Shown here in pieces: positions 1-64,000 of a stretch of DNA of 64,000 nucleotides. The stretch comes from Deltaproteobacteria bacterium (GTDB lineage Bacteria > Myxococcota_A > Polyangia > Fen-1088), in contig JANRKS010000009.1 in assembly GCA_033763315.1 (NCBI GenBank), positions 192,001-256,000 of the forward strand. The letters are read 5' to 3'. The notes under the pieces are model-generated. The model made no database searches and was not told the DNA's origin. It saw only the letters and a program-made list of their open reading frames with translations. A program made the translations under genes and the position numbers. The number at the start of each line of letters is the position of its first letter. The stretch's first letter is position 1.

Positions 1-2
1 GA

Positions 3-956
3 GACCTGGATGTGGGCGTGTTGCTCACGGCAAACAAAACCGAAGCGGCGGTGATCCAGGTTTATCGAGATCGCCTCGGCGTCTCAATGAACTTGGGCAA
101 CGTTTATAAGGTCGCGAAGGAACTCTCTTCGCCCGAAGATCTTGACGGTTTGGAAAGTATGTCGGGCGTGGTTTCCACGCAGCTTGTGCGCAACGGTGAC
201 AAGAACTACAGCTGGCTGTCGGAAGTGAAAGAATCCGTCGACGTCAAAGGCTCTGACGGCGGCAAACCCATCCACGTTCGCTTGGACGCCAGCAGCAAAA
301 GCTGGGAGCTGCGGTTGGATGGCGTGGCCAAAACGATTACAGCCGCGGTCAATATGGGTGGCCTGACCGTTGAAGCGCCCCTTGAGGATCTGGGGGACGT
401 GGTTTCAGCTATGCCAGCCATGCAGAACATCAAGACCACCGACGCGATGAAGTTCGTCTTGGGTGGCATCAATGGTTCGTTCACCTTTGATGGCAAAACC
501 GATTTGCTCAAGTTTGTGGGCCTGGGCTTTGGCAACAAATCCACATCCGTTGATGTCAACGGCAAGCGCATATTCTCCATGGACGTGAACGCCAATGCCA
601 ACCGTCGTTTCGACATGACGGTCTCGATGGCCGACACAAGCAAACCGTTGTTCGCTTTGGATCCGGGTTTGGAAGCTGTGTTCGGCTTTAATTTTGAATC
701 CATCAAAGACCGCTTCAGCGATTTGCCATCGTTCCTTCTAAATGACGTGCTGACGTTCAAGCTGGCCAACAACCCATCCATTCGCTTTGCTGACAAAGGC
801 ATCGAAGTGGTATCGGGTTCGATGAGCTTCACGAGCACGGCCGAACCCCAGGCCAACATCAGTGTGGCCGCAGGCATGTGCTTGATTGAGAACGAGACGC
901 CGAGCGCCACGGGGCACGATTTCCTCAAGAACCTTTCGGCGGGCTCCTGCCAATAG
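3..956 (+). CDS. C-terminal part of a beta-rich exported hypothetical protein (5'-truncated by window edge)
   Basis: Frame open from window start to TAG at 954-956; beta-strand-like pattern with terminal Cys pair (GMC...GSCQ); followed by terminator-like hairpin. Confidence 0.7.
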   Translation, partial: DLDVGVLLTANKTEAAVIQVYRDRLGVSMNLGNVYKVAKELSSPEDLDGLESMSGVVSTQLVRNGDKNYSWLSEVKESVDVKGSDGGKPIHVRLDASSKSWELRLDGVAKTITAAVNMGGLTVEAPLEDLGDVVSAMPAMQNIKTTDAMKFVLGGINGSFTFDGKTDLLKFVGLGFGNKSTSVDVNGKRIFSMDVNANANRRFDMTVSMADTSKPLFALDPGLEAVFGFNFESIKDRFSDLPSFLLNDVLTFKLANNPSIRFADKGIEVVSGSMSFTSTAEPQANISVAAGMCLIENETPSATGHDFLKNLSAGSCQ

Positions 957-962
957 TGAGAA

Positions 963-998
963 CGCCCGGGCTGTGGCAGGCCCGGGCGCTTTTCCTTC
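963..998 (+). terminator. Rho-independent terminator
   Basis: CGCCCGGGC-tgtggcag-GCCCGGGCG perfect 9-bp stem then CTTTTCCTT, just after the stop codon. Confidence 0.7.
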
Positions 999-1082
999 TG
1001 CCTGGCGCGGGCGGAATTTTGCGTCACTTGTGACCCGCAAGATGGCTGAGGTGTGCTCGAGCATTCTTGCTTAGATGAGACG

Positions 1083-3101
1083 ATGCACCCCTTAGCCCTT
1101 GTGGTTTTTTTTACGCAGCTTGTGGCGCATTCTGACGCGACAGCGCAGCGGTTTTACGATGCAGGCGACGCGGGCTTCCGCGGCGGCCGCGTGCAGGCAG
1201 ACGCCCACGTGGCTCACACCTGGTTGCCCCAGGCTCTGTTCAAGCAACACCGCGATGGTGTGCAGAGCTTTGATAAATCTCTGCCGCCTGGCCGCTACGT
1301 GGTGCGCGTGAATCTGATCGAACGGGACCCAGCGGTGGCTCGGGCGCAAGCGCGCGTGTTCTCGATTCGAGGGCCCGGCTTCGCGTTTGAGGACATCGAC
1401 GTTTGGGAGCAAGCGGGAGGGCATCACGTGCCGCTGCAGCAAGTGGCGCTCGCCACGCTGGCGGATGGCCATCTTCACATGGACTTTGCCGCCACCGCGG
1501 GCAGCCCTACGGTGTCCTCCGTGCAAGTTGAGGCGCTCAAGCCGCCGCAGACGTTTGCGTCCGACGACGGCAAACCGCTTGAAGACTGGCGACGGTTCTC
1601 CAGCAGCCAGGCGTTGATTGCAGCGGGCAGCAGCGATGACAAGTCGGGATGGGTATCGCCCGGCATAGCCGACGGCGCCCTACGCTTTGACTATGCGGTG
1701 GATCAGCACCTGCCTTACGGCAACATCGCTCGTTTCGTCCTGCCCCTTCCGCAAGCCTTGGATCTGAAGGGGCATCACACGTTGACGTTTGATTTGCAGC
1801 CGGATGGCAGTGGGCGAACCTTCGGCGTGACGCTGGGAGGCGCTGCGGGCCAGTCGGCGTCCTTTTGGCTGCCCATGAGAAACGCCGAGGCTCGTCGCGT
1901 AAAGTTCTCGCTGGATCACGTTACGGCTGGTGACGTTGCGAAGGATTCTTCCCCGCCCCTGGCCTTTGCCGTCACTCACATAACTTTCTCGGTGAAATCC
2001 GATGCAGGAGCGGCGTTGGGGCATGGCCGTGTGCTTGTGGGGCCGGTGCGTGCCACGTCCGAACAGACGCCTTTGCCGCCGCCCCGGGTGCGCTCGGGCT
2101 TCGAAGCCACGGCTCAAGCGTTGCGGATTGACGGCTTCGAGACCTATCCCGACAACCGCGCCCTGTGGGACAACGTTGCCTCAACTTCGCACGCCAACGT
2201 CGCCATGCTGTCACTGGCAAAAGGCAAACAGCTGGTGGGCCACGGCAAACAATCGCTGCGTGTGGATTACACCTTTGATAAGCGTGCCTATTCCGGCGTC
2301 GTGTTCATGCGGCCCATGGACATTCGCCCCTACAACGCGTTTCGCTTTTGGCTAAAGGGTGATGGCTCACGCAACAAGTTGATGGTGTTCTTCGCGTTGG
2401 GGCAGATCCACCAGTTCACAGTGCCGCTTGAAAACCGCACGGGGCAGTGGATCGTTGTGCCGCTGTCCACATTCTTAGGTGCCACGGCCCGACGCGAAGG
2501 TGTGGTTGAGATCGGGTTGTGGGCGCGCCGCCACGGCAACTCCGAAGGCGGCCGCATTTACCTTGATGATGTTGGTTTGGTGTTCGATCCAGCTTTGCCT
2601 CAAGGGCCCGCGCCGCCTCCGATGCCGGTGCCGCTTGATGTGAGCCAAGGCGCTCGAATTGATGTGGGAAGCGACGTCAACTTTGTGGATGCCTCGGGTC
2701 AAAAGTGGCTGGCTGACACTGGCTTTCAATTTGGCCGAACGCACATTCTGAACCCCGGTGAACTGGCATTCTATGCGCCGCCGCTCGCACAGCTTCACCA
2801 GACGTTTCGCGTGGGTATGGCCGGCTACGCGTTCGCTGTGCCCAACGGGGCTTACACAGTGAGTTTGCTCATGGCGGAAAATTGGCTGGGGGCGCAGGTG
2901 CCGGGCCGCCGCGTGTGCCACATCAAAGTGGCGGGTCAGGACCTAGGTGACGTGGACATCATGGCGATCACCAAACAGCGCTTTAAACCACTGGTCAAGG
3001 ACGTCAAGGCGGTGGTGACGAACAAGGTCCTGCAGCTCGACTTTGAAGACAAAGCGAATCATTGCAAGCTGGACGCGTTGCAGATCACGCCCGCGCGTTA
3101 A
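1083..3101 (+). CDS. Secreted carbohydrate-binding protein: malectin-like + two CBM11/CIA30-like + malectin-like domains
   Basis: Signal peptide from ATG 1083; malectin-like motifs (ARVFSI..DIDVWEQAGG; RIDVGS..DASGQKWLAD..YAFAVPNGAYTVSLLMAE); CBM11-like IDGFETY..SLRVDY..FWLKGDGSRN..IYLDDV. Confidence 0.7.
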   Translation: MHPLALVVFFTQLVAHSDATAQRFYDAGDAGFRGGRVQADAHVAHTWLPQALFKQHRDGVQSFDKSLPPGRYVVRVNLIERDPAVARAQARVFSIRGPGFAFEDIDVWEQAGGHHVPLQQVALATLADGHLHMDFAATAGSPTVSSVQVEALKPPQTFASDDGKPLEDWRRFSSSQALIAAGSSDDKSGWVSPGIADGALRFDYAVDQHLPYGNIARFVLPLPQALDLKGHHTLTFDLQPDGSGRTFGVTLGGAAGQSASFWLPMRNAEARRVKFSLDHVTAGDVAKDSSPPLAFAVTHITFSVKSDAGAALGHGRVLVGPVRATSEQTPLPPPRVRSGFEATAQALRIDGFETYPDNRALWDNVASTSHANVAMLSLAKGKQLVGHGKQSLRVDYTFDKRAYSGVVFMRPMDIRPYNAFRFWLKGDGSRNKLMVFFALGQIHQFTVPLENRTGQWIVVPLSTFLGATARREGVVEIGLWARRHGNSEGGRIYLDDVGLVFDPALPQGPAPPPMPVPLDVSQGARIDVGSDVNFVDASGQKWLADTGFQFGRTHILNPGELAFYAPPLAQLHQTFRVGMAGYAFAVPNGAYTVSLLMAENWLGAQVPGRRVCHIKVAGQDLGDVDIMAITKQRFKPLVKDVKAVVTNKVLQLDFEDKANHCKLDALQITPAR

Positions 3102-4717
3102 CGCAGCCCAGGCGCTTCGTGGCCGCTGCGGGCCACGTACTCGAGATAGCCACCGCCGTAGGGGATTGGGCCGTCGGGGGTCAGTTCAAGTACGCGGTTT
3201 GAAAGGGCGGCCAAGAACTGGCGATCGTGTGACACGAACAGCATCGTGCCTTCGTAGTCCTTGAGGGCTCGCAGCATCATCTCTTTGGTCGCCATATCCA
3301 AGTGGTTCGTGGGTTCATCGAACACCAGGAAATTCGGGCGGGCGTAAAGCACACGCGCCAGCACCAAGCGAGCTTTCTCACCGCCAGAGAGGATGCGACA
3401 GGGTTTCTCGATGTCGTCGCCTGAGAAGCCGAAGCAACCGGCCAGCGATCGCAGCGAACCGATGTTGGCTTGGGGAAACGCTTCTTCGAGCTGCTGAAAC
3501 ACCGTTTTCTCAGGCGCCAAGATCTCCATGGCGTGCTGGGCAAAATAGCCGAGCTGCACGCTGGCGCCCACCGTGACGGCACCTTTGTCGGGGCGCGTTT
3601 CGCCAGCGATGAGTTTGAGCAACGTGGATTTGCCCGCGCCGTTGACGCCCATGATCGCCCAGCGCTCCTTACGCTTGATGAACATATCGAGGCTCTTGTA
3701 GATCACGCGGCTACCGTAGGCCTTGGCCACGCCTTCCATTTTCACGACGTCTTCACCTGAACGTTGGCACTCGGGGAACTCGAAATCCAAAGTGCGGCGA
3801 CGTTTTGGCGGCTCCACTTTCTCGATTTTGTCGAGCTTCTTTACCCGCGATTGCACTTGTGAGGCTTTCGCCGCCTGCGCTTTGAAGCGTTCGATGAAGC
3901 GCATTTCCTTGGCCAGCATGGCCTGCTGACGCGCGTAGGCGGCTTCGGCGTGTGCCTCGTTCAGGGCGCGTTGCCGCTCGTAAAAGTCATAGTTGCCTGA
4001 GAAACTCGTGAGTTCACCGCCATCGATCTCGATGATGCGCGTGACGATGCGGTTCAAGAACTCGCGATCGTGGCTGGTCATCAACAGCGCGCCTTCATAG
4101 CCCTTAAGAAAACTCTCAAGCCAGATCAGCGATTCCAAGTCCAAATGGTTCGATGGTTCGTCAAGCAGCATGGCATCGGGGCGCATGAGAAGAATGCGTG
4201 CCAGCGCCACGCGCATCTTCCACCCGCCCGAAAGCTTGCCCACGTCGCCGTCCATCATTTCTTGCGAGAAGCCAAGGCCTGCGGCGATTTCGCGGGCCCG
4301 CGCTTCAAGCGCATAACCACCCAATTCATCAAAGCGCGCTTGCACTTCGCCAAAGCGTTCCAGAATCTTGTCGAGGCTATCCGCTTGTTCGGGATCGGCC
4401 ATCGCGGCTTCGAGTTTTGCTAACTCGGTGGCCAACGCCGCCACGGGGCCTGCGCCGTCCATCACTTCGGCCACGACGCTTCGGCCTTTCATTTCGCCGA
4501 CGTCCTGGTGAAAATAACCGATGGTGATGCCGCGGTCGGTGGAGACCTGGCCTTCGTCGGGCGTCTCCTCCTTCATGATCATGCGGAAGATCGTGGATTT
4601 GCCCGCGCCGTTAGGGCCCACCAGGCCGACTTTTTCGCCTTTGAACAGGGCGGCCGACGCTTCGACGAACAAGATCTGTTTGCCGTGCTGTTTGCTGATT
4701 TGGTCGAGGCGAATCAC
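3098..4717 (-). CDS. ABC-F family ATP-binding protein (ribosome-associated type)
   Basis: Two ABC cassettes (GPNGAGKST, LSGGWKMR, LDEPSNHLD; GVNGAGKST, LSGGEKAR, DEPTNHLD), no TM segments; probable GTG start 4717. Confidence 0.92.
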   Translation of the reverse strand: MIRLDQISKQHGKQILFVEASAALFKGEKVGLVGPNGAGKSTIFRMIMKEETPDEGQVSTDRGITIGYFHQDVGEMKGRSVVAEVMDGAGPVAALATELAKLEAAMADPEQADSLDKILERFGEVQARFDELGGYALEARAREIAAGLGFSQEMMDGDVGKLSGGWKMRVALARILLMRPDAMLLDEPSNHLDLESLIWLESFLKGYEGALLMTSHDREFLNRIVTRIIEIDGGELTSFSGNYDFYERQRALNEAHAEAAYARQQAMLAKEMRFIERFKAQAAKASQVQSRVKKLDKIEKVEPPKRRRTLDFEFPECQRSGEDVVKMEGVAKAYGSRVIYKSLDMFIKRKERWAIMGVNGAGKSTLLKLIAGETRPDKGAVTVGASVQLGYFAQHAMEILAPEKTVFQQLEEAFPQANIGSLRSLAGCFGFSGDDIEKPCRILSGGEKARLVLARVLYARPNFLVFDEPTNHLDMATKEMMLRALKDYEGTMLFVSHDRQFLAALSNRVLELTPDGPIPYGGGYLEYVARSGHEAPGLR

Positions 4718-4888
4718 GATGGGGCAGGGTGTAGCAGGTGGGCCCGGGCGCTGCCGTAGGCGGGGCGCGTATGCCGTGGCATGAGGAGGATTGCGGCAGG
4801 AGACCAACCGAAGCCGACACCGGCCGGGCCGCGCAAAGCCCTAACCTATCGGGGATGAAGCGTCTATTATGAGCGGATCTAAAGAGCG

Positions 4889-5953
4889 ATGATGACAACA
4901 CAATCAAAGTCGAAGTTCGCAGTTCTTTTGTTGGCGCTGGGTGCGTACAGCGGCTTGTTGGGGGCGGGGTGCGACGACGACGACAGCAAACGGTTGCCGG
5001 ACGCCAACTTTGACGCTGCCGGCGGCAGCCAAGACGCCGCCCCGGCCGATGCGCCGCTCAATGGTGGGCTCGACGCGAACACCACAGGCGCTGACGCGCG
5101 CGTGGATGCGGCGGTGGCGTTCGGTGACGCGGGCGAAGGTTCCGCCGACGCCGCCTTCATTGAACCCAATGTAGATGCAGGCGCAGGTTGTCAGCTGGTT
5201 TCAACGCAACACACATCCGCCGCACAGGCGGGCCTGCCAGGCGCCGGCCTCGCGCTTTGGTTGCGCGCGGATCAAGGCGTCTACAAAGATCAAAACAATG
5301 GCGTCTGTGCCTGGGTGGATCACGGGGGCGCGGGTCACGCGCTGTTGAGCGCTGCCAACCAGAGGCCCGTGTTTGTTGCCGGGGCGGGCAACGTTTTGCC
5401 CAGCATTCAGTTCACCGGTGGTGGCAAATCCCTGTCGATTGCGGGCGTACTCGGCATCGCGCCTCAGTCAGGCCGTACGTACATCGCTGTGCAGAAGCTG
5501 GTGAATACCACGTCTCGCTTGCAGGCCATCATTCAAGGCCAAAGTGGCACCCCGGGAACGTATGTATCGATCGATTCGAACCCGTTCCAAACCGTGGGCA
5601 GCCGCGAGGGCGTCTACGTTACGAATAACGCGTACGATTCTGATGTAGCCACGTCAACGGAGCTGCGCGTTCATGCGTTTGTGGTGAACCCGATGGTGAT
5701 AGGCAGCGCCATCTTGCCGGCCACGTCGTATCGAATCAACGGCACGGTTGCCACGCTCACCCGCACACCGGGCGGCCTGGGCAACACAAACTTCGAGAAC
5801 TTCTCGGGCGCCAACTTCACAGCCGTGGGCGTCGGGCAAAGCGGCAGTGATTACAGCCTGCGAGAAATCCTGATCTACGACCACGCGCTCTCGGCACAAG
5901 AGATCGCGCAGGTAGAGGCCGCGCTGTTTGCGCGTTACGGGATCGGACGCTAA
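4889..5953 (+). CDS. Lipoprotein with DAG-rich linker and LamG-like jelly-roll domain
   Basis: Lipobox LGAGC; D/A/G linker; LALWLRADQGV..WVD..EILIYDHALSAQEIAQVE pattern typical of LamG-like domains. Confidence 0.65.
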   Translation: MMTTQSKSKFAVLLLALGAYSGLLGAGCDDDDSKRLPDANFDAAGGSQDAAPADAPLNGGLDANTTGADARVDAAVAFGDAGEGSADAAFIEPNVDAGAGCQLVSTQHTSAAQAGLPGAGLALWLRADQGVYKDQNNGVCAWVDHGGAGHALLSAANQRPVFVAGAGNVLPSIQFTGGGKSLSIAGVLGIAPQSGRTYIAVQKLVNTTSRLQAIIQGQSGTPGTYVSIDSNPFQTVGSREGVYVTNNAYDSDVATSTELRVHAFVVNPMVIGSAILPATSYRINGTVATLTRTPGGLGNTNFENFSGANFTAVGVGQSGSDYSLREILIYDHALSAQEIAQVEAALFARYGIGR

Positions 5954-6062
5954 GCCACCCTAAAGCACAGGCTGACCGCGGGCCTGCGCCAACGTTGCGT
6001 CAGCGTCGATTTTGAGCAACTTCGTCGGGCGTGCGCCGAGAACTGGGTTGAGGAACAAACCC

Positions 6063-6623
6063 ATGAAAACGTCACGTCCTTTGCTTTATGTCCCTGTAAT
6101 CTTTTTGGCCCTTGCCGCCTGTGGCGCGCCCACCGATGAGGATGGCGATGCGTCCGATGACAACATCGAGATGGACGAGGGGGCTGCCGCCGCACAGCCT
6201 CTGAGCACCACGACAACGCGAAAAGCGCAGACGCCCGCCATTGTGAAAGCTTTGCAGAAAGCCACAGAGGGCTTGTTGTTCATGAGCGAGTCAGATTACC
6301 CGTTCGATGTCTTGTATTGGCGTAAGCCGGGGGGCAGCCCCACGGCGGCGAAAGTGGCGTTGCTGGCTGGTGAGGATCCAAACCTCGTGGAAGAGCGCAC
6401 CGTGGACGCTTTTTTCGATGGCGCCGCCACGCCCCAGGACTGGCAATCGGCCGACGAGTTGGCGGTGGTGACGCGCTATCAGGAGCTGGTTGCGTTGCTG
6501 AAGTCGAAGCTTCGCAAACTGAAGGTCTATAGATTCGGGCGGGTTCAGATCCACGCGTACGTCGTTGGGGTTACCAGCGCCGGTAACTGGGTGGCGCTCA
6601 AGACAACGCAAATTGAGACCTAA
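6063..6623 (+). CDS. Nuclease A inhibitor (NuiA) family lipoprotein
   Basis: Lipobox LAAC; NuiA-like motifs GLLFMSESDYPF, FFD..W, KVYRFG.VQI..YVVG, LKT..IET. Confidence 0.85.
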   Translation: MKTSRPLLYVPVIFLALAACGAPTDEDGDASDDNIEMDEGAAAAQPLSTTTTRKAQTPAIVKALQKATEGLLFMSESDYPFDVLYWRKPGGSPTAAKVALLAGEDPNLVEERTVDAFFDGAATPQDWQSADELAVVTRYQELVALLKSKLRKLKVYRFGRVQIHAYVVGVTSAGNWVALKTTQIET

Positions 6624-6677
6624 GCGCGGCAGGCGGGAGTGGTTTTGTTATCCCGGCACCTGCGCTAAAGTGGCCGG

Positions 6678-8006
6678 ATGAAGCTTTCGTCGGAACGGAA
6701 TTCGCGCCACGCCACTGTGGTCTTCGCCCTTGGGTTGTGTGCCTTGCACCTTGCCGCTTGTAAAACGGGTGGCTCACAGGGCAGCGGAGGTGCGGACGGG
6801 GAGGGCGGTGGCGGTGGCGTCGCGCAAGACGGCGGCAAGGGCGGCAGCGCTGGTGCTGGCAGCGGCGGCGCAGCCGGTGGGGCATCAGGTGGAAGTGGCG
6901 GGGGCGGCGGCAACGCTGGCACCGCGCAAGCAGGTATGGGCGGGGGCGGTATGGCAGCGATGGGAGGCAGTGGTGGCGCGATGGTTGCGGTGGATTACTT
7001 CGTGTACGCGAGCGGCGGCACCCAGATTGAGACGTTCAAATTCAACGCCGAGACGGGCGCGCTGACGTCGGTTGAGAAGATCAATTCGGGGCCCAGCACC
7101 ACATACCTCGCGTTTCATCCAAACGGCAAAACCCTGTACGCCACCAACGAGTCTGGCAGTGGTGTTGTAAAGGCCTTTTCCATAGCGAAGGGCACCGGCA
7201 AGCTTACGGCCAACGGGATGCAAGCCACGGGAGGCACAGGGGCGGTTCACGTCTCAGTTCATCCTTCGGGCAAGTGGCTGTTCGTTTCCAACTACAACGG
7301 TGCGAACGTGAGCGTGTTTCCGATCAACCAAACGACGGGAGCCATCGAAGCTTCTGTAGACACGCAGCCGACGGCGAATGAATCACACCAGATCGTTCCC
7401 GATCCTTCGGGCAAGTTTGTGTTTGTGCCATGTCGTGCGGACGCGAAGCCCTATGTGTTCCAATTCAAGCTGGACGAAGCCTCGGGGAAACTGACCGCAA
7501 ACACGCCTGCGTTCGTGGCTTCCGACGATCCGCGCCACATTGCATTTCATCCAGGCGGCAAGTTTGCGTACCTCATCAATGAGGCGCCAACAACCGCGGG
7601 CGCCGTCGCTTCGGTTGTGGGCTTCACTGTGAGTGCCACCGGCACGCTTACCCAAATCGAGAAAATCAACCTGCCAACGGACGAGAATTGGGGCTCCCAC
7701 GTGGTTGCGTCCCCTGATGGCAAATTCATCTATGCGGGTGGGCGCAAGACGGGCGTCATTCTTGGATACAGCGTGGAAGCTACAACCGGAAAGCTCACTG
7801 AGATCACCAAGACCACGATGTCGATCCAGGTCCCTCGCGACTTTACGATCTCGCCAACCGGCCGCCACCTGGTTATCGCCAACCAAAGCCTTGGCAACTT
7901 GGCCGTCCTTGCCATCGCGACCGATGGCAAGCTTTCGAATGTGGGCCAGCCGGTGTCAACCGTGGGCGATGTGGCAGGCGTGGTCGTGGTGCCGGTGCCT
8001 AGGTAG
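6678..8006 (+). CDS. Lactonase family 7-bladed beta-propeller lipoprotein (6-phosphogluconolactonase-like)
   Basis: Lipobox LAAC, Gly-rich linker; blades HPNGKTLYATNE, HPSGKWLFVSNY, PRHIAFHPGGKFAYLINE, PRDFTISPTG. Confidence 0.85.
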   Translation: MKLSSERNSRHATVVFALGLCALHLAACKTGGSQGSGGADGEGGGGGVAQDGGKGGSAGAGSGGAAGGASGGSGGGGGNAGTAQAGMGGGGMAAMGGSGGAMVAVDYFVYASGGTQIETFKFNAETGALTSVEKINSGPSTTYLAFHPNGKTLYATNESGSGVVKAFSIAKGTGKLTANGMQATGGTGAVHVSVHPSGKWLFVSNYNGANVSVFPINQTTGAIEASVDTQPTANESHQIVPDPSGKFVFVPCRADAKPYVFQFKLDEASGKLTANTPAFVASDDPRHIAFHPGGKFAYLINEAPTTAGAVASVVGFTVSATGTLTQIEKINLPTDENWGSHVVASPDGKFIYAGGRKTGVILGYSVEATTGKLTEITKTTMSIQVPRDFTISPTGRHLVIANQSLGNLAVLAIATDGKLSNVGQPVSTVGDVAGVVVVPVPR

Positions 8007-8107
8007 GTCAAGAGCGAGTCATTTTCTCGCAGGTTTCGTCGGGAGCTTTTTGTCGAACGGTGGCCTAAGCTCAGTTAAGCCACAGTTCGGCAACCCGGCA
8101 CGGACTC

Positions 8108-9001
8108 CTAGTCGGCAGCGAAACAGTAGAACAAGCCGTCGCCGCCAGTGCTCTTCAGATTAGCGAGGCTGCAGCCGTTTGATTCGTGAGCAGCGTTCCA
8201 CGACATGGGGTTGGCGCCGCCCCCCTCTCGATCGTGGTGGCCTACAACAGCTTTGCCTGTGGTGGCAGCTGACGTCCAGTTCATGCAGTTGGCGCCGGTG
8301 CGTTTGGTGCCGTCTTCATTGCTTCCCGTCATGATGTCATGCCGGTTGGGTGAATCATTTCGCCCTTTGACCACCGCGCCGGTTTCATCGAGCGAGTTCG
8401 CTTTGCTTAATTTGTTGTTGGCACTGTGGAGGTCGGCAACGCTGGTTGCGACTACAACGCCCTTTTGGTTCTGCCAAGGTCCGTTACCAATGCGCGTCTT
8501 TGCATCCACCGTGTCGGTGCTCAGATAGGCTCGCCACATTCGATTGCCCGCGCCAACCGCCATCGCCAGCTTCTTGCAGTGAGCATCGGCCCCATCTAAG
8601 CCACCCAAATCCCCACCCGGTCCCGGGTTTACGCTGGTGAGGAAGAAACTCATGCCGTTGCCTGGTGCGCCGCCCGCGCCACCTGCAGCCCCGCCGCCCC
8701 CCAGACCTGCGGCGCCCCCGACACCTGCCGTACCACCTGCGCCACCAGCATTGCTGATGCCACCGGCCCCGCCAGCTGCCCCCCCGGCCCCGCCGCCCGC
8801 AGTGCCAGCGACGTTCCCCCCACCAGCGCCGCCCGCCTTCGCTCCGCCCGAGCCACCCGAGCCTCCGCCACCACCCGCTGTGTCACCGCCGCCTCCGCCA
8901 CCGTTGCCTTTGTCGCTATCGCTGCTGCTGCTGCAAGCGATGAGGGCCAAACCGTAGACAACGCTGAAAGCTGCAACTTTACCCGGGGCGGCTCTGAACA
9001 T
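8108..9001 (-). CDS. Gly-rich lipoprotein with endostatin/DUF1554-like C-terminal domain
   Basis: Lipobox LIAC; GGAGG linker; FFLTS..GDLGGLDGADAHC..LA..WRAYLS..GPW..C.NW..FYCF. Confidence 0.7.
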   Translation of the reverse strand: MFRAAPGKVAAFSVVYGLALIACSSSSDSDKGNGGGGGGDTAGGGGGSGGSGGAKAGGAGGGNVAGTAGGGAGGAAGGAGGISNAGGAGGTAGVGGAAGLGGGGAAGGAGGAPGNGMSFFLTSVNPGPGGDLGGLDGADAHCKKLAMAVGAGNRMWRAYLSTDTVDAKTRIGNGPWQNQKGVVVATSVADLHSANNKLSKANSLDETGAVVKGRNDSPNRHDIMTGSNEDGTKRTGANCMNWTSAATTGKAVVGHHDREGGGANPMSWNAAHESNGCSLANLKSTGGDGLFYCFAAD

Positions 9002-9134
9002 GTGAGTACCTCCAAAAAGAGGACCTTACCTTTTCCGACTGGCGGTCGTCTAGGCGGCGGCACACACCTTTACATTGGCTTTGCCCGTGACGTTACGAAT
9101 GGTGCCCAACGCGCACCAAAGAGCGGGCCGCCGT

Positions 9135-10148
9135 CTAAGGTGCGGCACAGGCTCGTGCGGTGCACACCACGACGCCGCCGGCGCCACAAACACACTGATT
9201 GCAGCGATCGCCGGCCGGGGCTGTTGCACCCACAGGATACGTCTTGCCGTCGACCAAGCAGGTGCCGTTGTTGCCGAGGCACTGCACCAGTTCGTTCGTT
9301 GGCGTGAAGCCACACTGGCCGTTCTTCTGGCGCTCGCAGGTGGCCTTCTGATAACACGCATATTCGGGCCTGAATTCACAGGTCGAGATCAATGGCGCGT
9401 CAGCGCACAGCTGGCCCGAGCATCCCGTGCGCACGCACTTTTGGGGTGCGGGCTCATCGGGTATGCACAACTTCTTCGTGCACGACACGCCCTCGGGGCC
9501 GCAGGTGCAGGTGTTGCATTTGTCGGTCGAAGGAAAGCTCTCGCCCACCTTGTGCCATTCGCTGTTATAGCTGCAGTAGCTTCCTGTGGCGGCCAAGCAT
9601 GCATCCAACTCTTTGCTGGGGGTGTGGCCGCATTCACCGTTGGCTTGTCGCTCACAAGCTGCCTTGGCGAAGCACGCGTACTCTTCGCGCCACTCGCAGG
9701 TGCTGCCCGCATCACTGCCTTCTTCGACACACAACTGGCCCGAGCAGCCGCCGCGGACACATTTTCGTTGGTCGGGAGCACATGCGATTTCTGTACAGGC
9801 GATGCCGTCTTTTGTGCACGTACATTTGTTGCAGCCATCCAGCGCAGGAAAAGACGCACCCAAACTGAAATTGGTTTTGCCGTCACTGCAGCCGCCTGGG
9901 CCGGGATCGCCGCATGCGATCAGCGTGCAGGCAACGTTGCCATCTTCCCCACACGAACAGGTGTTGCACCCATCGGACGCCGGGAATGACGTGCCGGTTT
10001 TGTGAAAGTCCTTGCCGTCAAAGCAACCTCCGGGGGAAGGATCGGGTTCATCTCCCGAGGGGCAAGCGCCAAGACCCAGCGCCAGCGCGCCCGCGACGGC
10101 AATCTTAACAACGTGGTGCCATGGCAAAGCGAGTCTCTGGTGTTCCAT
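9135..10148 (-). CDS. Cys-rich lipoprotein: four pacifastin-like modules + two eight-cysteine modules
   Basis: Lipobox LGAC; four C..CNxCxC..G..CTxxxC units; two CVRxGCSGQLC..STCE.R.EYAC..A.CERQ.NG.CG..C units. Confidence 0.75.
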   Translation of the reverse strand: MEHQRLALPWHHVVKIAVAGALALGLGACPSGDEPDPSPGGCFDGKDFHKTGTSFPASDGCNTCSCGEDGNVACTLIACGDPGPGGCSDGKTNFSLGASFPALDGCNKCTCTKDGIACTEIACAPDQRKCVRGGCSGQLCVEEGSDAGSTCEWREEYACFAKAACERQANGECGHTPSKELDACLAATGSYCSYNSEWHKVGESFPSTDKCNTCTCGPEGVSCTKKLCIPDEPAPQKCVRTGCSGQLCADAPLISTCEFRPEYACYQKATCERQKNGQCGFTPTNELVQCLGNNGTCLVDGKTYPVGATAPAGDRCNQCVCGAGGVVVCTARACAAP

Positions 10149-10162
10149 AGGCCTTTGATTTT

Positions 10163-10178
10163 AGCAAAATGCAGGCCA
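10163..10178 (-). promoter_or_regulatory. Putative sigma-54 promoter
   Basis: Minus strand TGGCCTGCATTTTGCT = GG-N10-GC -24/-12 spacing, immediately upstream of the Cys-rich lipoprotein. Confidence 0.5.
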
Positions 10179-10273
10179 CGCCCAAACCCCTGCAATCGCT
10201 AGCTTATGTTCATGCAAGATCTCAGATTCCTGAGGTCAATCATTGTTTGGGCGCACGATCTGCCGCACTTTCC

Positions 10274-10909
10274 TCAGAACTCTAAGACGAGGCTCACGGT
10301 CTCAGGCAGGGCGCCCACATACGTCGTTGCCAGCTTTTGGTAGCCGGGCTTGGCAAGCACCTCCACAAGGCAAGTCTGCTGCTCCCTCGTGAGATCCTCT
10401 GCGGGTGGCATAGGCTCAATGCGGTGATCGAAAACAGCTCCGGTTTCAGGTGTGAGTGACGCAGTCCACCGAATGGCGCCTGGCTTCGAGGTGCCCACAA
10501 AGCATTGTGCCAAGCGCTGGCTGCGTGCCGCCACCTGCAGCCGGAAGGCTTCCACCCACGGAGGTTCGAGGGCGTCGTCGGCCTTGTATGGCGTGCGTAG
10601 CCGCTTCGCGATTTTGACTGGACGTTCAGCGCCGCGCTTCGGCTGTGGGTTCATCGTGCTTTTCACTTTAACGACCGCGCCCTGCGCCCCTTTCCGGGGC
10701 GGCGGTGGGTTCACGGAATCGCAACTGCATCGTGAAAGGCAAAGCAAGATGAGCAACAGCAGAGCGGCCCAGATCCGCCGCTGGCGCGCTTTGCGTTTTT
10801 GCACCGCAGGCAACGCGGCCAAGCGCTGAGCCAGTTCGCGGCGTTTGGCGATCATGCGGCGACGCAAGTCCTTGCGTTGGGCGCGCAACGTTTTGCCCGC
10901 GCCGATCAC
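10274..10909 (-). CDS. Bitopic membrane protein with TonB-C/AgmX-PglI-like C-terminal domain (last gene of motor operon)
   Basis: Basic N-terminus, TM (IWAALLLLILLCL), Pro/Lys linker, VAARSQRLAQCF..GAIRWTASL..G.V..QQTCLVEVL; GTG 10909 overlaps upstream TGA. Confidence 0.6.
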   Translation of the reverse strand: MIGAGKTLRAQRKDLRRRMIAKRRELAQRLAALPAVQKRKARQRRIWAALLLLILLCLSRCSCDSVNPPPPRKGAQGAVVKVKSTMNPQPKRGAERPVKIAKRLRTPYKADDALEPPWVEAFRLQVAARSQRLAQCFVGTSKPGAIRWTASLTPETGAVFDHRIEPMPPAEDLTREQQTCLVEVLAKPGYQKLATTYVGALPETVSLVLEF

Positions 10910-12831
10910 TCTGAAAGTTTCCAGCCAAAGATCAGTTGGTTGCGCTTGTTGCGCCACTGCACAGGCATAAGGGTTAGCGGTGCGAACACCGAGGGGGCCT
11001 GCACCTGCGGCGCGAAAAACGGCCAGGGCAATGGATCGGCAGGCGCCAAGCGGACGTTGCCTGTGAAGGTTTGCTTTTCAAGCGCCAAGTTCCGCGACTT
11101 GCCCGTGACGGAGTTGTCAGTGACACCCAAACCGTCCAGCATGGCGCGTGCGCGCACGCCATACTCCTGCGCGGTTCGCATGTTCGACTTGCGCAAGCCG
11201 CCCTCGAAGGAGTCAAGCACAGCCACCACGAGCTTCAACGTGGGAATGTGCGCCTGCCGGACGTCTTTATCCTCAGCCTCCAAGCGGTCCAACAGCTGTC
11301 CCACAAAACGCAAGGCCAAGTGCGGCTCGGTTATCGTTCGTGAACGTATTTGATTCATCACGGCGCTGGCGTTGCCTTGCGCCAAAGGACTCAACGTTGC
11401 GATGCGATCGTCAAGCGCGCTGCCTTTGCGCGCGCTGGCCACGGCGTGCTCGAAGGATGTCTGGTCTGCGCGTAAGGCCGCCTTCCAGATTAGATCCTCT
11501 ACCAAGGCGTTCCATTCTTGACGTGGCACCAGCGCCTGCAACCCAGCCAGCAACTCGTCATTGGTCTCGTAGCGCGACATTACGAACGAGAGCCAGCGCC
11601 GCGCCAGTTTTCGGTTGTCCTCGGCCGCTGACGAATCGTCGGCGTGGGCCATAGCGTACGCAAATGAACGCAAAGCATCTTGCTGCTGACCCGCTTCCAA
11701 GAATGCGACGCCCCGGTGTAAAGCGATGGTCGCGTGTTCGCGAAAACCCTGCTCGGGCGCAAGGGCAAGCAAGCGCTTGCCTCGATCGCCCGCAAATATG
11801 AGCGCGCGGCGCGCAGGCGACTCTTTGGCGTCTGCGTGCGCAATCCACACCTGCACTTCATCCATCATGCCTCGATCAAGAAGACCGTCGATGATCGACA
11901 AAACGAGCGGCGAAACATCTGTGCTGTCGCCCACCAGCGCCCGTGCCTGCGCGAACAAGAACAGGCGGCGCGCACGGCTAAGTGCCAGCCATTCGTCGGC
12001 GTTCCACGTGAGGCTGCGGCGTAAGAATGCCGCCTCCTTGCCGTTCCACCCTGCGTTGTTGGCGAACACTTCATCGGCTGCCACAGCAGATACGCCCAGG
12101 GTTTTGGCCTTCTGCTTCGATTCGCGCGCTTTGGAGCGTGCGCGTTGGCTTTCAAGCTGCGCGATCACAAGGTCAAGATCGAACAGGCGAGCCTCGATCA
12201 CGGACACGCCCGTGAACCTATCGAAAGCCAAGGTCTGCAGCGACGTTTGCAGCAGCTTGCGCAACAGACGCGCGGTGACCAAGCGATCCGCCAGATTCGG
12301 AAACAGCGCGGATGAAATCGATCCGCCCATCTGAAGCATCGCCTTGCGCGGCCATAGGCAATTGGTGCGAAAGAACTCCACAGACCGTAGCTCATCAAGC
12401 GACAACACATCCAGCAAAGACACCAGCCTCTGTTGCCGGCCAACCTCGAAGGCTCCGAAGGGCGGTTCAATGGCGGCAGCGTTGTCGCGCCCCGCGGAGC
12501 GCGTCAGATAGTTGTGCATCGCCAGCGGCCACAACCCTGCGCCGGCATCATCTTTGGGAAAACCGTCCTGGCAAAACCCGAGCTGTCCCAACGCGGCCCA
12601 CACCACAGATCGAAACTCGTTCTCCACTGGGTTTGATGTGGAGGGAGAATGTTGCCTGACGCTGTTCGAGAGCAGCCACAGCTTGAGCGCCTCTTTCGGG
12701 TTCTGCTCGCCCAGCGCCAGCCGCGCGTTATAGAAGATTTCAGTGTGCGCGTTTGGCGGTTGCGCCGCTGCCGTTTGCGTAAACGCGGTGGTCAGCAGCC
12801 ACGTTGTCAACATCAGGACGCGCGGCCGCAT
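10906..12831 (-). CDS. Secreted helical/TPR-like protein (motor operon)
   Basis: Signal peptide from ATG 12831 (TGATG overlap); TPR-like ALHRGVAFLEAGQQQDALRSFAYA; coiled-coil-like segment. Confidence 0.65.
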   Translation of the reverse strand: MRPRVLMLTTWLLTTAFTQTAAAQPPNAHTEIFYNARLALGEQNPKEALKLWLLSNSVRQHSPSTSNPVENEFRSVVWAALGQLGFCQDGFPKDDAGAGLWPLAMHNYLTRSAGRDNAAAIEPPFGAFEVGRQQRLVSLLDVLSLDELRSVEFFRTNCLWPRKAMLQMGGSISSALFPNLADRLVTARLLRKLLQTSLQTLAFDRFTGVSVIEARLFDLDLVIAQLESQRARSKARESKQKAKTLGVSAVAADEVFANNAGWNGKEAAFLRRSLTWNADEWLALSRARRLFLFAQARALVGDSTDVSPLVLSIIDGLLDRGMMDEVQVWIAHADAKESPARRALIFAGDRGKRLLALAPEQGFREHATIALHRGVAFLEAGQQQDALRSFAYAMAHADDSSAAEDNRKLARRWLSFVMSRYETNDELLAGLQALVPRQEWNALVEDLIWKAALRADQTSFEHAVASARKGSALDDRIATLSPLAQGNASAVMNQIRSRTITEPHLALRFVGQLLDRLEAEDKDVRQAHIPTLKLVVAVLDSFEGGLRKSNMRTAQEYGVRARAMLDGLGVTDNSVTGKSRNLALEKQTFTGNVRLAPADPLPWPFFAPQVQAPSVFAPLTLMPVQWRNKRNQLIFGWKLSE

Positions 12832-13634
12832 CAGAACATCCACCCCGCACCCACTGTGGCTTCCCACCACCAGTAGATCTCCGAACCTGTGATCGGCAAC
12901 GCAACCAAAGATCTCCACGTGACGAAGCCACCGCTGCCGAAATAGATGTCCAAGTTCAACCCCGCAAGCGCGTTGAAGCGCCCGCGGTCGATCTGCATGC
13001 CGCCCAGCCGTGCGTCTTCCAATTCTCTTAGTTCGCGGCTTGAAAGCCGAGGCGCAATAAATGACCGCGCCACCTGCGTCACGCTGGCTCCGTCCAAAAC
13101 CTCGGGATAGAACAGATAACGTAAGCAACCCACCGCTGATAGAACAAGCTGCGTGCTTGGCATAAAGCCGGGGCGCGCGGTGCCCACGCCTTCAACCAGC
13201 GGGATGGCCAAACTGGCATCCAACTCGAAACGACTGGGCCGCCCCAGCTGCCGGTAAGGCGTCAACGCCAGCTTGTCAGAGCTTGGGCTGCCCCATGTTT
13301 GCACGCGGGTGATCGACAGCTCGCCCATCCATCCCGAAAGCGGCATCCGTGCGAACAACCCATAACGAGCGCTCTTGAAGTTGTTGAGCTCAAACAGTTG
13401 ACTGCCGATGAGCCCCACGCCGACGCTCTTTTGACGCCAATCAAAGCGCACGGCGCGCGAAGCCACGCCAATCGAACGTTCGCTGAGCAAGCGCTGGCTC
13501 AAGGTGTCGAAAGGCACGCGGTGTTTTTCAATGCTTGTATCGGGTGTGCGTTCTGTTGAAGGTACTGTCTCGGACGCGGGGGCCTGGCGCACGACGCCTA
13601 CGATGAGGGCGCAACACACAACCGCGGCGCGCAC
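12831..13634 (-). CDS. Predicted outer-membrane beta-barrel protein (motor operon)
   Basis: Signal peptide; alternating amphipathic strands; C-terminal ATVGAGWMF with terminal Phe; start GTG 13634 or TTG 13646. Confidence 0.6.
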   Translation of the reverse strand: MRAAVVCCALIVGVVRQAPASETVPSTERTPDTSIEKHRVPFDTLSQRLLSERSIGVASRAVRFDWRQKSVGVGLIGSQLFELNNFKSARYGLFARMPLSGWMGELSITRVQTWGSPSSDKLALTPYRQLGRPSRFELDASLAIPLVEGVGTARPGFMPSTQLVLSAVGCLRYLFYPEVLDGASVTQVARSFIAPRLSSRELRELEDARLGGMQIDRGRFNALAGLNLDIYFGSGGFVTWRSLVALPITGSEIYWWWEATVGAGWMF

Positions 13635-13635
13635 C

Positions 13636-15639
13636 TTAAGGATCAAGGGGAAACCCTCCGTCGGTGGGCACGGGAAAACGCGGACGATAACAGCGCGAAG
13701 CGAAGTTTGGCGAAAAGGCTATGTTGAGGTTGTAGACCCCTGCGGAATCGAAGGTGGGGTGATCACAGAAGCGGCGGCACTGCAAAAGTACGTCGGCGAG
13801 TTTGAACTCTTCGGTTTGCCATAGCTCGGCGCCGTAATAAGACGTGGCCGGAACGCCGAGGCCGAAGGGTGCCGTGGCAGAGAATGCACTGACCGCTCCG
13901 GCGATCACAATTTCGTAATTCATGCGCAACAGAAACGGAAAGTCCCACGCCAGGCCCACTTGGTAAAGGCGTGCGGGCGTCTGGCTTTGGAACATCGGCA
14001 GTTGGGACAAGGGGGCGGGATCTGCGTCGCTTGAGGGTCTGAAGATCACGGCGGAGGCCAGCGTGCGCCTATCGGCGCAATAAGAGAATGAATCCGTGGA
14101 TTCGGCTGTGATTGTCTCGTTGTTGAAGAATGTGCCGGTGCCGAAGTCGCCCAAATCCACGTTCGATGACAGCGGCGTGCGCTCAGGCGCACGAAATTCT
14201 AACCGCACCACCTTGCCCGTCTGTGCCTCACCGTATTTCTTCACAAAGTTCAGATACTGCTGCCGGCTTGGCAGGATAGGCAGGTTCGCGACGCCAAAGG
14301 GCCCGAGTGTCAGTTCGAGATCGTCTGGCAATACAGCGCACGCTTGGCTGGCACCGTTGTTCACTTGATCCAAATCGCCGACGATGTTGGCGGGGCACCA
14401 CAGCACCGACCGAGACACTTCGGTACGCACGACTGTGTAAGCGAAACTATCGAGCACGAACGCACCAGCGAGCCGCGGGGTGCTCTTGTCGCGTTCCGTT
14501 TGCAAAACGTCTTGCAGCGCGCGTTCAACAACGTCCGCGAATTGCCGCGTTTCATCGTCGTGGTGCAACGCCACCGCCAAAACCATGTCCATGCCCTGCG
14601 CCCGCACTTCGTCTACGCGCTTGCGGAAGGTGGTGGCGAGTTCGTCGGCAAAAGTTGGTTGTTGCCAGTCGTCGATACAAATCTGCGGCGCGTCTTGCAG
14701 AACCAGTCGCTGAATCTGCAGCTTGCGATGGGCTTCGTTGATCACGCGGCGGCACGGCTGCAACAAAAAGCCAATCCGTTGTGTCACGCGGATCGGGCTG
14801 CGTAGGGTTGGGAACGCAGAAACCACTTCGGCGTTTTTGCGTGCCAGCGCGGCCGCTGTGAAAGTGCCTGTGGCGTCTGTGACCGTGGCGCTTGCGCAGA
14901 CGCTGCTAGCTTCGCCGGCCAGAACGGGCAAAGAGTTTGCATCGAACACGGCGCGGTCTTTGGTTTCCAACGCGGGCCACCCGAGCGGCTCCAAACCCTC
15001 CGGACACGTAGTGGCAAAAGCATAGCCGTAGGGATTGGTTTCGATTGGCGACGTGGCTTCGCCATATTGTGGCGCTGTGATCGTGAACGAGCGCCGCAAG
15101 CCCAACGCCTGCACTTGTTCGTTGCGCAGCGTAGGAAACTGATGGCGCGCCCGCCATTGCACTCGCGTGTTGGTGGCGTCAAACACGCCGTAAATCAGGA
15201 GGCTGCGGTTGGTGTGGGCCGGGCCGGCTGCAATGACATTCAAATTAACTTTCGGATCCAGTGTCACTTCGCCATCGCGGTGATAACGCAAGCGAATGCC
15301 CACTTGCCGGGGTGGCAAATTCACCGCAAGGCTTGTGCTGCCACAGCGCGCGTTGGGGCCACAATCCACCGGTACGTGCGTGTGCACCGTGGGCAATTGC
15401 GTGATCGGCACCCAAGTCTGATCTTTGTCGTCGGTGCGATAGGTCAGTTCCACGACGCTTGTGGGGCCAAGTCCTTGTTCCGCCTGCACGCGGTAAAATA
15501 CAAACATGGTGGCTTCCTGGGCAAACCACGCCACGTCTGCAACCTCGAAGCGTGCGTTGACGTCGGTGATTGGCACCTTCTCGCACGCCACCCCTGAGGC
15601 GAGGGCGGCGGCACAAGCGAAGAAGGTGACGAACTTCAC
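13636..15639 (-). CDS. Large Cys-containing lipoprotein of unknown function (motor operon)
   Basis: Lipobox GVAC; 667 aa; start codon abuts upstream stop. Confidence 0.7.
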   Translation of the reverse strand: MKFVTFFACAAALASGVACEKVPITDVNARFEVADVAWFAQEATMFVFYRVQAEQGLGPTSVVELTYRTDDKDQTWVPITQLPTVHTHVPVDCGPNARCGSTSLAVNLPPRQVGIRLRYHRDGEVTLDPKVNLNVIAAGPAHTNRSLLIYGVFDATNTRVQWRARHQFPTLRNEQVQALGLRRSFTITAPQYGEATSPIETNPYGYAFATTCPEGLEPLGWPALETKDRAVFDANSLPVLAGEASSVCASATVTDATGTFTAAALARKNAEVVSAFPTLRSPIRVTQRIGFLLQPCRRVINEAHRKLQIQRLVLQDAPQICIDDWQQPTFADELATTFRKRVDEVRAQGMDMVLAVALHHDDETRQFADVVERALQDVLQTERDKSTPRLAGAFVLDSFAYTVVRTEVSRSVLWCPANIVGDLDQVNNGASQACAVLPDDLELTLGPFGVANLPILPSRQQYLNFVKKYGEAQTGKVVRLEFRAPERTPLSSNVDLGDFGTGTFFNNETITAESTDSFSYCADRRTLASAVIFRPSSDADPAPLSQLPMFQSQTPARLYQVGLAWDFPFLLRMNYEIVIAGAVSAFSATAPFGLGVPATSYYGAELWQTEEFKLADVLLQCRRFCDHPTFDSAGVYNLNIAFSPNFASRCYRPRFPVPTDGGFPLDP

Positions 15640-17445
15640 TTAGCCCACAAGCCCCGCGAAGGACAAACGTCCCGACGCCACCAACCGCTTAAGCGCGGCC
15701 ACGAGTTCCTCGTGGGCCCGACGCGCCAGCTGCACTTGCGCCTCAGTCGAGTCGAAGCTGCTGCTCGCCTCAAGCGCGTTCTGCATCGTGGGGGACAGCG
15801 CGGCGACGAAGCGGGCCTTCCACGCGGGCGTCTGCAACGAAGCGTAGGCCGCCAATGCCTTGATATCGACCTGCAACAGCAGATCCGCCTGCAACTCTGC
15901 GGGCACCTTCATCAGCATGTCGGCATGCAAAACGTCGCGGTACCAGGCGGGCAATTCACCGCCCGCGCGGTTGGCCACCGCTTGCACCAGAAGCCGTCGG
16001 TCGTCTTCAGGCACATAGCCCAACAGCACAGACAAAGCTCGTGCCGCATCGAACGGGCGCCCTCGATCTTCGGATAGGTTCGACGGCGGGCGGGGCGGGG
16101 CGGGCAGCGGCTGGCCAGCGCGCGCTGCGTTCAATGCAGCGAACACATACTCGCGGTCTTCTGCCGACATGCGGTTCGAGCTCGACAAAGCGCCCGCCAC
16201 TTGCGAACGCAGTGGAATGGGCAACGCCCGCGCCACTTCGTGCTGCATGTCGTGCGGTGCAAGCGCAAACACCAAAGCCCCCGGACGAGCTGGCAGCGTG
16301 GCCACCAGCTGCGCAATGCCTGCGCTGCCAAATTCATCACGCAAGCTGCGGTAGGTTTGCGCGTCCGCCTGGGCAAGCAACGTCGATGACAGCGCGTGGG
16401 GGCTGAGTTTGCGGAAAAAGGCTGCGTCGCTGGGAAGCTTGTTGGGATCGACGTCACGCATGTATTCGGCAAACGCAACCTTGGCGGCTGCGAGATCACC
16501 TTGCGCAGGGAACGCGTGGGCCAAAGCGTCGCCGAACAACGCCATGGCCTTGGCCAACATCGCGAAGTCACCGGCCATGAGCCACTGCCGCACAAGCTCC
16601 GCCACCATCTCATCTGGCTTATTCGCGCGAATGTTACCCAGACGCGTGTCCCACAGCCGTTGCTGTTCTGCCACGACGGAAGGGTCTTCGCCTTCGCTAG
16701 GTGTTTCGCCTGGCTTGGGATTGCCATCCGGGGTGACCGCGCCGGTGGTGGCCTCGTTTTGCAACTGCGCCAGCAACGCTTTGTCTTGCAGTGACTCGCG
16801 CCCCAGCCGGCGGAGGGCCCAGATGATCACAAGGGCCGCGAGCGTGGCCAAGAAAACCGCAATCATCCATGAAAAATGCGGCAACAGGCTCAGCCACAAC
16901 TCGCGCTTGGCCACCTCGCTTTCCCATTTGACGGGTGGGGGTGGTGGCGGTGCGGGCTCGGCCTTCGGCTTCGCGAGGGGCTCAGGTTTGGGCGGTGGGG
17001 ATTCGCTTAGCGAAGCCGAGATGGGTTCTAGAATCTGCCGCCCCACTGTGACTTTGAGCCAACCTTTTGAGAGCCGCTGTTCAAGCCGACGCACCAACGC
17101 CTGCACATCGCGTGGGCTCACCGATTTTTCATGGGCAAAGTCGCAGCGTGCTTCCGTGAGGTATTCCTGTGCCACAACGCTGCCTGGCCCTTGCTCTTGC
17201 CCCAGGCCCGGAAGCGACGAGGAGCGTGGCAGATCAACCACCGCGTGATCGCGGTAAACGCAGCCCTTCGAGACGCAACGCTCGACGGCGCAGTCGTGCA
17301 TCAACGCCTCATCGAAGTGGCTCTCGAGCGAGCGCAGCTCCGCAAGCACAGGCGAAGGAATATGCTTCTCGGGCACAGGCACGGTTTGCGCCCAGACCGC
17401 GGTTGGCAGGGCTCCAATAACAACGAGCAGCGATAAGTTTTTCAC
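15640..17445 (-). CDS. Membrane-anchored FliG-like rotor protein (signal peptide + periplasmic domain + TM + FliG-M/FliG-C-like domains)
   Basis: C-terminus VLHADMLMKVP..LLLQVDIKALA..RFVAALS..AHEELVAALKRLVASGRL follows FliG-C pattern; GIAQLV..GALVF..EVARALP..RSQVA..NRMS follows FliG-M pattern; directly after motB. Confidence 0.65.
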   Translation of the reverse strand: MKNLSLLVVIGALPTAVWAQTVPVPEKHIPSPVLAELRSLESHFDEALMHDCAVERCVSKGCVYRDHAVVDLPRSSSLPGLGQEQGPGSVVAQEYLTEARCDFAHEKSVSPRDVQALVRRLEQRLSKGWLKVTVGRQILEPISASLSESPPPKPEPLAKPKAEPAPPPPPPVKWESEVAKRELWLSLLPHFSWMIAVFLATLAALVIIWALRRLGRESLQDKALLAQLQNEATTGAVTPDGNPKPGETPSEGEDPSVVAEQQRLWDTRLGNIRANKPDEMVAELVRQWLMAGDFAMLAKAMALFGDALAHAFPAQGDLAAAKVAFAEYMRDVDPNKLPSDAAFFRKLSPHALSSTLLAQADAQTYRSLRDEFGSAGIAQLVATLPARPGALVFALAPHDMQHEVARALPIPLRSQVAGALSSSNRMSAEDREYVFAALNAARAGQPLPAPPRPPSNLSEDRGRPFDAARALSVLLGYVPEDDRRLLVQAVANRAGGELPAWYRDVLHADMLMKVPAELQADLLLQVDIKALAAYASLQTPAWKARFVAALSPTMQNALEASSSFDSTEAQVQLARRAHEELVAALKRLVASGRLSFAGLVG

Positions 17446-18068
17446 TAGTAGATCCTCACAACCACACGGCGGTGTTTCGCCAACCGCTGTTCGGGCGATA
17501 GCCCTGTGACTTGGTCTTGCGGCAAAGGTTTGGTGTCGGCGTAACCCTCCACGCGGATCGCCGAACGGCGTATACCCACGTCTTCCAGGCGCTGCCGGAC
17601 CACGATGGCCCGGGCGCTTGAAAGCTCCCAGTTGCTCGGGAAGGAGCCGCCAGCGATCGGCGTTGAATCGGTGTGGCCCTCGACCGCAAAGTTGTACTTC
17701 TCAGAGTAGGGCGCGATCACTTGCAGCATCGACAGCACAGTGTTCTCAAGCTCAGGACGAATCTTGGCCTTGCCCGAGTCAAACACGAGCCCTGAATTTA
17801 GCGACACTTTGAGGCCATCGTCAGACACATCGGTTTGCACCAAATCCTGCAGCTGCTTTGCCGCGATCTGTGCGTCGATTTCTTTGCGAATCGACTCCAA
17901 GCTGGCTGGGCTTTCACTGCCCGACATACTTTTTACGATCTGTTGCATACGCCCCTTGCTGAGGTTCGCGGCTGTCAGCAGCACCACGAAGAACAGCAGC
18001 AGATTCGTAATGAGGTCGGCGTAGCTCAGCAGCCAGCTTTCCTCGGTCGATTTGGCCCGGCGTTGCAT
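17445..18068 (-). CDS. motB: Flagellar-type stator B subunit (MotB family, OmpA-like PG-binding domain)
   Basis: WLLSYADLITNLLLFFVVL with conserved Asp; LVFDSGKA, VEGHTD, SNWELSSARA, GYADTKP, HRRVVV. Confidence 0.88.
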   Translation of the reverse strand: MQRRAKSTEESWLLSYADLITNLLLFFVVLLTAANLSKGRMQQIVKSMSGSESPASLESIRKEIDAQIAAKQLQDLVQTDVSDDGLKVSLNSGLVFDSGKAKIRPELENTVLSMLQVIAPYSEKYNFAVEGHTDSTPIAGGSFPSNWELSSARAIVVRQRLEDVGIRRSAIRVEGYADTKPLPQDQVTGLSPEQRLAKHRRVVVRIY

Positions 18069-18072
18069 GGCT

Positions 18073-18807
18073 TTACACCGCGCCTGCATCCGCGCGTGGC
18101 GTTCCCGCGCGTGACACGAGTTCGTTTGTGCTCTTCTCAAAGCGCTCAAACAACCCCAATCGTTCATCGAGCAGGTTGTTCAAGAAGTGCCCCACAGGAC
18201 CCGCCACGCCGGCACCGAACGCCACGCCATAGAGCGTGGCTAGAAGTGCCAGCGACATCGACGCTCCGATGTTGAGGTTGTCCGCACTCATGTTCTGAAA
18301 CAGCCGGATCATGCCCGTGATCGTGCCCACCATGCCGAAGGCCGGCCCGAGCTTCGACAGCATCTCCCAGTTGGAGATGGCGGGCTGCCAGCGTGCGATC
18401 TCCTCGTGCCTGAGCTCAAGATAAAGTTTGGCGCTGGCCACTTGCGGCGCGCGACTCAAAAGTAAATCCACCATGCGCCGGCTGGCCTCAAACTGGCTGG
18501 CCTCTGCGACGCTCAACGCTTGGCTGCGCTTGCCCTCGCGCCACAAAGCTTCGATCTGCATGCGTTCGGCATCCATAGAAAGCGTGAGGTGACGAAAACG
18601 CCGCAGGCCTGGAATCAATTCGCGCAGACATGAAATGGTGCGCCGAGCGGTGGCGCCGCTGGAGCTCACCAGAACGGCCGACAGCGATCCCACAAGCACC
18701 ATCACGAGCGCGTGCAGATCAAACGCAGACACAACCTGCGCTTTGCCGCGGTCACCAAAGCCAAACCAGATGACAAACCCTAATAGTAAAATGCCGATGA
18801 TCTGCAC
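18073..18807 (-). CDS. motA: Flagellar-type stator A subunit (MotA/PomA family)
   Basis: Four TMs; FD..AL..V..G in TM2; GPAFGMVGTITG and IGASMSLALLATLYG; WREG loop. Confidence 0.85.
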   Translation of the reverse strand: MQIIGILLLGFVIWFGFGDRGKAQVVSAFDLHALVMVLVGSLSAVLVSSSGATARRTISCLRELIPGLRRFRHLTLSMDAERMQIEALWREGKRSQALSVAEASQFEASRRMVDLLLSRAPQVASAKLYLELRHEEIARWQPAISNWEMLSKLGPAFGMVGTITGMIRLFQNMSADNLNIGASMSLALLATLYGVAFGAGVAGPVGHFLNNLLDERLGLFERFEKSTNELVSRAGTPRADAGAV

Positions 18808-18830
18808 GCTGTGATCCTATGCTCGTGGTG

Positions 18831-19466
18831 TCATTGTTGTTGCTTGTGCAACTCTTCAAGCTTCTTGCGCACGGCGGGATCGCTTTCGATGGATTCCACC
18901 TGCTCGTAGATCTCGATCGCTTTGTCCCGTTCACCCATCATCAGCAGCAGCGACGCCTTGGCGCGCAGAAATTCGGGGTGCAGCTTGTAGCGCTGCAGGA
19001 CCGTTTCACACCACTCCAATGCAAGATCGTAATTGCCGGTTTTGATTGCCTCTTGCATGCGCGTGCGGGCGCGGATGATGCTGACCTCGGGGGCGGCCTG
19101 GTCGATGCGCAAGCCGCGTGCCCTGTACGCTTCGATAAGCGCGTTGTCGCCGGCGGTGGGCGGGGGAGGCACCACGCGCGTGGCGGGGATGGTCTTGACC
19201 TCGCTGCTTCCGGCGCCGTGCTCAATCACAATCCTTTGGCCCGAAGTCAAAACGGGAATATCCACCTCCGTGATGGTGTTGCCGTCGTTCCAGCGCACCT
19301 TCATCACGGTTGTGGACCCAAAGCCAAACGGTCGCGTCAGCGTGCCTTCGTGCTCTTTGAGCGCTGCGTGTTTCTTGGGCGCCGGCTCCAGCACGTAATA
19401 CGTATAGTTGCGTGGGCCGCCGCAGCCGCCTGCGAGAAGCAGCAAGAATATGAATCGTTTCGTCAT
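18831..19466 (-). CDS. TPR-containing lipoprotein (motor operon)
   Basis: Lipobox AGGC; C-terminal TPR pair GNYDLALEWCETVL..LMMGERDKAIEIYEQV. Confidence 0.75.
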   Translation of the reverse strand: MTKRFIFLLLLAGGCGGPRNYTYYVLEPAPKKHAALKEHEGTLTRPFGFGSTTVMKVRWNDGNTITEVDIPVLTSGQRIVIEHGAGSSEVKTIPATRVVPPPPTAGDNALIEAYRARGLRIDQAAPEVSIIRARTRMQEAIKTGNYDLALEWCETVLQRYKLHPEFLRAKASLLLMMGERDKAIEIYEQVESIESDPAVRKKLEELHKQQQ

Positions 19467-19482
19467 GGCTATTCCCTGCGAA

Positions 19483-20454
19483 TCACGGCAAAAACGGCAT
19501 GAAGGTGGAGTTCATAAACGAAAAACCAAGGCCCACGCGTCCGTTCGTGGATGCCGACAAAATAAATCCGAAATTGCTCCGCGCGATGGGAAGCCGCGCC
19601 ATTGCCACCGCCGTCACGAGCGGATCGAGAACCTCAACATCAGAGCCGGCCACGCTGCGCACGATGGCCGTTGGAAAACTCATCAGCAGCTTTCCCCCAA
19701 CCACAATGTTGGCGGCGTTGGGCACAACACGAAAATAGGAACCGCCGATCCCCAACACCGGATCAAAAAGAGAGACCGAAAGCCCTGAAAGATTTGTGTT
19801 GTTGATCCCCCACTGCTCGAGCCAATCGAAAGACACGTGTGGGTTGGGATAGATGGCGAGATCGAAAAACGCGTGGTTCACGCTGTCACCGCGCGAGCGG
19901 CGATCCAGCTCTTCCGCGAGCGCATAACTGTGCCGCGTGCGGGCGCCTTCGGCCAACGCCGGATCGAAATTATCAGCCAAGACGATCCGGCTGTTGCTCA
20001 GATCAATGATGCGCAGTGAGACGCCGTTGGCATTTTCATCAAGCCAGATCGCGGTACGCGCGGGTGCGCCCGTGCCGCGAAACTGGGCGTCCAATCTCAC
20101 GATTTCGTCGATGGTCACACTGGTGGTCGATTGCGACACGCTGCCGTTGTCTTCGACGAACGTGCGCGGTGCCATGCAGGCTTCACACGACCTTAGGTTG
20201 GCAGCGCCAAAGACGCTCACGAGAGCCCCAAGCGCCGCGGTGGGGTACCAAGCCCGTGTCTCCTCAAAGGCGGGGGTGACGCTCACCACGATGGCCGGCA
20301 TGAGGTTCGCCGTTGAGAGGCCCTCGCGCTCGATGCGTGAACGTAGCGTTTCTTCGAGACGGGCCAGCGCATCACGTGAAGTGTCGTTTTGCGCCAGCGC
20401 TTGCGCCGGGACGAGCGCCAAGAACGCTGCAACCACAACGGGGCATGCTTTCAA
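19483..20454 (-). CDS. Secreted alpha/beta (CxxC) domain + predicted beta-barrel, paralog 2 (motor operon)
   Basis: Signal peptide; CEAC; GVSLRIIDLSNSRIVLA; C-terminal amphipathic strands; TTG 20454 overlaps upstream TGA. Confidence 0.65.
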   Translation of the reverse strand: MKACPVVVAAFLALVPAQALAQNDTSRDALARLEETLRSRIEREGLSTANLMPAIVVSVTPAFEETRAWYPTAALGALVSVFGAANLRSCEACMAPRTFVEDNGSVSQSTTSVTIDEIVRLDAQFRGTGAPARTAIWLDENANGVSLRIIDLSNSRIVLADNFDPALAEGARTRHSYALAEELDRRSRGDSVNHAFFDLAIYPNPHVSFDWLEQWGINNTNLSGLSVSLFDPVLGIGGSYFRVVPNAANIVVGGKLLMSFPTAIVRSVAGSDVEVLDPLVTAVAMARLPIARSNFGFILSASTNGRVGLGFSFMNSTFMPFLP

Positions 20455-21647
20455 AAACACAGCGAAGCCTCAACGCCCAGGGACTGAAACGCAAACAGAC
20501 CAACATCGAGGTATTCCCCTATGGCGTTTGCGTTCGTCATGGTTGGCAACGTTTCGAGAAAGGCACCGATGCCGATGCGGTTTTTGACCCGAATCTCCAG
20601 GCCTACGGCAAAAGCTGCAAAGACGGCTTGGGGATCATTGCCCTGCGCCGCCGAAATGAGGTTCGCAAGGTTAGGAAGATCGTCTTGAAAGATCGCGGCG
20701 TTCTTGCCGTAGATGGAAATCACGGAGCCGCCGATGAAGCCATAGATGTCGGGGCTGGTGAGCGAGCTTTCTGAACCCGAAAGCAAGCGCAACGCGCGCG
20801 CCTGCGCCATCCAGCCCACGTGCAACTCTGGTGACCAGGTGGCGCCGACTGTGAAGCGGCCCAGCCACGCCCGCTTTTGCGTCAAGCTGGCTTCCACGCC
20901 GCCCGATAGCCAAACGAACGCAGGGGCGCCCACCGTGTTGCCGCCTGGCGCGTAGGTGCGTACACCGATGTGCAGTGGCACGGCCAAAACACTGCGTCCG
21001 CGTAAAGCATCTAAGTACTCTTGCCGCGCTTCGTTCGCGCTTTTAAGGCGTTCTTCGCTGCGCAAGAGCGCCGGGGTGCCACTGGACGTGGACAGCACTT
21101 TGGCATGAACAATCAGCAGATCTGCGTCTAAGCGTGTGATGCGCGCCCGCAAAACCAGCGAAGCGCCCTCAACCTCGAAGTCCAAGAACAGCGCGTGCCG
21201 GCTGCCGGTGCTCGCGCCCGCTTGGGCCAGCGTTTGGGGCTCTTGTGACCCGCGTGAAATCACAGTGCCTTTGGCACCTGAGCGTACGACCACTGCTGTG
21301 CATTGCGGACAGTGCGCCAGCAGCACATGTGAACGCGGGTTCTTAACGATGAGCGAAGCAAAATGCGTTTCGATCAACGCCTGAAGACCGCTGCCAAAGC
21401 CGACGGGAACGCTGACGTCTGCGAGCACCACGGGCGTGTCTGCGTTGAATGGTGGCTGTTCGTTCCAAGCAAACACCAATTCGTCCAGCAAATCATACGC
21501 TTGCAGCTGAATTTCGCTGGCTACGTCTGCTCGCAACGTTTCGACCTGCGCGCGGTCGACGGCATCGAACGCCTGGTTGTCGCCACGGGCCTGCAGCGAC
21601 AGCAGCAAAGTGGCGGCCGAAGCCCAAAGAACGGCCGCGCGTTTCAC
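20451..21647 (-). CDS. Secreted alpha/beta (CxxC) domain + predicted beta-barrel, paralog 1 (motor operon)
   Basis: Signal peptide; CPQC; SLVLRARITRL..LIVHA; ends LGVEASLCF; GTG 21647 overlaps upstream TGA. Confidence 0.65.
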   Translation of the reverse strand: MKRAAVLWASAATLLLSLQARGDNQAFDAVDRAQVETLRADVASEIQLQAYDLLDELVFAWNEQPPFNADTPVVLADVSVPVGFGSGLQALIETHFASLIVKNPRSHVLLAHCPQCTAVVVRSGAKGTVISRGSQEPQTLAQAGASTGSRHALFLDFEVEGASLVLRARITRLDADLLIVHAKVLSTSSGTPALLRSEERLKSANEARQEYLDALRGRSVLAVPLHIGVRTYAPGGNTVGAPAFVWLSGGVEASLTQKRAWLGRFTVGATWSPELHVGWMAQARALRLLSGSESSLTSPDIYGFIGGSVISIYGKNAAIFQDDLPNLANLISAAQGNDPQAVFAAFAVGLEIRVKNRIGIGAFLETLPTMTNANAIGEYLDVGLFAFQSLGVEASLCF

Positions 21648-22291
21648 CGCAGCCACGTCCACTGTCCGCGGCGGCACAGTCCCGCATGAAGCTGCCCTTC
21701 ACGACCGTCCACAATCATTAACCCCATAAAAACGTGATCGTCACCCAAGACGCCTTGGTCCACATAACGTGCGCAAGCCGTAGGGTAAGATTGCTGCGCC
21801 GGCAAACGCCCCAGCACGGCGATGTCGCCCGCGGCCAAAAGCGGCACCCGGTCAGATACGGTAAGGCCCAACTCCGCCATGTGCGTGCGTGCGGCCACCG
21901 CCACCTTCGCGGCGACGGCTTGATCTGGGTAAAATGCATCCACGTGCCACACCAAAGGGGGCTCGTGCGGCACCTTCGCTCTTGCCGCGGCAACCAATTC
22001 AGCCACGTCTCGCCGCAAGGACGACAGCACCATCTCGTCGCGTGCCGGTCGTTCGCCCTCACGCATGTACAAGCGCTGGCAGTCAAGCGCGTCTACCTGG
22101 GCGCCTGTGGCGCGGGCCGGAGGTTCGGGCACTTGCACCGGATGCCGTGCGTGCGCTTCCGCTGCGGAAATGCGCTGGCATTCCAGGTTGCGCGCCTCTT
22201 GTTTGCCACGCAGCACGCCTGCCGAAGGATCGCTTGTGCGTTCAAGCACGATCACAAACGACATCACCACCAAGAACACCAAGGTTTCCAT
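21644..22291 (-). CDS. N-terminally anchored periplasmic protein of unknown function (motor operon)
   Basis: Hydrophobic N-terminus METLVFLVVMSFVIVL; ATG 2 bp after upstream stop; four Cys. Confidence 0.65.
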   Translation of the reverse strand: METLVFLVVMSFVIVLERTSDPSAGVLRGKQEARNLECQRISAAEAHARHPVQVPEPPARATGAQVDALDCQRLYMREGERPARDEMVLSSLRRDVAELVAAARAKVPHEPPLVWHVDAFYPDQAVAAKVAVAARTHMAELGLTVSDRVPLLAAGDIAVLGRLPAQQSYPTACARYVDQGVLGDDHVFMGLMIVDGREGQLHAGLCRRGQWTWLR

Positions 22292-22293
22292 GG

Positions 22294-23025
22294 CTAAGGC
22301 TGCTCCTTGGCGGGTGGTGCAGCGGCAGGCGCGTCGGCAAAGCTGTGCATCACCCGCGACCTCATCATGGCCGTGAACGTAAGTTGGCTCAGCTGCCTGT
22401 AAAGGTCGCGCGAGAAATCCTGTTGGGCCACGTTGCCCCCGAGCTTCTCGTCGTCTGACCGGACGAGCCAATCGAGCAAGCCATTGACACCCCACACGCC
22501 CAGGCCGAAGTAGCGGATGAATCGGGCCTGCAAAGTGGCGGTGGCCAGCGCAAAACCCTCGCGGTCACGGATGATCACGTCGTGTGCGAAGGTGTATTCA
22601 CCGACGTTCGGCACCAGCGTGAATGTCCAGACGCTGGCGATGCCGAGCAGGAGGCTGCTTTGTTCCGAGACGAGCCGGACCTTGGTGTCAATCGTGAGAT
22701 CGGGCAAACGTTCGGCTGCTTCCGCATCGCCGGTGTCGCGTTCGGATGGGACCAACGTTTGCACATCGGCCCCCTGGTTGCTGAACAGCGTGCTGATCTT
22801 TCGACACAACACCTGCGCCTGGTTGCGGTTTAAATTGTCTTGAGGCAAACAGCGCACGAGGATCTTCTGGCCCGCGAAGTTGTCTTGCTGAAAATCGATG
22901 ACGGTTGGTCGCTGTAGGCCAACCAGCGGCTGATACACGGTCACGCAGCCGCCAAGGCTAGCAACGACGAGGGGCAACAGCGCCATCATGGCTGCGCTGA
23001 AGGGGAGGCCCCGCGCGGCGCTCAA
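22294..23025 (-). CDS. Lipoprotein, first gene of motor operon
   Basis: Lipobox LGGC; internal hydrophobic hairpin LLLGIASVWTFTLVP; start may be TTG 23025 or a slightly later ATG. Confidence 0.7.
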   Translation of the reverse strand: MSAARGLPFSAAMMALLPLVVASLGGCVTVYQPLVGLQRPTVIDFQQDNFAGQKILVRCLPQDNLNRNQAQVLCRKISTLFSNQGADVQTLVPSERDTGDAEAAERLPDLTIDTKVRLVSEQSSLLLGIASVWTFTLVPNVGEYTFAHDVIIRDREGFALATATLQARFIRYFGLGVWGVNGLLDWLVRSDDEKLGGNVAQQDFSRDLYRQLSQLTFTAMMRSRVMHSFADAPAAAPPAKEQP

Positions 23026-23116
23026 CGCCCGAACCTTTGGCGCCGATCCACGCAGCGCTCCTTGCCGTTTGCTGTCTGCCCGGGGTTACCCACGACTCGT
23101 TGCTATCACAAACACC

Positions 23117-24418
23117 TTACTGTGGGTAGCGACAAGGCAGCGCGCCTTGGCCTCGGGTGCTGCAAAACGTGAAAGCGGCACCCAGAGACAACCACGCTAC
23201 ACCTATGACCCTTGCGGCCGGCGACAGCCCCGCCGCGATGGCGCAACAGAACCCAAGGGCCAACGTCCCCAGCGTCGTGGCCCAAACCTGCCGTCGCACG
23301 AACGTTCGCTTGACGGCAGCGGCGTTGACGGCAACAAACGCCACCAAGGCGCCGAAGTTCACGAGCTCGGCCGCCTGCTCAAAACGCAGCGCCACCGCGC
23401 CCACCCCGGCCAGCACACCCACCAAAATGACGTTGACGGACGGAACCCCGCGGCGTCCGCTGTAGATTGCGAACGGACGTTTCGGCAAGGCCCCGTCTTT
23501 GCCCATCGCCAACAGCAAACGTGATGCGCCGGCCTGCGCTGATAAGAAGGTGCCGGCGGAAGCGACGATCAAGGTGACGCTGATCAGCCCCAGCACGAAA
23601 CGGCCACCCACCCTCATTGCCACATCCAGGAACGCTGTTTCTGGCGCAGGAAAGGTTGCGAACGCAGGCCATGCCACGTGCGCGAAATGCACCTGCAACG
23701 AGCCGAGAACACCGGTGATCAGCACCACCAATATGGTGGCGCGCGGCACGTTGACGGCAGCGTCGCGTGCTTCATCCGCCAGCGTGGTAACGCCATCAAA
23801 GCCAAGGTATGTCAACGCAACCAAAGCCGTACCTCGCCAAAGCGAAACGCTGTCGAACGTTGATGGGTTGTAAAACGAAGACGGCGCGATGAAAACGTTC
23901 CACCCGCGCGTTTGACTCACGAACAAGAACGTGGCCGCAAAGAACACAATCACGGCGCCCAGCATGAGCACAAGCAACACCACGTTTGCCTTGAAGTACA
24001 CCTGTTGCCCCGCCAGGTTGATCGCTGTGAGGCTGGCAATGAAACACACGAGGGCCAACGGCACAGGCAACCAAGGGAACAGTTTCGTTAGCGTCAAAGA
24101 CGCATAGAGCGCAGAGATCACCGGGATCAACAAATAATCGAGGCCCATGGCCCAGCCTGCCAAGAAGCCGATGCGAGGATGCAACTCACGGGCAGCGTAA
24201 GTGTATGCCGAACCGCCCGTGGGATGCGCGGCGGCCATGCGGCCGTAGCTTATCGCCGTGAGGCTCATGGCGATCATGGCGCACACAAGAGCCAGCGTGG
24301 CGTGGCCCTTCGTCATGTTCGACGCCAAACCAAACAGCGGCACCGGCGCGATCGGTTGCACCAGCACAAGCCCGAAGATCACGAGCCCAGGCGTGCCTAA
24401 CCGCTGAGCCACTTTCAA
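23117..24418 (-). CDS. APC family amino acid/polyamine permease
   Basis: About 12 TMs; SYGRMA..P.GGSAYTY; YLGFDGVTTLADE; TTG 24418 overlaps upstream TGA. Confidence 0.85.
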   Translation of the reverse strand: MKVAQRLGTPGLVIFGLVLVQPIAPVPLFGLASNMTKGHATLALVCAMIAMSLTAISYGRMAAAHPTGGSAYTYAARELHPRIGFLAGWAMGLDYLLIPVISALYASLTLTKLFPWLPVPLALVCFIASLTAINLAGQQVYFKANVVLLVLMLGAVIVFFAATFLFVSQTRGWNVFIAPSSFYNPSTFDSVSLWRGTALVALTYLGFDGVTTLADEARDAAVNVPRATILVVLITGVLGSLQVHFAHVAWPAFATFPAPETAFLDVAMRVGGRFVLGLISVTLIVASAGTFLSAQAGASRLLLAMGKDGALPKRPFAIYSGRRGVPSVNVILVGVLAGVGAVALRFEQAAELVNFGALVAFVAVNAAAVKRTFVRRQVWATTLGTLALGFCCAIAAGLSPAARVIGVAWLSLGAAFTFCSTRGQGALPCRYPQ

Positions 24419-25740
24419 TGCGCGCTGGCCCCCAGGGTTAGGCCGTCCGCACGCATGCTGCACAGCACCCGCCGCGCGGCGTGCACCGTGGCGTCGATGT
24501 CGCTCTCGCTGTGCGCTGCCGAAACGTACCAACGCCCGGTCTGCATCACGAGGACGCCCTCGTTCAGCAAGCGTTCGGCAAACCGCGCATACAGCGTGCC
24601 GTCGTGGCGGCTCAAGGCGGCGGGCGAGCCGAGTGGCGCGGGCGCGATGAACGTCCAAAACACGCTGCCATGGCCGCTTGTCTGCAGCGGCACATCGGCT
24701 TCCGCAAAAACGCTTCGCAAGCCAAGCTGCAAGCGTTCTCCGAGATGCTCAATGCGAACCAGGGCCGCGCCATTGTCGCGACACAACTCGTTCAATGTGC
24801 AAGCCGCGGCGGCCAAGGCCACGGGTTGCCCGTTGAGCGTGCCCGCCTGAAATGTGCGGCCTTCGGCAACCAAGTCCAAGACATGTGCGCTGCCGCCCAC
24901 CGCCGATAACGCGAATCCGCTTGCGAGCGCTTTGCCGTACACAGCCAGATCGGGGCGCACTCCGAATAGTTGAGCGGCACCACCTAACGCCACACGGAAC
25001 CCCGTGATCACTTCGTCAAAAATGAGCAGGGCGCCCGCTTTGTCACACAAAGAGCGAAGGCCAGCCAAGTAACCTTTGCCTGGCCACACGCCACCGCCAT
25101 TGGCGGCGAGCGCTTCCGTGATCACCGCCGCCACTTGGCCGCGGTGTTCGTGCAGGGCTTGCTCCACAACGGCAAGATCATTCCACGGCAAACACAGGCA
25201 GTCGGCCAAGGCCCCCGGCGCTTGGCCTTCAGATGTCGGCAGGGGCTGCCCCTTTGGACCATGGGGGTTGGGCTTCGCCAAGACGGAATCCAGCCACCCG
25301 TGGTAATGCCCCTCGAAACGAATGATCAAGGGGCGTTTGGTATGCGCGCGTGCTAACCGCAACGCCATCTGCACGGCCTCTGTGCCTGTTGTTTGAAACA
25401 CCACACGTTCGCTGCCGGGGCAAAGTGAAGTGATGCGCTCTGCGACCTTGGGCTCCAACGCGTGCTGCGCACCAAACGTTTGGCAAAGCGCCATCTGTTC
25501 GCAAACCGCTTTGACCAACGCGGGATGGCTGTGGCCCAAGATCATCGGGCCCCAACCCAACGTGTAGTCCACATACTCATTGGCGTCTGCGTCCACCACA
25601 CGCGAGCCGAAGCCGCGCGTAAAATACAGCGGCACCGGCTTATGAAAACGCCTGAACTGGCTGCTGACGCCCGCGGGCATCACCTGGTTTGCGCGCTGCC
25701 ACAGCGTGCGTGACGTTGCAAAAGAACGCGGCTCGCTCAT
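24415..25740 (-). CDS. Class III PLP aminotransferase (GSA-aminomutase-like)
   Basis: DADANEYVDY, ILGH, GTEA, FEGHYHG, LIFDEVITGFR, PDLAVYGKA, AGTLNGQP. Confidence 0.88.
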   Translation of the reverse strand: MSEPRSFATSRTLWQRANQVMPAGVSSQFRRFHKPVPLYFTRGFGSRVVDADANEYVDYTLGWGPMILGHSHPALVKAVCEQMALCQTFGAQHALEPKVAERITSLCPGSERVVFQTTGTEAVQMALRLARAHTKRPLIIRFEGHYHGWLDSVLAKPNPHGPKGQPLPTSEGQAPGALADCLCLPWNDLAVVEQALHEHRGQVAAVITEALAANGGGVWPGKGYLAGLRSLCDKAGALLIFDEVITGFRVALGGAAQLFGVRPDLAVYGKALASGFALSAVGGSAHVLDLVAEGRTFQAGTLNGQPVALAAAACTLNELCRDNGAALVRIEHLGERLQLGLRSVFAEADVPLQTSGHGSVFWTFIAPAPLGSPAALSRHDGTLYARFAERLLNEGVLVMQTGRWYVSAAHSESDIDATVHAARRVLCSMRADGLTLGASAH

Positions 25741-25773
25741 GCGTGCAAAACATGTACGGCCCTGAAGTCAAAG

Positions 25774-25803
25774 TCAATAGAGATATATTCAGTTATCTAT
25801 TGA
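25774..25803 (-). promoter_or_regulatory. AT-rich inverted repeat, putative transcription factor operator
   Basis: TCAATAGA-N14-TCTATTGA in a very AT-rich gap upstream of the aminotransferase. Confidence 0.5.
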
Positions 25804-25812
25804 ACTACTCAA

Positions 25813-28584
25813 TCACAGGTTCGAGGGTAAAGGAGGCGCGGGGCCCCGGGGCGGCGGGGGAGGTTGCGTGGGCGGGCGGACCGTTGTTGGCGTTGGCCTC
25901 ACGTCGCCCAACCGGCGGTGAAGTTGCTCGAGGGTGACCCGAATCTCAGCCGCGTTTGGCTCCCCAAAGGCCAGCGCGTGCGAGAACTCCGTGATCGCTT
26001 CGCGGTGGCGGCCCACCGCCGTTAAAGCGCGCCCATAAAGCGCATGCACGTGTGGATCGCCCGGCATCACCTGCACCACCCAAGGAGCCAGCAACAACAC
26101 AAGGTCCATCGCGTTCACACGTTCACACGCTTGCAGCAGGTCCACGGCCTGGCGCCCATTTTGCGCGTCTAACAGGAAAGCGCGAATGCGGGCCGCCAGG
26201 GCCTCGCGCGGTTTTCCGGCTTGGGTTAGCGCTTCGCCCAGGAACATCCAGCCTTCGACTTCCTCGGGCACCAGTTGCACGGCTTTTTGCAGGTTGACCT
26301 GTGCTTCGCCGGTGTTTCCCGCGCGCATGGCCGCCATCGCAAGCTTGAGCCGCACGTCATACCCCTCAAACCCGCGCTCTATGATGGTGCGCAGGTTGCG
26401 TATGATGTTTTCGGTAGGCGCGCCTTGTGCCTCCGCCAATCGCGCCCACACAAAAGCAAGTAACGCTGCCGTCCGATCCTTTGTTGGCAAGAGCTTGGGC
26501 CCCGCCTTCCACAAGGCATCGCCTTTGGTCCAGAAGGCCTGTGCCGCCTGCATCTGGTTGGCTTCGATAGACGACAAGGCGGCGCGCGCGAAATCGTCGG
26601 CCGTGGCACTGGGCGCAGCCGCTTTGCTCAAAGCGTCTTCGAGGTGCAACCGCTCGGTGACGTTGGGGAGAAACTGCGCGCCCAGCGCCGCGTAGCGCGC
26701 ATCTAAGTGTTGTACAAAGTCGCGTTGCAGGTCCGCCATGCCTGGCGTGTCCAATCGCATGAGCGCCGTTTCAGCGTTCATGCCCGCACCGATGTTCACG
26801 AGCAACGTGCGCACGGCCGCAAAGCCCGAACGTGCAATGAGAAACTCAACCGCGTGTGCCGCATAAGCGTAAGCCGCCACAGCCTCTTCGTTTGAGCGCG
26901 CGTTGAAGAACGATTTGGACAGATCAGGAAAGGGCGGCAACGTTTTGCGCTTGAGCTCGCCCCACAAGGCCAGCACGTCGTGCCGCCGCCATTCTTCCTT
27001 AAGCTGCGTCGTTTCCCATTCAGCCAGCCCTTCTGTCAGCCACCGCGGCACGCGTTCGCGCGACAAACCCAACGAGAACACGTGCGCAAGCTCGTGCGAC
27101 AACACCAGGGCCCAATTCGTTTTTCCTAAGCTGGGCGCCAAAGCCGTGATGACGGTGCCGAAACACACGGCGGAGACATCGAGCGTGGGCACCCCCACGG
27201 TGCGCACGGCAAACTGCGTGGCATCGCCATAGAGCTCAAACATCACTTTGGTGGGTGGCCTGTAATCGTATCGTCGCTCGTATCGCTCATAGACCGACTC
27301 TAAAAAGGGTCCAACAATTCGTTCTATGGCCAGTTGCTCCTGTGGCCGTATGCGAAAGCGCAGGTGTGCCGTCTCGATGATCTTGTAGTCGTTCTTTATG
27401 GCCTTCTCGAACAGCTGCAGTTGATTGAACGTACGCGTGTTGTAAGGATCCGCAGCGAAGGCGTCGCGCAGCACTTCCAAACCTTGAGCCTCTTCGCCCA
27501 GGCGCAGCAACGTGTTTCCTAAACTGTGATTGCAGCGCGCTTGCTGCGGCGCCTTCAGCAAACACTCCTCGGCCACCACGCGTGCCTCGCGGTAGCGGCG
27601 CTGCCGCACCAAAGCCTCTGCCACATTGGCGAAAAAATCGCCGTCGTTCGCTCGGATCGCCAAGCGCGCGTCACGCACTTTTGCATAGGCAGCGTCGTCG
27701 CTGCGGATCTTTGCCACCGCGGCGCTGAGCCAGTCGGCGTCGGCGTCATGCGGGTTCGTTGTGCGAAGCGCCTCCACAAGGCTTTGCATTTCCGCGAAGT
27801 CTTCGCCATCCAAAGCAATCTCGGCCTTGAGCGCCAGGGCGCCCGCGTGGCGGGGGTTCTGCGCCAAGGCGGATGCCAAAGCCGCGTTGGCCGCGGGGCG
27901 ATCGTAACCTTTTTCAAGCTCGGTGCGCGCCATGCCCACCAACGCGTCAGGCTGCTGTGGGTCAGCCTTCAAAGCTTGTTTAAAACTCGCCGCCGCTTCG
28001 CCGATGGCGTGCTTTTGTAAGAACAACTGGCCCCACGCCACGTTCGGCTCGGCGGCCGTCGGCGCACGTTTGACCGCTTCACGGAACAGCTCGTTGGCCC
28101 AACTCCACGCTTGGCCATGTTGCGCGATGGTGGCCATGGCGGCGAGGTTGGCGGGGTTGGTTCGATCCACCAACTTGATGTTCCACAAGCGCGTGGCCGA
28201 CTCTAGAATCAAGCGCACGGTGGTTGTGTCACCTTGCGCGGCGGCCACACGGCACAACTCGGCTTTGAGCGGCAGGTTGCCTGGTGCCAGGGCCGAAGCT
28301 CGTTCAAGCCGATCACGTGCGTTGGCAAGCAAGCCCAAGGATGTCTCTGCACGCGCGGCCAACAAAACGGCGGCCCGGCCCGCGGGCGTGCGGCCGCTCT
28401 CTTTTCGGGCGGTGGCATCCGCCACATGCAAAGCCTCGTCGTAACGACCGCGGCGCATGAGTTGTTGTGCGCGCTGCCATGCGGGCTCAGCCTGCGAGCT
28501 CGTTGATAGCAGCGCAGACAAGGCCATCCACGCCCCCAACGAGAGCTTCACGTCACGGAACTGCATGCGGCGTGATTGTGTCAT
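25813..28584 (-). CDS. Secreted TPR protein with central gluzincin (peptidase MA-like) domain
   Basis: Signal peptide; many TPRs; HELAH followed by PRWLTEGLAE. Confidence 0.8.
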   Translation of the reverse strand: MTQSRRMQFRDVKLSLGAWMALSALLSTSSQAEPAWQRAQQLMRRGRYDEALHVADATARKESGRTPAGRAAVLLAARAETSLGLLANARDRLERASALAPGNLPLKAELCRVAAAQGDTTTVRLILESATRLWNIKLVDRTNPANLAAMATIAQHGQAWSWANELFREAVKRAPTAAEPNVAWGQLFLQKHAIGEAAASFKQALKADPQQPDALVGMARTELEKGYDRPAANAALASALAQNPRHAGALALKAEIALDGEDFAEMQSLVEALRTTNPHDADADWLSAAVAKIRSDDAAYAKVRDARLAIRANDGDFFANVAEALVRQRRYREARVVAEECLLKAPQQARCNHSLGNTLLRLGEEAQGLEVLRDAFAADPYNTRTFNQLQLFEKAIKNDYKIIETAHLRFRIRPQEQLAIERIVGPFLESVYERYERRYDYRPPTKVMFELYGDATQFAVRTVGVPTLDVSAVCFGTVITALAPSLGKTNWALVLSHELAHVFSLGLSRERVPRWLTEGLAEWETTQLKEEWRRHDVLALWGELKRKTLPPFPDLSKSFFNARSNEEAVAAYAYAAHAVEFLIARSGFAAVRTLLVNIGAGMNAETALMRLDTPGMADLQRDFVQHLDARYAALGAQFLPNVTERLHLEDALSKAAAPSATADDFARAALSSIEANQMQAAQAFWTKGDALWKAGPKLLPTKDRTAALLAFVWARLAEAQGAPTENIIRNLRTIIERGFEGYDVRLKLAMAAMRAGNTGEAQVNLQKAVQLVPEEVEGWMFLGEALTQAGKPREALAARIRAFLLDAQNGRQAVDLLQACERVNAMDLVLLLAPWVVQVMPGDPHVHALYGRALTAVGRHREAITEFSHALAFGEPNAAEIRVTLEQLHRRLGDVRPTPTTVRPPTQPPPPPRGPAPPLPSNL

Positions 28585-28638
28585 GGCCGTTCGCCCACCG
28601 CAGCCCCATGATGTAGCATCTGCTAACGAGGAGCTTTC

Positions 28639-29139
28639 ATGACGGAACCCAACGCGAACCTAAAGGATGTGCCGGCGGAGATGTACGACGATTATCGTGC
28701 GTTCATTCGCCAGGCCGTGCGCGATTACTACGAGCGCGGTTGGAAAGCGCGCAAGGGCAACTTCATCGCTTTGGTGCTGGCGTCGGGCCAAATGGCGGGC
28801 TTGGCAACCGATTCGATGAAGGACGGCTCGGGTTTCAAAAAAGCGGCCATGGGCGCCGCGGGCGTTGTGGCCCTGCGTTTGGGGCTCAAATACTTCTTGG
28901 CGGGACCCTTGGGCTTGGTGCTGACCGCCGCCATGGTGGCATCTGCGATTGGCTTTTTCGTAAAGAACCAAAAAGACATCACCGCGCGCGTGGGACCCTA
29001 CCGCGAGCTGATCGAGCAAATGCGTGTGCGTTTTGAAGAGATCCAGGGTGGTTATCGGGGCGGCAAATATGATTCTGCCGGGCGTAACCTCATGATTGAT
29101 GGCTTGATGAAACAGTTCATCGAGCAAATCGATCAATAG
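28639..29139 (+). CDS. Hypothetical helical protein with hydrophobic hairpin
   Basis: GAGGAG RBS; hydrophobic Gly/Ala segment flanked by charged helices. Confidence 0.7.
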   Translation: MTEPNANLKDVPAEMYDDYRAFIRQAVRDYYERGWKARKGNFIALVLASGQMAGLATDSMKDGSGFKKAAMGAAGVVALRLGLKYFLAGPLGLVLTAAMVASAIGFFVKNQKDITARVGPYRELIEQMRVRFEEIQGGYRGGKYDSAGRNLMIDGLMKQFIEQIDQ

Positions 29140-29260
29140 GCGCACCCGCTGCGTTGATGCTGATCCCGGTGGTGAACTAGTTACGCGGCAAGGCTGAATC
29201 CGGTTGCATCTAGGGGCAGGTGTGACCCAATATCGGCATTGAACTCTTCGCGCTGCCCCT

Positions 29261-31498
29261 ATGCGAACATCCCCGCGTTCCCACTTCTTGATTGGCTGTT
29301 TGGTTTGTGCCGCGGCTGTTTCCTCAAGCTTCGGTTCGCTCCGGCCAGCGTCGGCCCAAACCGTTGAACCGCCCTTGGCGCCCGCCCCGGTGGAGCTTCA
29401 CGAGCCAGCGCCCGTGCTGCCCGCGGCGGATGTGGCCCCCGATGCGCCGGCGCCGCAAGCCGCGCCCGAGGCTCCAGCGCCTGTGCCAGCGACTGCCGCT
29501 CCGGCCAAACGAAAAGACGAAGTGGATGAGATCAGGGCGCCCGCGTGGATCTCCGAGGATCCACCACCTGTGGTTCGCCACGAAAAGCCGGCGGCGCCTG
29601 CGGATTGGGTGGCGGGCTTGGCGTTCGGCTCCGGCGCCCAGGGCACGTTGCGCGTGTTGTCGGCCGACACGGGCATCGTCGATCAGCTTCGCCTGCACTT
29701 CGGCGCCGACGTGGCGAGCGGAAGCAGCGTCATCGTCCGCGGCGACAAAAACACGCGGCTTGGTGGTGCATTGGCCGCCAGTTACAGCCCCACGTTGGGC
29801 CTCGAATTGTTTGGTGCTTTGCTGGGCGCCTCGAACAAGAACCAGCGTATCTGTACAGGTGGCGTTTGCACGAGCGAAGAAGGGCGCGTTGACCCGCAGG
29901 TGATTCGCGCCTTTGGGGATTTGCTTCTGGGCGCGAAGGTGGCACGTCAGGTCAGCGCTGAATGGGCCTTGGCCGCCTACGCGGATCTGCGCTTTTTGTC
30001 GTCGTCGGACGGCGTATTTTTCGATTTCGGCGCCACGTCGATCGATCTTGGCGGCGCGGCCACCTGGGATCTGCAGGCGGTCCACGAGCTGCCAGTGCGT
30101 CTGCATGCGAACCTAGGTTTCGTTGTCGATAATTCTACCAATCTGCAGGACTTTGCGGGCGTTGGGCAGCCCTCCGAACTTGTGGCCAGTTATGCCTATG
30201 GTTTGGGGCGCAATCGCCTGCGAACCGCCTTGGCACTCGAAAGCGTGCCGTGGTCTGTGGCACAACACGCGTCACTGACGCCGTTCATCGAATACCAACT
30301 GGACTGGGTCACCGGCAAAGCCAACCAGCGGTTCGCGGATTTTACGACCCCCGGTTGCGAGACGTCGGGGCGGCCTTGCCAGGACAACCGCGATCAGCAG
30401 CGCTTGGCGTTTGGTGTGCGCGCGCAAATCAATAAGGCCTGGGTGCTTACGTCGGCGCTTGATTTTGGCTTTCGTTCGGTCGGTTTCCCGTACGGGCCGC
30501 CCCAAGCGCCATTGACGTTCGCTTTCGTTGTGGGCCGGGCTTTTGATCTGTCCGGCACTCCGCCCCAGGCCCCGCCCGTCGCTGCGGCGCCCATTGAAGA
30601 AGCGCCGGAGGATGGCGTGGTGACCGGCCGTGTTTTCAACGCCGTTGACAACACCCCCGTTGGTAACGCCATCGTGGGGGTCGTGGGCCGTGGCCGTTCA
30701 CGCGTGGCCACCGATCCAGACGGCACGTTCACCAGCCACGACATCGCCCCCGCCGCTGTTCAATTGGAAGTGGCAGCCGTGGGGTTCGAGAGCCAAATCG
30801 TGCGCGCCCAGGTGTCGGCCGGAATGGCCACGGAGATTGACGTTCGGCTGGTGCCCAAGGCCGAGGGCACGGCGCGGGGCCGCGTGGCGGATGTGAACGG
30901 CAAGGGCATCGTGGCACGCGTGTTGTTCAGCGGCACAACGTCGGTGGCCGTGTTGTGTGACGAGCAGGGCCGCTTTGAAGCCAAGCTCGCTGCGGGGGTC
31001 TACATCGTGCGCGCCGAACTGGCAGGTTATTTGGTGAAAGAACAACGCCTTAGCTTGGACGCCAACAGCACGTTGGACGTGAACTTCGTCCTGCGGCCTC
31101 GCAAAGAAGTGGCAACGGCAGAATACGTGCCGCCATCTGGGTTGGTGCTGCGTTTGCCGCTGAAATTCGAGACGCAAACCAATGGCTTGCCTGTTGTGTT
31201 GGGCCCTAAGTCTTTGCAGATCTTGGATGAAGTGGTTGATGTTTTGGTCACCCACCCACGGATCTCGAAGCTTGTGATCGAGACGCATTGGGACGCAGAG
31301 AAGGTGGGTGGCAAGGATCCGCAGTTGATTACCGATTTGCAGGCACACGCGATCGCGGACTATCTGCAAGCGCAGGGTGTGGCCGCAGATCGCTTGTCGC
31401 CCCAACCCAAAGGCGCCAGTCACCCGGTGGTGCCCAATGTAGGCAAGAACCGCTCGAAGAACCGGCGTGTGGTCTTATCCGCGCTCGAAGACACCTAG
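29261..31498 (+). CDS. Outer-membrane protein: beta-barrel + two carboxypeptidase-regulatory-like domains + OmpA-like domain
   Basis: Signal peptide; barrel strands; VTGRV..PV.NA.V..TDPDGTF; C-terminal ILDEVVDVL..P..G.S.P.VPN..KNRRV. Confidence 0.8.
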   Translation: MRTSPRSHFLIGCLVCAAAVSSSFGSLRPASAQTVEPPLAPAPVELHEPAPVLPAADVAPDAPAPQAAPEAPAPVPATAAPAKRKDEVDEIRAPAWISEDPPPVVRHEKPAAPADWVAGLAFGSGAQGTLRVLSADTGIVDQLRLHFGADVASGSSVIVRGDKNTRLGGALAASYSPTLGLELFGALLGASNKNQRICTGGVCTSEEGRVDPQVIRAFGDLLLGAKVARQVSAEWALAAYADLRFLSSSDGVFFDFGATSIDLGGAATWDLQAVHELPVRLHANLGFVVDNSTNLQDFAGVGQPSELVASYAYGLGRNRLRTALALESVPWSVAQHASLTPFIEYQLDWVTGKANQRFADFTTPGCETSGRPCQDNRDQQRLAFGVRAQINKAWVLTSALDFGFRSVGFPYGPPQAPLTFAFVVGRAFDLSGTPPQAPPVAAAPIEEAPEDGVVTGRVFNAVDNTPVGNAIVGVVGRGRSRVATDPDGTFTSHDIAPAAVQLEVAAVGFESQIVRAQVSAGMATEIDVRLVPKAEGTARGRVADVNGKGIVARVLFSGTTSVAVLCDEQGRFEAKLAAGVYIVRAELAGYLVKEQRLSLDANSTLDVNFVLRPRKEVATAEYVPPSGLVLRLPLKFETQTNGLPVVLGPKSLQILDEVVDVLVTHPRISKLVIETHWDAEKVGGKDPQLITDLQAHAIADYLQAQGVAADRLSPQPKGASHPVVPNVGKNRSKNRRVVLSALEDT

Positions 31499-31549
31499 CT
31501 GTGTTCTACGCAGCGGCCCGCCGCAGTGGCGTGGTTTATACTTGAAGGC

Positions 31550-32350
31550 ATGAGCTGGAAGAACGTGCTTGCGGGCCTAAAGTCAATGCCACTTGAGCGC
31601 ACCCAAAGGGCGTTCGCTTTGTTGCCATTGGCCACTTTCGTTTTGCTCTATTGCACCTTCGCCATGTTGTTAGATGAAATGTGGCGGCCGGCTTTCCTCG
31701 GTTTGGCGGCGTGCTACTTAATCGCGTTCATCGCGCTTGGCTCCGATTGGTTCTGGGCGCGTTGGTACACGATGGGGTTGGCGTGGTCGGGCGTGATGGT
31801 GGGTGTCTACGCCATCGTCACCATGGGCGCGGCGGCGCCTCTCGTGATCTATGCCGCGCTTCACGGCGCCATCGTGTTGCTGTTGCGCGGTGGCAAGCTG
31901 GTGGCGCTCTACGAGGGGCAAACTGCGTGGCGCGAGCGTTATGGCCTTGATGAGCATGGCGCGGCCCGCGTGGGCAAGGCGGTGTCTCGCACGTCCGCTT
32001 CGTTGCCGTCGTTGGTGCTGTGGGCCCTGGCGCCGAAGCCGCCCGAGAACGAGGCTTTGTTCGCGTTTGCCGGCAGCGCGTTCATGACTGTCACCGTGTG
32101 GCTCACGCTGCTGATGGCCGTGGGCGCGTTGTTTGCGTTCGTCCGTGGGCGCGCGGTGGGGGCGTGCTTCTTGATCGCTGCCGCCGCATCCGTGGTGTTT
32201 GCGCGGCTAACGATGGGCGCCCAAGTGGCGTCATCGCCGGTGGCTTTGCAGGCTTTGGTTCTGGGCGCCACAACCGTTGCGCCGCTGGCGTTGTGCGGGG
32301 CCGTGCTGCCGATCGCCGGCCCCGTGTTCCGTTACCTACGTGGCCGCTAA
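31550..32350 (+). CDS. Multi-pass membrane protein of unknown function
   Basis: Seven or more hydrophobic segments; ATG 31550 after GAAGG. Confidence 0.7.
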   Translation: MSWKNVLAGLKSMPLERTQRAFALLPLATFVLLYCTFAMLLDEMWRPAFLGLAACYLIAFIALGSDWFWARWYTMGLAWSGVMVGVYAIVTMGAAAPLVIYAALHGAIVLLLRGGKLVALYEGQTAWRERYGLDEHGAARVGKAVSRTSASLPSLVLWALAPKPPENEALFAFAGSAFMTVTVWLTLLMAVGALFAFVRGRAVGACFLIAAAASVVFARLTMGAQVASSPVALQALVLGATTVAPLALCGAVLPIAGPVFRYLRGR

Positions 32351-34827
32351 GCTTGCACTTCGTGTGCGGCGGCCGGCTCGGTGTTGCGGATGCGCATGCC
32401 GTAAAACGATCGCCACACAAAGAACATACCCAACAGCAAAAAGCCACCCGCCAAGACGGCTGAAAGCGTGCGCTGCAGGTGGACGGCCATCTCCACCGCC
32501 AGCAAACCAAACAGCGTGGTGAACTTGATGATCGGGTTCATCGCCACCGATGAGGTGTCTTTGAACGGATCGCCCACGGTGTCCCCCACAACACAAGCGT
32601 CATGCAACGGCGTGCCTTTTTGCTTGAGATCCACTTCCACCAATTTCTTGGCGTTGTCCCAGGCCCCACCGGCGTTCGCCATAAACACAGCTTGGAACAA
32701 CCCAAACAAGGCGATCGACACCAAGTAACCGATGAAGAAGTAGGGCTCCATGCAGGCGTAGGCGAGGGTGCTGAAGAACACCGCCAAGAAGATGTTGAAC
32801 ATGCCTTTTTGCGCGTACTGGGTGCAGATCTCCACCACGCGTTTGCTGTCTTTGGTGGATGCGCGTTCGGCCGATTCCAGGTTGATGTTCGCCTTGATAA
32901 ATTCCACCGCGCGGTAGGCGCCCGTGGTCACAGCTTGCGTGGAAGCGCCCGTGAACCAATAAATGGTTGAGCCGCCAGTTATAAGGCCCAGCAAGAACGG
33001 CGGGTGCAAGAGCGATAGGTTGCCGATGAGCTCGGGCTTTAGCCCCTGGGTCAGCATCATCACGATGGAGAAAATCATCGTGGTTGATCCCACCACCGCG
33101 GTGCCGATCAACACAGGTTTGGCCGTGGCCTTGAACGTGTTGCCGGCGCCGTCGTTGCTCTCCAGCAGGAACTTCGCTTTCTCGAAGTCCACTGTGAAGT
33201 TGTGGTGCTTCTTCAAGTCTTCTTCGATGCCAGGAATGGTTTCGATCAACGACAGTTCATAAACCGACTGCGCGTTGTCGGTCACTGGCCCATACGAATC
33301 CACCGCGATGGTCACGGGCCCCATACCCAGAAAGCCAAAGGCCACGAGGCCGAACGCGAAGATGGCTTCGGCCATCATCAACGATGAAAGCCCCATGCTG
33401 CTAAACCACAACGCCGATGCCATCAGGCCCACCAGCACCAAACCCATCCAGTAAGCGCTGAAGTTGCCCGCGGTGAGGCCGGAGAGAATGTTCAACGAAG
33501 GCCCGCCCTCACGCGACGCCGTCACCACCTCTTTTACGTGCAGCGATTCGGTGGAGGTGAACACTTTGGTGACTTCGGGGATCGCCGCCCCCGCCAAGGT
33601 GCCGCAACTGATGATGCACGAAAGCTTCCACCACAGCGTGCCGTCGCCCAGCTCGGGGATCAGCAGGTAAGAAACCAGGTAAGTCATGCCGATCGACACC
33701 AGCGACGTCAGCCACACCAAGTTCGTCAGTGGCTTTTCAAAATTCATGACCTTGGCGTTGCTGTACATCGCCTTCGCCACCGCTTCGTTGAGCAAGTAAG
33801 CCATGCCGCTGGCCACCACCATCATCACGCGGATCGCGAAGATCCACACCAGCAGGCGAACCTGCACCACGGGATCCGGAACCGCCAGCAGGATGAATGA
33901 GATGAGCGCCACGCCCGTCACGCCGTAGGTTTCGAAGCCGTCGGCACTGGGGCCCACCGAATCGCCCGCGTTGTCCCCTGTGCAATCCGCGATGACGCCG
34001 GGGTTGCGGGCGTCGTCTTCTTTGATCTTGAAAGCGATCTTCATCAGGTCAGATCCGATGTCGGCAATCTTCGTGAAGATACCGCCCGCGATGCGCAGGG
34101 CCGAGGCCCCCAGTGATTCGCCGATGGCAAAGCCTATGAAGCACGCGCCGGCGAAATCACCGGGCACGAACAGCAAAATCATCAGCATGATAAGAAGCTC
34201 CACGCTGATGAGCAGCATGCCGATGCTCATGCCCGCACGCAGCGGAATTGCATAAACAGGGTAGGGCTTGCCTTCCAGCGCCGCAAAGGCGGTGCGTGAG
34301 TTGGCAAACGTGTTTACGCGTATGCCGAACCAAGCCACACCATAACTGCCGCCAATGCCCACCAGCGAGAACAGCAAAATCACCAGCACGCGCGTCGCGC
34401 TTTCGCCCATCAGCAGCCCGAAATACACCACCAAGATGGCGCCGATGAACACCTCCAGCAGCAAAATGAATTTGCCTTGCGTGATGAGGTACGTCTTGCA
34501 GGTTTCCCAAATCAGCGTGGATACGTCCCTCATCGACTTGTGCACCGGCAAGCGTTGCAACTGCTTGTAGATCACCAAGCCGAACAACAGGCCCGCGGCG
34601 CATATGAGCAGGCCGCCCAGCAGCAGCTTGTCACCAGCGATGCCGCCCAAAAACGTGACCTGCGATAGATCAGGCAGGCGAAGCGACGCTTCACCTCCGC
34701 CCTGTCTTGCGAGCTCCGCCGCGTGCGCCCGGTGGGACTGCCCCAGAATCCAAGCCACCACCAACCCCGCCCACGCCAAGAACTTGACCCCGCGAGTCGC
34801 CCCCCACACCACTGTGTTTTTTTTCAT
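32347..34827 (-). CDS. hppA: Membrane-bound H+-translocating pyrophosphatase (K+-independent signature)
   Basis: GGIFTKIADIGSDL, EDDARNP, DCTGDNAGD, DSYGPVTDNA, GNTFKA, GGAWDNAKK, GDTVGDPFKD. Confidence 0.93.
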   Translation of the reverse strand: MKKNTVVWGATRGVKFLAWAGLVVAWILGQSHRAHAAELARQGGGEASLRLPDLSQVTFLGGIAGDKLLLGGLLICAAGLLFGLVIYKQLQRLPVHKSMRDVSTLIWETCKTYLITQGKFILLLEVFIGAILVVYFGLLMGESATRVLVILLFSLVGIGGSYGVAWFGIRVNTFANSRTAFAALEGKPYPVYAIPLRAGMSIGMLLISVELLIMLMILLFVPGDFAGACFIGFAIGESLGASALRIAGGIFTKIADIGSDLMKIAFKIKEDDARNPGVIADCTGDNAGDSVGPSADGFETYGVTGVALISFILLAVPDPVVQVRLLVWIFAIRVMMVVASGMAYLLNEAVAKAMYSNAKVMNFEKPLTNLVWLTSLVSIGMTYLVSYLLIPELGDGTLWWKLSCIISCGTLAGAAIPEVTKVFTSTESLHVKEVVTASREGGPSLNILSGLTAGNFSAYWMGLVLVGLMASALWFSSMGLSSLMMAEAIFAFGLVAFGFLGMGPVTIAVDSYGPVTDNAQSVYELSLIETIPGIEEDLKKHHNFTVDFEKAKFLLESNDGAGNTFKATAKPVLIGTAVVGSTTMIFSIVMMLTQGLKPELIGNLSLLHPPFLLGLITGGSTIYWFTGASTQAVTTGAYRAVEFIKANINLESAERASTKDSKRVVEICTQYAQKGMFNIFLAVFFSTLAYACMEPYFFIGYLVSIALFGLFQAVFMANAGGAWDNAKKLVEVDLKQKGTPLHDACVVGDTVGDPFKDTSSVAMNPIIKFTTLFGLLAVEMAVHLQRTLSAVLAGGFLLLGMFFVWRSFYGMRIRNTEPAAAHEVQA

Positions 34828-34867
34828 TCCGTCTCGAGGCGATCCTCTACTCGGATGAGAATTATTG

Positions 34868-35428
34868 CTAGTCGTTTGCCTTCAAAACAACCAAGCGATA
34901 GTTTTGATACCCAGCCTGCCCACAGGAGTAGAGGATCTCAGTCAGTAATCTGTAGGGGGTGCTCGCGTCAGCTATCACCATCAGCTGGGACTCAAAGGTT
35001 TGGCCGGTGAGTTCGGCCACTTTTTGCTCTTTGCGGTGGTACTTCTCAAGGATCTCCACCAGCGGCGTGATGTAGTAGCCGTTCTCGCCATCACGCTTGA
35101 GCGTGGGGTCAACCTTGCCCTGGTTGATGGGGGCCACAGCATCGCCTTCGACCAACACCACGTTCTTTGTAATGGTGACGCCGATGGCTTCGCGCGCCGC
35201 CAATTGAGTGTTGCTGGGGGGAAGCTTTAAGTGCTCGTCAAACTTGATGGCACCGGCGCTTGATGAAAACGACTTCAACAAGAACACCAAGATGATGGTC
35301 ATCATGTCCATCATGGGCGTGATGTTCAGGTCCTTGACCGTTTCGGGCTCGGCTAAGCGTCGCGCGAACGCACGAATGGCCTTTTTACCCTCTAAACGGC
35401 TGAACTCTTCACCTGAGGCAAGCGACAT
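34868..35428 (-). CDS. ExbD/TolR family protein (AglS-like)
   Basis: LNITPMMDMMTIILVFLL; IADASTPY. Confidence 0.85.
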   Translation of the reverse strand: MSLASGEEFSRLEGKKAIRAFARRLAEPETVKDLNITPMMDMMTIILVFLLKSFSSSAGAIKFDEHLKLPPSNTQLAAREAIGVTITKNVVLVEGDAVAPINQGKVDPTLKRDGENGYYITPLVEILEKYHRKEQKVAELTGQTFESQLMVIADASTPYRLLTEILYSCGQAGYQNYRLVVLKAND

Positions 35429-35437
35429 GGAGTCTCC

Positions 35438-35953
35438 TCACAAAATACCGGCTGAGAAAACCACGTCTGGGAACATCAGATTGTGGTTCGTGTCTTCGCG
35501 CATGGCATCCAGAGTCTCGACCACGATCCGATACTCGGTGCCAGCGTCTGCATTGAACGTGGCCTTGGTTTCGTCGGGGAACTCTTTTTTGATCTCCATG
35601 AGCTTGGTGGTCAGGCCCTTGTAGTCGTAAATCTCGCCCTTCTTAGGGATGATCGGCATCACACCACCCGAGGCGGCGATGATGAAGCCTTTGGCGCCTG
35701 CGGTGATCGTGAGGTTCAAGGGGGGCTTTTCAGGTTCTTCCTGAGCCGCGCCGCCACCGCTGCCAATCGTGGGCAACGAGACGTTCACGTTGCCGAGCGC
35801 GATCGAGTTAACGACCGAAGCCAACAAGAAGATGATGATGTTCGTCACAATGTCCATGTAAGGGACAAGGTTCAATTCCCCCGTCTCTTCTTCGGCCTCT
35901 TCAGCGTGCTCTCGCATGCGCCTCATGGCTGCGCGGACTTGGCGTCTGGTCAT
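35438..35953 (-). CDS. ExbD/TolR family protein (AglQ-like)
   Basis: ELNLVPYMDIVTNIIIFLL; Y..VV..LDAMR..FPDV. Confidence 0.85.
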   Translation of the reverse strand: MTRRQVRAAMRRMREHAEEAEEETGELNLVPYMDIVTNIIIFLLASVVNSIALGNVNVSLPTIGSGGGAAQEEPEKPPLNLTITAGAKGFIIAASGGVMPIIPKKGEIYDYKGLTTKLMEIKKEFPDETKATFNADAGTEYRIVVETLDAMREDTNHNLMFPDVVFSAGIL

Positions 35954-35973
35954 CTTCGGTGGCTCGCGTGTGC

Positions 35974-36030
35974 AAAAAGAAAAGTGAAAGGCAAAGTGAA
36001 AGGGCCGGCACCTGCCGACCCCGGTTCACT
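35974..36030 (-). terminator. Intra-operon hairpin with U-rich tract
   Basis: Minus strand AGTGAAccGGGGTCGGCAggTGCCGGCCCTTTCACT then TTGCCTTTCACTTTTCTTTTT, between the TolQ-like and first TolR-like genes. Confidence 0.55.
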
Positions 36031-36032
36031 GT

Positions 36033-36671
36033 TTAGGCGGCGCCGCCGCCCTTAGACGATTCTGCCAACAGATTCTCAAGCTTCATCGAGAAGCCTTCCA
36101 AATCGGAGACCTGCTTCTTTGAGGCAGCCGAGAAGAAAGCGTGGGCGATGATGCACGTAACGGCGATCGACAACCCCATGGCCGTGTTGTTCAAAGCTTC
36201 AGAAATACCTTCTGAGAGCACCGCGGTGCGCTCTTCAGGTTTCGCTGCAGCCACAGCGCCGAATGACTTAATCAAACCGGCAACCGTACCCAACAAGCCG
36301 ATCAAGGTGGCGATGTTCGCGATGGACCACAACACCTGGACGCGCTTCTTCAACATAGGGCTAACGTCGACCAACGTTTCCTCGATGGCCTGCGCGATGG
36401 CAAGTTCACCGCGGTGCACGCGCTGAAGAGCTGCTTTGGCAACGTGAGCCACGGGAGCGCCGGTGGCAGAACAGAGCTTCACGGCCCGGTCCACGTTGTT
36501 TGCCAACACGAGCTTGCGAATCTGCTCCAAGAACGCCTTGGCGTTCACGCTGGCTTTCACCAGGAAGTAGATCGCCCTGTCCACGATGATCGCGATGGTG
36601 ACCACCGAGCACAGGAGGTTGATGTACATGAAGAAGCCGCCCTTCTCCAAAAACTCCGAAATTGCTTGCAT
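36033..36671 (-). CDS. TolQ/ExbB family proton channel (AglR-like)
   Basis: Three TMs; ATLIGLLGTVAGLI..F; GISEALNNTAMGL; GAGGA RBS. Confidence 0.88.
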   Translation of the reverse strand: MQAISEFLEKGGFFMYINLLCSVVTIAIIVDRAIYFLVKASVNAKAFLEQIRKLVLANNVDRAVKLCSATGAPVAHVAKAALQRVHRGELAIAQAIEETLVDVSPMLKKRVQVLWSIANIATLIGLLGTVAGLIKSFGAVAAAKPEERTAVLSEGISEALNNTAMGLSIAVTCIIAHAFFSAASKKQVSDLEGFSMKLENLLAESSKGGGAA

Positions 36672-36773
36672 TTCATCCTCCGCGAGCGCAAGCGCCCGCT
36701 TTCGTTGGCTCCCACAGACCGGGTTGGCGTTGTTGCAACATGCACCTAGAAAACTGGTCTAACGCCGTTCGCT

Positions 36774-36801
36774 ATCTTAACGATCGCGTCATAAGTGTCA
36801 A
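36774..36801 (-). promoter_or_regulatory. Putative sigma-70 promoter
   Basis: Minus strand TTGACA-N16-TAAGAT about 100 bp upstream of the TolQ-like gene. Confidence 0.55.
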
Positions 36802-37109
36802 GACATTGGCGAACGGACATCAACCGATAACTCAGTAATTTTTTTTGCGTTTTTGCCCGGCAGGAGGTCGGCTTTTGCAGGCTGTTATCCCACCTAGCGA
36901 CTCCGCGCAGCGAATTCGTAACGACCACCACACATCGATTCGGGGTCAAAGCTGCGCGGCACAGGCCGGGCGGTTTTGCACGTTCTATGGGGTTGTTGTT
37001 TTTGGCCGACTGCATCCGAGCAACTGATGTTTTCGGTCGGACCCCACGCGAGCTTTAAGCTCGTTTTCACATTTGTGGCCCGAATCGAAACGTTGGGCCC
37101 ACCGGGGGT

Positions 37110-39680
37110 TCAAAACTGCGGATCGGCAAAACTGCCAGCGGCCGCGGGACCGCGAAAGTTGGGTGGCAAGGTGCCCCGCTTGATCGGCACCAAGCGGCTA
37201 CGCGGGTTTGTTGGCGTGGCGGGCAACCCTTTGTCGGCGTCGGCGCGCACGAAGATAATGCCGGGCGGGATTTTGAAGTCCTGCACGGGCTCGTCGCGGA
37301 GGGCATCTGTCATGAAGTCGATCCAGATCGGCAAGGCAGCGTGACCGCCGGTCATGTCGTGGCCTATGGGCTTAAAGTCATCGCGACCCACCCAAACGCC
37401 GCAAAGAAGGCTGGGAGTGAAGCCAACGAACCAAGCGTCGCGATAATTGTTGGAGGTGCCCGTCTTGCCCGCCACAGGTCGGCCCAGCGCCTTCGCCTTG
37501 CGAGCCGTTCCTTCCTCGGTCACCGCGCGCATCATGTCTGTGAGCACGAACGCCGTTTCGGGTGACACCACCTGGGGCTCATCCGCCCCGGCTTTTGTGC
37601 CGCGGTTGTCCTCAAGCGTTTTGCCTTCGGCGTCGGTGATGCGCAGGATCGAAAGCGGTGACACGCGGCGGCCGCCTGCGGGAAACGACGCCATGGCGTA
37701 TGCCAGCTCCTCAAGGCTTAGATCCGCGGAGCCTAGGGCCAGCGACAACGCTTGTGGCAGCTTCGATTTTACGCCCGCGTGGCGCATCAACTCGATGAGG
37801 CGGCCAACGCCAAACTGCGCGGTCAATTGGGCTGCGACCGTGTTGATGCTCTTCGCCAGCGCCGTTCGCAGGGTGACCGCGCCAAGAAAGGTTGGCTTGT
37901 AATTGTGTGGTGCCCAAACCCCGCTTGACGTGTGGAACTTCACGGGCACGTCGTAGCGGATCGTGATCTGCGTGAGCCCCGATTCCAAAGCGGCGCCGTA
38001 GATGAAGGGTTTGATGGCAGAGCCAATCTGCCGCCGCGCTTGGCGTGCGCGGTTGAATTGGCTTTGTTGATAATCATACCCGCCCACCATCGCCAGCAAC
38101 TGGCCGTTGGTGGGATCAAGTGCGACCAAAGCGGCCTGCACCGAAGGTGCCACGGACAAGCGCGCCTTGATGACCACGGGGGCTGGCTTTTTCGGCCGCG
38201 GGGTGGGCGGCTCTTCAATGTTGAAGAACACAGGCAATACATCGCCGACCGCCAAGCTTTGGCCCTGCTCACCACGCCACGACAACGCACGCGTTTCATC
38301 TTCGGGATTGAGCGTGGCCTGCAGGCGACCTGACGCCAAGCTGACTTTGCGGCCCAAGCCGGTGATCACGGCGGCGTAAGTGGTATCGGGGTCAAAGTCA
38401 GGTGGCAGCGTGGCCGTCTTGTTTTTCGCGGCGGCTTGGCGAGCGGCCGCCCACGCTTCCCCCGCCACAAACTGCGCGACTTTGGGGTTTAGAACCGCGC
38501 CGGGCGTGGTGGCATCGATCTCGGCGGTGCGCACGTTCGCGGGCACCACCAGCCGGCCCGCTTGTTCGTCATCATCCACGTTGAACCCCGCCGGCCCGAA
38601 TGGCCGTGGCGAGCCCGCTTGCATGCGCGTGCGGTCTTGCGGCAACAACTTGCCGATGGGGCCTTTGAACGAAAGCTTACGCTCCAGATCCTCGAGGCCA
38701 CGTCGCAAAGCCGCCTCCGCTGCGCGTTGCTTGCGCATGATGAGCGTGGTGTAGATGCGCAGGCCACGCGCCAGCAGATCCTCGTCGCCGTATTGCTCTG
38801 CCACGTATTGTCGAATGGCTTCGGTGAAGTAGGGGGCTGCCACGTTACGCAGGGCCTTGCCGGTGGACACCAGGATGAGCGGCTCCTTATAGGCCGCGTC
38901 CTTCTGCGCGGCGGTGAGAAAGCCCAGCTCCTGCATTTGCCCCAGCACGTAAGCTTGGCGCGCCTTGGCCCGGTTGAAGTCGCGAAACGGCGTCGAGCGA
39001 CCAGGCGCTTTCGGCATCGCGGCCAACATCGCCGCCTCAGCGGCCGACAGGTCATCCACCCGTTTGCCAAAGTAAGCCCCCGCCGCGGCTTCGATGCCAT
39101 AGGCGCCGTGCCCCAAGTACACGTGGTTCAGGTAGATGCCGAGGATCTGGTCTTTGTTCAGCCGGTCCTCAATGCGGTGGGCCAGCATCGCTTCGCGGAT
39201 CTTGCGCGCCAGCGAGCGCTCTTGGCCCACAATCAGAAGCTTGGCCACCTGTTGCGTGATGGTGGACCCCCCTTGCACCACTTGACCGGCGCGCACGTTG
39301 GCCACGGCGGCCCGCAAAATGCCCAGGTAGTCGATGCCGCCGTGGCTGTAAAACCGCACGTCTTCTGCGGCCACAAACGCTTGCCGTACCGTGAGCGGAA
39401 CACGTTCGATAGGGACCAGCGTGCGCTTTTCAACGAAGAATTCACCGATCACTTCGCCCTCGGCGCTCAGCAGTTGGCTGGCACGCAAGGGGCGGTAATC
39501 TGTGAGCACCGAAAGGTTCGACGGCAAATCGTCGCGAAAGCTCCGGTACACCCACAGCCCCAAGCCCATGAACAACAAGCACGCACCCAGGGTGCTGAGC
39601 AGCGCGATGCGCAGGCAGGCGGCAAGAAAACCACGCACGCGTGAACGAAAACTTGTATTCCGCGCTTCCACCGCCACCAT
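37110..39680 (-). CDS. mrcA: Class A penicillin-binding protein (PBP1A family)
   Basis: TM; GT51 motifs EDVRF, GGSTITQQ, RKIRE, KDQIL..YLN; transpeptidase SAIK, SIN, KTG. Confidence 0.88.
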   Translation of the reverse strand: MVAVEARNTSFRSRVRGFLAACLRIALLSTLGACLLFMGLGLWVYRSFRDDLPSNLSVLTDYRPLRASQLLSAEGEVIGEFFVEKRTLVPIERVPLTVRQAFVAAEDVRFYSHGGIDYLGILRAAVANVRAGQVVQGGSTITQQVAKLLIVGQERSLARKIREAMLAHRIEDRLNKDQILGIYLNHVYLGHGAYGIEAAAGAYFGKRVDDLSAAEAAMLAAMPKAPGRSTPFRDFNRAKARQAYVLGQMQELGFLTAAQKDAAYKEPLILVSTGKALRNVAAPYFTEAIRQYVAEQYGDEDLLARGLRIYTTLIMRKQRAAEAALRRGLEDLERKLSFKGPIGKLLPQDRTRMQAGSPRPFGPAGFNVDDDEQAGRLVVPANVRTAEIDATTPGAVLNPKVAQFVAGEAWAAARQAAAKNKTATLPPDFDPDTTYAAVITGLGRKVSLASGRLQATLNPEDETRALSWRGEQGQSLAVGDVLPVFFNIEEPPTPRPKKPAPVVIKARLSVAPSVQAALVALDPTNGQLLAMVGGYDYQQSQFNRARQARRQIGSAIKPFIYGAALESGLTQITIRYDVPVKFHTSSGVWAPHNYKPTFLGAVTLRTALAKSINTVAAQLTAQFGVGRLIELMRHAGVKSKLPQALSLALGSADLSLEELAYAMASFPAGGRRVSPLSILRITDAEGKTLEDNRGTKAGADEPQVVSPETAFVLTDMMRAVTEEGTARKAKALGRPVAGKTGTSNNYRDAWFVGFTPSLLCGVWVGRDDFKPIGHDMTGGHAALPIWIDFMTDALRDEPVQDFKIPPGIIFVRADADKGLPATPTNPRSRLVPIKRGTLPPNFRGPAAAGSFADPQF

Positions 39681-39686
39681 TCGTCT

Positions 39687-41582
39687 ATGAGCCGCGTAGC
39701 CGCGCTCGTCAATTTTGGTGTTGTCATGTGTTGCTTTGGAGCCGCAAGGCCCGAGGTTTGTCTGGCGGCCGGCGACGCGGGTGTAAGCAAAGCGGGTGGC
39801 CCGGATGCCCTCGCACCAGCCATGTCGAAAGAACCTCCCGACGCTGTGGCCGCCGCAGGCGTGCGGCACGCGCCGTCGGGCGAAGGTTTCGTGGTGGAGG
39901 CGTTCGCCAACAAAGACAACGTGGGGTCACTTCGTTACCTCGAAGCCGGCCTGCCCGTGTTTTTGGCGGACCGCTTGTGGAACTGGAAGCCGCTGCGGTT
40001 CGTGGGGCCATCCTCAGTGCTGGCGCCGGTGGCGGCAGCGGCGAAACCCGCGCCCGGCGCCGTCGTCCCGCCCGTCGTCATCACCGAAGAGCCCAAGTTG
40101 CGTATCGTCGGCTGGTTCGAGAAGCGTCCGGGGCTGCGTCTGGCCATCTTCGTGCAAGTGCAAACGGGCAGCGAAACTGGCCATGAGGTGGTGGCCGCGG
40201 CGGCGCGTGAATGCAACCGCCAACAAGCGCCTGAGATGGCGCTGGCCGCCACCTTGGAAGCGTTGGCCAGGGTCCCGGGCTTGTCGTTGGCCGCGCCGAC
40301 CAAACAAAGCGCGGCGCCGTTTGCGCGCGATCCTTACGCGTTCGTTTTGTACTCGCGAGGCCTCTTGGCATACTTGGGCCTGGGCGGCGTCAAACGGTCA
40401 GTGGAGTCAGCGCAAAAATGGTTGGTGCGTGCGTTGCTCATTGATCCGCGCGTGCCTGAGACGCGGCGCTATTTGGCCGTGGCACAGCTGGACGGGGGCA
40501 AGCCGAACCAAGCGAGGTCGTCGCTGGCCTTCGCGCTCGATGAACGCCCTGACTACGTTCCTGCCTTAATCACTTTGGCTGGCCTTGAAAAAGAAGCACG
40601 CGGATCGAATGCGTTGGTGTTGCACGAACGCCTGTTGGCGCTCGACCCAACGGCTTGGCGGGCCCGCAGCGCTTACGGTGAACTGCTTTATGAGGCGGGG
40701 AAATTTCCAGAGGCAAGGCGCGCGCTTGAGGTTGTGCTGCAACAAAGGCCCGACGATGCGGCGTCACGGCGCATTTTAACTTTGGTGCTGTCATCACAAC
40801 GCGCGGGCGCGGCCTTGGTGCACGAGTTTGAGGAGATCGTAAAGCTGGATCCGAACAATGTGGCGGCTCGGCTAGATTTGGCTGCCGCTTACATGAACGA
40901 AAACCGTTTGGCCGACGCAGCCAACACTTATGATTCGGTGCTTGAGCGGCAACCGCGCCACAAAGAGGCGCTTAAGTTCGCAGGCGATCTGTTGCGGCAG
41001 CAAGGCCAACTTGAGGAGGCCGCGAAGCGTTACGAGCGGTTGCGTCGGTTGGCACCAGATGACCCCCGCCCCGTGTTTTTGCTGGGCGCCCTTTACCATC
41101 AAGCGGGCAACCTTGCGGCCGCCGAACGCATGTTCACCGACGCGGCACAGTTCCCGCAGCTGCGCGCCGAAGCGTGGTCCAACTTGGGCGCGGTGATGGT
41201 GGAGCAAGGCCGCGCGAAGGAGGCACGTTGGTTGTTGATGAAGGCGGCGCAAAGCCGACCCAACAAGGCTTCAATTCGTTACAACTATGCGGTGCTGCTG
41301 CGCGCTTTGGATTTGCACGCCGACGCCTTAAATGAATTGCACGCGGCTTTGCAGGTGGATCCGGCCGATCCCCAGATCACGTTCGCTGCAGGCGTGGTGG
41401 CCCTGCGGCTTGGATTATTGCGGGAAGCTGAAGATCAGTTTCGCGCCACCTTGGCCCTGCAGCCATCTCACGCTGGGGCGTCGCACAACCTGAAGCTGTT
41501 GACCAAGGTCACGGGCGGCAAAGAAGAGATGGGAGCCGCAGGCGCTGTGCAGAAGATCTTGCCTCTGCAAAAGGTCAATTAG
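39687..41582 (+). CDS. Secreted TPR-repeat protein
   Basis: N-terminal alpha/beta region followed by about 10 TPR units; start uncertain. Confidence 0.75.
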   Translation: MSRVAALVNFGVVMCCFGAARPEVCLAAGDAGVSKAGGPDALAPAMSKEPPDAVAAAGVRHAPSGEGFVVEAFANKDNVGSLRYLEAGLPVFLADRLWNWKPLRFVGPSSVLAPVAAAAKPAPGAVVPPVVITEEPKLRIVGWFEKRPGLRLAIFVQVQTGSETGHEVVAAAARECNRQQAPEMALAATLEALARVPGLSLAAPTKQSAAPFARDPYAFVLYSRGLLAYLGLGGVKRSVESAQKWLVRALLIDPRVPETRRYLAVAQLDGGKPNQARSSLAFALDERPDYVPALITLAGLEKEARGSNALVLHERLLALDPTAWRARSAYGELLYEAGKFPEARRALEVVLQQRPDDAASRRILTLVLSSQRAGAALVHEFEEIVKLDPNNVAARLDLAAAYMNENRLADAANTYDSVLERQPRHKEALKFAGDLLRQQGQLEEAAKRYERLRRLAPDDPRPVFLLGALYHQAGNLAAAERMFTDAAQFPQLRAEAWSNLGAVMVEQGRAKEARWLLMKAAQSRPNKASIRYNYAVLLRALDLHADALNELHAALQVDPADPQITFAAGVVALRLGLLREAEDQFRATLALQPSHAGASHNLKLLTKVTGGKEEMGAAGAVQKILPLQKVN

Positions 41583-43989
41583 CCGCCTGCGCCTGGGCCC
41601 AGTCTAAACGTTCAAGCCAATCTTTGGCGCGCAGACGGCCGCTTTCGCTGCCTGATTCCGATAGTGCCGCTCGCCAAGCGGCCCGCGCGTTTTCGTAAAG
41701 CCCGGCGCGGTAGGCGCTTTGCCCCACAAGCCGCCAGCACTCACGCTGAAATAGCGGCGGCAGTGGTATGGCCATCGGTTTGCCGCTGCGATCGCCTGAC
41801 TCAGGGCAGGCTTGCTGCAACGTTGTAAACGCGAGCGTGGGATCGCGGTTCAACAATTGGCGACCGAGTAGATAAGGGCCAAGCGCTTCGTCAGGAAATG
41901 CCTTTGCGAATTCGCTTAATAGGTAAACGACCAATGCGGGATCCATCGCTTCGGCAGGGCTGTCGCCGAACAAAACGCGCCCTAAGGTGGCGCGCGCCAC
42001 GGGATCCTTGAGCGCCCTCAACCTGGCTACGGATGTGCGCCGATCGGTTTGCTCGGTGGCCAGCTGAAACGCTTCCGTTTCCGCCGCCAGCGCTTGATCC
42101 ACATCTTTGCGCGCCAGCGCCAAACTCGCTTTGAAGCTCGCCACGCGCCGTCGCAAGGGGCGGGTGAGATCTGTGCGCTGTGAGAGCCCCTCGATCGTTC
42201 GCAAGGCAACCTCCGGTTGTTTTGCGGCCACGTGCGCGTACGCCAAAGACAATCGATACCCGGGCTCATCGGGATCGTCGGTGCATACCGACTGCAGAAG
42301 CGCCACGGCCTTTTCCGGTTGATGCGTGCGAAGACGCAGAGCTTCCTGCACCCGCGCGGCCAAATCGCGCGCGCACACTTTTTTGAAGATCGCGGGGCGA
42401 CGATAACGTTCATCCGCGTTGGCTTTTTGATCCTCGTTCAACGGCTGCTGTTGCAAGAACGCCTTCCACCGCGTTTCAAGCTCAGGCAGCGCAGCGCCAT
42501 AACTGCCCACCCAATCGCCGCCCGAACGATACACCTTCTGTAAGGCCGGGGCGCCAAAGCGCTCAAGCACGAAGTGCGTGAATGAGGCGGCCAGCGTGTA
42601 GGCCTGCGGCCCGGCCACCACGGTGAATCCAGCGCCCATGATCTGGGTCAACGAGGGCGCCTGTTTGGACTGCACCAAATGGCGTGCGTCTTGATGAAGC
42701 GTGGCTTGGCCCTCGGGATTCGAAAAGTCAGAAGCCTCGGCAATGCCTTCCACCAAGCCACTGGCCAAGCGCGGCCACGGCCACCAGCGTAAGCTGATGC
42801 CGAACACAGGATCGCCAAAACTGGCGGCAAAAATGTGCGCCATTTCGTGCCGCAGATTTTCAGGCGGAAAATCCGCCACCTGCACGAACATCTCTTGGCG
42901 CCACGGCTTCGTGAACAACGTTGAACCCGCGCCCACCAGATCCTTTTTGGATTCGGCGCTCGGGAACAAGAACACCGTTACGGGCAAACGCGGCTCGGTT
43001 TGCAACGTGTGCTTGAGCTGGTGGTAGCGAAATTCAAGCTCGCTCAAAAACAGCGCCATTTCGGCGGGCGACTGCCCATCACCCGGGCTGCTGAACACGC
43101 GAAAGTGGGCCGTGGTGTGCACACGCGACAAGTGTTGGCGCAAATCCGTTTGTGAGCGACGAAATCCAAATTGGCCGCCAAACGCAAACACGCCGATGGC
43201 CCCTGCCGCCAAAACAAACGCGGTGGTCACGCGGGTGCCAGTGAGTGTTTTGCGCCAACGGCGGTTGCGAATGATGGTCAGGTCCAACCGCGGTGCGTTG
43301 GCGCCACGGACGGTGATCACCAGATCGGCTGCCGCCAAAACGGCCACCAGCCACAGCAAGTTGGCGAGCCGAAACAGCACCAAGCGAGCCGGTGGTGACA
43401 ACGCTTCGTCGTAGATCGGCCCCGGAAAAAAGCCGCCGAAGGGATCGAGCGCATACACGGGCGGATCCACATACACGCGCCAACATGCCCACAACATCGA
43501 AACGATTGGTGCCAGCAACGCCAACCGACGACCCTGACGCACGCTCAGCAAACCACAAAGCATACCAATCGTCGCGGCAAACACGACGCTGGACAGCGGC
43601 AGCAGCGCATAGAAGGCGAACCCAGCGGCGAAGCTGCAGTTGCGGGTGCGCACAGCGTTTAAGCTGATCGCCAGCAGCGGCAACACCAACAAAGACGCGC
43701 CTTTGACCGCGGCCGTGAGGGCCAAGGACCACACCGAGCGGTTGCTGGTGCTCATGGGCGTGCGTCGCGCCTTTGCGACCACATCATGCCCCACATCCGC
43801 GCCCGCGAACGCGGCGATCAGGCCGATGACGAAAGCGAAGTCATATCCCAACAGGTTGTGCAAGGGAACGAAGCACAACACCACGCTGGTGGTGAAAAGC
43901 GCCAACCCCCACACCGCCCCCCGTATCCCACAGGATCTAATTGTGGCACGGAGTGCGTTGACCAGTGTTCCGCGCAGGCCTACCATCAA
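41575..43989 (-). CDS. Multi-TM protein with gluzincin-like domain and C-terminal TPR-like helices
   Basis: Seven or more TMs; HEMAH..LVEGIAEA. Confidence 0.72.
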   Translation of the reverse strand: MMVGLRGTLVNALRATIRSCGIRGAVWGLALFTTSVVLCFVPLHNLLGYDFAFVIGLIAAFAGADVGHDVVAKARRTPMSTSNRSVWSLALTAAVKGASLLVLPLLAISLNAVRTRNCSFAAGFAFYALLPLSSVVFAATIGMLCGLLSVRQGRRLALLAPIVSMLWACWRVYVDPPVYALDPFGGFFPGPIYDEALSPPARLVLFRLANLLWLVAVLAAADLVITVRGANAPRLDLTIIRNRRWRKTLTGTRVTTAFVLAAGAIGVFAFGGQFGFRRSQTDLRQHLSRVHTTAHFRVFSSPGDGQSPAEMALFLSELEFRYHQLKHTLQTEPRLPVTVFLFPSAESKKDLVGAGSTLFTKPWRQEMFVQVADFPPENLRHEMAHIFAASFGDPVFGISLRWWPWPRLASGLVEGIAEASDFSNPEGQATLHQDARHLVQSKQAPSLTQIMGAGFTVVAGPQAYTLAASFTHFVLERFGAPALQKVYRSGGDWVGSYGAALPELETRWKAFLQQQPLNEDQKANADERYRRPAIFKKVCARDLAARVQEALRLRTHQPEKAVALLQSVCTDDPDEPGYRLSLAYAHVAAKQPEVALRTIEGLSQRTDLTRPLRRRVASFKASLALARKDVDQALAAETEAFQLATEQTDRRTSVARLRALKDPVARATLGRVLFGDSPAEAMDPALVVYLLSEFAKAFPDEALGPYLLGRQLLNRDPTLAFTTLQQACPESGDRSGKPMAIPLPPLFQRECWRLVGQSAYRAGLYENARAAWRAALSESGSESGRLRAKDWLERLDWAQAQAAN

Positions 43990-44409
43990 ATGATTCTCAT
44001 GTCGTTGCAGACGGAACGCAGAAACGAGCCGCGGGCGCCCATCGACTTGCAGGTGGAGTATAAGCGGCTCAACACGTTCTTCTATGACTACACGAAGAAC
44101 ATCTCAAAAGGGGGAACGTTCATCAAAACCGATAGGCCCCTGCCCATCGGAACGATGTTTCTGTTCCGCTTGTTCGTGCCGCGTTTGGAGGCGCCGCTGG
44201 TTCTTCACGGCGAGGTGCGCTGGATTGTGAGCGTCGAAGCCGCGGCGGATGCAAAATCGGAGGAGGGCTCCGAACCCGGCATGGGAATTCGCTTCGTATA
44301 CAATGACGAATCCAGCCGCCAAGAAGTGGATGACAGGGTTGAGCGCTTAATGACCGAAACCTTGGGCCCGCTCATCGCCGCACACTTACGCGGCAACCTT
44401 GAACCCTAA
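43990..44409 (+). CDS. PilZ domain protein (TIGR02266-like)
   Basis: ERRNEPR (RxxxR) and NISKGG motifs; GEVRW..PGMGIRF. Confidence 0.88.
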   Translation: MILMSLQTERRNEPRAPIDLQVEYKRLNTFFYDYTKNISKGGTFIKTDRPLPIGTMFLFRLFVPRLEAPLVLHGEVRWIVSVEAAADAKSEEGSEPGMGIRFVYNDESSRQEVDDRVERLMTETLGPLIAAHLRGNLEP

Positions 44410-45986
44410 GGCGCGGCTGGTACGTCGCGCGGCCTGTAGACTTCGATCGTTGAGGTGGGGCGCAGGCCACCGGCGTCGGGCGCGCGGCCGCCGATGAGCA
44501 AAGCCGTGCCGTCGGGAAGGTAGGCCACCTTGGCTCCCGTGCGCGGCGCCGCAGGGAGGGCCGGCAACGGCGCCAAAGTCGCAAGATCAAAACGCTCGGC
44601 GTCTGGCACCGGTGCGTTCGTGGCGTCGAGGCCGCCGCATACAACAAGATCATTGCCAAGCACAAAGATGGCCGCGCCACTGCGTGGGCGTTGCAACGGC
44701 AAAGCGAATGGCGTGAACGTGCGGCTCAAAGGTTCGTAGATGCGCACGTCCGCAATGGGTACGCCGCTGGCGTCAACGCCGCCGACGATCAGCTGCCGTC
44801 CGTCGGGCAAAGCAAGCACCGCGTGGTTCACGCGCGGGGGGCCGGCGTCTGCCAGCGCGGCGAATTGGCCCAGCGTTGCGTCGTAAACCTCGGCCACAGG
44901 ACCCGCAGGATCGAATGTACCGCCGAACAAAAGCACATCGGTGCGGAGCACGGCCGGCGCCGTGGCCGTGGGGGGAACGTTCACGTTGATGACGGTGGCC
45001 GTGTGGCCCGAGCGCGGGGCCAGCATCGACGGACCAAACAATGAAACCACGCCCGCGGCCAACGCAGGGTTGATTAGCACCACGGAGGACAGCGTTTTGA
45101 CCGCGGCAGGCATTGTGCTGTCGGGCACCGTTTGACCGCCAAAGGCAAGCAGCACGGCGGCGCCCGCCACAGGCACTTCGGCGAGCACGGCGCCTTCGCG
45201 CGGCACCTGCGTCGCCTCTGGCGCGGGCGTGTATGTTGCCGTCAAACCCATCGTCACTTCGTTGAGCAATTGATCGGTGCCGATTTGGTTGGCGACGCCA
45301 CTGAAGGTCAACGGTGGTCCCTCCGTGCGGCCGCCGAAGAACCAGATGGTGCCGTCAGCGCGCGCCAACACGGCGGCGCCTGTGGCCGTGGCCGTAAACA
45401 GATTGGGTGTGACCACTGCATGTAGATACGGGTTGTAAAGCACCGCCACGCGTGTGGGCTCTTCGTTGCCTGCCGTGTTGATCGTCTTGCCGCCCAATAT
45501 CACCGGCACGGCGACGGCCTGGGGCTCTTCGGGCTCTTTGATGGCCGCCGTGACGACCGCGCCGTCTGCCAGACGCGGAATCAGCGGATCTTCTGATGCG
45601 GATGCCAAGCTGCCCAGTGTTTGCACCAAGACAAACAACTGAATCGTTTGGTTGACCAAGCGGATGCGCGGCGAACGACCGTAAGCGATCAAGCCCTGCG
45701 GCCCATTGACCTTCACGACGAACGTCGCCGCTTTCACTTTGCGCGAATCCAACCCGCGCAACGAAAGCGTTGGCAACTGACCTGCGGTGACCGCAACCGT
45801 GGTTTGTAAACCCGAGCCCACCGCTTCAAGCGATACGGACGTAGCGCCTGTGAGTGGCGTTTGCCCTGGTAAGGCCAGAAGCTTGACGTTGTATTCGGGC
45901 TGAATGTTGTCGCTGCAAGCGGGCAGGGTGGCGAGCGCGAGCCACGCCGTCAGCAACAGAGACGTTAAGGAGAATGGTTTAAGCAA
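44406..45986 (-). CDS. Kelch-repeat lipoprotein
   Basis: Lipobox LPAC; repeated R.GH.A..L.DG..L..GG..E.YD units. Confidence 0.75.
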   Translation of the reverse strand: MLKPFSLTSLLLTAWLALATLPACSDNIQPEYNVKLLALPGQTPLTGATSVSLEAVGSGLQTTVAVTAGQLPTLSLRGLDSRKVKAATFVVKVNGPQGLIAYGRSPRIRLVNQTIQLFVLVQTLGSLASASEDPLIPRLADGAVVTAAIKEPEEPQAVAVPVILGGKTINTAGNEEPTRVAVLYNPYLHAVVTPNLFTATATGAAVLARADGTIWFFGGRTEGPPLTFSGVANQIGTDQLLNEVTMGLTATYTPAPEATQVPREGAVLAEVPVAGAAVLLAFGGQTVPDSTMPAAVKTLSSVVLINPALAAGVVSLFGPSMLAPRSGHTATVINVNVPPTATAPAVLRTDVLLFGGTFDPAGPVAEVYDATLGQFAALADAGPPRVNHAVLALPDGRQLIVGGVDASGVPIADVRIYEPLSRTFTPFALPLQRPRSGAAIFVLGNDLVVCGGLDATNAPVPDAERFDLATLAPLPALPAAPRTGAKVAYLPDGTALLIGGRAPDAGGLRPTSTIEVYRPRDVPAAP

Positions 45987-46019
45987 GACCGGAATATAGC
46001 AAGCGGCGCTCGGGTGGGC

Positions 46020-47534
46020 CTAGCCGATGTTCCAGTCTTCCTTGACGGGATCTCCCTCTTGAAAGCGGCTCGGCCGCCAGGTGTGAAACAGCTTGTGGGT
46101 GGCCTTACCCGCAACGTGCGCCGCAAAGTGTTTGGCCACCACCGGCGCCATCATGAAGCCATGCCCCACGAAGCCGCAACACACGTAAAAGCCGGGGCGT
46201 TCCCGGACTTCACCCACCAAAGGGCTGCCGTCCGGGCTGTGGTCGTAAGGCCCTGCCCATTGGCGCACCACTTTGACGCTTCCCAACCGTGGCAGCAGCT
46301 GCACCAGCTCGTGCGCCATCGTGGTCAGAAAATCCCACTGCGATCCAAGCGCAATGGTCCGTGCCGCTGATAGCGCCTCATCATTTGCACCATGGTGCGT
46401 GATGCCGCCCACGATCTCGCCGCGCAGAGACTGCGAAGCGTAAAGGCCGGAATCCATCATCGACACCATCGGCTTCAAAAAGGGCTTCAGACCTTCGGTG
46501 GAAAAAATTTCGTGACGGGCCGGCCACGTGGGTAAGGCGATCCCCAAGTGCGCCGCCACTTGGGCCGACCACGCGCCCGCCGCGTTGATCACGCGCTTGG
46601 CGCCGAAGCTGCCGCGCGGTGTTTGCAACACATACCCATCGTCGATGGCTTCCAAGTGAGTGACCGGGCAGAAGGTGTGAACAGGCACGCCTTTGGCGGC
46701 GGCGGCGGCGGCATAGCCCCACAGAAATGGCCACGGGAACACGATGCCATCGGTGGGGTTGTAACAAGCGCCCAGCAAGCCTTCGGTGTGAAGCTCGGGC
46801 ACGATGTCGGTGGCTTCACGCACGGAAATCATGCGCGTGGGCACGCCGCACTTATTCTGCAAAGCCACGTTTTTTTCCATGCGTTGCAAACGCGCGGGCG
46901 TGTTGGTGAGAAACAGGTAGCCGCCCTGGCGCATCCAAATGTTGGTGTGCAAACGTGCGGCGAACGAGCGGCACAATGCCACCGATTCCTGCATGAGCTC
47001 GATGTTCAAGGCGCTGGACCACTGCTGGCGCACGCCGCCCCCGTTGCGGCCTGAAGCGCCCGACGCCAGGTGGCTGGCCTCAAGAACAACAACATCGGTG
47101 ACACCAAGTTCGGCCAGTTCGTACGCGATGGCCATTCCCATGATGCCACCACCGATGATGGCGATGTCGCACGTCGTGGTGACGCGTGCGCTGGGGGAGC
47201 GCTTGACGTTCGAGAGCACGGGCGGTGGGGGAACGACCGGTGCGGGCGTCGTCTCAAGGGGAGGTTGCGGCTGCCGTCGCGCCAACGCCGCCAAAGGCAC
47301 TGGTGCCAGAGGCGGACGCGCGGTGAATGGCTGGCAGCTCTCAATCGGTGAACCGGTGCATTTTGCGAGGTGCTCGGCCACCAACCGCAAACAATCTTTG
47401 CCCTGGCAGGGGCCCGTGCCGAAGCCGGTGTAGCGTTTCACCTCTTCAAGGCTGCCAAAGCCCGTGTTGACCGCCTTCGCCACATCGGCGGCGGTAACGT
47501 CTTCACAGCGGCAAAGGATGACCTTGCTTTGCAT
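46020..47534 (-). CDS. BFD-like [2Fe-2S] domain fused to FAD-dependent amine oxidase (sarcosine oxidase beta/DAO family)
   Basis: CRCEDV..KRYT..G.G.CQG..C..RPP; IIGGGIMG, GASGRNGG, WAG.YD..PD, GHGFMMAP. Confidence 0.85.
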   Translation of the reverse strand: MQSKVILCRCEDVTAADVAKAVNTGFGSLEEVKRYTGFGTGPCQGKDCLRLVAEHLAKCTGSPIESCQPFTARPPLAPVPLAALARRQPQPPLETTPAPVVPPPPVLSNVKRSPSARVTTTCDIAIIGGGIMGMAIAYELAELGVTDVVVLEASHLASGASGRNGGGVRQQWSSALNIELMQESVALCRSFAARLHTNIWMRQGGYLFLTNTPARLQRMEKNVALQNKCGVPTRMISVREATDIVPELHTEGLLGACYNPTDGIVFPWPFLWGYAAAAAAKGVPVHTFCPVTHLEAIDDGYVLQTPRGSFGAKRVINAAGAWSAQVAAHLGIALPTWPARHEIFSTEGLKPFLKPMVSMMDSGLYASQSLRGEIVGGITHHGANDEALSAARTIALGSQWDFLTTMAHELVQLLPRLGSVKVVRQWAGPYDHSPDGSPLVGEVRERPGFYVCCGFVGHGFMMAPVVAKHFAAHVAGKATHKLFHTWRPSRFQEGDPVKEDWNIG

Positions 47535-47548
47535 GCAGCGTGCTGTCG

Positions 47549-48325
47549 CTATTTGGCGCTGGCAGACTTGGCGGGTTTGGGCAACGCAAACTGCGCGGCT
47601 TTGGTGGGGACGTCCCACGTGGCGTTGACGATCGTGACCACGAAGGTTGCTGGGCCCGCGGTGGTCTCTTGCGTATAGGGAAACATCACGCCGCCAAACG
47701 AACGGTAATCAGACGCGCGCGTGGTGTAGGGCGTATCGCCCTGAGGCGAGGCCTTTTTGCCTTGCTCAAGCAGCAACAAGTGCGATGTGGTGTCGAAGCA
47801 GAACGTCGTGGGCGCGCCCGCTTTATACGTCACTTCGATGCACTCCAGTTTCTCTGCCGGTGCGGCCACGACCTTTGCGCCGGTGGTGTGATCCAAAAGC
47901 CGCAGGTAGCCCATCCATGATCCCGCCGTCAGTGCCTGTTCGGCTTCGGCGCCGCTTAACCAGCGCAAACCATCGATCGGATCTTGCGACCAAAACCGTT
48001 TGCCATCGCCACCGCGTTTCATCGTGAGCATGTTGGGCAGATCGCCCGTCTCAAGGTATTCGCCTTTGTTGGTCCACAACGCGGTGGCTGTGCCCGTCAG
48101 GCCCAAACCACGCACCTCAAGCTGCATCGACATGAACAACGATTTGTGTTTTTTCCACGGCGACGTTCCTCCGGATGCCGCGATGAAATCAGCCACGATT
48201 TGGTCCACGCTCCTGGTGGCCGCGGGCGCTTGCGCTTTGGCCGGGACCGCGCCGGCCTGCGCGCAGGGCAGCAGCGCCACGGCCGCCAAAACACAATGAA
48301 CAACACGAGACGATCGTGAGATCAT
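47549..48325 (-). CDS. Secreted beta-rich protein (LolA-like fold possible)
   Basis: Signal peptide; I.A.GG..W; SDYRSFGGVMFPY; ATGA overlap with upstream S41 gene. Confidence 0.6.
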   Translation of the reverse strand: MISRSSRVVHCVLAAVALLPCAQAGAVPAKAQAPAATRSVDQIVADFIAASGGTSPWKKHKSLFMSMQLEVRGLGLTGTATALWTNKGEYLETGDLPNMLTMKRGGDGKRFWSQDPIDGLRWLSGAEAEQALTAGSWMGYLRLLDHTTGAKVVAAPAEKLECIEVTYKAGAPTTFCFDTTSHLLLLEQGKKASPQGDTPYTTRASDYRSFGGVMFPYTQETTAGPATFVVTIVNATWDVPTKAAQFALPKPAKSASAK

Positions 48326-49764
48326 AGCTTGCCTTTGCTTCGAACAATGGTGAGCGCCGCTTCGAGCACGGGATCCATGCCTTGCGCCAACGCCGCGGGG
48401 GTTTCAAGCACTTGTCGATCCGGGATGACACCGCGGCCCTCCAAGGCCACGCCCTTGGGCGTCTTAAAGTCGGCAACCACATATTGTAAGACGGCGCCGC
48501 CGGGCAGCGATTCAATCACCGAGGGCAGCGCTTGCCCCAGCGTCACTTGCCCCACCACATGCGCGCGCCCTGCCTCTTGAAGGCCTGCAGCGAAGATCTC
48601 AGAGGTCGAGGCGGTGCCTTCGTCGGTCAAGATCACCACGGGCCCTAAATACGGTGTCACGTCCAGCGATGGTTCCGCCACGAGACTGTTCTGGTGATCG
48701 CGATGAGCCAAGGTGCCAAGCGGCGTGCGCTTGTTCACGAGCTGTCGCACAAGCGGTATGGCCATGGCCGCCACGCCACCGGGGTTGCCACGCAAGTCGA
48801 TGACGATGCCTTTGACTTTGCGGACGCGAAACTGTTCGATCGCGTCGGCCACCTTCTTGAGCACGGGCTCAAGAAGGAAATAGTTGAAAGCCACCACACC
48901 CACGTCCCCCACTTGCCGCGAAGAGACCTCAGGGTAAAGCGGGCCGAGATTGCCGATGCGCATCGCGGATTCGGCGTGGGCGTCACGGCGCAAAAGCACG
49001 TCTTTGGTTGTGGCGCCCTCGACGATCCGCAAGGTGACTTGGCTGCCCACGGGGCCCGACAACGCCTGCATCGCCGCCCGACGCAGGTAAAACCGCTCCT
49101 CCACCGGCCGCATCGCGCGCCTCGATTTTAAGGTGGCCAAAGGGCGCCCTCCCACGTGGCTCACAATCGTGCCAGTCCGCAAGCCCGCCCGTGCCGCCGA
49201 TGAGTTGGGCCGCACCGCTGTGATGGTGGGAGCCCCGGCGCCCGGCCCGATCACACGAATGGTCAAACCTGGATCACCCAAGGAACCCACGGAGCTTGCG
49301 CTGACGCCGCCGCCATCGACGCCCTCGTCAGGGTTGACGCCGAATTCTGATTCATCGCCCGGGCCTGTCAGGAACAGGTGCGACTGTTTCAGCTCGCCCA
49401 ACATGTCGTTCATCACACGGTAAAACGTTGGCTCGTCGGGGGCACCCATGGCGCGGGCTTCGTAACGTGCGCGCACCGCCTGCCAGTCGACGCCGCCCAA
49501 CGTTGGATCGTAATGCTTATCCCGCAGTGTGGTCCACGTGGCGTCGAATATGGCGGCGCGCGTGCCCGCGTAAACGGAGCGGCTTTCGGGTTTGACGGTG
49601 GCCGCGCCGCTGGGGGTGAAGCGAGGGGGCTCCACCACGGCACCGTTGCCCTGGGGGGCCGTGCCACCACCGGCGGGCGGCGTCTTGCCTGCACACGCCG
49701 CAAGACCCGAAAGCGCAATCACACAGAAGGGGGCAACACCAACGCGACGAAGACGACGGAGCAT
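48322..49764 (-). CDS. S41 family peptidase lipoprotein with PDZ domain
   Basis: Lipobox LAAC; SH; IDLRGNPGG; TASTSEIFA; G..T.G; LEGRGV.PD. Confidence 0.88.
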   Translation of the reverse strand: MLRRLRRVGVAPFCVIALSGLAACAGKTPPAGGGTAPQGNGAVVEPPRFTPSGAATVKPESRSVYAGTRAAIFDATWTTLRDKHYDPTLGGVDWQAVRARYEARAMGAPDEPTFYRVMNDMLGELKQSHLFLTGPGDESEFGVNPDEGVDGGGVSASSVGSLGDPGLTIRVIGPGAGAPTITAVRPNSSAARAGLRTGTIVSHVGGRPLATLKSRRAMRPVEERFYLRRAAMQALSGPVGSQVTLRIVEGATTKDVLLRRDAHAESAMRIGNLGPLYPEVSSRQVGDVGVVAFNYFLLEPVLKKVADAIEQFRVRKVKGIVIDLRGNPGGVAAMAIPLVRQLVNKRTPLGTLAHRDHQNSLVAEPSLDVTPYLGPVVILTDEGTASTSEIFAAGLQEAGRAHVVGQVTLGQALPSVIESLPGGAVLQYVVADFKTPKGVALEGRGVIPDRQVLETPAALAQGMDPVLEAALTIVRSKGKL

Positions 49765-49896
49765 GGAGGTTCACTTTAACCCAGGTGCGCAACCAGCGCT
49801 TGCCCACCCGCGTGCGTTGCTTCGCTTGCGCGCCCGCTGTGTGACAGTGGTGGCCCCCCTTTGCTTTTTTTTTGTCCCGCTGGTAAAGCCGAGGCC

Positions 49897-50771
<875 letters not shown>

Positions 50772-50775
<4 letters not shown>

Positions 50776-52118
50776 CGCTCATCGCCCGCCCGAAGCGACA
50801 AACCCACGGCTGCGCCCACCGCGCGTCCGTGGGTTTCCGCATTTTTAGGACCCATGTAGCCTGTAACATCGCCGGCCACGAAGACGCCTCGTGCGCTGGT
50901 GGTTCCATCGGCGTTGGCTTGCACAGCAAAGCCGCCCAATGACGGCTGCATCGTTACCGCGAGGCCGTGCTGCCGTGGCAGCTCAAACGCAGGGGCGGGC
51001 AGGGCGGCTACAGCCAGCGTTGTCTTGGCGTCCACTCTCACGTCATGCGTTGGATCGGCGCTTGCCTCGACGCGCGTGACCGCCACGCCCAACGCTTGCA
51101 AAGCCATCTGCAAACGGTTGGCGTATTCGAAGGGGCGCTGCGGATCCACGAGCAGCTTCACTTTCTTTGACGGCAAAATGCCTTGCGTGAAAACCAAGCG
51201 GCCAAACGCGCGCGCGGCCATCACGCCGGGCGCGTCGTTGCTCGCAAATGGCAGGTTCTGTTCATACGCGCCTGTGGCAAAAACAAACCGGCGCGCACGC
51301 ACCACCGCTGCGTGTGTGGGGCGCAACACAGCCAACACCCCAGGTACGGCGTCGGTCACGCCGGCCGGAACGGGTGCATCATCTTCGGGATAATGGCCAA
51401 GCGCCGTGCTGGCGGACCACAGCTGAACGCCCAGCCTCTGCAGCAGGGTCTGCTGTGGCTCCACGCACGTTTTGCCTTCGGGTTCCGCCAACCATGATCC
51501 ACCCACCACCCGTTGTTGATCGATCACCAAAACGCTTGCGTGTGGCGCCTGCTCTGCGATCGCTGCAGCGGCGGTCAAACCCGCGGGCCCCGCGCCCACG
51601 ATGCACACGTCAAAGAACGCTTCGCGTAGCGGCCCGAACCGCGTGTCGGGCACATCTGGCAAGGTGCCCGTACCGCCCATCTGTCGCACAAGCTTCAAGA
51701 ACATCGCGTTGCCCACGCGCGTGCCTGTCATCATGTGGTGATGATCCATGCCGCCGGGGAACAACCAGTCGGCGGCGCGCAACATATCTACGTCGGCATC
51801 GGGGAATGCGTTTTGCCGCTCGCAGCGCGTGTGCGCGAACGCCGGCTCCATGCACGCGCGCACGTTTGGACGGCCGTTGACGCGCACAAGGCACGTGGCG
51901 CATTGACCGGCAAAACAAAACGCACCACGGGGGCGGTGGTATTTCGGCGAACGAGACAGCCTCAGCACACCGGCCGCCAACAGGGCTTCGGCGATCGTTT
52001 CACCCTCGTGCGCGGCCACGGGCTCCCCTTCGAATTCAAAGGTGAACTCATTGCCGCGAGGGGCGACAAAAGGGCCTGTGAGGCGTCGGTTGCTTTCAGA
52101 GCGTTGCTTGGGTGCCAT
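50772..52118 (-). CDS. [2Fe-2S] + FAD/NAD(P)-binding oxidoreductase (sarcosine oxidase alpha N-terminal / proline dehydrogenase-like)
   Basis: GETIAEALLA, RPRG.FC..G.C..C.V..RAC; IVGAGPAG; ATGA.E; VFVAGD. Confidence 0.83.
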
Positions 52119-52187
52119 GGCAACGCGGCTCTTTTGACCGCGCTGCCTTCACGATACCACCAAAGCGCCGGCCATCCCGTGGTGCGG

Positions 52188-53717
52188 TTACGCGCTTAGG
52201 ATGGGCAAGGGCATGCTGGCGTTGGCCATGACCTGCGGCACCTGCGCCGCCTTATAGTCGGTGGAGATGAAGTCATTTCCCCAACCGGCTTTGCCGTTGT
52301 TCGGGATGCTTTGCCAATCATCTGGCGGCAGACCGTAAGACTGCAAAACGGTGGCTAAGAACTGGCTGTGCGTGAGACCCGTGTTGCCCACAACCCTGCC
52401 GTACGACTTCAGCTGACCCTTCGGGCCCATATTGCGGTAATCGATGTAGAGGCCCGTCTTGAAAGCCCCGGCGCCGCTGCCCGCTGTGAACGTGGGCCGG
52501 CTGCGTGCATCGTGGGTTTCTTGCGCGCATTCGTTTGTCCACGTGACAAAGCTGTTGTCGAGAATGGTTTGGCCAGGCTGCTCTTGCACATCAAGCTTGG
52601 CCACCAGATCCACGAACACTTCTGAGAACACATTGCGGTTCGCTTCCACCAGCAACGGTTGGCCGCTGGTGTCCCACAGGTGAGCCACCCCTTGGTGCCA
52701 ATTGGCACCATTGGACGCAAACTCGCTTTCGCGAATGCCCATCACGGCGATGCGGCTTGTGCCGCACATAAACGCGGCCGCGATGACATCGTTGAGCGCC
52801 TGGTATTTGGCCCGCCCACTCGGTTCCGCCGGTGCCTTAACGTCTTTGCAGCTGGCTGACCGTGTAACCACACGGGCACCCACGCGCATCTCCAACTCCG
52901 ACAATCGTTGCATGTGATCGTCGAGGCGCTGCTTATCTTCCTTCGAGAGGCGCCGGTTTGATTCTTTGAGGCTGCGGTAATTCGTCAAAACGCGGTCCAC
53001 GATCGGCGCTCGAGCTGGCGCCATGGGTGCCGGTGTGCCTGACACGGCGGCTGGATCAAAGATCTGCGTGAACAAGTCTTTGGCGCTGTTGTTGCCCTTG
53101 ATCTCTTGAATGGTTCCCGATCGCGTCGCGGGGTTGCTGAAGTTGTATGACAAGCCGTTCATCGGCCCGGTCAGCATGGCGCGGAGGCGAATGCCTTCCA
53201 TGCTCGTGTAGAACTTATTTGAGTAGGCCAACAGTTGATCAATCGTGGGCGTGGGCTTGCTTTGCACCGCCACGCCATCGCCACCGTTGCCGTCGTTGCG
53301 GGCGTAGTTGCCCAGGTGCCCGCCCGTGTTGTGGGCGATGTACCAAGGCACATCGAGGCCGCGAATAACATTGATCTTCGCAGCCAGCGCGGGGGTGAGC
53401 TTGCTTGAGGGCGCCCGTGCAATGTCCGACAAAACCGTGTCGCCGTTGTTGCTGGCAGGCTGCATCGTGCCCCACCGAATCGTGTGATCCGTATAGAGCG
53501 GCATCGATTGCGTTAGCCACGCGTCGTTCGGGTACATCGTCTTCTCGAACACGCCCCCGTGGTTCGAGCAGAACCAGACCAGGCGCGGCTGCCGCGCGAT
53601 CACCGCTGTGGCCGCGTAAGCCTTGACGGGCACCAAAGAGGGCAAAAACGGCAGGGTCAGCGAAAAATTGCCAGCGCCTCGCAAGATCTGGCGACGACTA
53701 ACGACGACACGTTTCAT
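52188..53717 (-). CDS. DUF1552-like protein with Tat-type signal
   Basis: SRRQILRG..LPFLPS; TIDQ; D..RLDDH..L.ELE; CG.SR; LDNS..NE..H. Confidence 0.75.
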   Translation of the reverse strand: MKRVVVSRRQILRGAGNFSLTLPFLPSLVPVKAYAATAVIARQPRLVWFCSNHGGVFEKTMYPNDAWLTQSMPLYTDHTIRWGTMQPASNNGDTVLSDIARAPSSKLTPALAAKINVIRGLDVPWYIAHNTGGHLGNYARNDGNGGDGVAVQSKPTPTIDQLLAYSNKFYTSMEGIRLRAMLTGPMNGLSYNFSNPATRSGTIQEIKGNNSAKDLFTQIFDPAAVSGTPAPMAPARAPIVDRVLTNYRSLKESNRRLSKEDKQRLDDHMQRLSELEMRVGARVVTRSASCKDVKAPAEPSGRAKYQALNDVIAAAFMCGTSRIAVMGIRESEFASNGANWHQGVAHLWDTSGQPLLVEANRNVFSEVFVDLVAKLDVQEQPGQTILDNSFVTWTNECAQETHDARSRPTFTAGSGAGAFKTGLYIDYRNMGPKGQLKSYGRVVGNTGLTHSQFLATVLQSYGLPPDDWQSIPNNGKAGWGNDFISTDYKAAQVPQVMANASMPLPILSA

Positions 53718-53786
53718 CAGGAACCTCCGGTTGCCACACGGTCCGGCGCGTAAACACACTTTTGACCGTGTACAGATAGCTAAACC

Positions 53787-53819
53787 ACTTAGATAAATCT
53801 AAGTAAGTTAACCATGGTT
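53787..53819 (-). promoter_or_regulatory. Two palindromes in AT-rich upstream region, putative operator
   Basis: ACTTAGAT-aa-ATCTAAGT (53787-53804) and AACCATGGTT (53810-53819). Confidence 0.5.
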
Positions 53820-53906
53820 TACCCTGGAGGAAATGCTGTAATTCCCCGAGAGGGGTTATTTTTTACCCCCGCCCCCGGGAACTCTGCCTTTCGGCATACG
53901 ACGGAC

Positions 53907-54629
53907 CTACGGCATTGAGGGTCGTGCGCCGAAAATGGCGGTTCCCACGCGCACGTACGTGGCTCCCTCTTCGATCGCCACTTCCAAATCATGGCTCATG
54001 CCCATGGACAGTTCGTCCAGCTTCACATTCGCCGGCGCATTGGCACGCGCCCGTTCAGCAAGCGTCCTCAGGGCACGAAAGTGACGACGCGACGCTTCTG
54101 GGTCGGCGTCCTGTGGTGGAATCAACATCAACCCGACGCACAGGAGGCGAGGGCAATTGGCGAAGTGTTGCAACATGGATGGCAGCTCGGCCGGCGTGAC
54201 TCCCTTTTTCTGAGGTTCGAGTGCCACGTTCACCTGCACCAAACAGCGTTGTTGCCCACCCTCGGGCGTTCGACGGTTCACTTCATCCAACAACGCCGTT
54301 GAATCAAGCGAATGGATCAGCGTCGCCACGCCGCTGACGTACTTTGCCTTGTTTGCTTGCAGCGGCCCGATGAAGTGCCAGGCAGGGGAGGGCAGCGCGC
54401 CCCGTTCAGCGTCCACTTGCACCCGCTTGTCGCGTAACTCTTGTGCGTAATTTTCGCCAAAATCGATCTGTCCATCCGCCATCGCCGCCAACACATCGCC
54501 TGCAGGCATCTTCTTGCTGACGGCCACCAATTTAACGCTGCCTGGCGGTCGGCCGGCACGGCTTTCAGCCGCGGCGATGCGGTTGCGCACTTGCGCAAGG
54601 TTGAACGCGATGGTGTCTGCGCGGGTCAT
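53907..54629 (-). CDS. yggS: PLP homeostasis protein (YggS/PLPBP)
   Basis: [40 protein letters not shown]. Confidence 0.95.
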
Positions 54630-55249
54630 TCGGCGCCTCCAAACGCGGCAGGTGGATACATCGGCAAGGCCTGTGCCGCACGGAGATCGGCCACAACCTC
54701 AGCCAACGGCAAGCCAATGACGTTGGTGATGGAGCCACGCACGTCGGTCACGAACACGGCCGCTTTGCCCTGAACCGCGTAGCCTCCGGCTTTGCCGCGC
54801 CATTCGCCACACGCCACGTAGGCCGCGGCTTCCGCGGCGTCAATCGATCTAAACGACACTTCGGTGCTGACCGCGCGTTCGATGCGTTTGCCGCCGAAGC
54901 AAATGCAATAGGCGGTTACCACTTCATGGCGCCGCCCTGACAGTGACGCAAGCATGGCTGCAGCCTCAGCCTCGTCCGCGGGCTTGCCCAAGATGGCGTC
55001 GTCCAATATCACCGTGGTGTCGGCCGCGACGATGGCTGCGGTGTCAGGGATGCCGTGTGCGGCCCGGCGTGCCTCAAGAGCCACGCACTTTTCGCGCGCC
55101 ACGCGGCGTACGTACACGCGTGCTGACTCGTTGGTGTGTGGCGTTTCATCAATGTCCGCCGGCACAACGGCCAGCCGCAGGCCCAAGCGTTCCAGCAACT
55201 CCCGGCGTCGCGGTGAGGCCGACGCCAAAACGAGATCCACAGCGTTCAC
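54626..55249 (-). CDS. maf: Maf family nucleoside triphosphate pyrophosphatase
   Basis: [31 protein letters not shown]. Confidence 0.93.
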
Positions 55250-55361
55250 ATTGCGTCTTTAGCAGCGATTGGCGGCACAAGACAGACAGTTCGATTTGGC
55301 CCGCACATTCGATGCGCGTCGATTTTGCGCAACTTTGCGGAACGGGCGCCGAGAACTTGGC

Positions 55362-56291
55362 ATGACGGTGCAACAGTCCTCGTGGCCCGGCGTGATTGGG
55401 ATGGTGGCCCTTTGTCTTTGTGCCTGCGTTCCCGATGCCGAGCTCACGGATGAACGTGGTGATAACACGGCCGCCACTCCGTTTCCGCCGCCGCCCGGCG
55501 GCGCGGCGCAGATCGCGGGGAAACCGGCCCCCGACGACGGCATGCCACCGCATATCCAGCAGCTGGTGGTCGAGCCGGGCGCTTGTGTGCACGTGGCGGT
55601 GCTGCCCAACAAAGCCGCGAAGGCCCATTTGCGCTTCACCAGCGGCTCACAAACCCAGATGGTGGAGGCCGAGCTGCGGTCGGATGGATGGCTTGAAGCG
55701 TTCACCCCTTTAGAAACCTTCACCCCGCAAACAGAGGGCGGCGTCGCCGCCTTGCTTGAGGACGCGCAGGGGCGAACGGCTGTGTCGGGCCCGCAGACCT
55801 TCATCTCACCTCCGGCGCGTGCGCCATTGATCATCACCGAGGTCATGGCCAACCCCGCTGGCTCCGAATACACGCAAGAATATGTGGAGCTGCTCAACGC
55901 GGGCGAAGCGCCACTGTCTCTGATGGGCTTCACGATTGAAGATGCAAGTGCGGCCGACGTGTTGCCTTCGGTCGTTCTGGCGCCGCATGCGTATGCCCTC
56001 TTGGTGGCGGACGCCTTCGATGAAACTGGTGGCGGCGATGTGGCCCCAAGCGCCGGCACTTTGATCATTCGTGTGGCTGGTCGTTTGGGCCGTGATGGTC
56101 TGACCAATGGTGGTGAAGCTGTGAGCTTGCGAGACGCAACCGGCGCTGTGGTGTCACAATTTCCCGGCTTGGTCGATATGAGTGCCACGGCCTGGAATGG
56201 GCGCAGCGCGCACCGTGTGCCGCCCACAGATCCGTGCGATCGCCCGCTGTTGTGGACCGAGCGACCGCAACCGCCTTCCCCTGGGTGGTAG
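55362..56291 (+). CDS. Lamin-tail-domain lipoprotein
   Basis: Lipobox LCAC; IITEVMANP..EYVEL.N; L.NGGE.V.L.D; PSPG. Confidence 0.75.
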   Translation: MTVQQSSWPGVIGMVALCLCACVPDAELTDERGDNTAATPFPPPPGGAAQIAGKPAPDDGMPPHIQQLVVEPGACVHVAVLPNKAAKAHLRFTSGSQTQMVEAELRSDGWLEAFTPLETFTPQTEGGVAALLEDAQGRTAVSGPQTFISPPARAPLIITEVMANPAGSEYTQEYVELLNAGEAPLSLMGFTIEDASAADVLPSVVLAPHAYALLVADAFDETGGGDVAPSAGTLIIRVAGRLGRDGLTNGGEAVSLRDATGAVVSQFPGLVDMSATAWNGRSAHRVPPTDPCDRPLLWTERPQPPSPGW

Positions 56292-56407
56292 CTTGTGCAC
56301 AACCCCGTGCCGGATTGGCCGTGAAGATGTTAGGACTGGGCACCACCGTTGTGTGACCCTTCTTGCCGTGGGTCATGCCGTGGGCGACAATCGCTTCCAT
56401 CCACCGC

Positions 56408-57070
56408 ATGAAAGATCCCCACGTCATCGCACGCAAAGTCGTGCCCAGTGCCGCTGCCCTGGGCCGCGTGGCCCGGGCCGAAGGCAGCGCCTCTGCGTCT
56501 GCGCCTTCAGCGAGGGCGAAAGCCGGCGGAAGTGGAACGCGCGTTCTGGGCATCGATCCGGGCACTTTGCGGTTGGGTTACGGCGTGGTTGAACATGCGG
56601 GCCCAGGTCGCCTGACTTACGTTGAATGCGGTGTGATCTCGGCGCCCGCCACAAAATCCCGTGTGGACCGGTTGGGTGTGATCGGCGAGGGGTTGGCCGA
56701 GCTCATCGCAGAACTAAAGCCCCACGTGGTGGCGATCGAAGAAGCGTTCTTCGGCAAAAACATTCAGTCCACGTTGGCGCTGGGCGAAGCGCGTGGTGTT
56801 TCGATCTTCGTGGCTTCGCAGGCGGGCTTGCCCATCGCGGGTTATGCGCCCGCCAAAGTGAAGAACACTGTCGTTGGGCATGGGCGCGCCACCAAAGAGC
56901 AGATCGCCTACGTGGTGCGGGCTTTATTGTCGTTGCGCCGGGCGCCTGAGCCCGACGCGGCTGACGCCCTCGCCATCGCCGTGTGTCACGCGCGTTCATT
57001 TGATTTCGCAAGGCGCGCCAAACAGCCAGTGGCGGCGGTCAAGCCCACCAAACAAAGGCGCACACCGTGA
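56408..57070 (+). CDS. ruvC: Holliday junction resolvase RuvC (with N-terminal extension; start uncertain)
   Basis: LGIDPG..GYG, AIEE.F, LGEARG, G.G.A.K.Q, DAADALAIA. Confidence 0.95.
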   Translation: MKDPHVIARKVVPSAAALGRVARAEGSASASAPSARAKAGGSGTRVLGIDPGTLRLGYGVVEHAGPGRLTYVECGVISAPATKSRVDRLGVIGEGLAELIAELKPHVVAIEEAFFGKNIQSTLALGEARGVSIFVASQAGLPIAGYAPAKVKNTVVGHGRATKEQIAYVVRALLSLRRAPEPDAADALAIAVCHARSFDFARRAKQPVAAVKPTKQRRTP

Positions 57071-57684
57071 TCGCCTTCTTGCGAGGCCACCTCATCGATC
57101 GCAACGCCGAACAGGTGATCTTGGATGTGGGTGGGGTGGGCTACTTGATCAGCGTCACGGCGCGCGCGCTGCGGTCCTTGCCCGCCGAGCGCGACAAGGA
57201 AGCGCGCCTTCACATCTACACGCACGCCTCGCAAGACAACCCGTTTCAGCTGTTTGGCTTTCCCGACGCGCAAGAGCGCCGTTTGTTCGAGACGCTGATC
57301 TCGGTGCAAGGGGTGGGGCCACGCGTGGCGATCGCGATTCTGTCGAACATCGGGCTTGCCGATCTTGTCCGCGCCGTCACTTCGAGCGACGTGCAACGCC
57401 TCACGCAGGTCAAAGGCATCGGCAAGAAGATCGCGGAACGTTTGTGCGTGGAACTACGCGATCGCATCGGCGCGGCCAGCGCTGGGGCGTCGCTGGCCAC
57501 CATTTCGGGCGGCGCGCCGTCGGGCATGCCGGCGCAAACGGGCACGGTGGGAGAAGTGCAGGGGGCTTTGTTGGCGCTTGGTTTTACGCCCTCGGAGGTG
57601 GCGCCGGTGTTGCCGAAGCTCGACGCCAGCAAGTCCACACCCGATCTCATCAAGGATGCCTTGGCGCTGTTGAGAAAAGGCTGA
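57067..57684 (+). CDS. ruvA: Holliday junction branch migration protein RuvA
   Basis: MIAFLRG, GVGY, LFGF, V.GVGP, GIGKK.AER. Confidence 0.95.
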   Translation: MIAFLRGHLIDRNAEQVILDVGGVGYLISVTARALRSLPAERDKEARLHIYTHASQDNPFQLFGFPDAQERRLFETLISVQGVGPRVAIAILSNIGLADLVRAVTSSDVQRLTQVKGIGKKIAERLCVELRDRIGAASAGASLATISGGAPSGMPAQTGTVGEVQGALLALGFTPSEVAPVLPKLDASKSTPDLIKDALALLRKG

Positions 57685-57718
57685 GGCCCGCCCATTTACC
57701 GAGTAAGGTTGTGGCACC

Positions 57719-58831
57719 ATGGCGCGCCGACGGCACGACGACGGATCAACGCAACACACGACGGATGAAGGGGCACCGGCTGCCAAACCCGCCGCGGCCC
57801 CGCGTGTGATCTCGCCTGAAAGCAACGAATCGTCGGATGTTGAAATCAAGGACGAACTGGTCCTGCGGCCGCGCACCTTCGATGATTTCATTGGCCAGCG
57901 CAAAGTGGCGGAGAACCTGCAGGTCTACGTCAAAGCCGCCAAACAACGCGCTGACGTGTTGGATCACGTCTTGTTGTCGGGCCCGCCCGGCTTGGGCAAA
58001 ACCACGTTGGCCCACGTCATCGCGCAAGAGATGGGCACCGAAGCGCGCGTGACCTCGGGACCTTCGTTGGAACGCAAGGGCGATCTGGCCGGCATCCTCA
58101 CATCGCTTGCACGGGGCGATGTGTTGTTCATCGATGAGATCCACCGCCTTTCCCCTGTGATCGAGGAAAGCCTTTATCCCGCGATGGAGGATTTCAAGAT
58201 CGAGATCGTCACGGGTACGGGCGCGGGCGCCAGTGCCATCACCGTGCCGATCGAGCGTTTCACGTTGGTGGGTGCCACCACGCGCACCGGGCAACTCACC
58301 TCGCCGCTGCTGTCGCGGTTCGGCATCGTCGAGCGCTTCAGCTACTACGGCGCCGAAGAGTTAACCGCGATCGTGAAACGCTCGGCGCACATCTTGGGCA
58401 TCGCCATCGACGACGGGGGCGCCAATGAATTGGGCCGGCGGGCGCGTGGCACGCCTCGCATCGTGAACCGTCTGCTTCACCGCGTGCGTGACTTTGCGCA
58501 GGTGCGCGGTGACGGGCACATCACGGCGGAAGCTGCCGACTATGCGCTAAACCGCCTGGAGATCGATCAGGCGGGCCTCGACGCCGGTGATCGGCGCATG
58601 CTCCACAGCATCATCGAACGCTTTGACGGTGGCCCCGTGGGTGTGGATTCGTTGGCCGCCGCGCTGGCCGAAGATCGCGACACACTTGAGTACGTGTACG
58701 AGCCCTACCTCATCCAAGAAGGGTTTCTCACGCGCACCCGCCAAGGCCGCATGGCCGGCCGGCGCGCGTATGAACACTTGGGTTTGCCGCTGCCAACGAA
58801 GCCCGGCTCACCACAGGGCTCGTTGTTTTAG
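57719..58831 (+). CDS. ruvB: Holliday junction branch migration helicase RuvB
   Basis: [37 protein letters not shown]. Confidence 0.97.
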
Positions 58832-58850
58832 CGGCCGCGAACTGGAAGAC

Positions 58851-59495
58851 CTAGTTCGCCTTCGCGGCGATGACAGCCTTCACATACTCCTGAAGACAAG
58901 TTTTGTCGCCGTCAGTCAACATTGTCTTGTCGCTGAAAGGCATCTTCGCGCCGCCATCACTGCCGTCAGTGCACTTCGGTGTGTCGCCAAGCTTTGTCAG
59001 CATCATGCTCTTGGCGCTGTCGCCAGAATCGATCAGTTTGTCTGACGTGCAAACGCCCACGCCCGGTTTATCGAAGAGACGTTCGTACATGTTTGCCGTC
59101 TTGAGCTCAGGAGGAAACTTTGCACCGCTGGTCCCGTGGCATCCACTTGGGTCCCCGCACTTCACCTTGATCAGCTTCGTTTCAACCTCGCCAATCGTTG
59201 GGTAGTCACCGCAGTTTTCAACGGTCTTGCCCAAGACATCTCCGCCACTTGCACCACCCCCGCCGCTTCCCCCGCCGCTTGAGCCACCACCGCCACCGCC
59301 GCCACCGCCGCCCGCGTTTTCGCAATCGCCGGTGCAATCACCTGGTGGAATGCACGCCGCCACAGCCAACGCCGTGGCCAAGACGGCCGCACCGCATAGG
59401 CCCCACTTCGAGGCCGATGTGAGGCGGTTGGCGCAAAGGGCGCGCTCGATAGCTTTTTGCACGCGAGCGAGTTTTGGGATGCCAGGGAACTTCAT
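58851..59495 (-). CDS. Gly-linker lipoprotein with CX5CH motif (possible atypical c-type cytochrome domain)
   Basis: Lipobox VAAC; KCGDPSGCH; S.ML.KL..G.KMP; GGAGG RBS. Confidence 0.65.
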   Translation of the reverse strand: MKFPGIPKLARVQKAIERALCANRLTSASKWGLCGAAVLATALAVAACIPPGDCTGDCENAGGGGGGGGGGSSGGGSGGGGASGGDVLGKTVENCGDYPTIGEVETKLIKVKCGDPSGCHGTSGAKFPPELKTANMYERLFDKPGVGVCTSDKLIDSGDSAKSMMLTKLGDTPKCTDGSDGGAKMPFSDKTMLTDGDKTCLQEYVKAVIAAKAN

Positions 59496-59579
59496 ATGGC
59501 CGTCGCCTCCGGAGGGGAAATGTGGATGCCGGGCTGTGCGGGTATCGCGGGTTTGATACTAGCCGCGCCTCAACGCCGC

Positions 59580-59595
59580 CGCAACGGATTTGCCA
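59580..59595 (-). promoter_or_regulatory. Putative sigma-54 promoter
   Basis: Minus strand TGGCAAATCCGTTGCG, GG-N10-GC, 85 bp upstream of the lipoprotein start. Confidence 0.55.
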
Positions 59596-59657
59596 AGGCC
59601 CCCGCTGGCCGAACATCAATGTTTCTGCGCGTTTCTGTGTCGCGGAGGCCGCCGTCC

Positions 59658-60590
59658 CTATTTGGTCACACTGGCAATCGCCAAGTCGGCCGTAAACACC
59701 CGCCGCGCGGGACCCCGCATACGCACGCCCACGGGGCGCCGGCTGGCGTCACCCTCGGAGGGCTCGCTGCCCGTGTCGACGTTGATATAGAGGGTGCCGC
59801 CCAGCAGGTGAACGGGTGTTTCCTTGTTGCCTGGCAACCGACCCTCTAGATACGCGGCCACCACTGTGGCGCACGCGCCGGTGCCGCACGCCAAGGTGAT
59901 GCCGCAACCACGCTCCCACACCACCAGATCGATCTCGCTGCCGCGCACGCGGGCGAACTCGACGTTTGTGCGCTTAGGGAACAATGGCGCGTTTTCGATG
60001 CGGGGCCCGAACGTGGTGGCCAACTGACGCAAGTCCACCGCGGGATCGTCTACGAAGATCACCACGTGGGGGTTGCCCATCGAGACAGCTGTGAACACAA
60101 AATCGTTGTCTGAGATCGACATGCGGGTTCGCACCGCCACATCGCCCGGCTCGCCGCCCATCGGGATTTCCGCCCGGGTCAAACGTGGGCGCCCCATTTG
60201 CACGGCAACGGTTGCCACCTGTTGATCGTTGGCGTCTACGGCGCACTCAAGCAGGCCGGCGCCCGTGTCAATCCGAATCACCGGCTTGCGCAGATCCGCA
60301 TCGTCTTCGAAGAGCACCTTCGCCACGCAACGAATGCCATTGCCGCACATCTCCGCTTCACTGCCATCGGCGTTCAGCACGCGCATGCGCGCGTCGCCCT
60401 CAACGCCAGGCAAGATGGCCAAGATCCCATCAGCACCCACGCCGAAATGGCGATCACAAACATCGCGCACCACCTGAGGCGTTTGCAAAAGCTCTTTGGC
60501 TTCAAAAGCCGCGCGGCCGGGTCTCAGATCCACCACCACGAAATCGTTCCCCAATCCCTCGACCTTGCTGAACGGAACGGTCTTCGACAT
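59658..60590 (-). CDS. dapF: Diaminopimelate epimerase
   Basis: GLGNDF, GVGADG, NADGS.AEMCGNG.RC, SMGNPH, NVEF, ERG.G.T.ACGTG. Confidence 0.96.
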   Translation of the reverse strand: MSKTVPFSKVEGLGNDFVVVDLRPGRAAFEAKELLQTPQVVRDVCDRHFGVGADGILAILPGVEGDARMRVLNADGSEAEMCGNGIRCVAKVLFEDDADLRKPVIRIDTGAGLLECAVDANDQQVATVAVQMGRPRLTRAEIPMGGEPGDVAVRTRMSISDNDFVFTAVSMGNPHVVIFVDDPAVDLRQLATTFGPRIENAPLFPKRTNVEFARVRGSEIDLVVWERGCGITLACGTGACATVVAAYLEGRLPGNKETPVHLLGGTLYINVDTGSEPSEGDASRRPVGVRMRGPARRVFTADLAIASVTK

Positions 60591-60725
60591 GCGCTTTCCT
60601 CAGTATGAATATCAGATGTTGGAGGGTCAGTTTTGTTACCAGCGTTGGGCAAACGCCGGCGCGTTGGCCAAACACTTAGCACTTCACCACAAACGTCAGT
60701 GAGCCAAAACACCACAGGGAGCGCC

Positions 60726-60763
60726 AAAAATAAACGGCCGGCAACCCGAAGGTGGCCGACCGT
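60726..60763 (-). terminator. Rho-independent terminator after secG
   Basis: Minus strand ACGGTCGGCCACC-TTCG-GGTTGCCGGCCGT then TTATTTTT. Confidence 0.75.
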
Positions 60764-60786
60764 AGATTGCGACGCTGAAGGGATCG

Positions 60787-61392
60787 TTACGGTGTCGCCG
60801 GAGCGGCAGGCGCCTCCGGAGCGGCAGGCGCGGGGGCCTCCACTGGCGCCGCAGGAGCCGGCTTCTTCGCCGCCGCAGGAGCGGGCGCAGGAACAGCGGC
60901 AGGCGCTGAAGGCGCGGGCTTCGCTGATTCAGGCGCGGCTGGTGCTGATGCGCCAGGAGCTGCAGCTGGCTCGGCCGCAGGCGCGCTGGCGCCGGGCGCG
61001 GCGGGCACGCTGGCTGGTGCCGGTTCCGAAACGGGTGCCGTGCCTTTGTCTGCCGAATCGCGGGCTTTCTCAAGGTCCTTCAGGATCTTCGCCTTGGTGG
61101 CTTCTTCAGATTCCTTGGCCTTTTGTTTTTCAGCCGCCAACGCGCGCAAACGCGGTGAATCACGCTGCGTGGATAGGTAGGCCAACGCCAGTGAGTTCAG
61201 GATGAACAGCGTGGCGACGACGGCCGTGGTGCGCGACAAGAAATTGCCCGCCCCCGACCCGCCAAACACGGATTGACTGGTGGCGCCGCCAAACCCAATG
61301 CCCATGCCGCCGCCTTTTCCGGCTTGCAGCAAAACAACCAGGATGAGGAACAAGCAAACGAAGACGTGAAGAATCGTTAGGACCGTGAACAT
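60787..61392 (-). CDS. secG: Preprotein translocase subunit SecG with long Pro/Ala tail
   Basis: VLLQ.GKG..FGG..S.FG..FL.R.T; canonical position after tpiA. Confidence 0.92.
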   Translation of the reverse strand: MFTVLTILHVFVCLFLILVVLLQAGKGGGMGIGFGGATSQSVFGGSGAGNFLSRTTAVVATLFILNSLALAYLSTQRDSPRLRALAAEKQKAKESEEATKAKILKDLEKARDSADKGTAPVSEPAPASVPAAPGASAPAAEPAAAPGASAPAAPESAKPAPSAPAAVPAPAPAAAKKPAPAAPVEAPAPAAPEAPAAPATP

Positions 61393-62159
61393 GCCTCTGT
61401 GCCCTTTTTTACCAAGTCAACGAACGAAGCCACGGTCAACGACGCGCCACCAACGAGGGCGCCATTGATTTCTGGCTCGGAAAGCAGGCTCGCCACATTG
61501 TCTGGCTTCACGCTGCCGCCGTACTGGATGCAAAATTGATTCGCTTTGCCGCCGATCAGTGTGGCGATGCGGCTGCGGATGAACGCGTGGACCTCCACCG
61601 CTTGAGCCGGCGTGGCGTTGCGGCCCGTGCCGATCGCCCACACGGGTTCGTAAGCGATCACGCATTTTTGAACGTCGGCCGCGGCAATCTCAGAGAAGGC
61701 CGCGTCCACTTGACGGCCCACCACGTCCAACGTCCTGTTGCCGTCGCGCTCGTCCAGTGTCTCGCCCACGCACACAATGGGGGTCAGCCCTTTGGCCAAG
61801 GCCGCGCGCGTTTTCTTGTTCACCATCAGATCCGTTTCGCCGAAGATCGTCCGGCGTTCAGAGTGGCCCAAGATCACGCAGGAGGCGCCGGCATCGGCGA
61901 TTTGGCCCATCGAGATTTCGCCGGTAAAAGCGCCTTTTTCTTCCCAATATCCATTTTGTGCCGCCACCTTCAGCGAGCTGCCCTTAAGCGCGCCCGTGAT
62001 GGTGGTTAGGGCAACGAAGCTTGGCGACACGCCCACATCAGCGCCGGTGATCCCCGCGACGCCGTCGCGCACGCCCGTGGCCAACGCCACAGATTCGGCC
62101 AAGCTGCCAAACAGCTTCCAGTTACCACAGAAGAAGGGTCGTACGCGGGGTGTGCTCAT
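61377..62159 (-). CDS. tpiA: Triosephosphate isomerase
   Basis: GNWK, GAFTGE, GHSERR, AYEPVWAIGTG, YGGSV, LVGGAS. Confidence 0.97.
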   Translation of the reverse strand: MSTPRVRPFFCGNWKLFGSLAESVALATGVRDGVAGITGADVGVSPSFVALTTITGALKGSSLKVAAQNGYWEEKGAFTGEISMGQIADAGASCVILGHSERRTIFGETDLMVNKKTRAALAKGLTPIVCVGETLDERDGNRTLDVVGRQVDAAFSEIAAADVQKCVIAYEPVWAIGTGRNATPAQAVEVHAFIRSRIATLIGGKANQFCIQYGGSVKPDNVASLLSEPEINGALVGGASLTVASFVDLVKKGTEACSRS

Positions 62160-62321
62160 GAGACAAATTTTCCTTTTCGCTCGCAACGGCGCGGGCGCAC
62201 TAAAACAAGTTCCGAACGCCTAGGTTCGGGCAAACCGGCCGATGTTTAGCGCATATTGGGGCGATGTGCTGCCCCTGTAAAGCATCTTGCGCCGCGGCCA
62301 CTGCCTCTCACCTGGGCGGGC

Positions 62322-63506
62322 TTATTGGTTCAGGGCCTCCAAGCCGGGCAACGTCTTTCCTTCCAAATAGCGAAGGCTGGCCTCGCCGCCCCCCGACAAA
62401 TGCGAAAATTTATCGGCCACGCCCGCTCGGCGAACGGCCGCGCACGAGTCGCTTCCCGAAACCACCGTGAGGGCACCCACCGCTTTCGCCAGGGCCTTGG
62501 CCACGTCATTGGTGCCCTCAGCAAAGGGTGTGTGCTCGAACGCGCCCATAGGACCGCTCCAAAACACGGTGCGCGCGCGGCTCAGATCTTCTGCGTACCG
62601 GCGTCGGGTTTCGGGCCCAATATCAAGCGCCGCCAAATCTTCCGGCACTTCGAGCGCTGGCACCACCTTGCCCGCTTCGCTGCGCAATCCCGCCGCCGCC
62701 ACAAGGTCGCGCGGCAAGATCACGCGTACGCCTTTATCGTCGGCCTTTCGTAGGAACACGCGCGCCGTGGCCAGCTTGTCGTCTTCGCGCATCGAGCGGC
62801 CGAGCTGCCCGCCTTTGGCGCGCAAGAACGTGTTTGCCACAGCGCCGCCCATGTAAATGGCTTCCACATGGTTCAGAATGCCTTCGAGAAAAGGCAACCG
62901 GTCGCTGACCTTGGCGCCACCCACAACGGCGTAATAAGGCTTGTGCGGTTGACCCCGCAACTGGCCGAAGAACGAAAGCTCTCGTTCCAGCGTGTGGCCC
63001 ATGCCGCGCGTCGCGAAGTGTTTCACCATGCCCACCGTTGACGCGTGGGTTTGGTGGCAGGCGCTAAACGCATCATTGATGTAGACGTCTGCGTAACTGG
63101 CGAGCGCGCGTGCGAAGCCTTCATCGTTCGTGGTCTCGCCGGGCACGAAAGCCAAGTTCTCCAACATCGCGACGCTGCCCTCGCGCAGATCAGCGACCAC
63201 CTTCTTGGCGCCGTCACCCGTTGGTTCATCCGTGAGGAGTACGTCGCGCCGGAGCGCGTCCGCCAGATATGCCGCCACGGGCTCCATCGAATAGCGGGAC
63301 TCGTGTCGCCCTTCGGGCCGCCCCAGATGCGAACCCAACACAACCTTGCATCCCAGCTCCAAGCAATGTTTCAGCGTTGGCAGAGCCTGGTCGATGCGGC
63401 TCGGGTCGGCCACGCCGCCCGCGGGGGTGAGGGGGACGTTGAAATCCACCCGCACAAAGACCCGGCGCCCGGCGAGGTCAAGGTCGGAGATTCTGCGGAT
63501 GGGCAT
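62322..63506 (-). CDS. pgk: Phosphoglycerate kinase family protein with divergent active-site motifs
   Basis: RVDFNVP, SHLGRP, GGAKV, LDIGP, GPMG.FE, LEGK.LPG; several conserved residues substituted. Confidence 0.85.
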   Translation of the reverse strand: MPIRRISDLDLAGRRVFVRVDFNVPLTPAGGVADPSRIDQALPTLKHCLELGCKVVLGSHLGRPEGRHESRYSMEPVAAYLADALRRDVLLTDEPTGDGAKKVVADLREGSVAMLENLAFVPGETTNDEGFARALASYADVYINDAFSACHQTHASTVGMVKHFATRGMGHTLERELSFFGQLRGQPHKPYYAVVGGAKVSDRLPFLEGILNHVEAIYMGGAVANTFLRAKGGQLGRSMREDDKLATARVFLRKADDKGVRVILPRDLVAAAGLRSEAGKVVPALEVPEDLAALDIGPETRRRYAEDLSRARTVFWSGPMGAFEHTPFAEGTNDVAKALAKAVGALTVVSGSDSCAAVRRAGVADKFSHLSGGGEASLRYLEGKTLPGLEALNQ

Positions 63507-63554
63507 ATGAAGCCGCCTGTTCTACACGCTGCGGATCAATCCGTCCACGGGCCA

Positions 63555-63627
63555 AAAATGCAAAACCCGAACGGGCACGTTGCACATTCGGGTCAAACAA
63601 AAAACGCGCCCAATAAAGGTGGCGCGC
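63555..63627 (-). terminator. Tandem hairpins with U-tracts after the small ORF
   Basis: CGCGCC..GGCGCG then TTTTTTGTTT on minus strand; second stem ACCCGAA..TTCGGGT then TTTGCATTTTT. Confidence 0.5.
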
Positions 63628-63634
63628 GGAGTGA

Positions 63635-63829
63635 TTAGTCGAGTCGGCTGGTCTCGTCGATGTCCGACGTAACCAAGCTGATGATTTCGCTTGCGAGGGC
63701 TACGATCTGTTTCGGCTCGTAACCGTTTTGACGCATCTCTTTGTAAACAGACTTGGCCAAAATCTTCAGCGCTTTCTGATGATTGGCGGCGCTGTGGTTT
63801 GATTGTGTGGTTGCCAGTGCTTGTGACAT
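63635..63829 (-). CDS. Small helical hypothetical protein (64 aa)
   Basis: GGAGG RBS, upstream sigma-54-like element, downstream terminator; amphipathic helices KILAKSVYKEMRQNGY..QIVALASEII. Confidence 0.75.
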   Translation of the reverse strand: MSQALATTQSNHSAANHQKALKILAKSVYKEMRQNGYEPKQIVALASEIISLVTSDIDETSRLD

Positions 63830-63863
63830 TCAACCCTTCCTCCCAGAAGGCGATTGCGTCTAT

Positions 63864-63879
63864 AGCACGGCTTATGCCA
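63864..63879 (-). promoter_or_regulatory. Putative sigma-54 promoter
   Basis: Minus strand TGGCATAAGCCGTGCT, GG-N10-GC, 35 bp upstream of ATG. Confidence 0.55.
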
Positions 63880-64000
63880 AGGTCAGGAGTTCTTAAGTGT
63901 TTGATTTTGTTGGGGCAATTATAGCCCCGGGGCCTCAAGTGCGCACGCTGCTACGCACTCGCCCAGCGAAGGCGAGCAATCACCCCCGTGACGGTGCGAA

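What the first reader, a model, noticed from the sequence alone, without database searches (positions are those of the whole stretch)
15640..17445. Single-chain FliF/FliG-like rotor: periplasmic domain + TM + FliG-M + FliG-C
Seen: signal peptide, a Cys-containing periplasmic domain ending beta-alpha-beta (RCDFAH..PRDVQALVRRLEQRL..KVTV), a Pro-rich linker, one TM and about 390 cytoplasmic residues. By eye these follow FliG-M (GIAQLVATLPARPGALVFAL..EVARALP..RSQVA..NRMS) and FliG-C (LLLQVDIKALA..FVAALS..KRLVASGRL). Known: FliG is soluble and docks on the FliF C-terminus, and FliF has ring-building motifs before its last TM. Inference: this is a natural MS-ring/C-ring-like fusion that could oligomerise into a ring. 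The EHPQ motif (FliM binding) is not recognisable, consistent with a motor lacking a chemotaxis switch.
Basis: inference. Interest (0 to 1): 0.88.

Follow-up and report, generated by a model that had tools for sequence, protein, structure and literature searches.

The report
Membrane-anchored FliG-like partner of non-flagellar stators
This gene encodes a membrane protein whose inner half is a distant relative of the flagellar rotor protein FliG, always sits next to its own flagellar-type MotA/MotB ion motor, and lies in a conserved 12-gene envelope cluster that also occurs in myxobacterial genera known as gliders, so it looks like part of an undescribed motor-driven machine.

Summary
ORF 15640-17445 (-) encodes 601 aa: signal peptide, four-Cys alpha-beta-beta-alpha-beta periplasmic domain, Pro-rich linker, one TM and 390 cytoplasmic residues.

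The cytoplasmic part is a remote homologue of the FliG middle and C-terminal domains.
- Structure: the top 10 Foldseek and top 11 VIA rows are all FliG.
- Sequence bridge: hhalign gives 95.4% to a paralogous myxobacterial family that passes Pfam FliG_C and hits solved FliG at 2e-6.

The EHPQR motif and the acidic torque-helix pair are not kept, so it is FliG-like, not a FliG orthologue.

The periplasmic domain has an RBM-like fold. FliF RBM3 ranks first of 48,161 chains, but at Z 8.6 it ties with MamM CTD, and there is no sequence homology to FliF. A four-copy prediction gives head-to-tail contacts (0.50 against 0.00 for controls). A ring is therefore plausible, not shown.

The gene overlaps the stop of a MotB (plug + OmpA) gene that follows a MotA gene (71 of 71 loci). 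These MotA genes group with flagellar MotA, not with TolQ/ExbB. The triad sits in a colinear 12-gene envelope cluster in Archangium, Hyalangium, Cystobacter and other Myxococcota.

Best reading: the stator-facing, possibly ring-forming, component of an undescribed non-flagellar MotAB-driven machine. No paper describing it was found.

The parts
15640..17445 (-). 601-aa bitopic inner-membrane protein (P0001): signal peptide, RBM-like periplasmic domain, TM, FliG-like cytoplasmic region
   Evidence: ORF and translation. 253 homologues. AF2 model with mean pLDDT 73.
17389..17445 (-). Signal peptide, residues 1-19 (cleavage after VWA inferred)
   Evidence: Read from the sequence. An N-terminal hydrophobic stretch is present in all 30 aligned homologues. 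No predictor was run.
17026..17358 (-). Periplasmic alpha-beta-beta-alpha-beta domain, residues 30-140, with four invariant Cys
   Evidence: The domain-only model has pLDDT 85.9. VIA wide ranks FliF RBM3 (8z5v_A) first at Z 8.6, tied with MamM CTD at Z 8.5. The four-copy prediction scores 0.50 against 0.00 for controls. C52, C57, C62 and C101 are invariant in 64 of 64 sequences.
16891..17025 (-). Pro-rich periplasmic linker and juxtamembrane helix, residues 141-185
   Evidence: Sequence and alignment. Low pLDDT over 141-167.
16813..16890 (-). Single transmembrane helix, residues ~186-211, followed by RR (cytoplasmic side)
   Evidence: Invariant LLPHF.WM...IW..RR motif. Part of the long helix 176-232 in the model.
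16369..16812 (-). Cytoplasmic variable linker (about 226-255) and four-helix region (255-359) of unassigned relation, possibly FliG_N/helix-NM-like
   Evidence: Model helices 255-275, 279-291, 294-309 and 316-330. Only the end of this region is reached by FliG alignments: 8umx_B model 333-601 against FliG 67-328.
16057..16368 (-). FliG middle-domain-like ARM region, residues 360-463; EHPQR motif replaced by LPARPG
   Evidence: VIA: 3ajc Z 10.9, model 360-599 against FliG 105-325. hhalign A1 against FliG is colinear, 368-607 against 122-336. A Pfam MgtE_N stretch falls at 375-421, and 21 of 30 members hit MgtE_N at E<=0.01.
15643..16056 (-). FliG C-terminal-domain-like region, residues 464-601
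   Evidence: 1lkv Z 10.5, rmsd 3.7, 120 aligned, model 464-598 against FliG 196-327. Pfam FliG_C over 510-595 at E 0.21, sub-threshold. Homologous family B passes the FliG_C gathering score and hits solved FliG at 2.3e-6. A1 against A3 gives 95.4%.
17445..18167 (-). MotB-like stator B subunit (plug + OmpA-like peptidoglycan-binding domain). The real start is probably M34, near 18068.
   Evidence: Pfam MotB_plug 7.9e-14 and OmpA 8.9e-15. NCBIfam MotD/MotB 7.5e-36 and 1.7e-32, below the equivalog cut-offs. The Asp in WLLSYADLITNLL is invariant in 86 of 86 sequences. Homologue matches start at residue 33-34.
18073..18807 (-). MotA-like stator A subunit (4 hydrophobic spans, ~100-aa cytoplasmic loop)
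   Evidence: Pfam MotA_ExbB 1.9e-15. All 8 PDB sequence hits at E<=0.001 are flagellar MotA/PomA. In the tree it groups with flagellar MotA at 100/99.
18831..19466 (-). TPR lipoprotein (LLAGGC lipobox), conserved cluster member
   Evidence: Pfam TPR_19 8.5e-6. Found in 11 of 12 loci.
19483..23025 (-). Four upstream conserved cluster genes: 325 aa (signal peptide), 408 aa (signal peptide, C-terminal ...SLCF), 283 aa ORF (one TM) and 243 aa (lipoprotein-like). None has a Pfam or NCBIfam family.
   Evidence: Each is colinear in 11 of 12 loci. No families. Sequence features.
13636..15639 (-). 667-aa Cys-rich secreted or lipoprotein gene immediately downstream (start abuts the P0001 stop)
   Evidence: Present downstream on the same strand in 73 of 73 loci. 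No Pfam, NCBIfam or PDB sequence match.
10274..13646 (-). Three further conserved downstream genes: 271 aa (signal peptide, ends GAGWMF, outer-membrane beta-barrel-like), about 641 aa secreted helical protein (likely start near 12831) and 227 aa (one TM)
   Evidence: Each is found in 11 of 12 loci. Sequence features. No families.

Best explanation
P0001 is a bitopic inner-membrane protein. Its cytoplasmic half descends from the same ancestor as the FliG middle and C-terminal domains. Its periplasmic half is a disulfide- or metal-stabilised alpha-beta-beta-alpha-beta (ring-building-motif-like) domain.

It is the third gene of an invariant MotA-MotB-'FliG-like' triad. The MotA/MotB pair is of the flagellar type: four-TM MotA, and MotB with a plug, an invariant channel Asp and an OmpA-like peptidoglycan anchor. 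The pair is nevertheless dedicated to this cluster and not to a flagellum.

Proposed mechanism (inferred, not shown):
1. The periplasmic domains pack head-to-tail into a ring or arc. This lines up the FliG-like domains under the membrane.
2. Wall-anchored MotAB units convert ion flow into force on the FliG_C-like domain.
3. The resulting movement of the TM and periplasmic assembly passes to the co-encoded periplasmic and outer-membrane proteins: the 667-aa Cys-rich protein, a TPR lipoprotein, a helical ~641-aa protein and beta-barrel-like proteins. These do mechanical work in the envelope.

The machine has no FliM/FliN switch, no rod or hook, and no export apparatus.
For: FliG relation, by structure:
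- The whole-model Foldseek search gives 2 matches at E<=0.001, both FliG. Ranks 1-10 are all FliG.
- The top 11 VIA rows are all FliG and colinear over the M and C domains: 3ajc Z 10.9, and 1lkv Z 10.5 with rmsd 3.7 over 120 residues.

FliG relation, by sequence:
- hhalign of A1 against true FliG is colinear over 201 columns, E 0.0018.
- A1 against paralogous family B (A3) gives 95.4%, E 1.7e-8, over 493 columns from the periplasmic domain to the C-terminus.
- The family B member P0391 passes the Pfam FliG_C gathering score, 30.7 against 23.3 bits.
- The family B profile hits 9 solved FliG chains at E<=0.01, best 2.3e-6, covering M and C. It aligns to FliG at 70.3%.
- 21 of 30 family members hit MgtE_N at E<=0.01. 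True FliGs also carry this Pfam hit.

Stator linkage:
- MotA- and MotB-like genes lie directly upstream on the same strand in 71 of 71 loci that have enough flank.
- The P0001 start overlaps the MotB stop.
- Family B in Archangium gephyra also sits behind its own MotA and MotB plug+OmpA genes.
- In four Archangium/Hyalangium genomes, 6 of 6 MotB_plug genes lie beside one of these two families.

Stator type:
- Pfam plug + OmpA.
- The channel Asp is invariant in 86 of 86 sequences.
- PDB sequence hits are only flagellar MotA/PomA.
- In a 47-row tree, cluster MotAs (10), the family B MotA (1) and flagellar MotAs (3) separate from 33 other MotA/TolQ/ExbB paralogues at UFboot 100 / SH-aLRT 99.

Non-flagellar context:
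- The cluster is colinear in 11-12 of 12 loci.
- It occurs in Archangium, Hyalangium and Cystobacter.
- Four such genomes showed no canonical FliG: the best FliG_C hits are the family B genes, or a 22.8-bit sub-threshold hit.
- The window's own genome has a separate true FliF-FliG-FliH-FliI set and a second MotB.

Self-association:
- The four-copy prediction of the periplasmic domain has a median score of 0.50 and a best control of 0.00.
- That mark was reached by 20 of 30 proteins solved as homo-pairs and by 1 of 23 solved as single chains.
- The runs agree in >=70% of contacts, and the partner pLDDT is >=74.
- One copy touches two neighbours through two different faces.
Against: - P0001 itself fails every Pfam threshold: FliG_C 12.3 bits against 23.3, and MgtE_N 14.2 against 25.9.
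- 0 of 30 family members hit FliG_C or FliG_M at E<=0.01.
- The A1 profile finds no solved FliG (0 hits at E<=10).
- All 150 listed hits among 1.84 billion representatives look like members or fragments of P0001's own family by matched range. The remaining 18 of the 168 hits were not listed.
- The direct hhalign probability against FliG is only 14.6%.
- The tool itself warns that Z below about 13 for helical repeats can reflect a common arrangement.
- The EHPQR motif is absent.
- Under the A1-A3-FliG chain of alignments, the acidic pair of the torque helix is A-N in this family. Family B keeps an invariant E-E. The direct A1-FliG alignment puts a 13-residue gap there. The classical electrostatic MotA-FliG contact is therefore not conserved.
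- The periplasmic domain ties with MamM CTD and OsmC-like folds, and hhalign against FliF RBM3 gives 0.6%.
- Predicted interface residues are not enriched among conserved positions: 11 of 38 against 24 of 86.
- The complex calibration used two copies, not four.
- No axle, export gate or known output component is encoded, so what the motion would do is unknown.
- MotA binding to P0001 was not tested.
Confidence: 0.6

Rival explanations
1. Static scaffold or regulator. The FliG/MgtE_N-like cytoplasmic region recruits, gates or brakes the MotAB-like channel, or senses a cytoplasmic ligand such as Mg2+ as the MgtE N domain does. Nothing rotates. The stator instead works like TolQR/ExbBD, energising a periplasmic partner through MotB or the periplasmic proteins, and P0001 is an adaptor.
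For: - MgtE_N is the only Pfam family the members reach: 21 of 30 at E<=0.01.
- The torque-helix acidic pair and the EHPQR motif are not conserved.
- No rod or axle is encoded.
- Predicted interface residues are not specially conserved.
Against: - True FliGs also carry the MgtE_N Pfam hit, so that hit does not separate the two.
- The best structural matches are FliG, including its C domain. MgtE is at Foldseek rank 42, E 0.44.
- The stator is of the plug + OmpA, flagellar-like lineage and not the TolQR/ExbBD lineage.
- A head-to-tail self-association is predicted.
Confidence: 0.22
2. The periplasmic domain is not a ring-building motif. It is a redox- or metal-binding sensor or dimerisation module, like OsmC/Ohr or the cation-diffusion-facilitator C-terminal domain. 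On this reading the protein acts as a dimer. This concerns only the outer half and is compatible with a stator-facing FliG-like inner half.
For: - Four invariant Cys.
- Foldseek's best rows for the isolated domain are OsmC/Ohr, at 3.3e-3.
- MamM/MamB/CzcD CTDs align with much lower rmsd (2.0-2.8 A over 76-82 residues) than FliF (6.7 A over 112).
- There is no sequence homology to FliF.
Against: - FliF RBM3 is rank 1 of 48,161 chains, and FliF chains (112, 112 and 108 residues) give the longest alignments of the listed rows, taking in the long hairpin.
- SpoIIIAG and the T3SS ring protein CdsD also appear in the list.
- The domain sits directly before a TM that leads into a FliG-like region, the same order as RBM3-TM2-FliG in the flagellar rotor.
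Confidence: 0.3
3. It is an accessory or spare part of the organism's real flagellum, that is, a second FliG/stator set for the flagellar motor.
For: - The window's genome does encode flagellar FliF, FliG, FliH, FliI, MotB and FliM elsewhere.
- At least five other genomes with the cluster also have FliF: G102, G183, G184, G194 and G198.
Against: - The cluster occurs, with the same gene order, in Archangium, Hyalangium and Cystobacter.
- In four such genomes the only FliG_C hits are family B or sub-threshold. The FliF/FliM-family hits there lie within about 6 kb of each other and are of the short SctJ / SctQ-like kind.
- The cluster is on another contig (C9) than the flagellar genes (C22, C27).
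- None of the 12 cluster genes matches a flagellar structural family.
Confidence: 0.03
4. A generic helical-repeat membrane protein whose likeness to FliG, and whose position next to MotAB, are both chance.
For: P0001 alone is below all Pfam cut-offs. The helical Z scores are 'middling' by the tool's own calibration.
Against: - Every one of the top 10 Foldseek and top 11 VIA rows is FliG.
- Homology to FliG is bridged through family B.
- 71 of 71 loci carry the MotAB pair.
- A second, independent MotA-MotB-FliG_C triad exists.
Confidence: 0.02

Closest known systems
FliG (flagellar rotor/switch protein; Pfam FliG_M PF14841, FliG_C PF01706)
   Same: The middle and C-terminal domains are colinear by structure and by bridged profile homology. 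The gene is encoded beside a MotA/MotB-type stator.
   Different: - Membrane-anchored, with a periplasmic domain, and 601 aa against about 340.
- No FliG_N Pfam hit.
- EHPQR motif absent.
- Acidic torque-helix pair not kept.
- Not in a flagellar operon.
- The genome has a separate true FliG.
FliF MS-ring protein (RBM3-TM2 end) and the engineered FliF-FliG fusions of Salmonella and Vibrio
   Same: The order of parts is the same: ring-building-motif-like domain, TM, FliG-like region. FliF RBM3 is the first-ranked chain for the isolated periplasmic domain. Engineered FliF-FliG fusions assemble rings, according to the search listings and abstracts of PMC6079021, PMC11481574 and 10.1101/2023.02.06.527414.
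   Different: - One small domain instead of RBM1-3 with a beta-collar.
- A cleavable signal peptide instead of TM1.
- No YscJ_FliF Pfam hit.
- hhalign against RBM3 gives 0.6%.
- Four invariant Cys.
- It is natural and non-flagellar.
Family B: 'FliG C-terminal domain-containing protein' of Archangium, Cystobacter and Aggregicoccus (P0391 and relatives)
   Same: Same architecture: signal peptide, Cys-containing periplasmic domain, Pro-rich linker, TM, FliG-like region. Homologous over 493 columns. Also encoded behind its own TPR, MotA and MotB plug+OmpA genes.
   Different: - Passes the Pfam FliG_C cut-off and keeps an invariant E-E at the position of the FliG acidic pair.
- Two conserved Cys, not four.
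- Its downstream genes did not match the window's cluster proteins; one carries Ig-like and carboxypeptidase-regulatory-like domains.
- It is named only by automatic annotation.
Flagellar MotAB/PomAB stator units
   Same: The neighbouring pair has MotA_ExbB, MotB_plug and OmpA domains and an invariant channel Asp. It hits only flagellar MotA/PomA structures and groups with flagellar MotA in the tree.
   Different: - It forms its own clade (92/90), apart from the flagellar ones.
- It scores far below the NCBIfam equivalog cut-offs.
- It is encoded in a non-flagellar cluster.
- Passages of PMC12505986 describe the plug+linker and the OmpA-related domain as traits of flagellar stators.
MgtE N-terminal domain (PF03448)
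   Same: It is the only Pfam family reached by family members: 21 of 30, best 2.1e-9.
   Different: No MgtE CBS or transporter domains are present. True FliGs also carry this hit. Structurally, MgtE ranks far below FliG.
Other envelope machines driven by 5:2-type motors: myxobacterial Agl-Glt gliding and Nfs, Tol-Pal, and Bacteroidetes GldLM/T9SS
   Same: All combine an ion-driven inner-membrane motor with TPR lipoproteins, periplasmic proteins and outer-membrane beta-barrel-like proteins in one gene cluster. This comparison rests on my own knowledge of those systems, plus search listings only.
   Different: Those use TolQR/ExbBD-like or GldLM motors and have no FliG-like partner. Here the motor is MotAB-type. 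No cluster protein matched any NCBIfam or Pfam model of those systems.

Membership tests
FliG | FliG_C domain at Pfam gathering score (PF01706, 23.3 bits) | tested here: not met
   P0001 scores 12.3 bits, E 0.21, over residues 510-595. 0 of 30 family members reach it at E<=0.01.
FliG | Homology and fold of the middle and C-terminal domains | tested here: met
   - The top 10 Foldseek rows and top 11 VIA rows are FliG, colinear over M and C.
- A1 against family B gives 95.4%.
- Family B passes Pfam FliG_C and hits solved FliG at 2.3e-6 over M and C.
- The direct A1-FliG hhalign gives only 14.6%, E 0.0018.
FliG | EHPQR motif of the middle domain (the FliM-binding site; its role is recalled) | tested here: not met
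   The aligned segment reads LPARPGALVF in P0001 and LppR.gALLF in the family consensus. True FliG of the same genome reads REQPQTVALVL there.
FliG | Conserved charged residues of the torque helix (E. coli R281, D288, D289, as given in a passage of 10.1101/2024.07.22.604496) | tested here: inconclusive
   The two alignment routes disagree on register. The direct alignment puts a 13-residue gap over the acidic pair. The chain through family B puts A-N there, while family B keeps an invariant E-E. Neither route shows an acidic pair in the P0001 family.
FliG | N-terminal domain that docks on the FliF C-terminus; a soluble protein | tested here: not met
   No FliG_N hit. The protein has a signal peptide and a TM. 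FliG alignments begin no earlier than FliG residue 67.
FliG | Encoded with fliF, fliH and fliI in a flagellar locus | tested here: not met
   The true FliF-FliG-FliH-FliI genes lie on contig C22. This gene is on C9 in a cluster with no flagellar structural families.
FliF / RBM ring proteins (YscJ_FliF, SctJ, SctD, SpoIIIAG) | Sequence match to PF01514 / PF08345 | tested here: not met
   No such hit at E<=1. hhalign of the domain alignment against 25 FliF RBM3 regions gives 0.6%, E 0.1, over 21 columns.
FliF / RBM ring proteins (YscJ_FliF, SctJ, SctD, SpoIIIAG) | alpha-beta-beta-alpha-beta ring-building-motif fold | tested here: met
   AF2 elements are H7-27, E33-46, E69-81, H87-101 and E106-114 in the domain model, pLDDT 85.9. 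The topology is shared with other families.
FliF / RBM ring proteins (YscJ_FliF, SctJ, SctD, SpoIIIAG) | Specific structural likeness to RBM3 | tested here: inconclusive
   - 8z5v_A is rank 1 of 48,161 chains: Z 8.6, rmsd 6.7, 112 aligned.
- It ties with MamM CTD: Z 8.5, rmsd 2.0, 76 aligned.
- 6scn_A scores Z 8.0, SpoIIIAG 6.1 and CdsD 6.1.
- Foldseek gives no match at E<=0.001.
FliF / RBM ring proteins (YscJ_FliF, SctJ, SctD, SpoIIIAG) | Lateral self-association into a closed ring | tested here: inconclusive
   - Four copies: median score 0.50, best control 0.00.
- The mark was reached by 20 of 30 homo-pairs and 1 of 23 single chains in the calibration.
- Contacts agree in >=70%, and partner pLDDT is >=74.
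- The contacts are head-to-tail, through two faces.
- A closed ring cannot be tested with four copies.
- Interface residues are not enriched in conservation.
MotAB/PomAB-type stator (the two upstream genes) | MotA_ExbB A subunit; B subunit with plug, channel Asp and OmpA-like domain | tested here: met
   Pfam hits. The Asp is invariant in 86 of 86 sequences. PDB hits are only flagellar MotA/PomA.
MotAB/PomAB-type stator (the two upstream genes) | Groups with flagellar stators rather than TolQ/ExbB/AglR-type paralogues | tested here: met
   In the 47-row ML tree, 14 rows (10 cluster, 1 family B, 3 flagellar) separate from 33 others at 100/99, in 100% of 200 bootstrap trees. The groups were named after seeing the quick tree. 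Two of the 'flagellar' rows were labelled by best BLAST hit only.
MgtE | MgtE_N followed by CBS pair and MgtE transporter domain | tested here: not met
   Only sub-threshold MgtE_N. There are no CBS or MgtE hits, and only one TM.
Zorya (ZorAB) defence | ZorA with a long tail, plus ZorC/D or other effector genes | tested here: not met
   PADLOC gives only ZorB-like hits on the MotB-like protein. There are none on the MotA-like protein, P0001 or the 667-aa protein.

The most novel reading that the evidence does not exclude
This is the rotor of a self-contained, non-flagellar rotary motor. A single polypeptide would play both the MS-ring role (RBM-like ring) and the C-ring role (FliG-like torque acceptor). 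It would be driven by its own lineage of plug- and OmpA-bearing MotAB stators, and it would turn an envelope-spanning assembly in Myxococcota, including gliding genera, and in some Bdellovibrionota.

Together with family B, it would define a sister group (or an early offshoot) of the flagellar rotor-stator pair. That would make the origin of the FliG-MotA interface experimentally approachable outside the flagellum.
Probability: 0.33. Interest if true: 0.93.

Novelty: new variant of a known kind. Interest (0 to 1): 0.78.

Why it matters
The FliG-MotA contact is the torque-generating interface of the bacterial flagellum, and its origin is unresolved. Passages of the 2025 mBio study (PMC12505986) describe the plug+linker, the OmpA-related anchor and the enlarged MotA cytoplasmic domain as hallmarks of flagellar stators.

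Here two related gene triads (MotA, MotB with plug and OmpA domain, and a membrane-anchored FliG-like protein) sit in non-flagellar envelope clusters. They occur in bacteria such as Archangium, Hyalangium and Cystobacter. Their MotA genes group with flagellar MotA.

If the module is a working motor, three things follow:
- It would be a much simpler rotor-stator pair to dissect.
- It would give an outgroup or offshoot for reconstructing how the flagellar motor arose.
- It would point to an unknown envelope function in predatory, developmentally complex bacteria.

If it is only a scaffold, it still shows that FliG-type domains and plug-bearing stators are used outside flagella.

Tried and rejected
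Tools and searches that gave nothing:
- The A1 profile against PDB sequences gave 0 hits at E<=10.
- The exhaustive representative search with A1 gave 168 hits at E<=0.001. The 150 listed are members or fragments of the same family by matched range. No canonical FliG-length hit was recognisable.
- Ten distant full-length relatives were scanned against Pfam: five gave only MgtE_N below its cut-off and five gave nothing.
- PADLOC gave only ZorB-like hits on MotB, so the defence reading was rejected.
- hhalign of the periplasmic domain against 25 FliF RBM3 regions gave 0.6%.
- Predicted interface residues were compared with conservation: 11 of 38 against 24 of 86, so no enrichment.

The rest of the cluster stays unassigned:
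- The ESM Atlas on the 667-aa neighbour gave a best score of 0.81 (glycoside-hydrolase-like DUF4434). That is at chance level by the tool's own figures and was not used.
- PDB sequence searches of the 667-aa and ~641-aa neighbours gave nothing below E 0.28.
- NCBIfam and Pfam found no family for eight of the other cluster proteins.
- tblastn of the window's cluster proteins against the family B locus matched only MotB, MotA and, weakly, the 408-aa protein (E 7e-4).

Expression: the look-up of sequencing runs listed no RNA holder.

Literature: nine searches found no paper describing a membrane-anchored FliG-like protein with a non-flagellar MotAB pair.
- I read passages only of PMC12505986 and of 10.1101/2024.07.22.604496. 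All other papers were seen as search listings or abstract starts.
- Supplements are closed. The protein lists of PMC12505986 may already include these myxobacterial stators, and I could not check.
- Subscription journals are not covered.

The ESM Atlas rows for P0001 are leads only and were not checked with sequences. They show long 480-720 aa proteins carrying FliG_C/FliG_M, some with YscJ_FliF_C, in Bdellovibrionota, Bacteroidota, Balneolota, Elusimicrobiota and Pseudomonadota.

Readings rejected: flagellar accessory, MgtE transporter, Zorya, and chance helical repeat. See the rival explanations.

Not done:
- Prediction of a MotA-P0001 complex. The one complex job went to the homo-oligomer.
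- Mapping of the MotA R90/E98 equivalents, because no tool-derived E. coli MotA alignment was at hand.

Full report
**1. What is there**

The ORF at 15640..17445 (minus strand) encodes 601 residues. Its GTG start shares one base with the TAG stop of the upstream gene. The next gene downstream starts at the base after its stop codon.

The protein has these parts:
- a signal-peptide-like N-terminus;
- a periplasmic domain of about 110 residues with four Cys, invariant in 64 of 64 sequences;
- a Pro-rich linker;
- one hydrophobic span followed by RR;
- 390 cytoplasmic residues that AlphaFold2 models as all-helical.

**2. Is the gene real and conserved?**

The word-index search returned 253 proteins at E<=0.001. 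The best 120 are 52-99% identical and 594-650 aa long. Most are unnamed, and one was named by UniRef as a FliG C-terminal domain-containing protein.

An exhaustive profile search of 1.84 billion representatives found only 168 proteins at E<=0.001. The 150 that were listed are members or fragments of this family by their matched ranges. The family is therefore narrow.

Distribution:
- 4 of 89 genomes of the window's own order.
- 27 of 401 sampled genomes of its phylum.
- Named records include Archangium, Hyalangium and Cystobacter, many Myxococcaceae MAGs, a Polyangia MAG (69% identity, the closest listed in that scan, which may leave out the window's own genome), Bradymonadia, Polyangiaceae and Silvanigrellaceae MAGs.

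**3. The cytoplasmic half and FliG**

Taken alone, P0001 fails Pfam: MgtE_N at E 0.065 (residues 375-421) and FliG_C at E 0.21 (residues 510-595). Of 30 family members, 21 reach MgtE_N at E<=0.01 and none reaches FliG_C or FliG_M. True FliGs also carry the MgtE_N hit, so that hit does not argue against FliG.

Structure:
- The whole model (mean pLDDT 73) gives 2 Foldseek matches at E<=0.001, both FliG. Ranks 1-10 are all FliG.
- VIA-align's top 11 rows are all FliG and colinear. 3ajc scores Z 10.9 over model 360-599 against FliG 105-325. 1lkv scores Z 10.5, rmsd 3.7, 120 aligned, over model 464-598 against FliG 196-327.
- The tool warns that helical Z below about 13 can be a common arrangement, so I looked for sequence bridges.

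Sequence bridges:
- A direct profile-profile comparison with 20 true FliGs is colinear over 201 columns but weak: 14.6%, E 0.0018.
- Searching Archangium and Hyalangium genomes for FliG_C uncovered a second family, family B. In Archangium gephyra its member is a 576-aa protein with the same architecture as P0001: signal peptide, CPEQC periplasmic domain, Pro-rich linker, TM and a helical cytoplasmic part.
- That protein passes the FliG_C gathering score, 30.7 against 23.3 bits, and lies directly behind its own TPR, MotA-like and MotB plug+OmpA genes.
- The family B profile hits 9 solved FliG chains at E<=0.01 over both the M and C domains, best 2.3e-6. It aligns to my FliG alignment at 70.3%.
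- Family A (P0001) aligns to family B at 95.4%, E 1.7e-8, over 493 columns, from the periplasmic Cys motif to the C-terminus.

I therefore regard homology of residues ~360-601 to FliG M+C as well supported.

What is not FliG-like:
- The EHPQR motif is absent (LPARPG at the aligned place).
- There is no FliG_N hit.
- The acidic pair of the torque helix is not kept in family A under either alignment route. Family B keeps an invariant E-E there.

**4. The periplasmic half and FliF**

Modelled alone with 64 sequences, the domain has pLDDT 85.9 and the order helix, long strand, long strand, helix, strand.

- Foldseek finds nothing at E<=0.001. Its best rows are OsmC/Ohr (3.3e-3) and a FliF MS ring (8.5e-3).
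- The Foldseek-independent search of 48,161 chains puts FliF RBM3 first: 8z5v_A, Z 8.6, rmsd 6.7, 112 of 124 residues aligned. It ties with MamM CTD (Z 8.5, rmsd 2.0, 76 aligned). Salmonella FliF scores 8.0, SpoIIIAG 6.1 and CdsD 6.1.
- These Z values are in the range the tool calls middling.
- Sequence gives nothing: no YscJ_FliF hit, and hhalign against 25 FliF RBM3 regions gives 0.6%.

A four-copy complex prediction passed the tool's mark:
- median score 0.50, best control 0.00;
- the mark was reached by 20 of 30 solved homo-pairs and by 1 of 23 single chains;
- the runs agree in at least 70% of contacts, and partner pLDDT is at least 74;
- one copy touches two neighbours through two different faces, which is what an open-ended lateral array or ring would need.

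Two things count against over-reading this. The calibration used two copies. The predicted interface residues are no more conserved than the rest, 11 of 38 against 24 of 86 at >=90%.

The fold and the order of parts match a 'mini FliF end'. Membership in the FliF family is not shown, and ring formation remains a prediction.

**5.

Directly upstream on the same strand lie two genes:
- a MotA-like gene (MotA_ExbB, 1.9e-15);
- a MotB-like gene (MotB_plug 7.9e-14, OmpA 8.9e-15).

Evidence on this pair:
- The MotB channel Asp, in WLLSYADLITNLL, is invariant in 86 of 86 sequences.
- All 8 PDB sequence hits of the MotA-like protein are flagellar MotA/PomA.
- Among 80 named loci, 71 of 71 with at least 1.5 kb upstream carry both genes in this position. 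73 of 73 with enough downstream sequence carry the 667-aa gene.
- In 12 loci from diverse genomes of the phylum, twelve genes (window 10274..23025, all on the minus strand) are colinear. Each is found in 11 or 12 of the 12 loci.

Besides the triad, the cluster encodes:
- a TPR lipoprotein;
- two lipoprotein-like or single-TM proteins;
- signal-peptide proteins, two of which end in an aromatic residue, as outer-membrane barrels often do;
- a Cys-rich 667-aa protein;
- a ~641-aa helical secreted protein.

None of these has a Pfam or NCBIfam family.

In an ML tree of 47 MotA/TolQ/ExbB-family proteins from five genomes and several loci, 10 cluster MotAs, the family B MotA and 3 flagellar MotAs separate from all 33 other paralogues (UFboot 100, SH-aLRT 99). 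Caveats:
- I named the groups after seeing the quick tree.
- Two flagellar rows were labelled by best hit only.
- The family B branch is long.
- The root is arbitrary.

**6. Non-flagellar**

The window's genome has a true FliF-FliG-FliH-FliI set and a second plug-bearing MotB on contig C22, and FliM on C27. This cluster is therefore an extra system.

Four Archangium/Hyalangium genomes show no canonical FliG:
- The FliG_C hits there are the family B genes, or a 22.8-bit sub-threshold hit.
- In each genome, one short (~270-310 aa frame) SctJ-like FliF-family hit lies within about 6 kb of the single FliM-family hit, which looks like a type-III-secretion-like locus.
- All 6 of their 6 MotB_plug genes lie beside a family A or family B gene. 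For the Hyalangium one this rests on matching coordinates.

That these genera glide and lack flagella is my background knowledge.

**7. Mechanism**

Shown:
- homology of the inner half to FliG M+C;
- invariant linkage to a flagellar-type, wall-anchoring stator pair;
- a conserved envelope cluster.

Inferred:
- The stator pushes on the FliG_C-like domain.
- The periplasmic domains assemble laterally.
- Motion is passed to the periplasmic and outer-membrane partners.

The loss of the classical charge pair, the lack of an axle, and the unknown output keep my confidence at about 0.6 for the stator-facing role and about 0.4 for a true ring rotor. The main rival is a non-rotating adaptor or regulator of a TolQR-like energy transducer.

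**8. Novelty**

Automatic annotation already labels some relatives as 'FliG C-terminal domain-containing protein'. The ESM Atlas shows further long FliG_C/FliG_M proteins in several phyla, some with a FliF C-terminal domain; these are leads only.

Nine literature searches found no description of such a module. Passages of PMC12505986 describe the plug+linker and the OmpA-related domain as traits of flagellar stators. Engineered FliF-FliG fusions are known to form rings (listings).

I rate this a new variant of a known kind, with a real chance of being a new kind of rotary machine.

Noticed in passing
G000 contig C22, about 95.6-109 kb (L001, L156), and C27:26397-26984: The window's genome carries a full-looking flagellar set: FliF, FliG (343 aa, FliG_C 131.6 bits), FliH-like, FliI, a plug-bearing MotB with MotA, and FliM. 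In a sample of the phylum, 47 of 121 genomes have a FliF C-terminal-domain match.
   Followed up: partly
L129:7752-10912 (Archangium gephyra record), also near G492:C1:3124404-3126647: A second, paralogous triad: MotA-like, MotB plug+OmpA, and a 576-aa membrane protein that passes Pfam FliG_C. It is preceded by a TPR protein. Two genes downstream lies a 627-aa protein with Big_7, CarboxypepD_reg, FlgD_ig and SQHop_cyclase-like hits.
   Followed up: partly
G491:C20:10299-17376; G490:C1:8652768-8659313: In Hyalangium and Archangium a short SctJ/YscJ_FliF-like gene lies within about 6 kb of a FliM-family gene (about 480-aa frame). In Hyalangium there is also a sub-threshold FliG_C hit (22.8 bits) right next to it. 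This is probably a type-III-secretion-like locus with a FliG_C-like component.
   Followed up: no
window 36033-36671 (-): Another MotA/TolQ/ExbB-family gene (212 aa; 91.2 bits to PF01618 at G000:C9:228096-228455) lies in the same window. In the tree it falls among the TolQ/ExbB-like paralogues, not with the cluster's MotA. The genome has 14 such genes.
   Followed up: partly
window 9135-10148 (-): A 337-aa ORF just outside the cluster has four Pacifastin_I inhibitor stretches (8.4e-20) and VWC-like hits. I know these families mainly from animals. It is not conserved next to the cluster in the 12 loci compared.
   Followed up: no
window 25813-28584 (-): A 923-aa protein with many TPR hits and a Peptidase_MA_2 stretch. 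An aminotransferase and an amino-acid permease lie between it and the cluster. None of the three is conserved beside the cluster elsewhere.
   Followed up: no
G182:C1:1786400-1788091: A 1.8-Mb genome of the same class holds pieces of a P0001 homologue, interrupted by several TGA, TAG and TAA stops. It looks like a decayed copy.
   Followed up: no
L031 (G488:C44:71370-72992): In this genome the P0001 homologue matches only to residue ~561, inside an open frame of 1141 aa. The four downstream cluster genes were not found in the 20-kb stretch. This may be a fusion or a variant cluster.
   Followed up: no
L036 (G233:C39): This locus has the MotA-MotB-P0001 triad and the downstream genes, but none of the five upstream cluster genes was found within the 20 kb fetched.
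   Followed up: no
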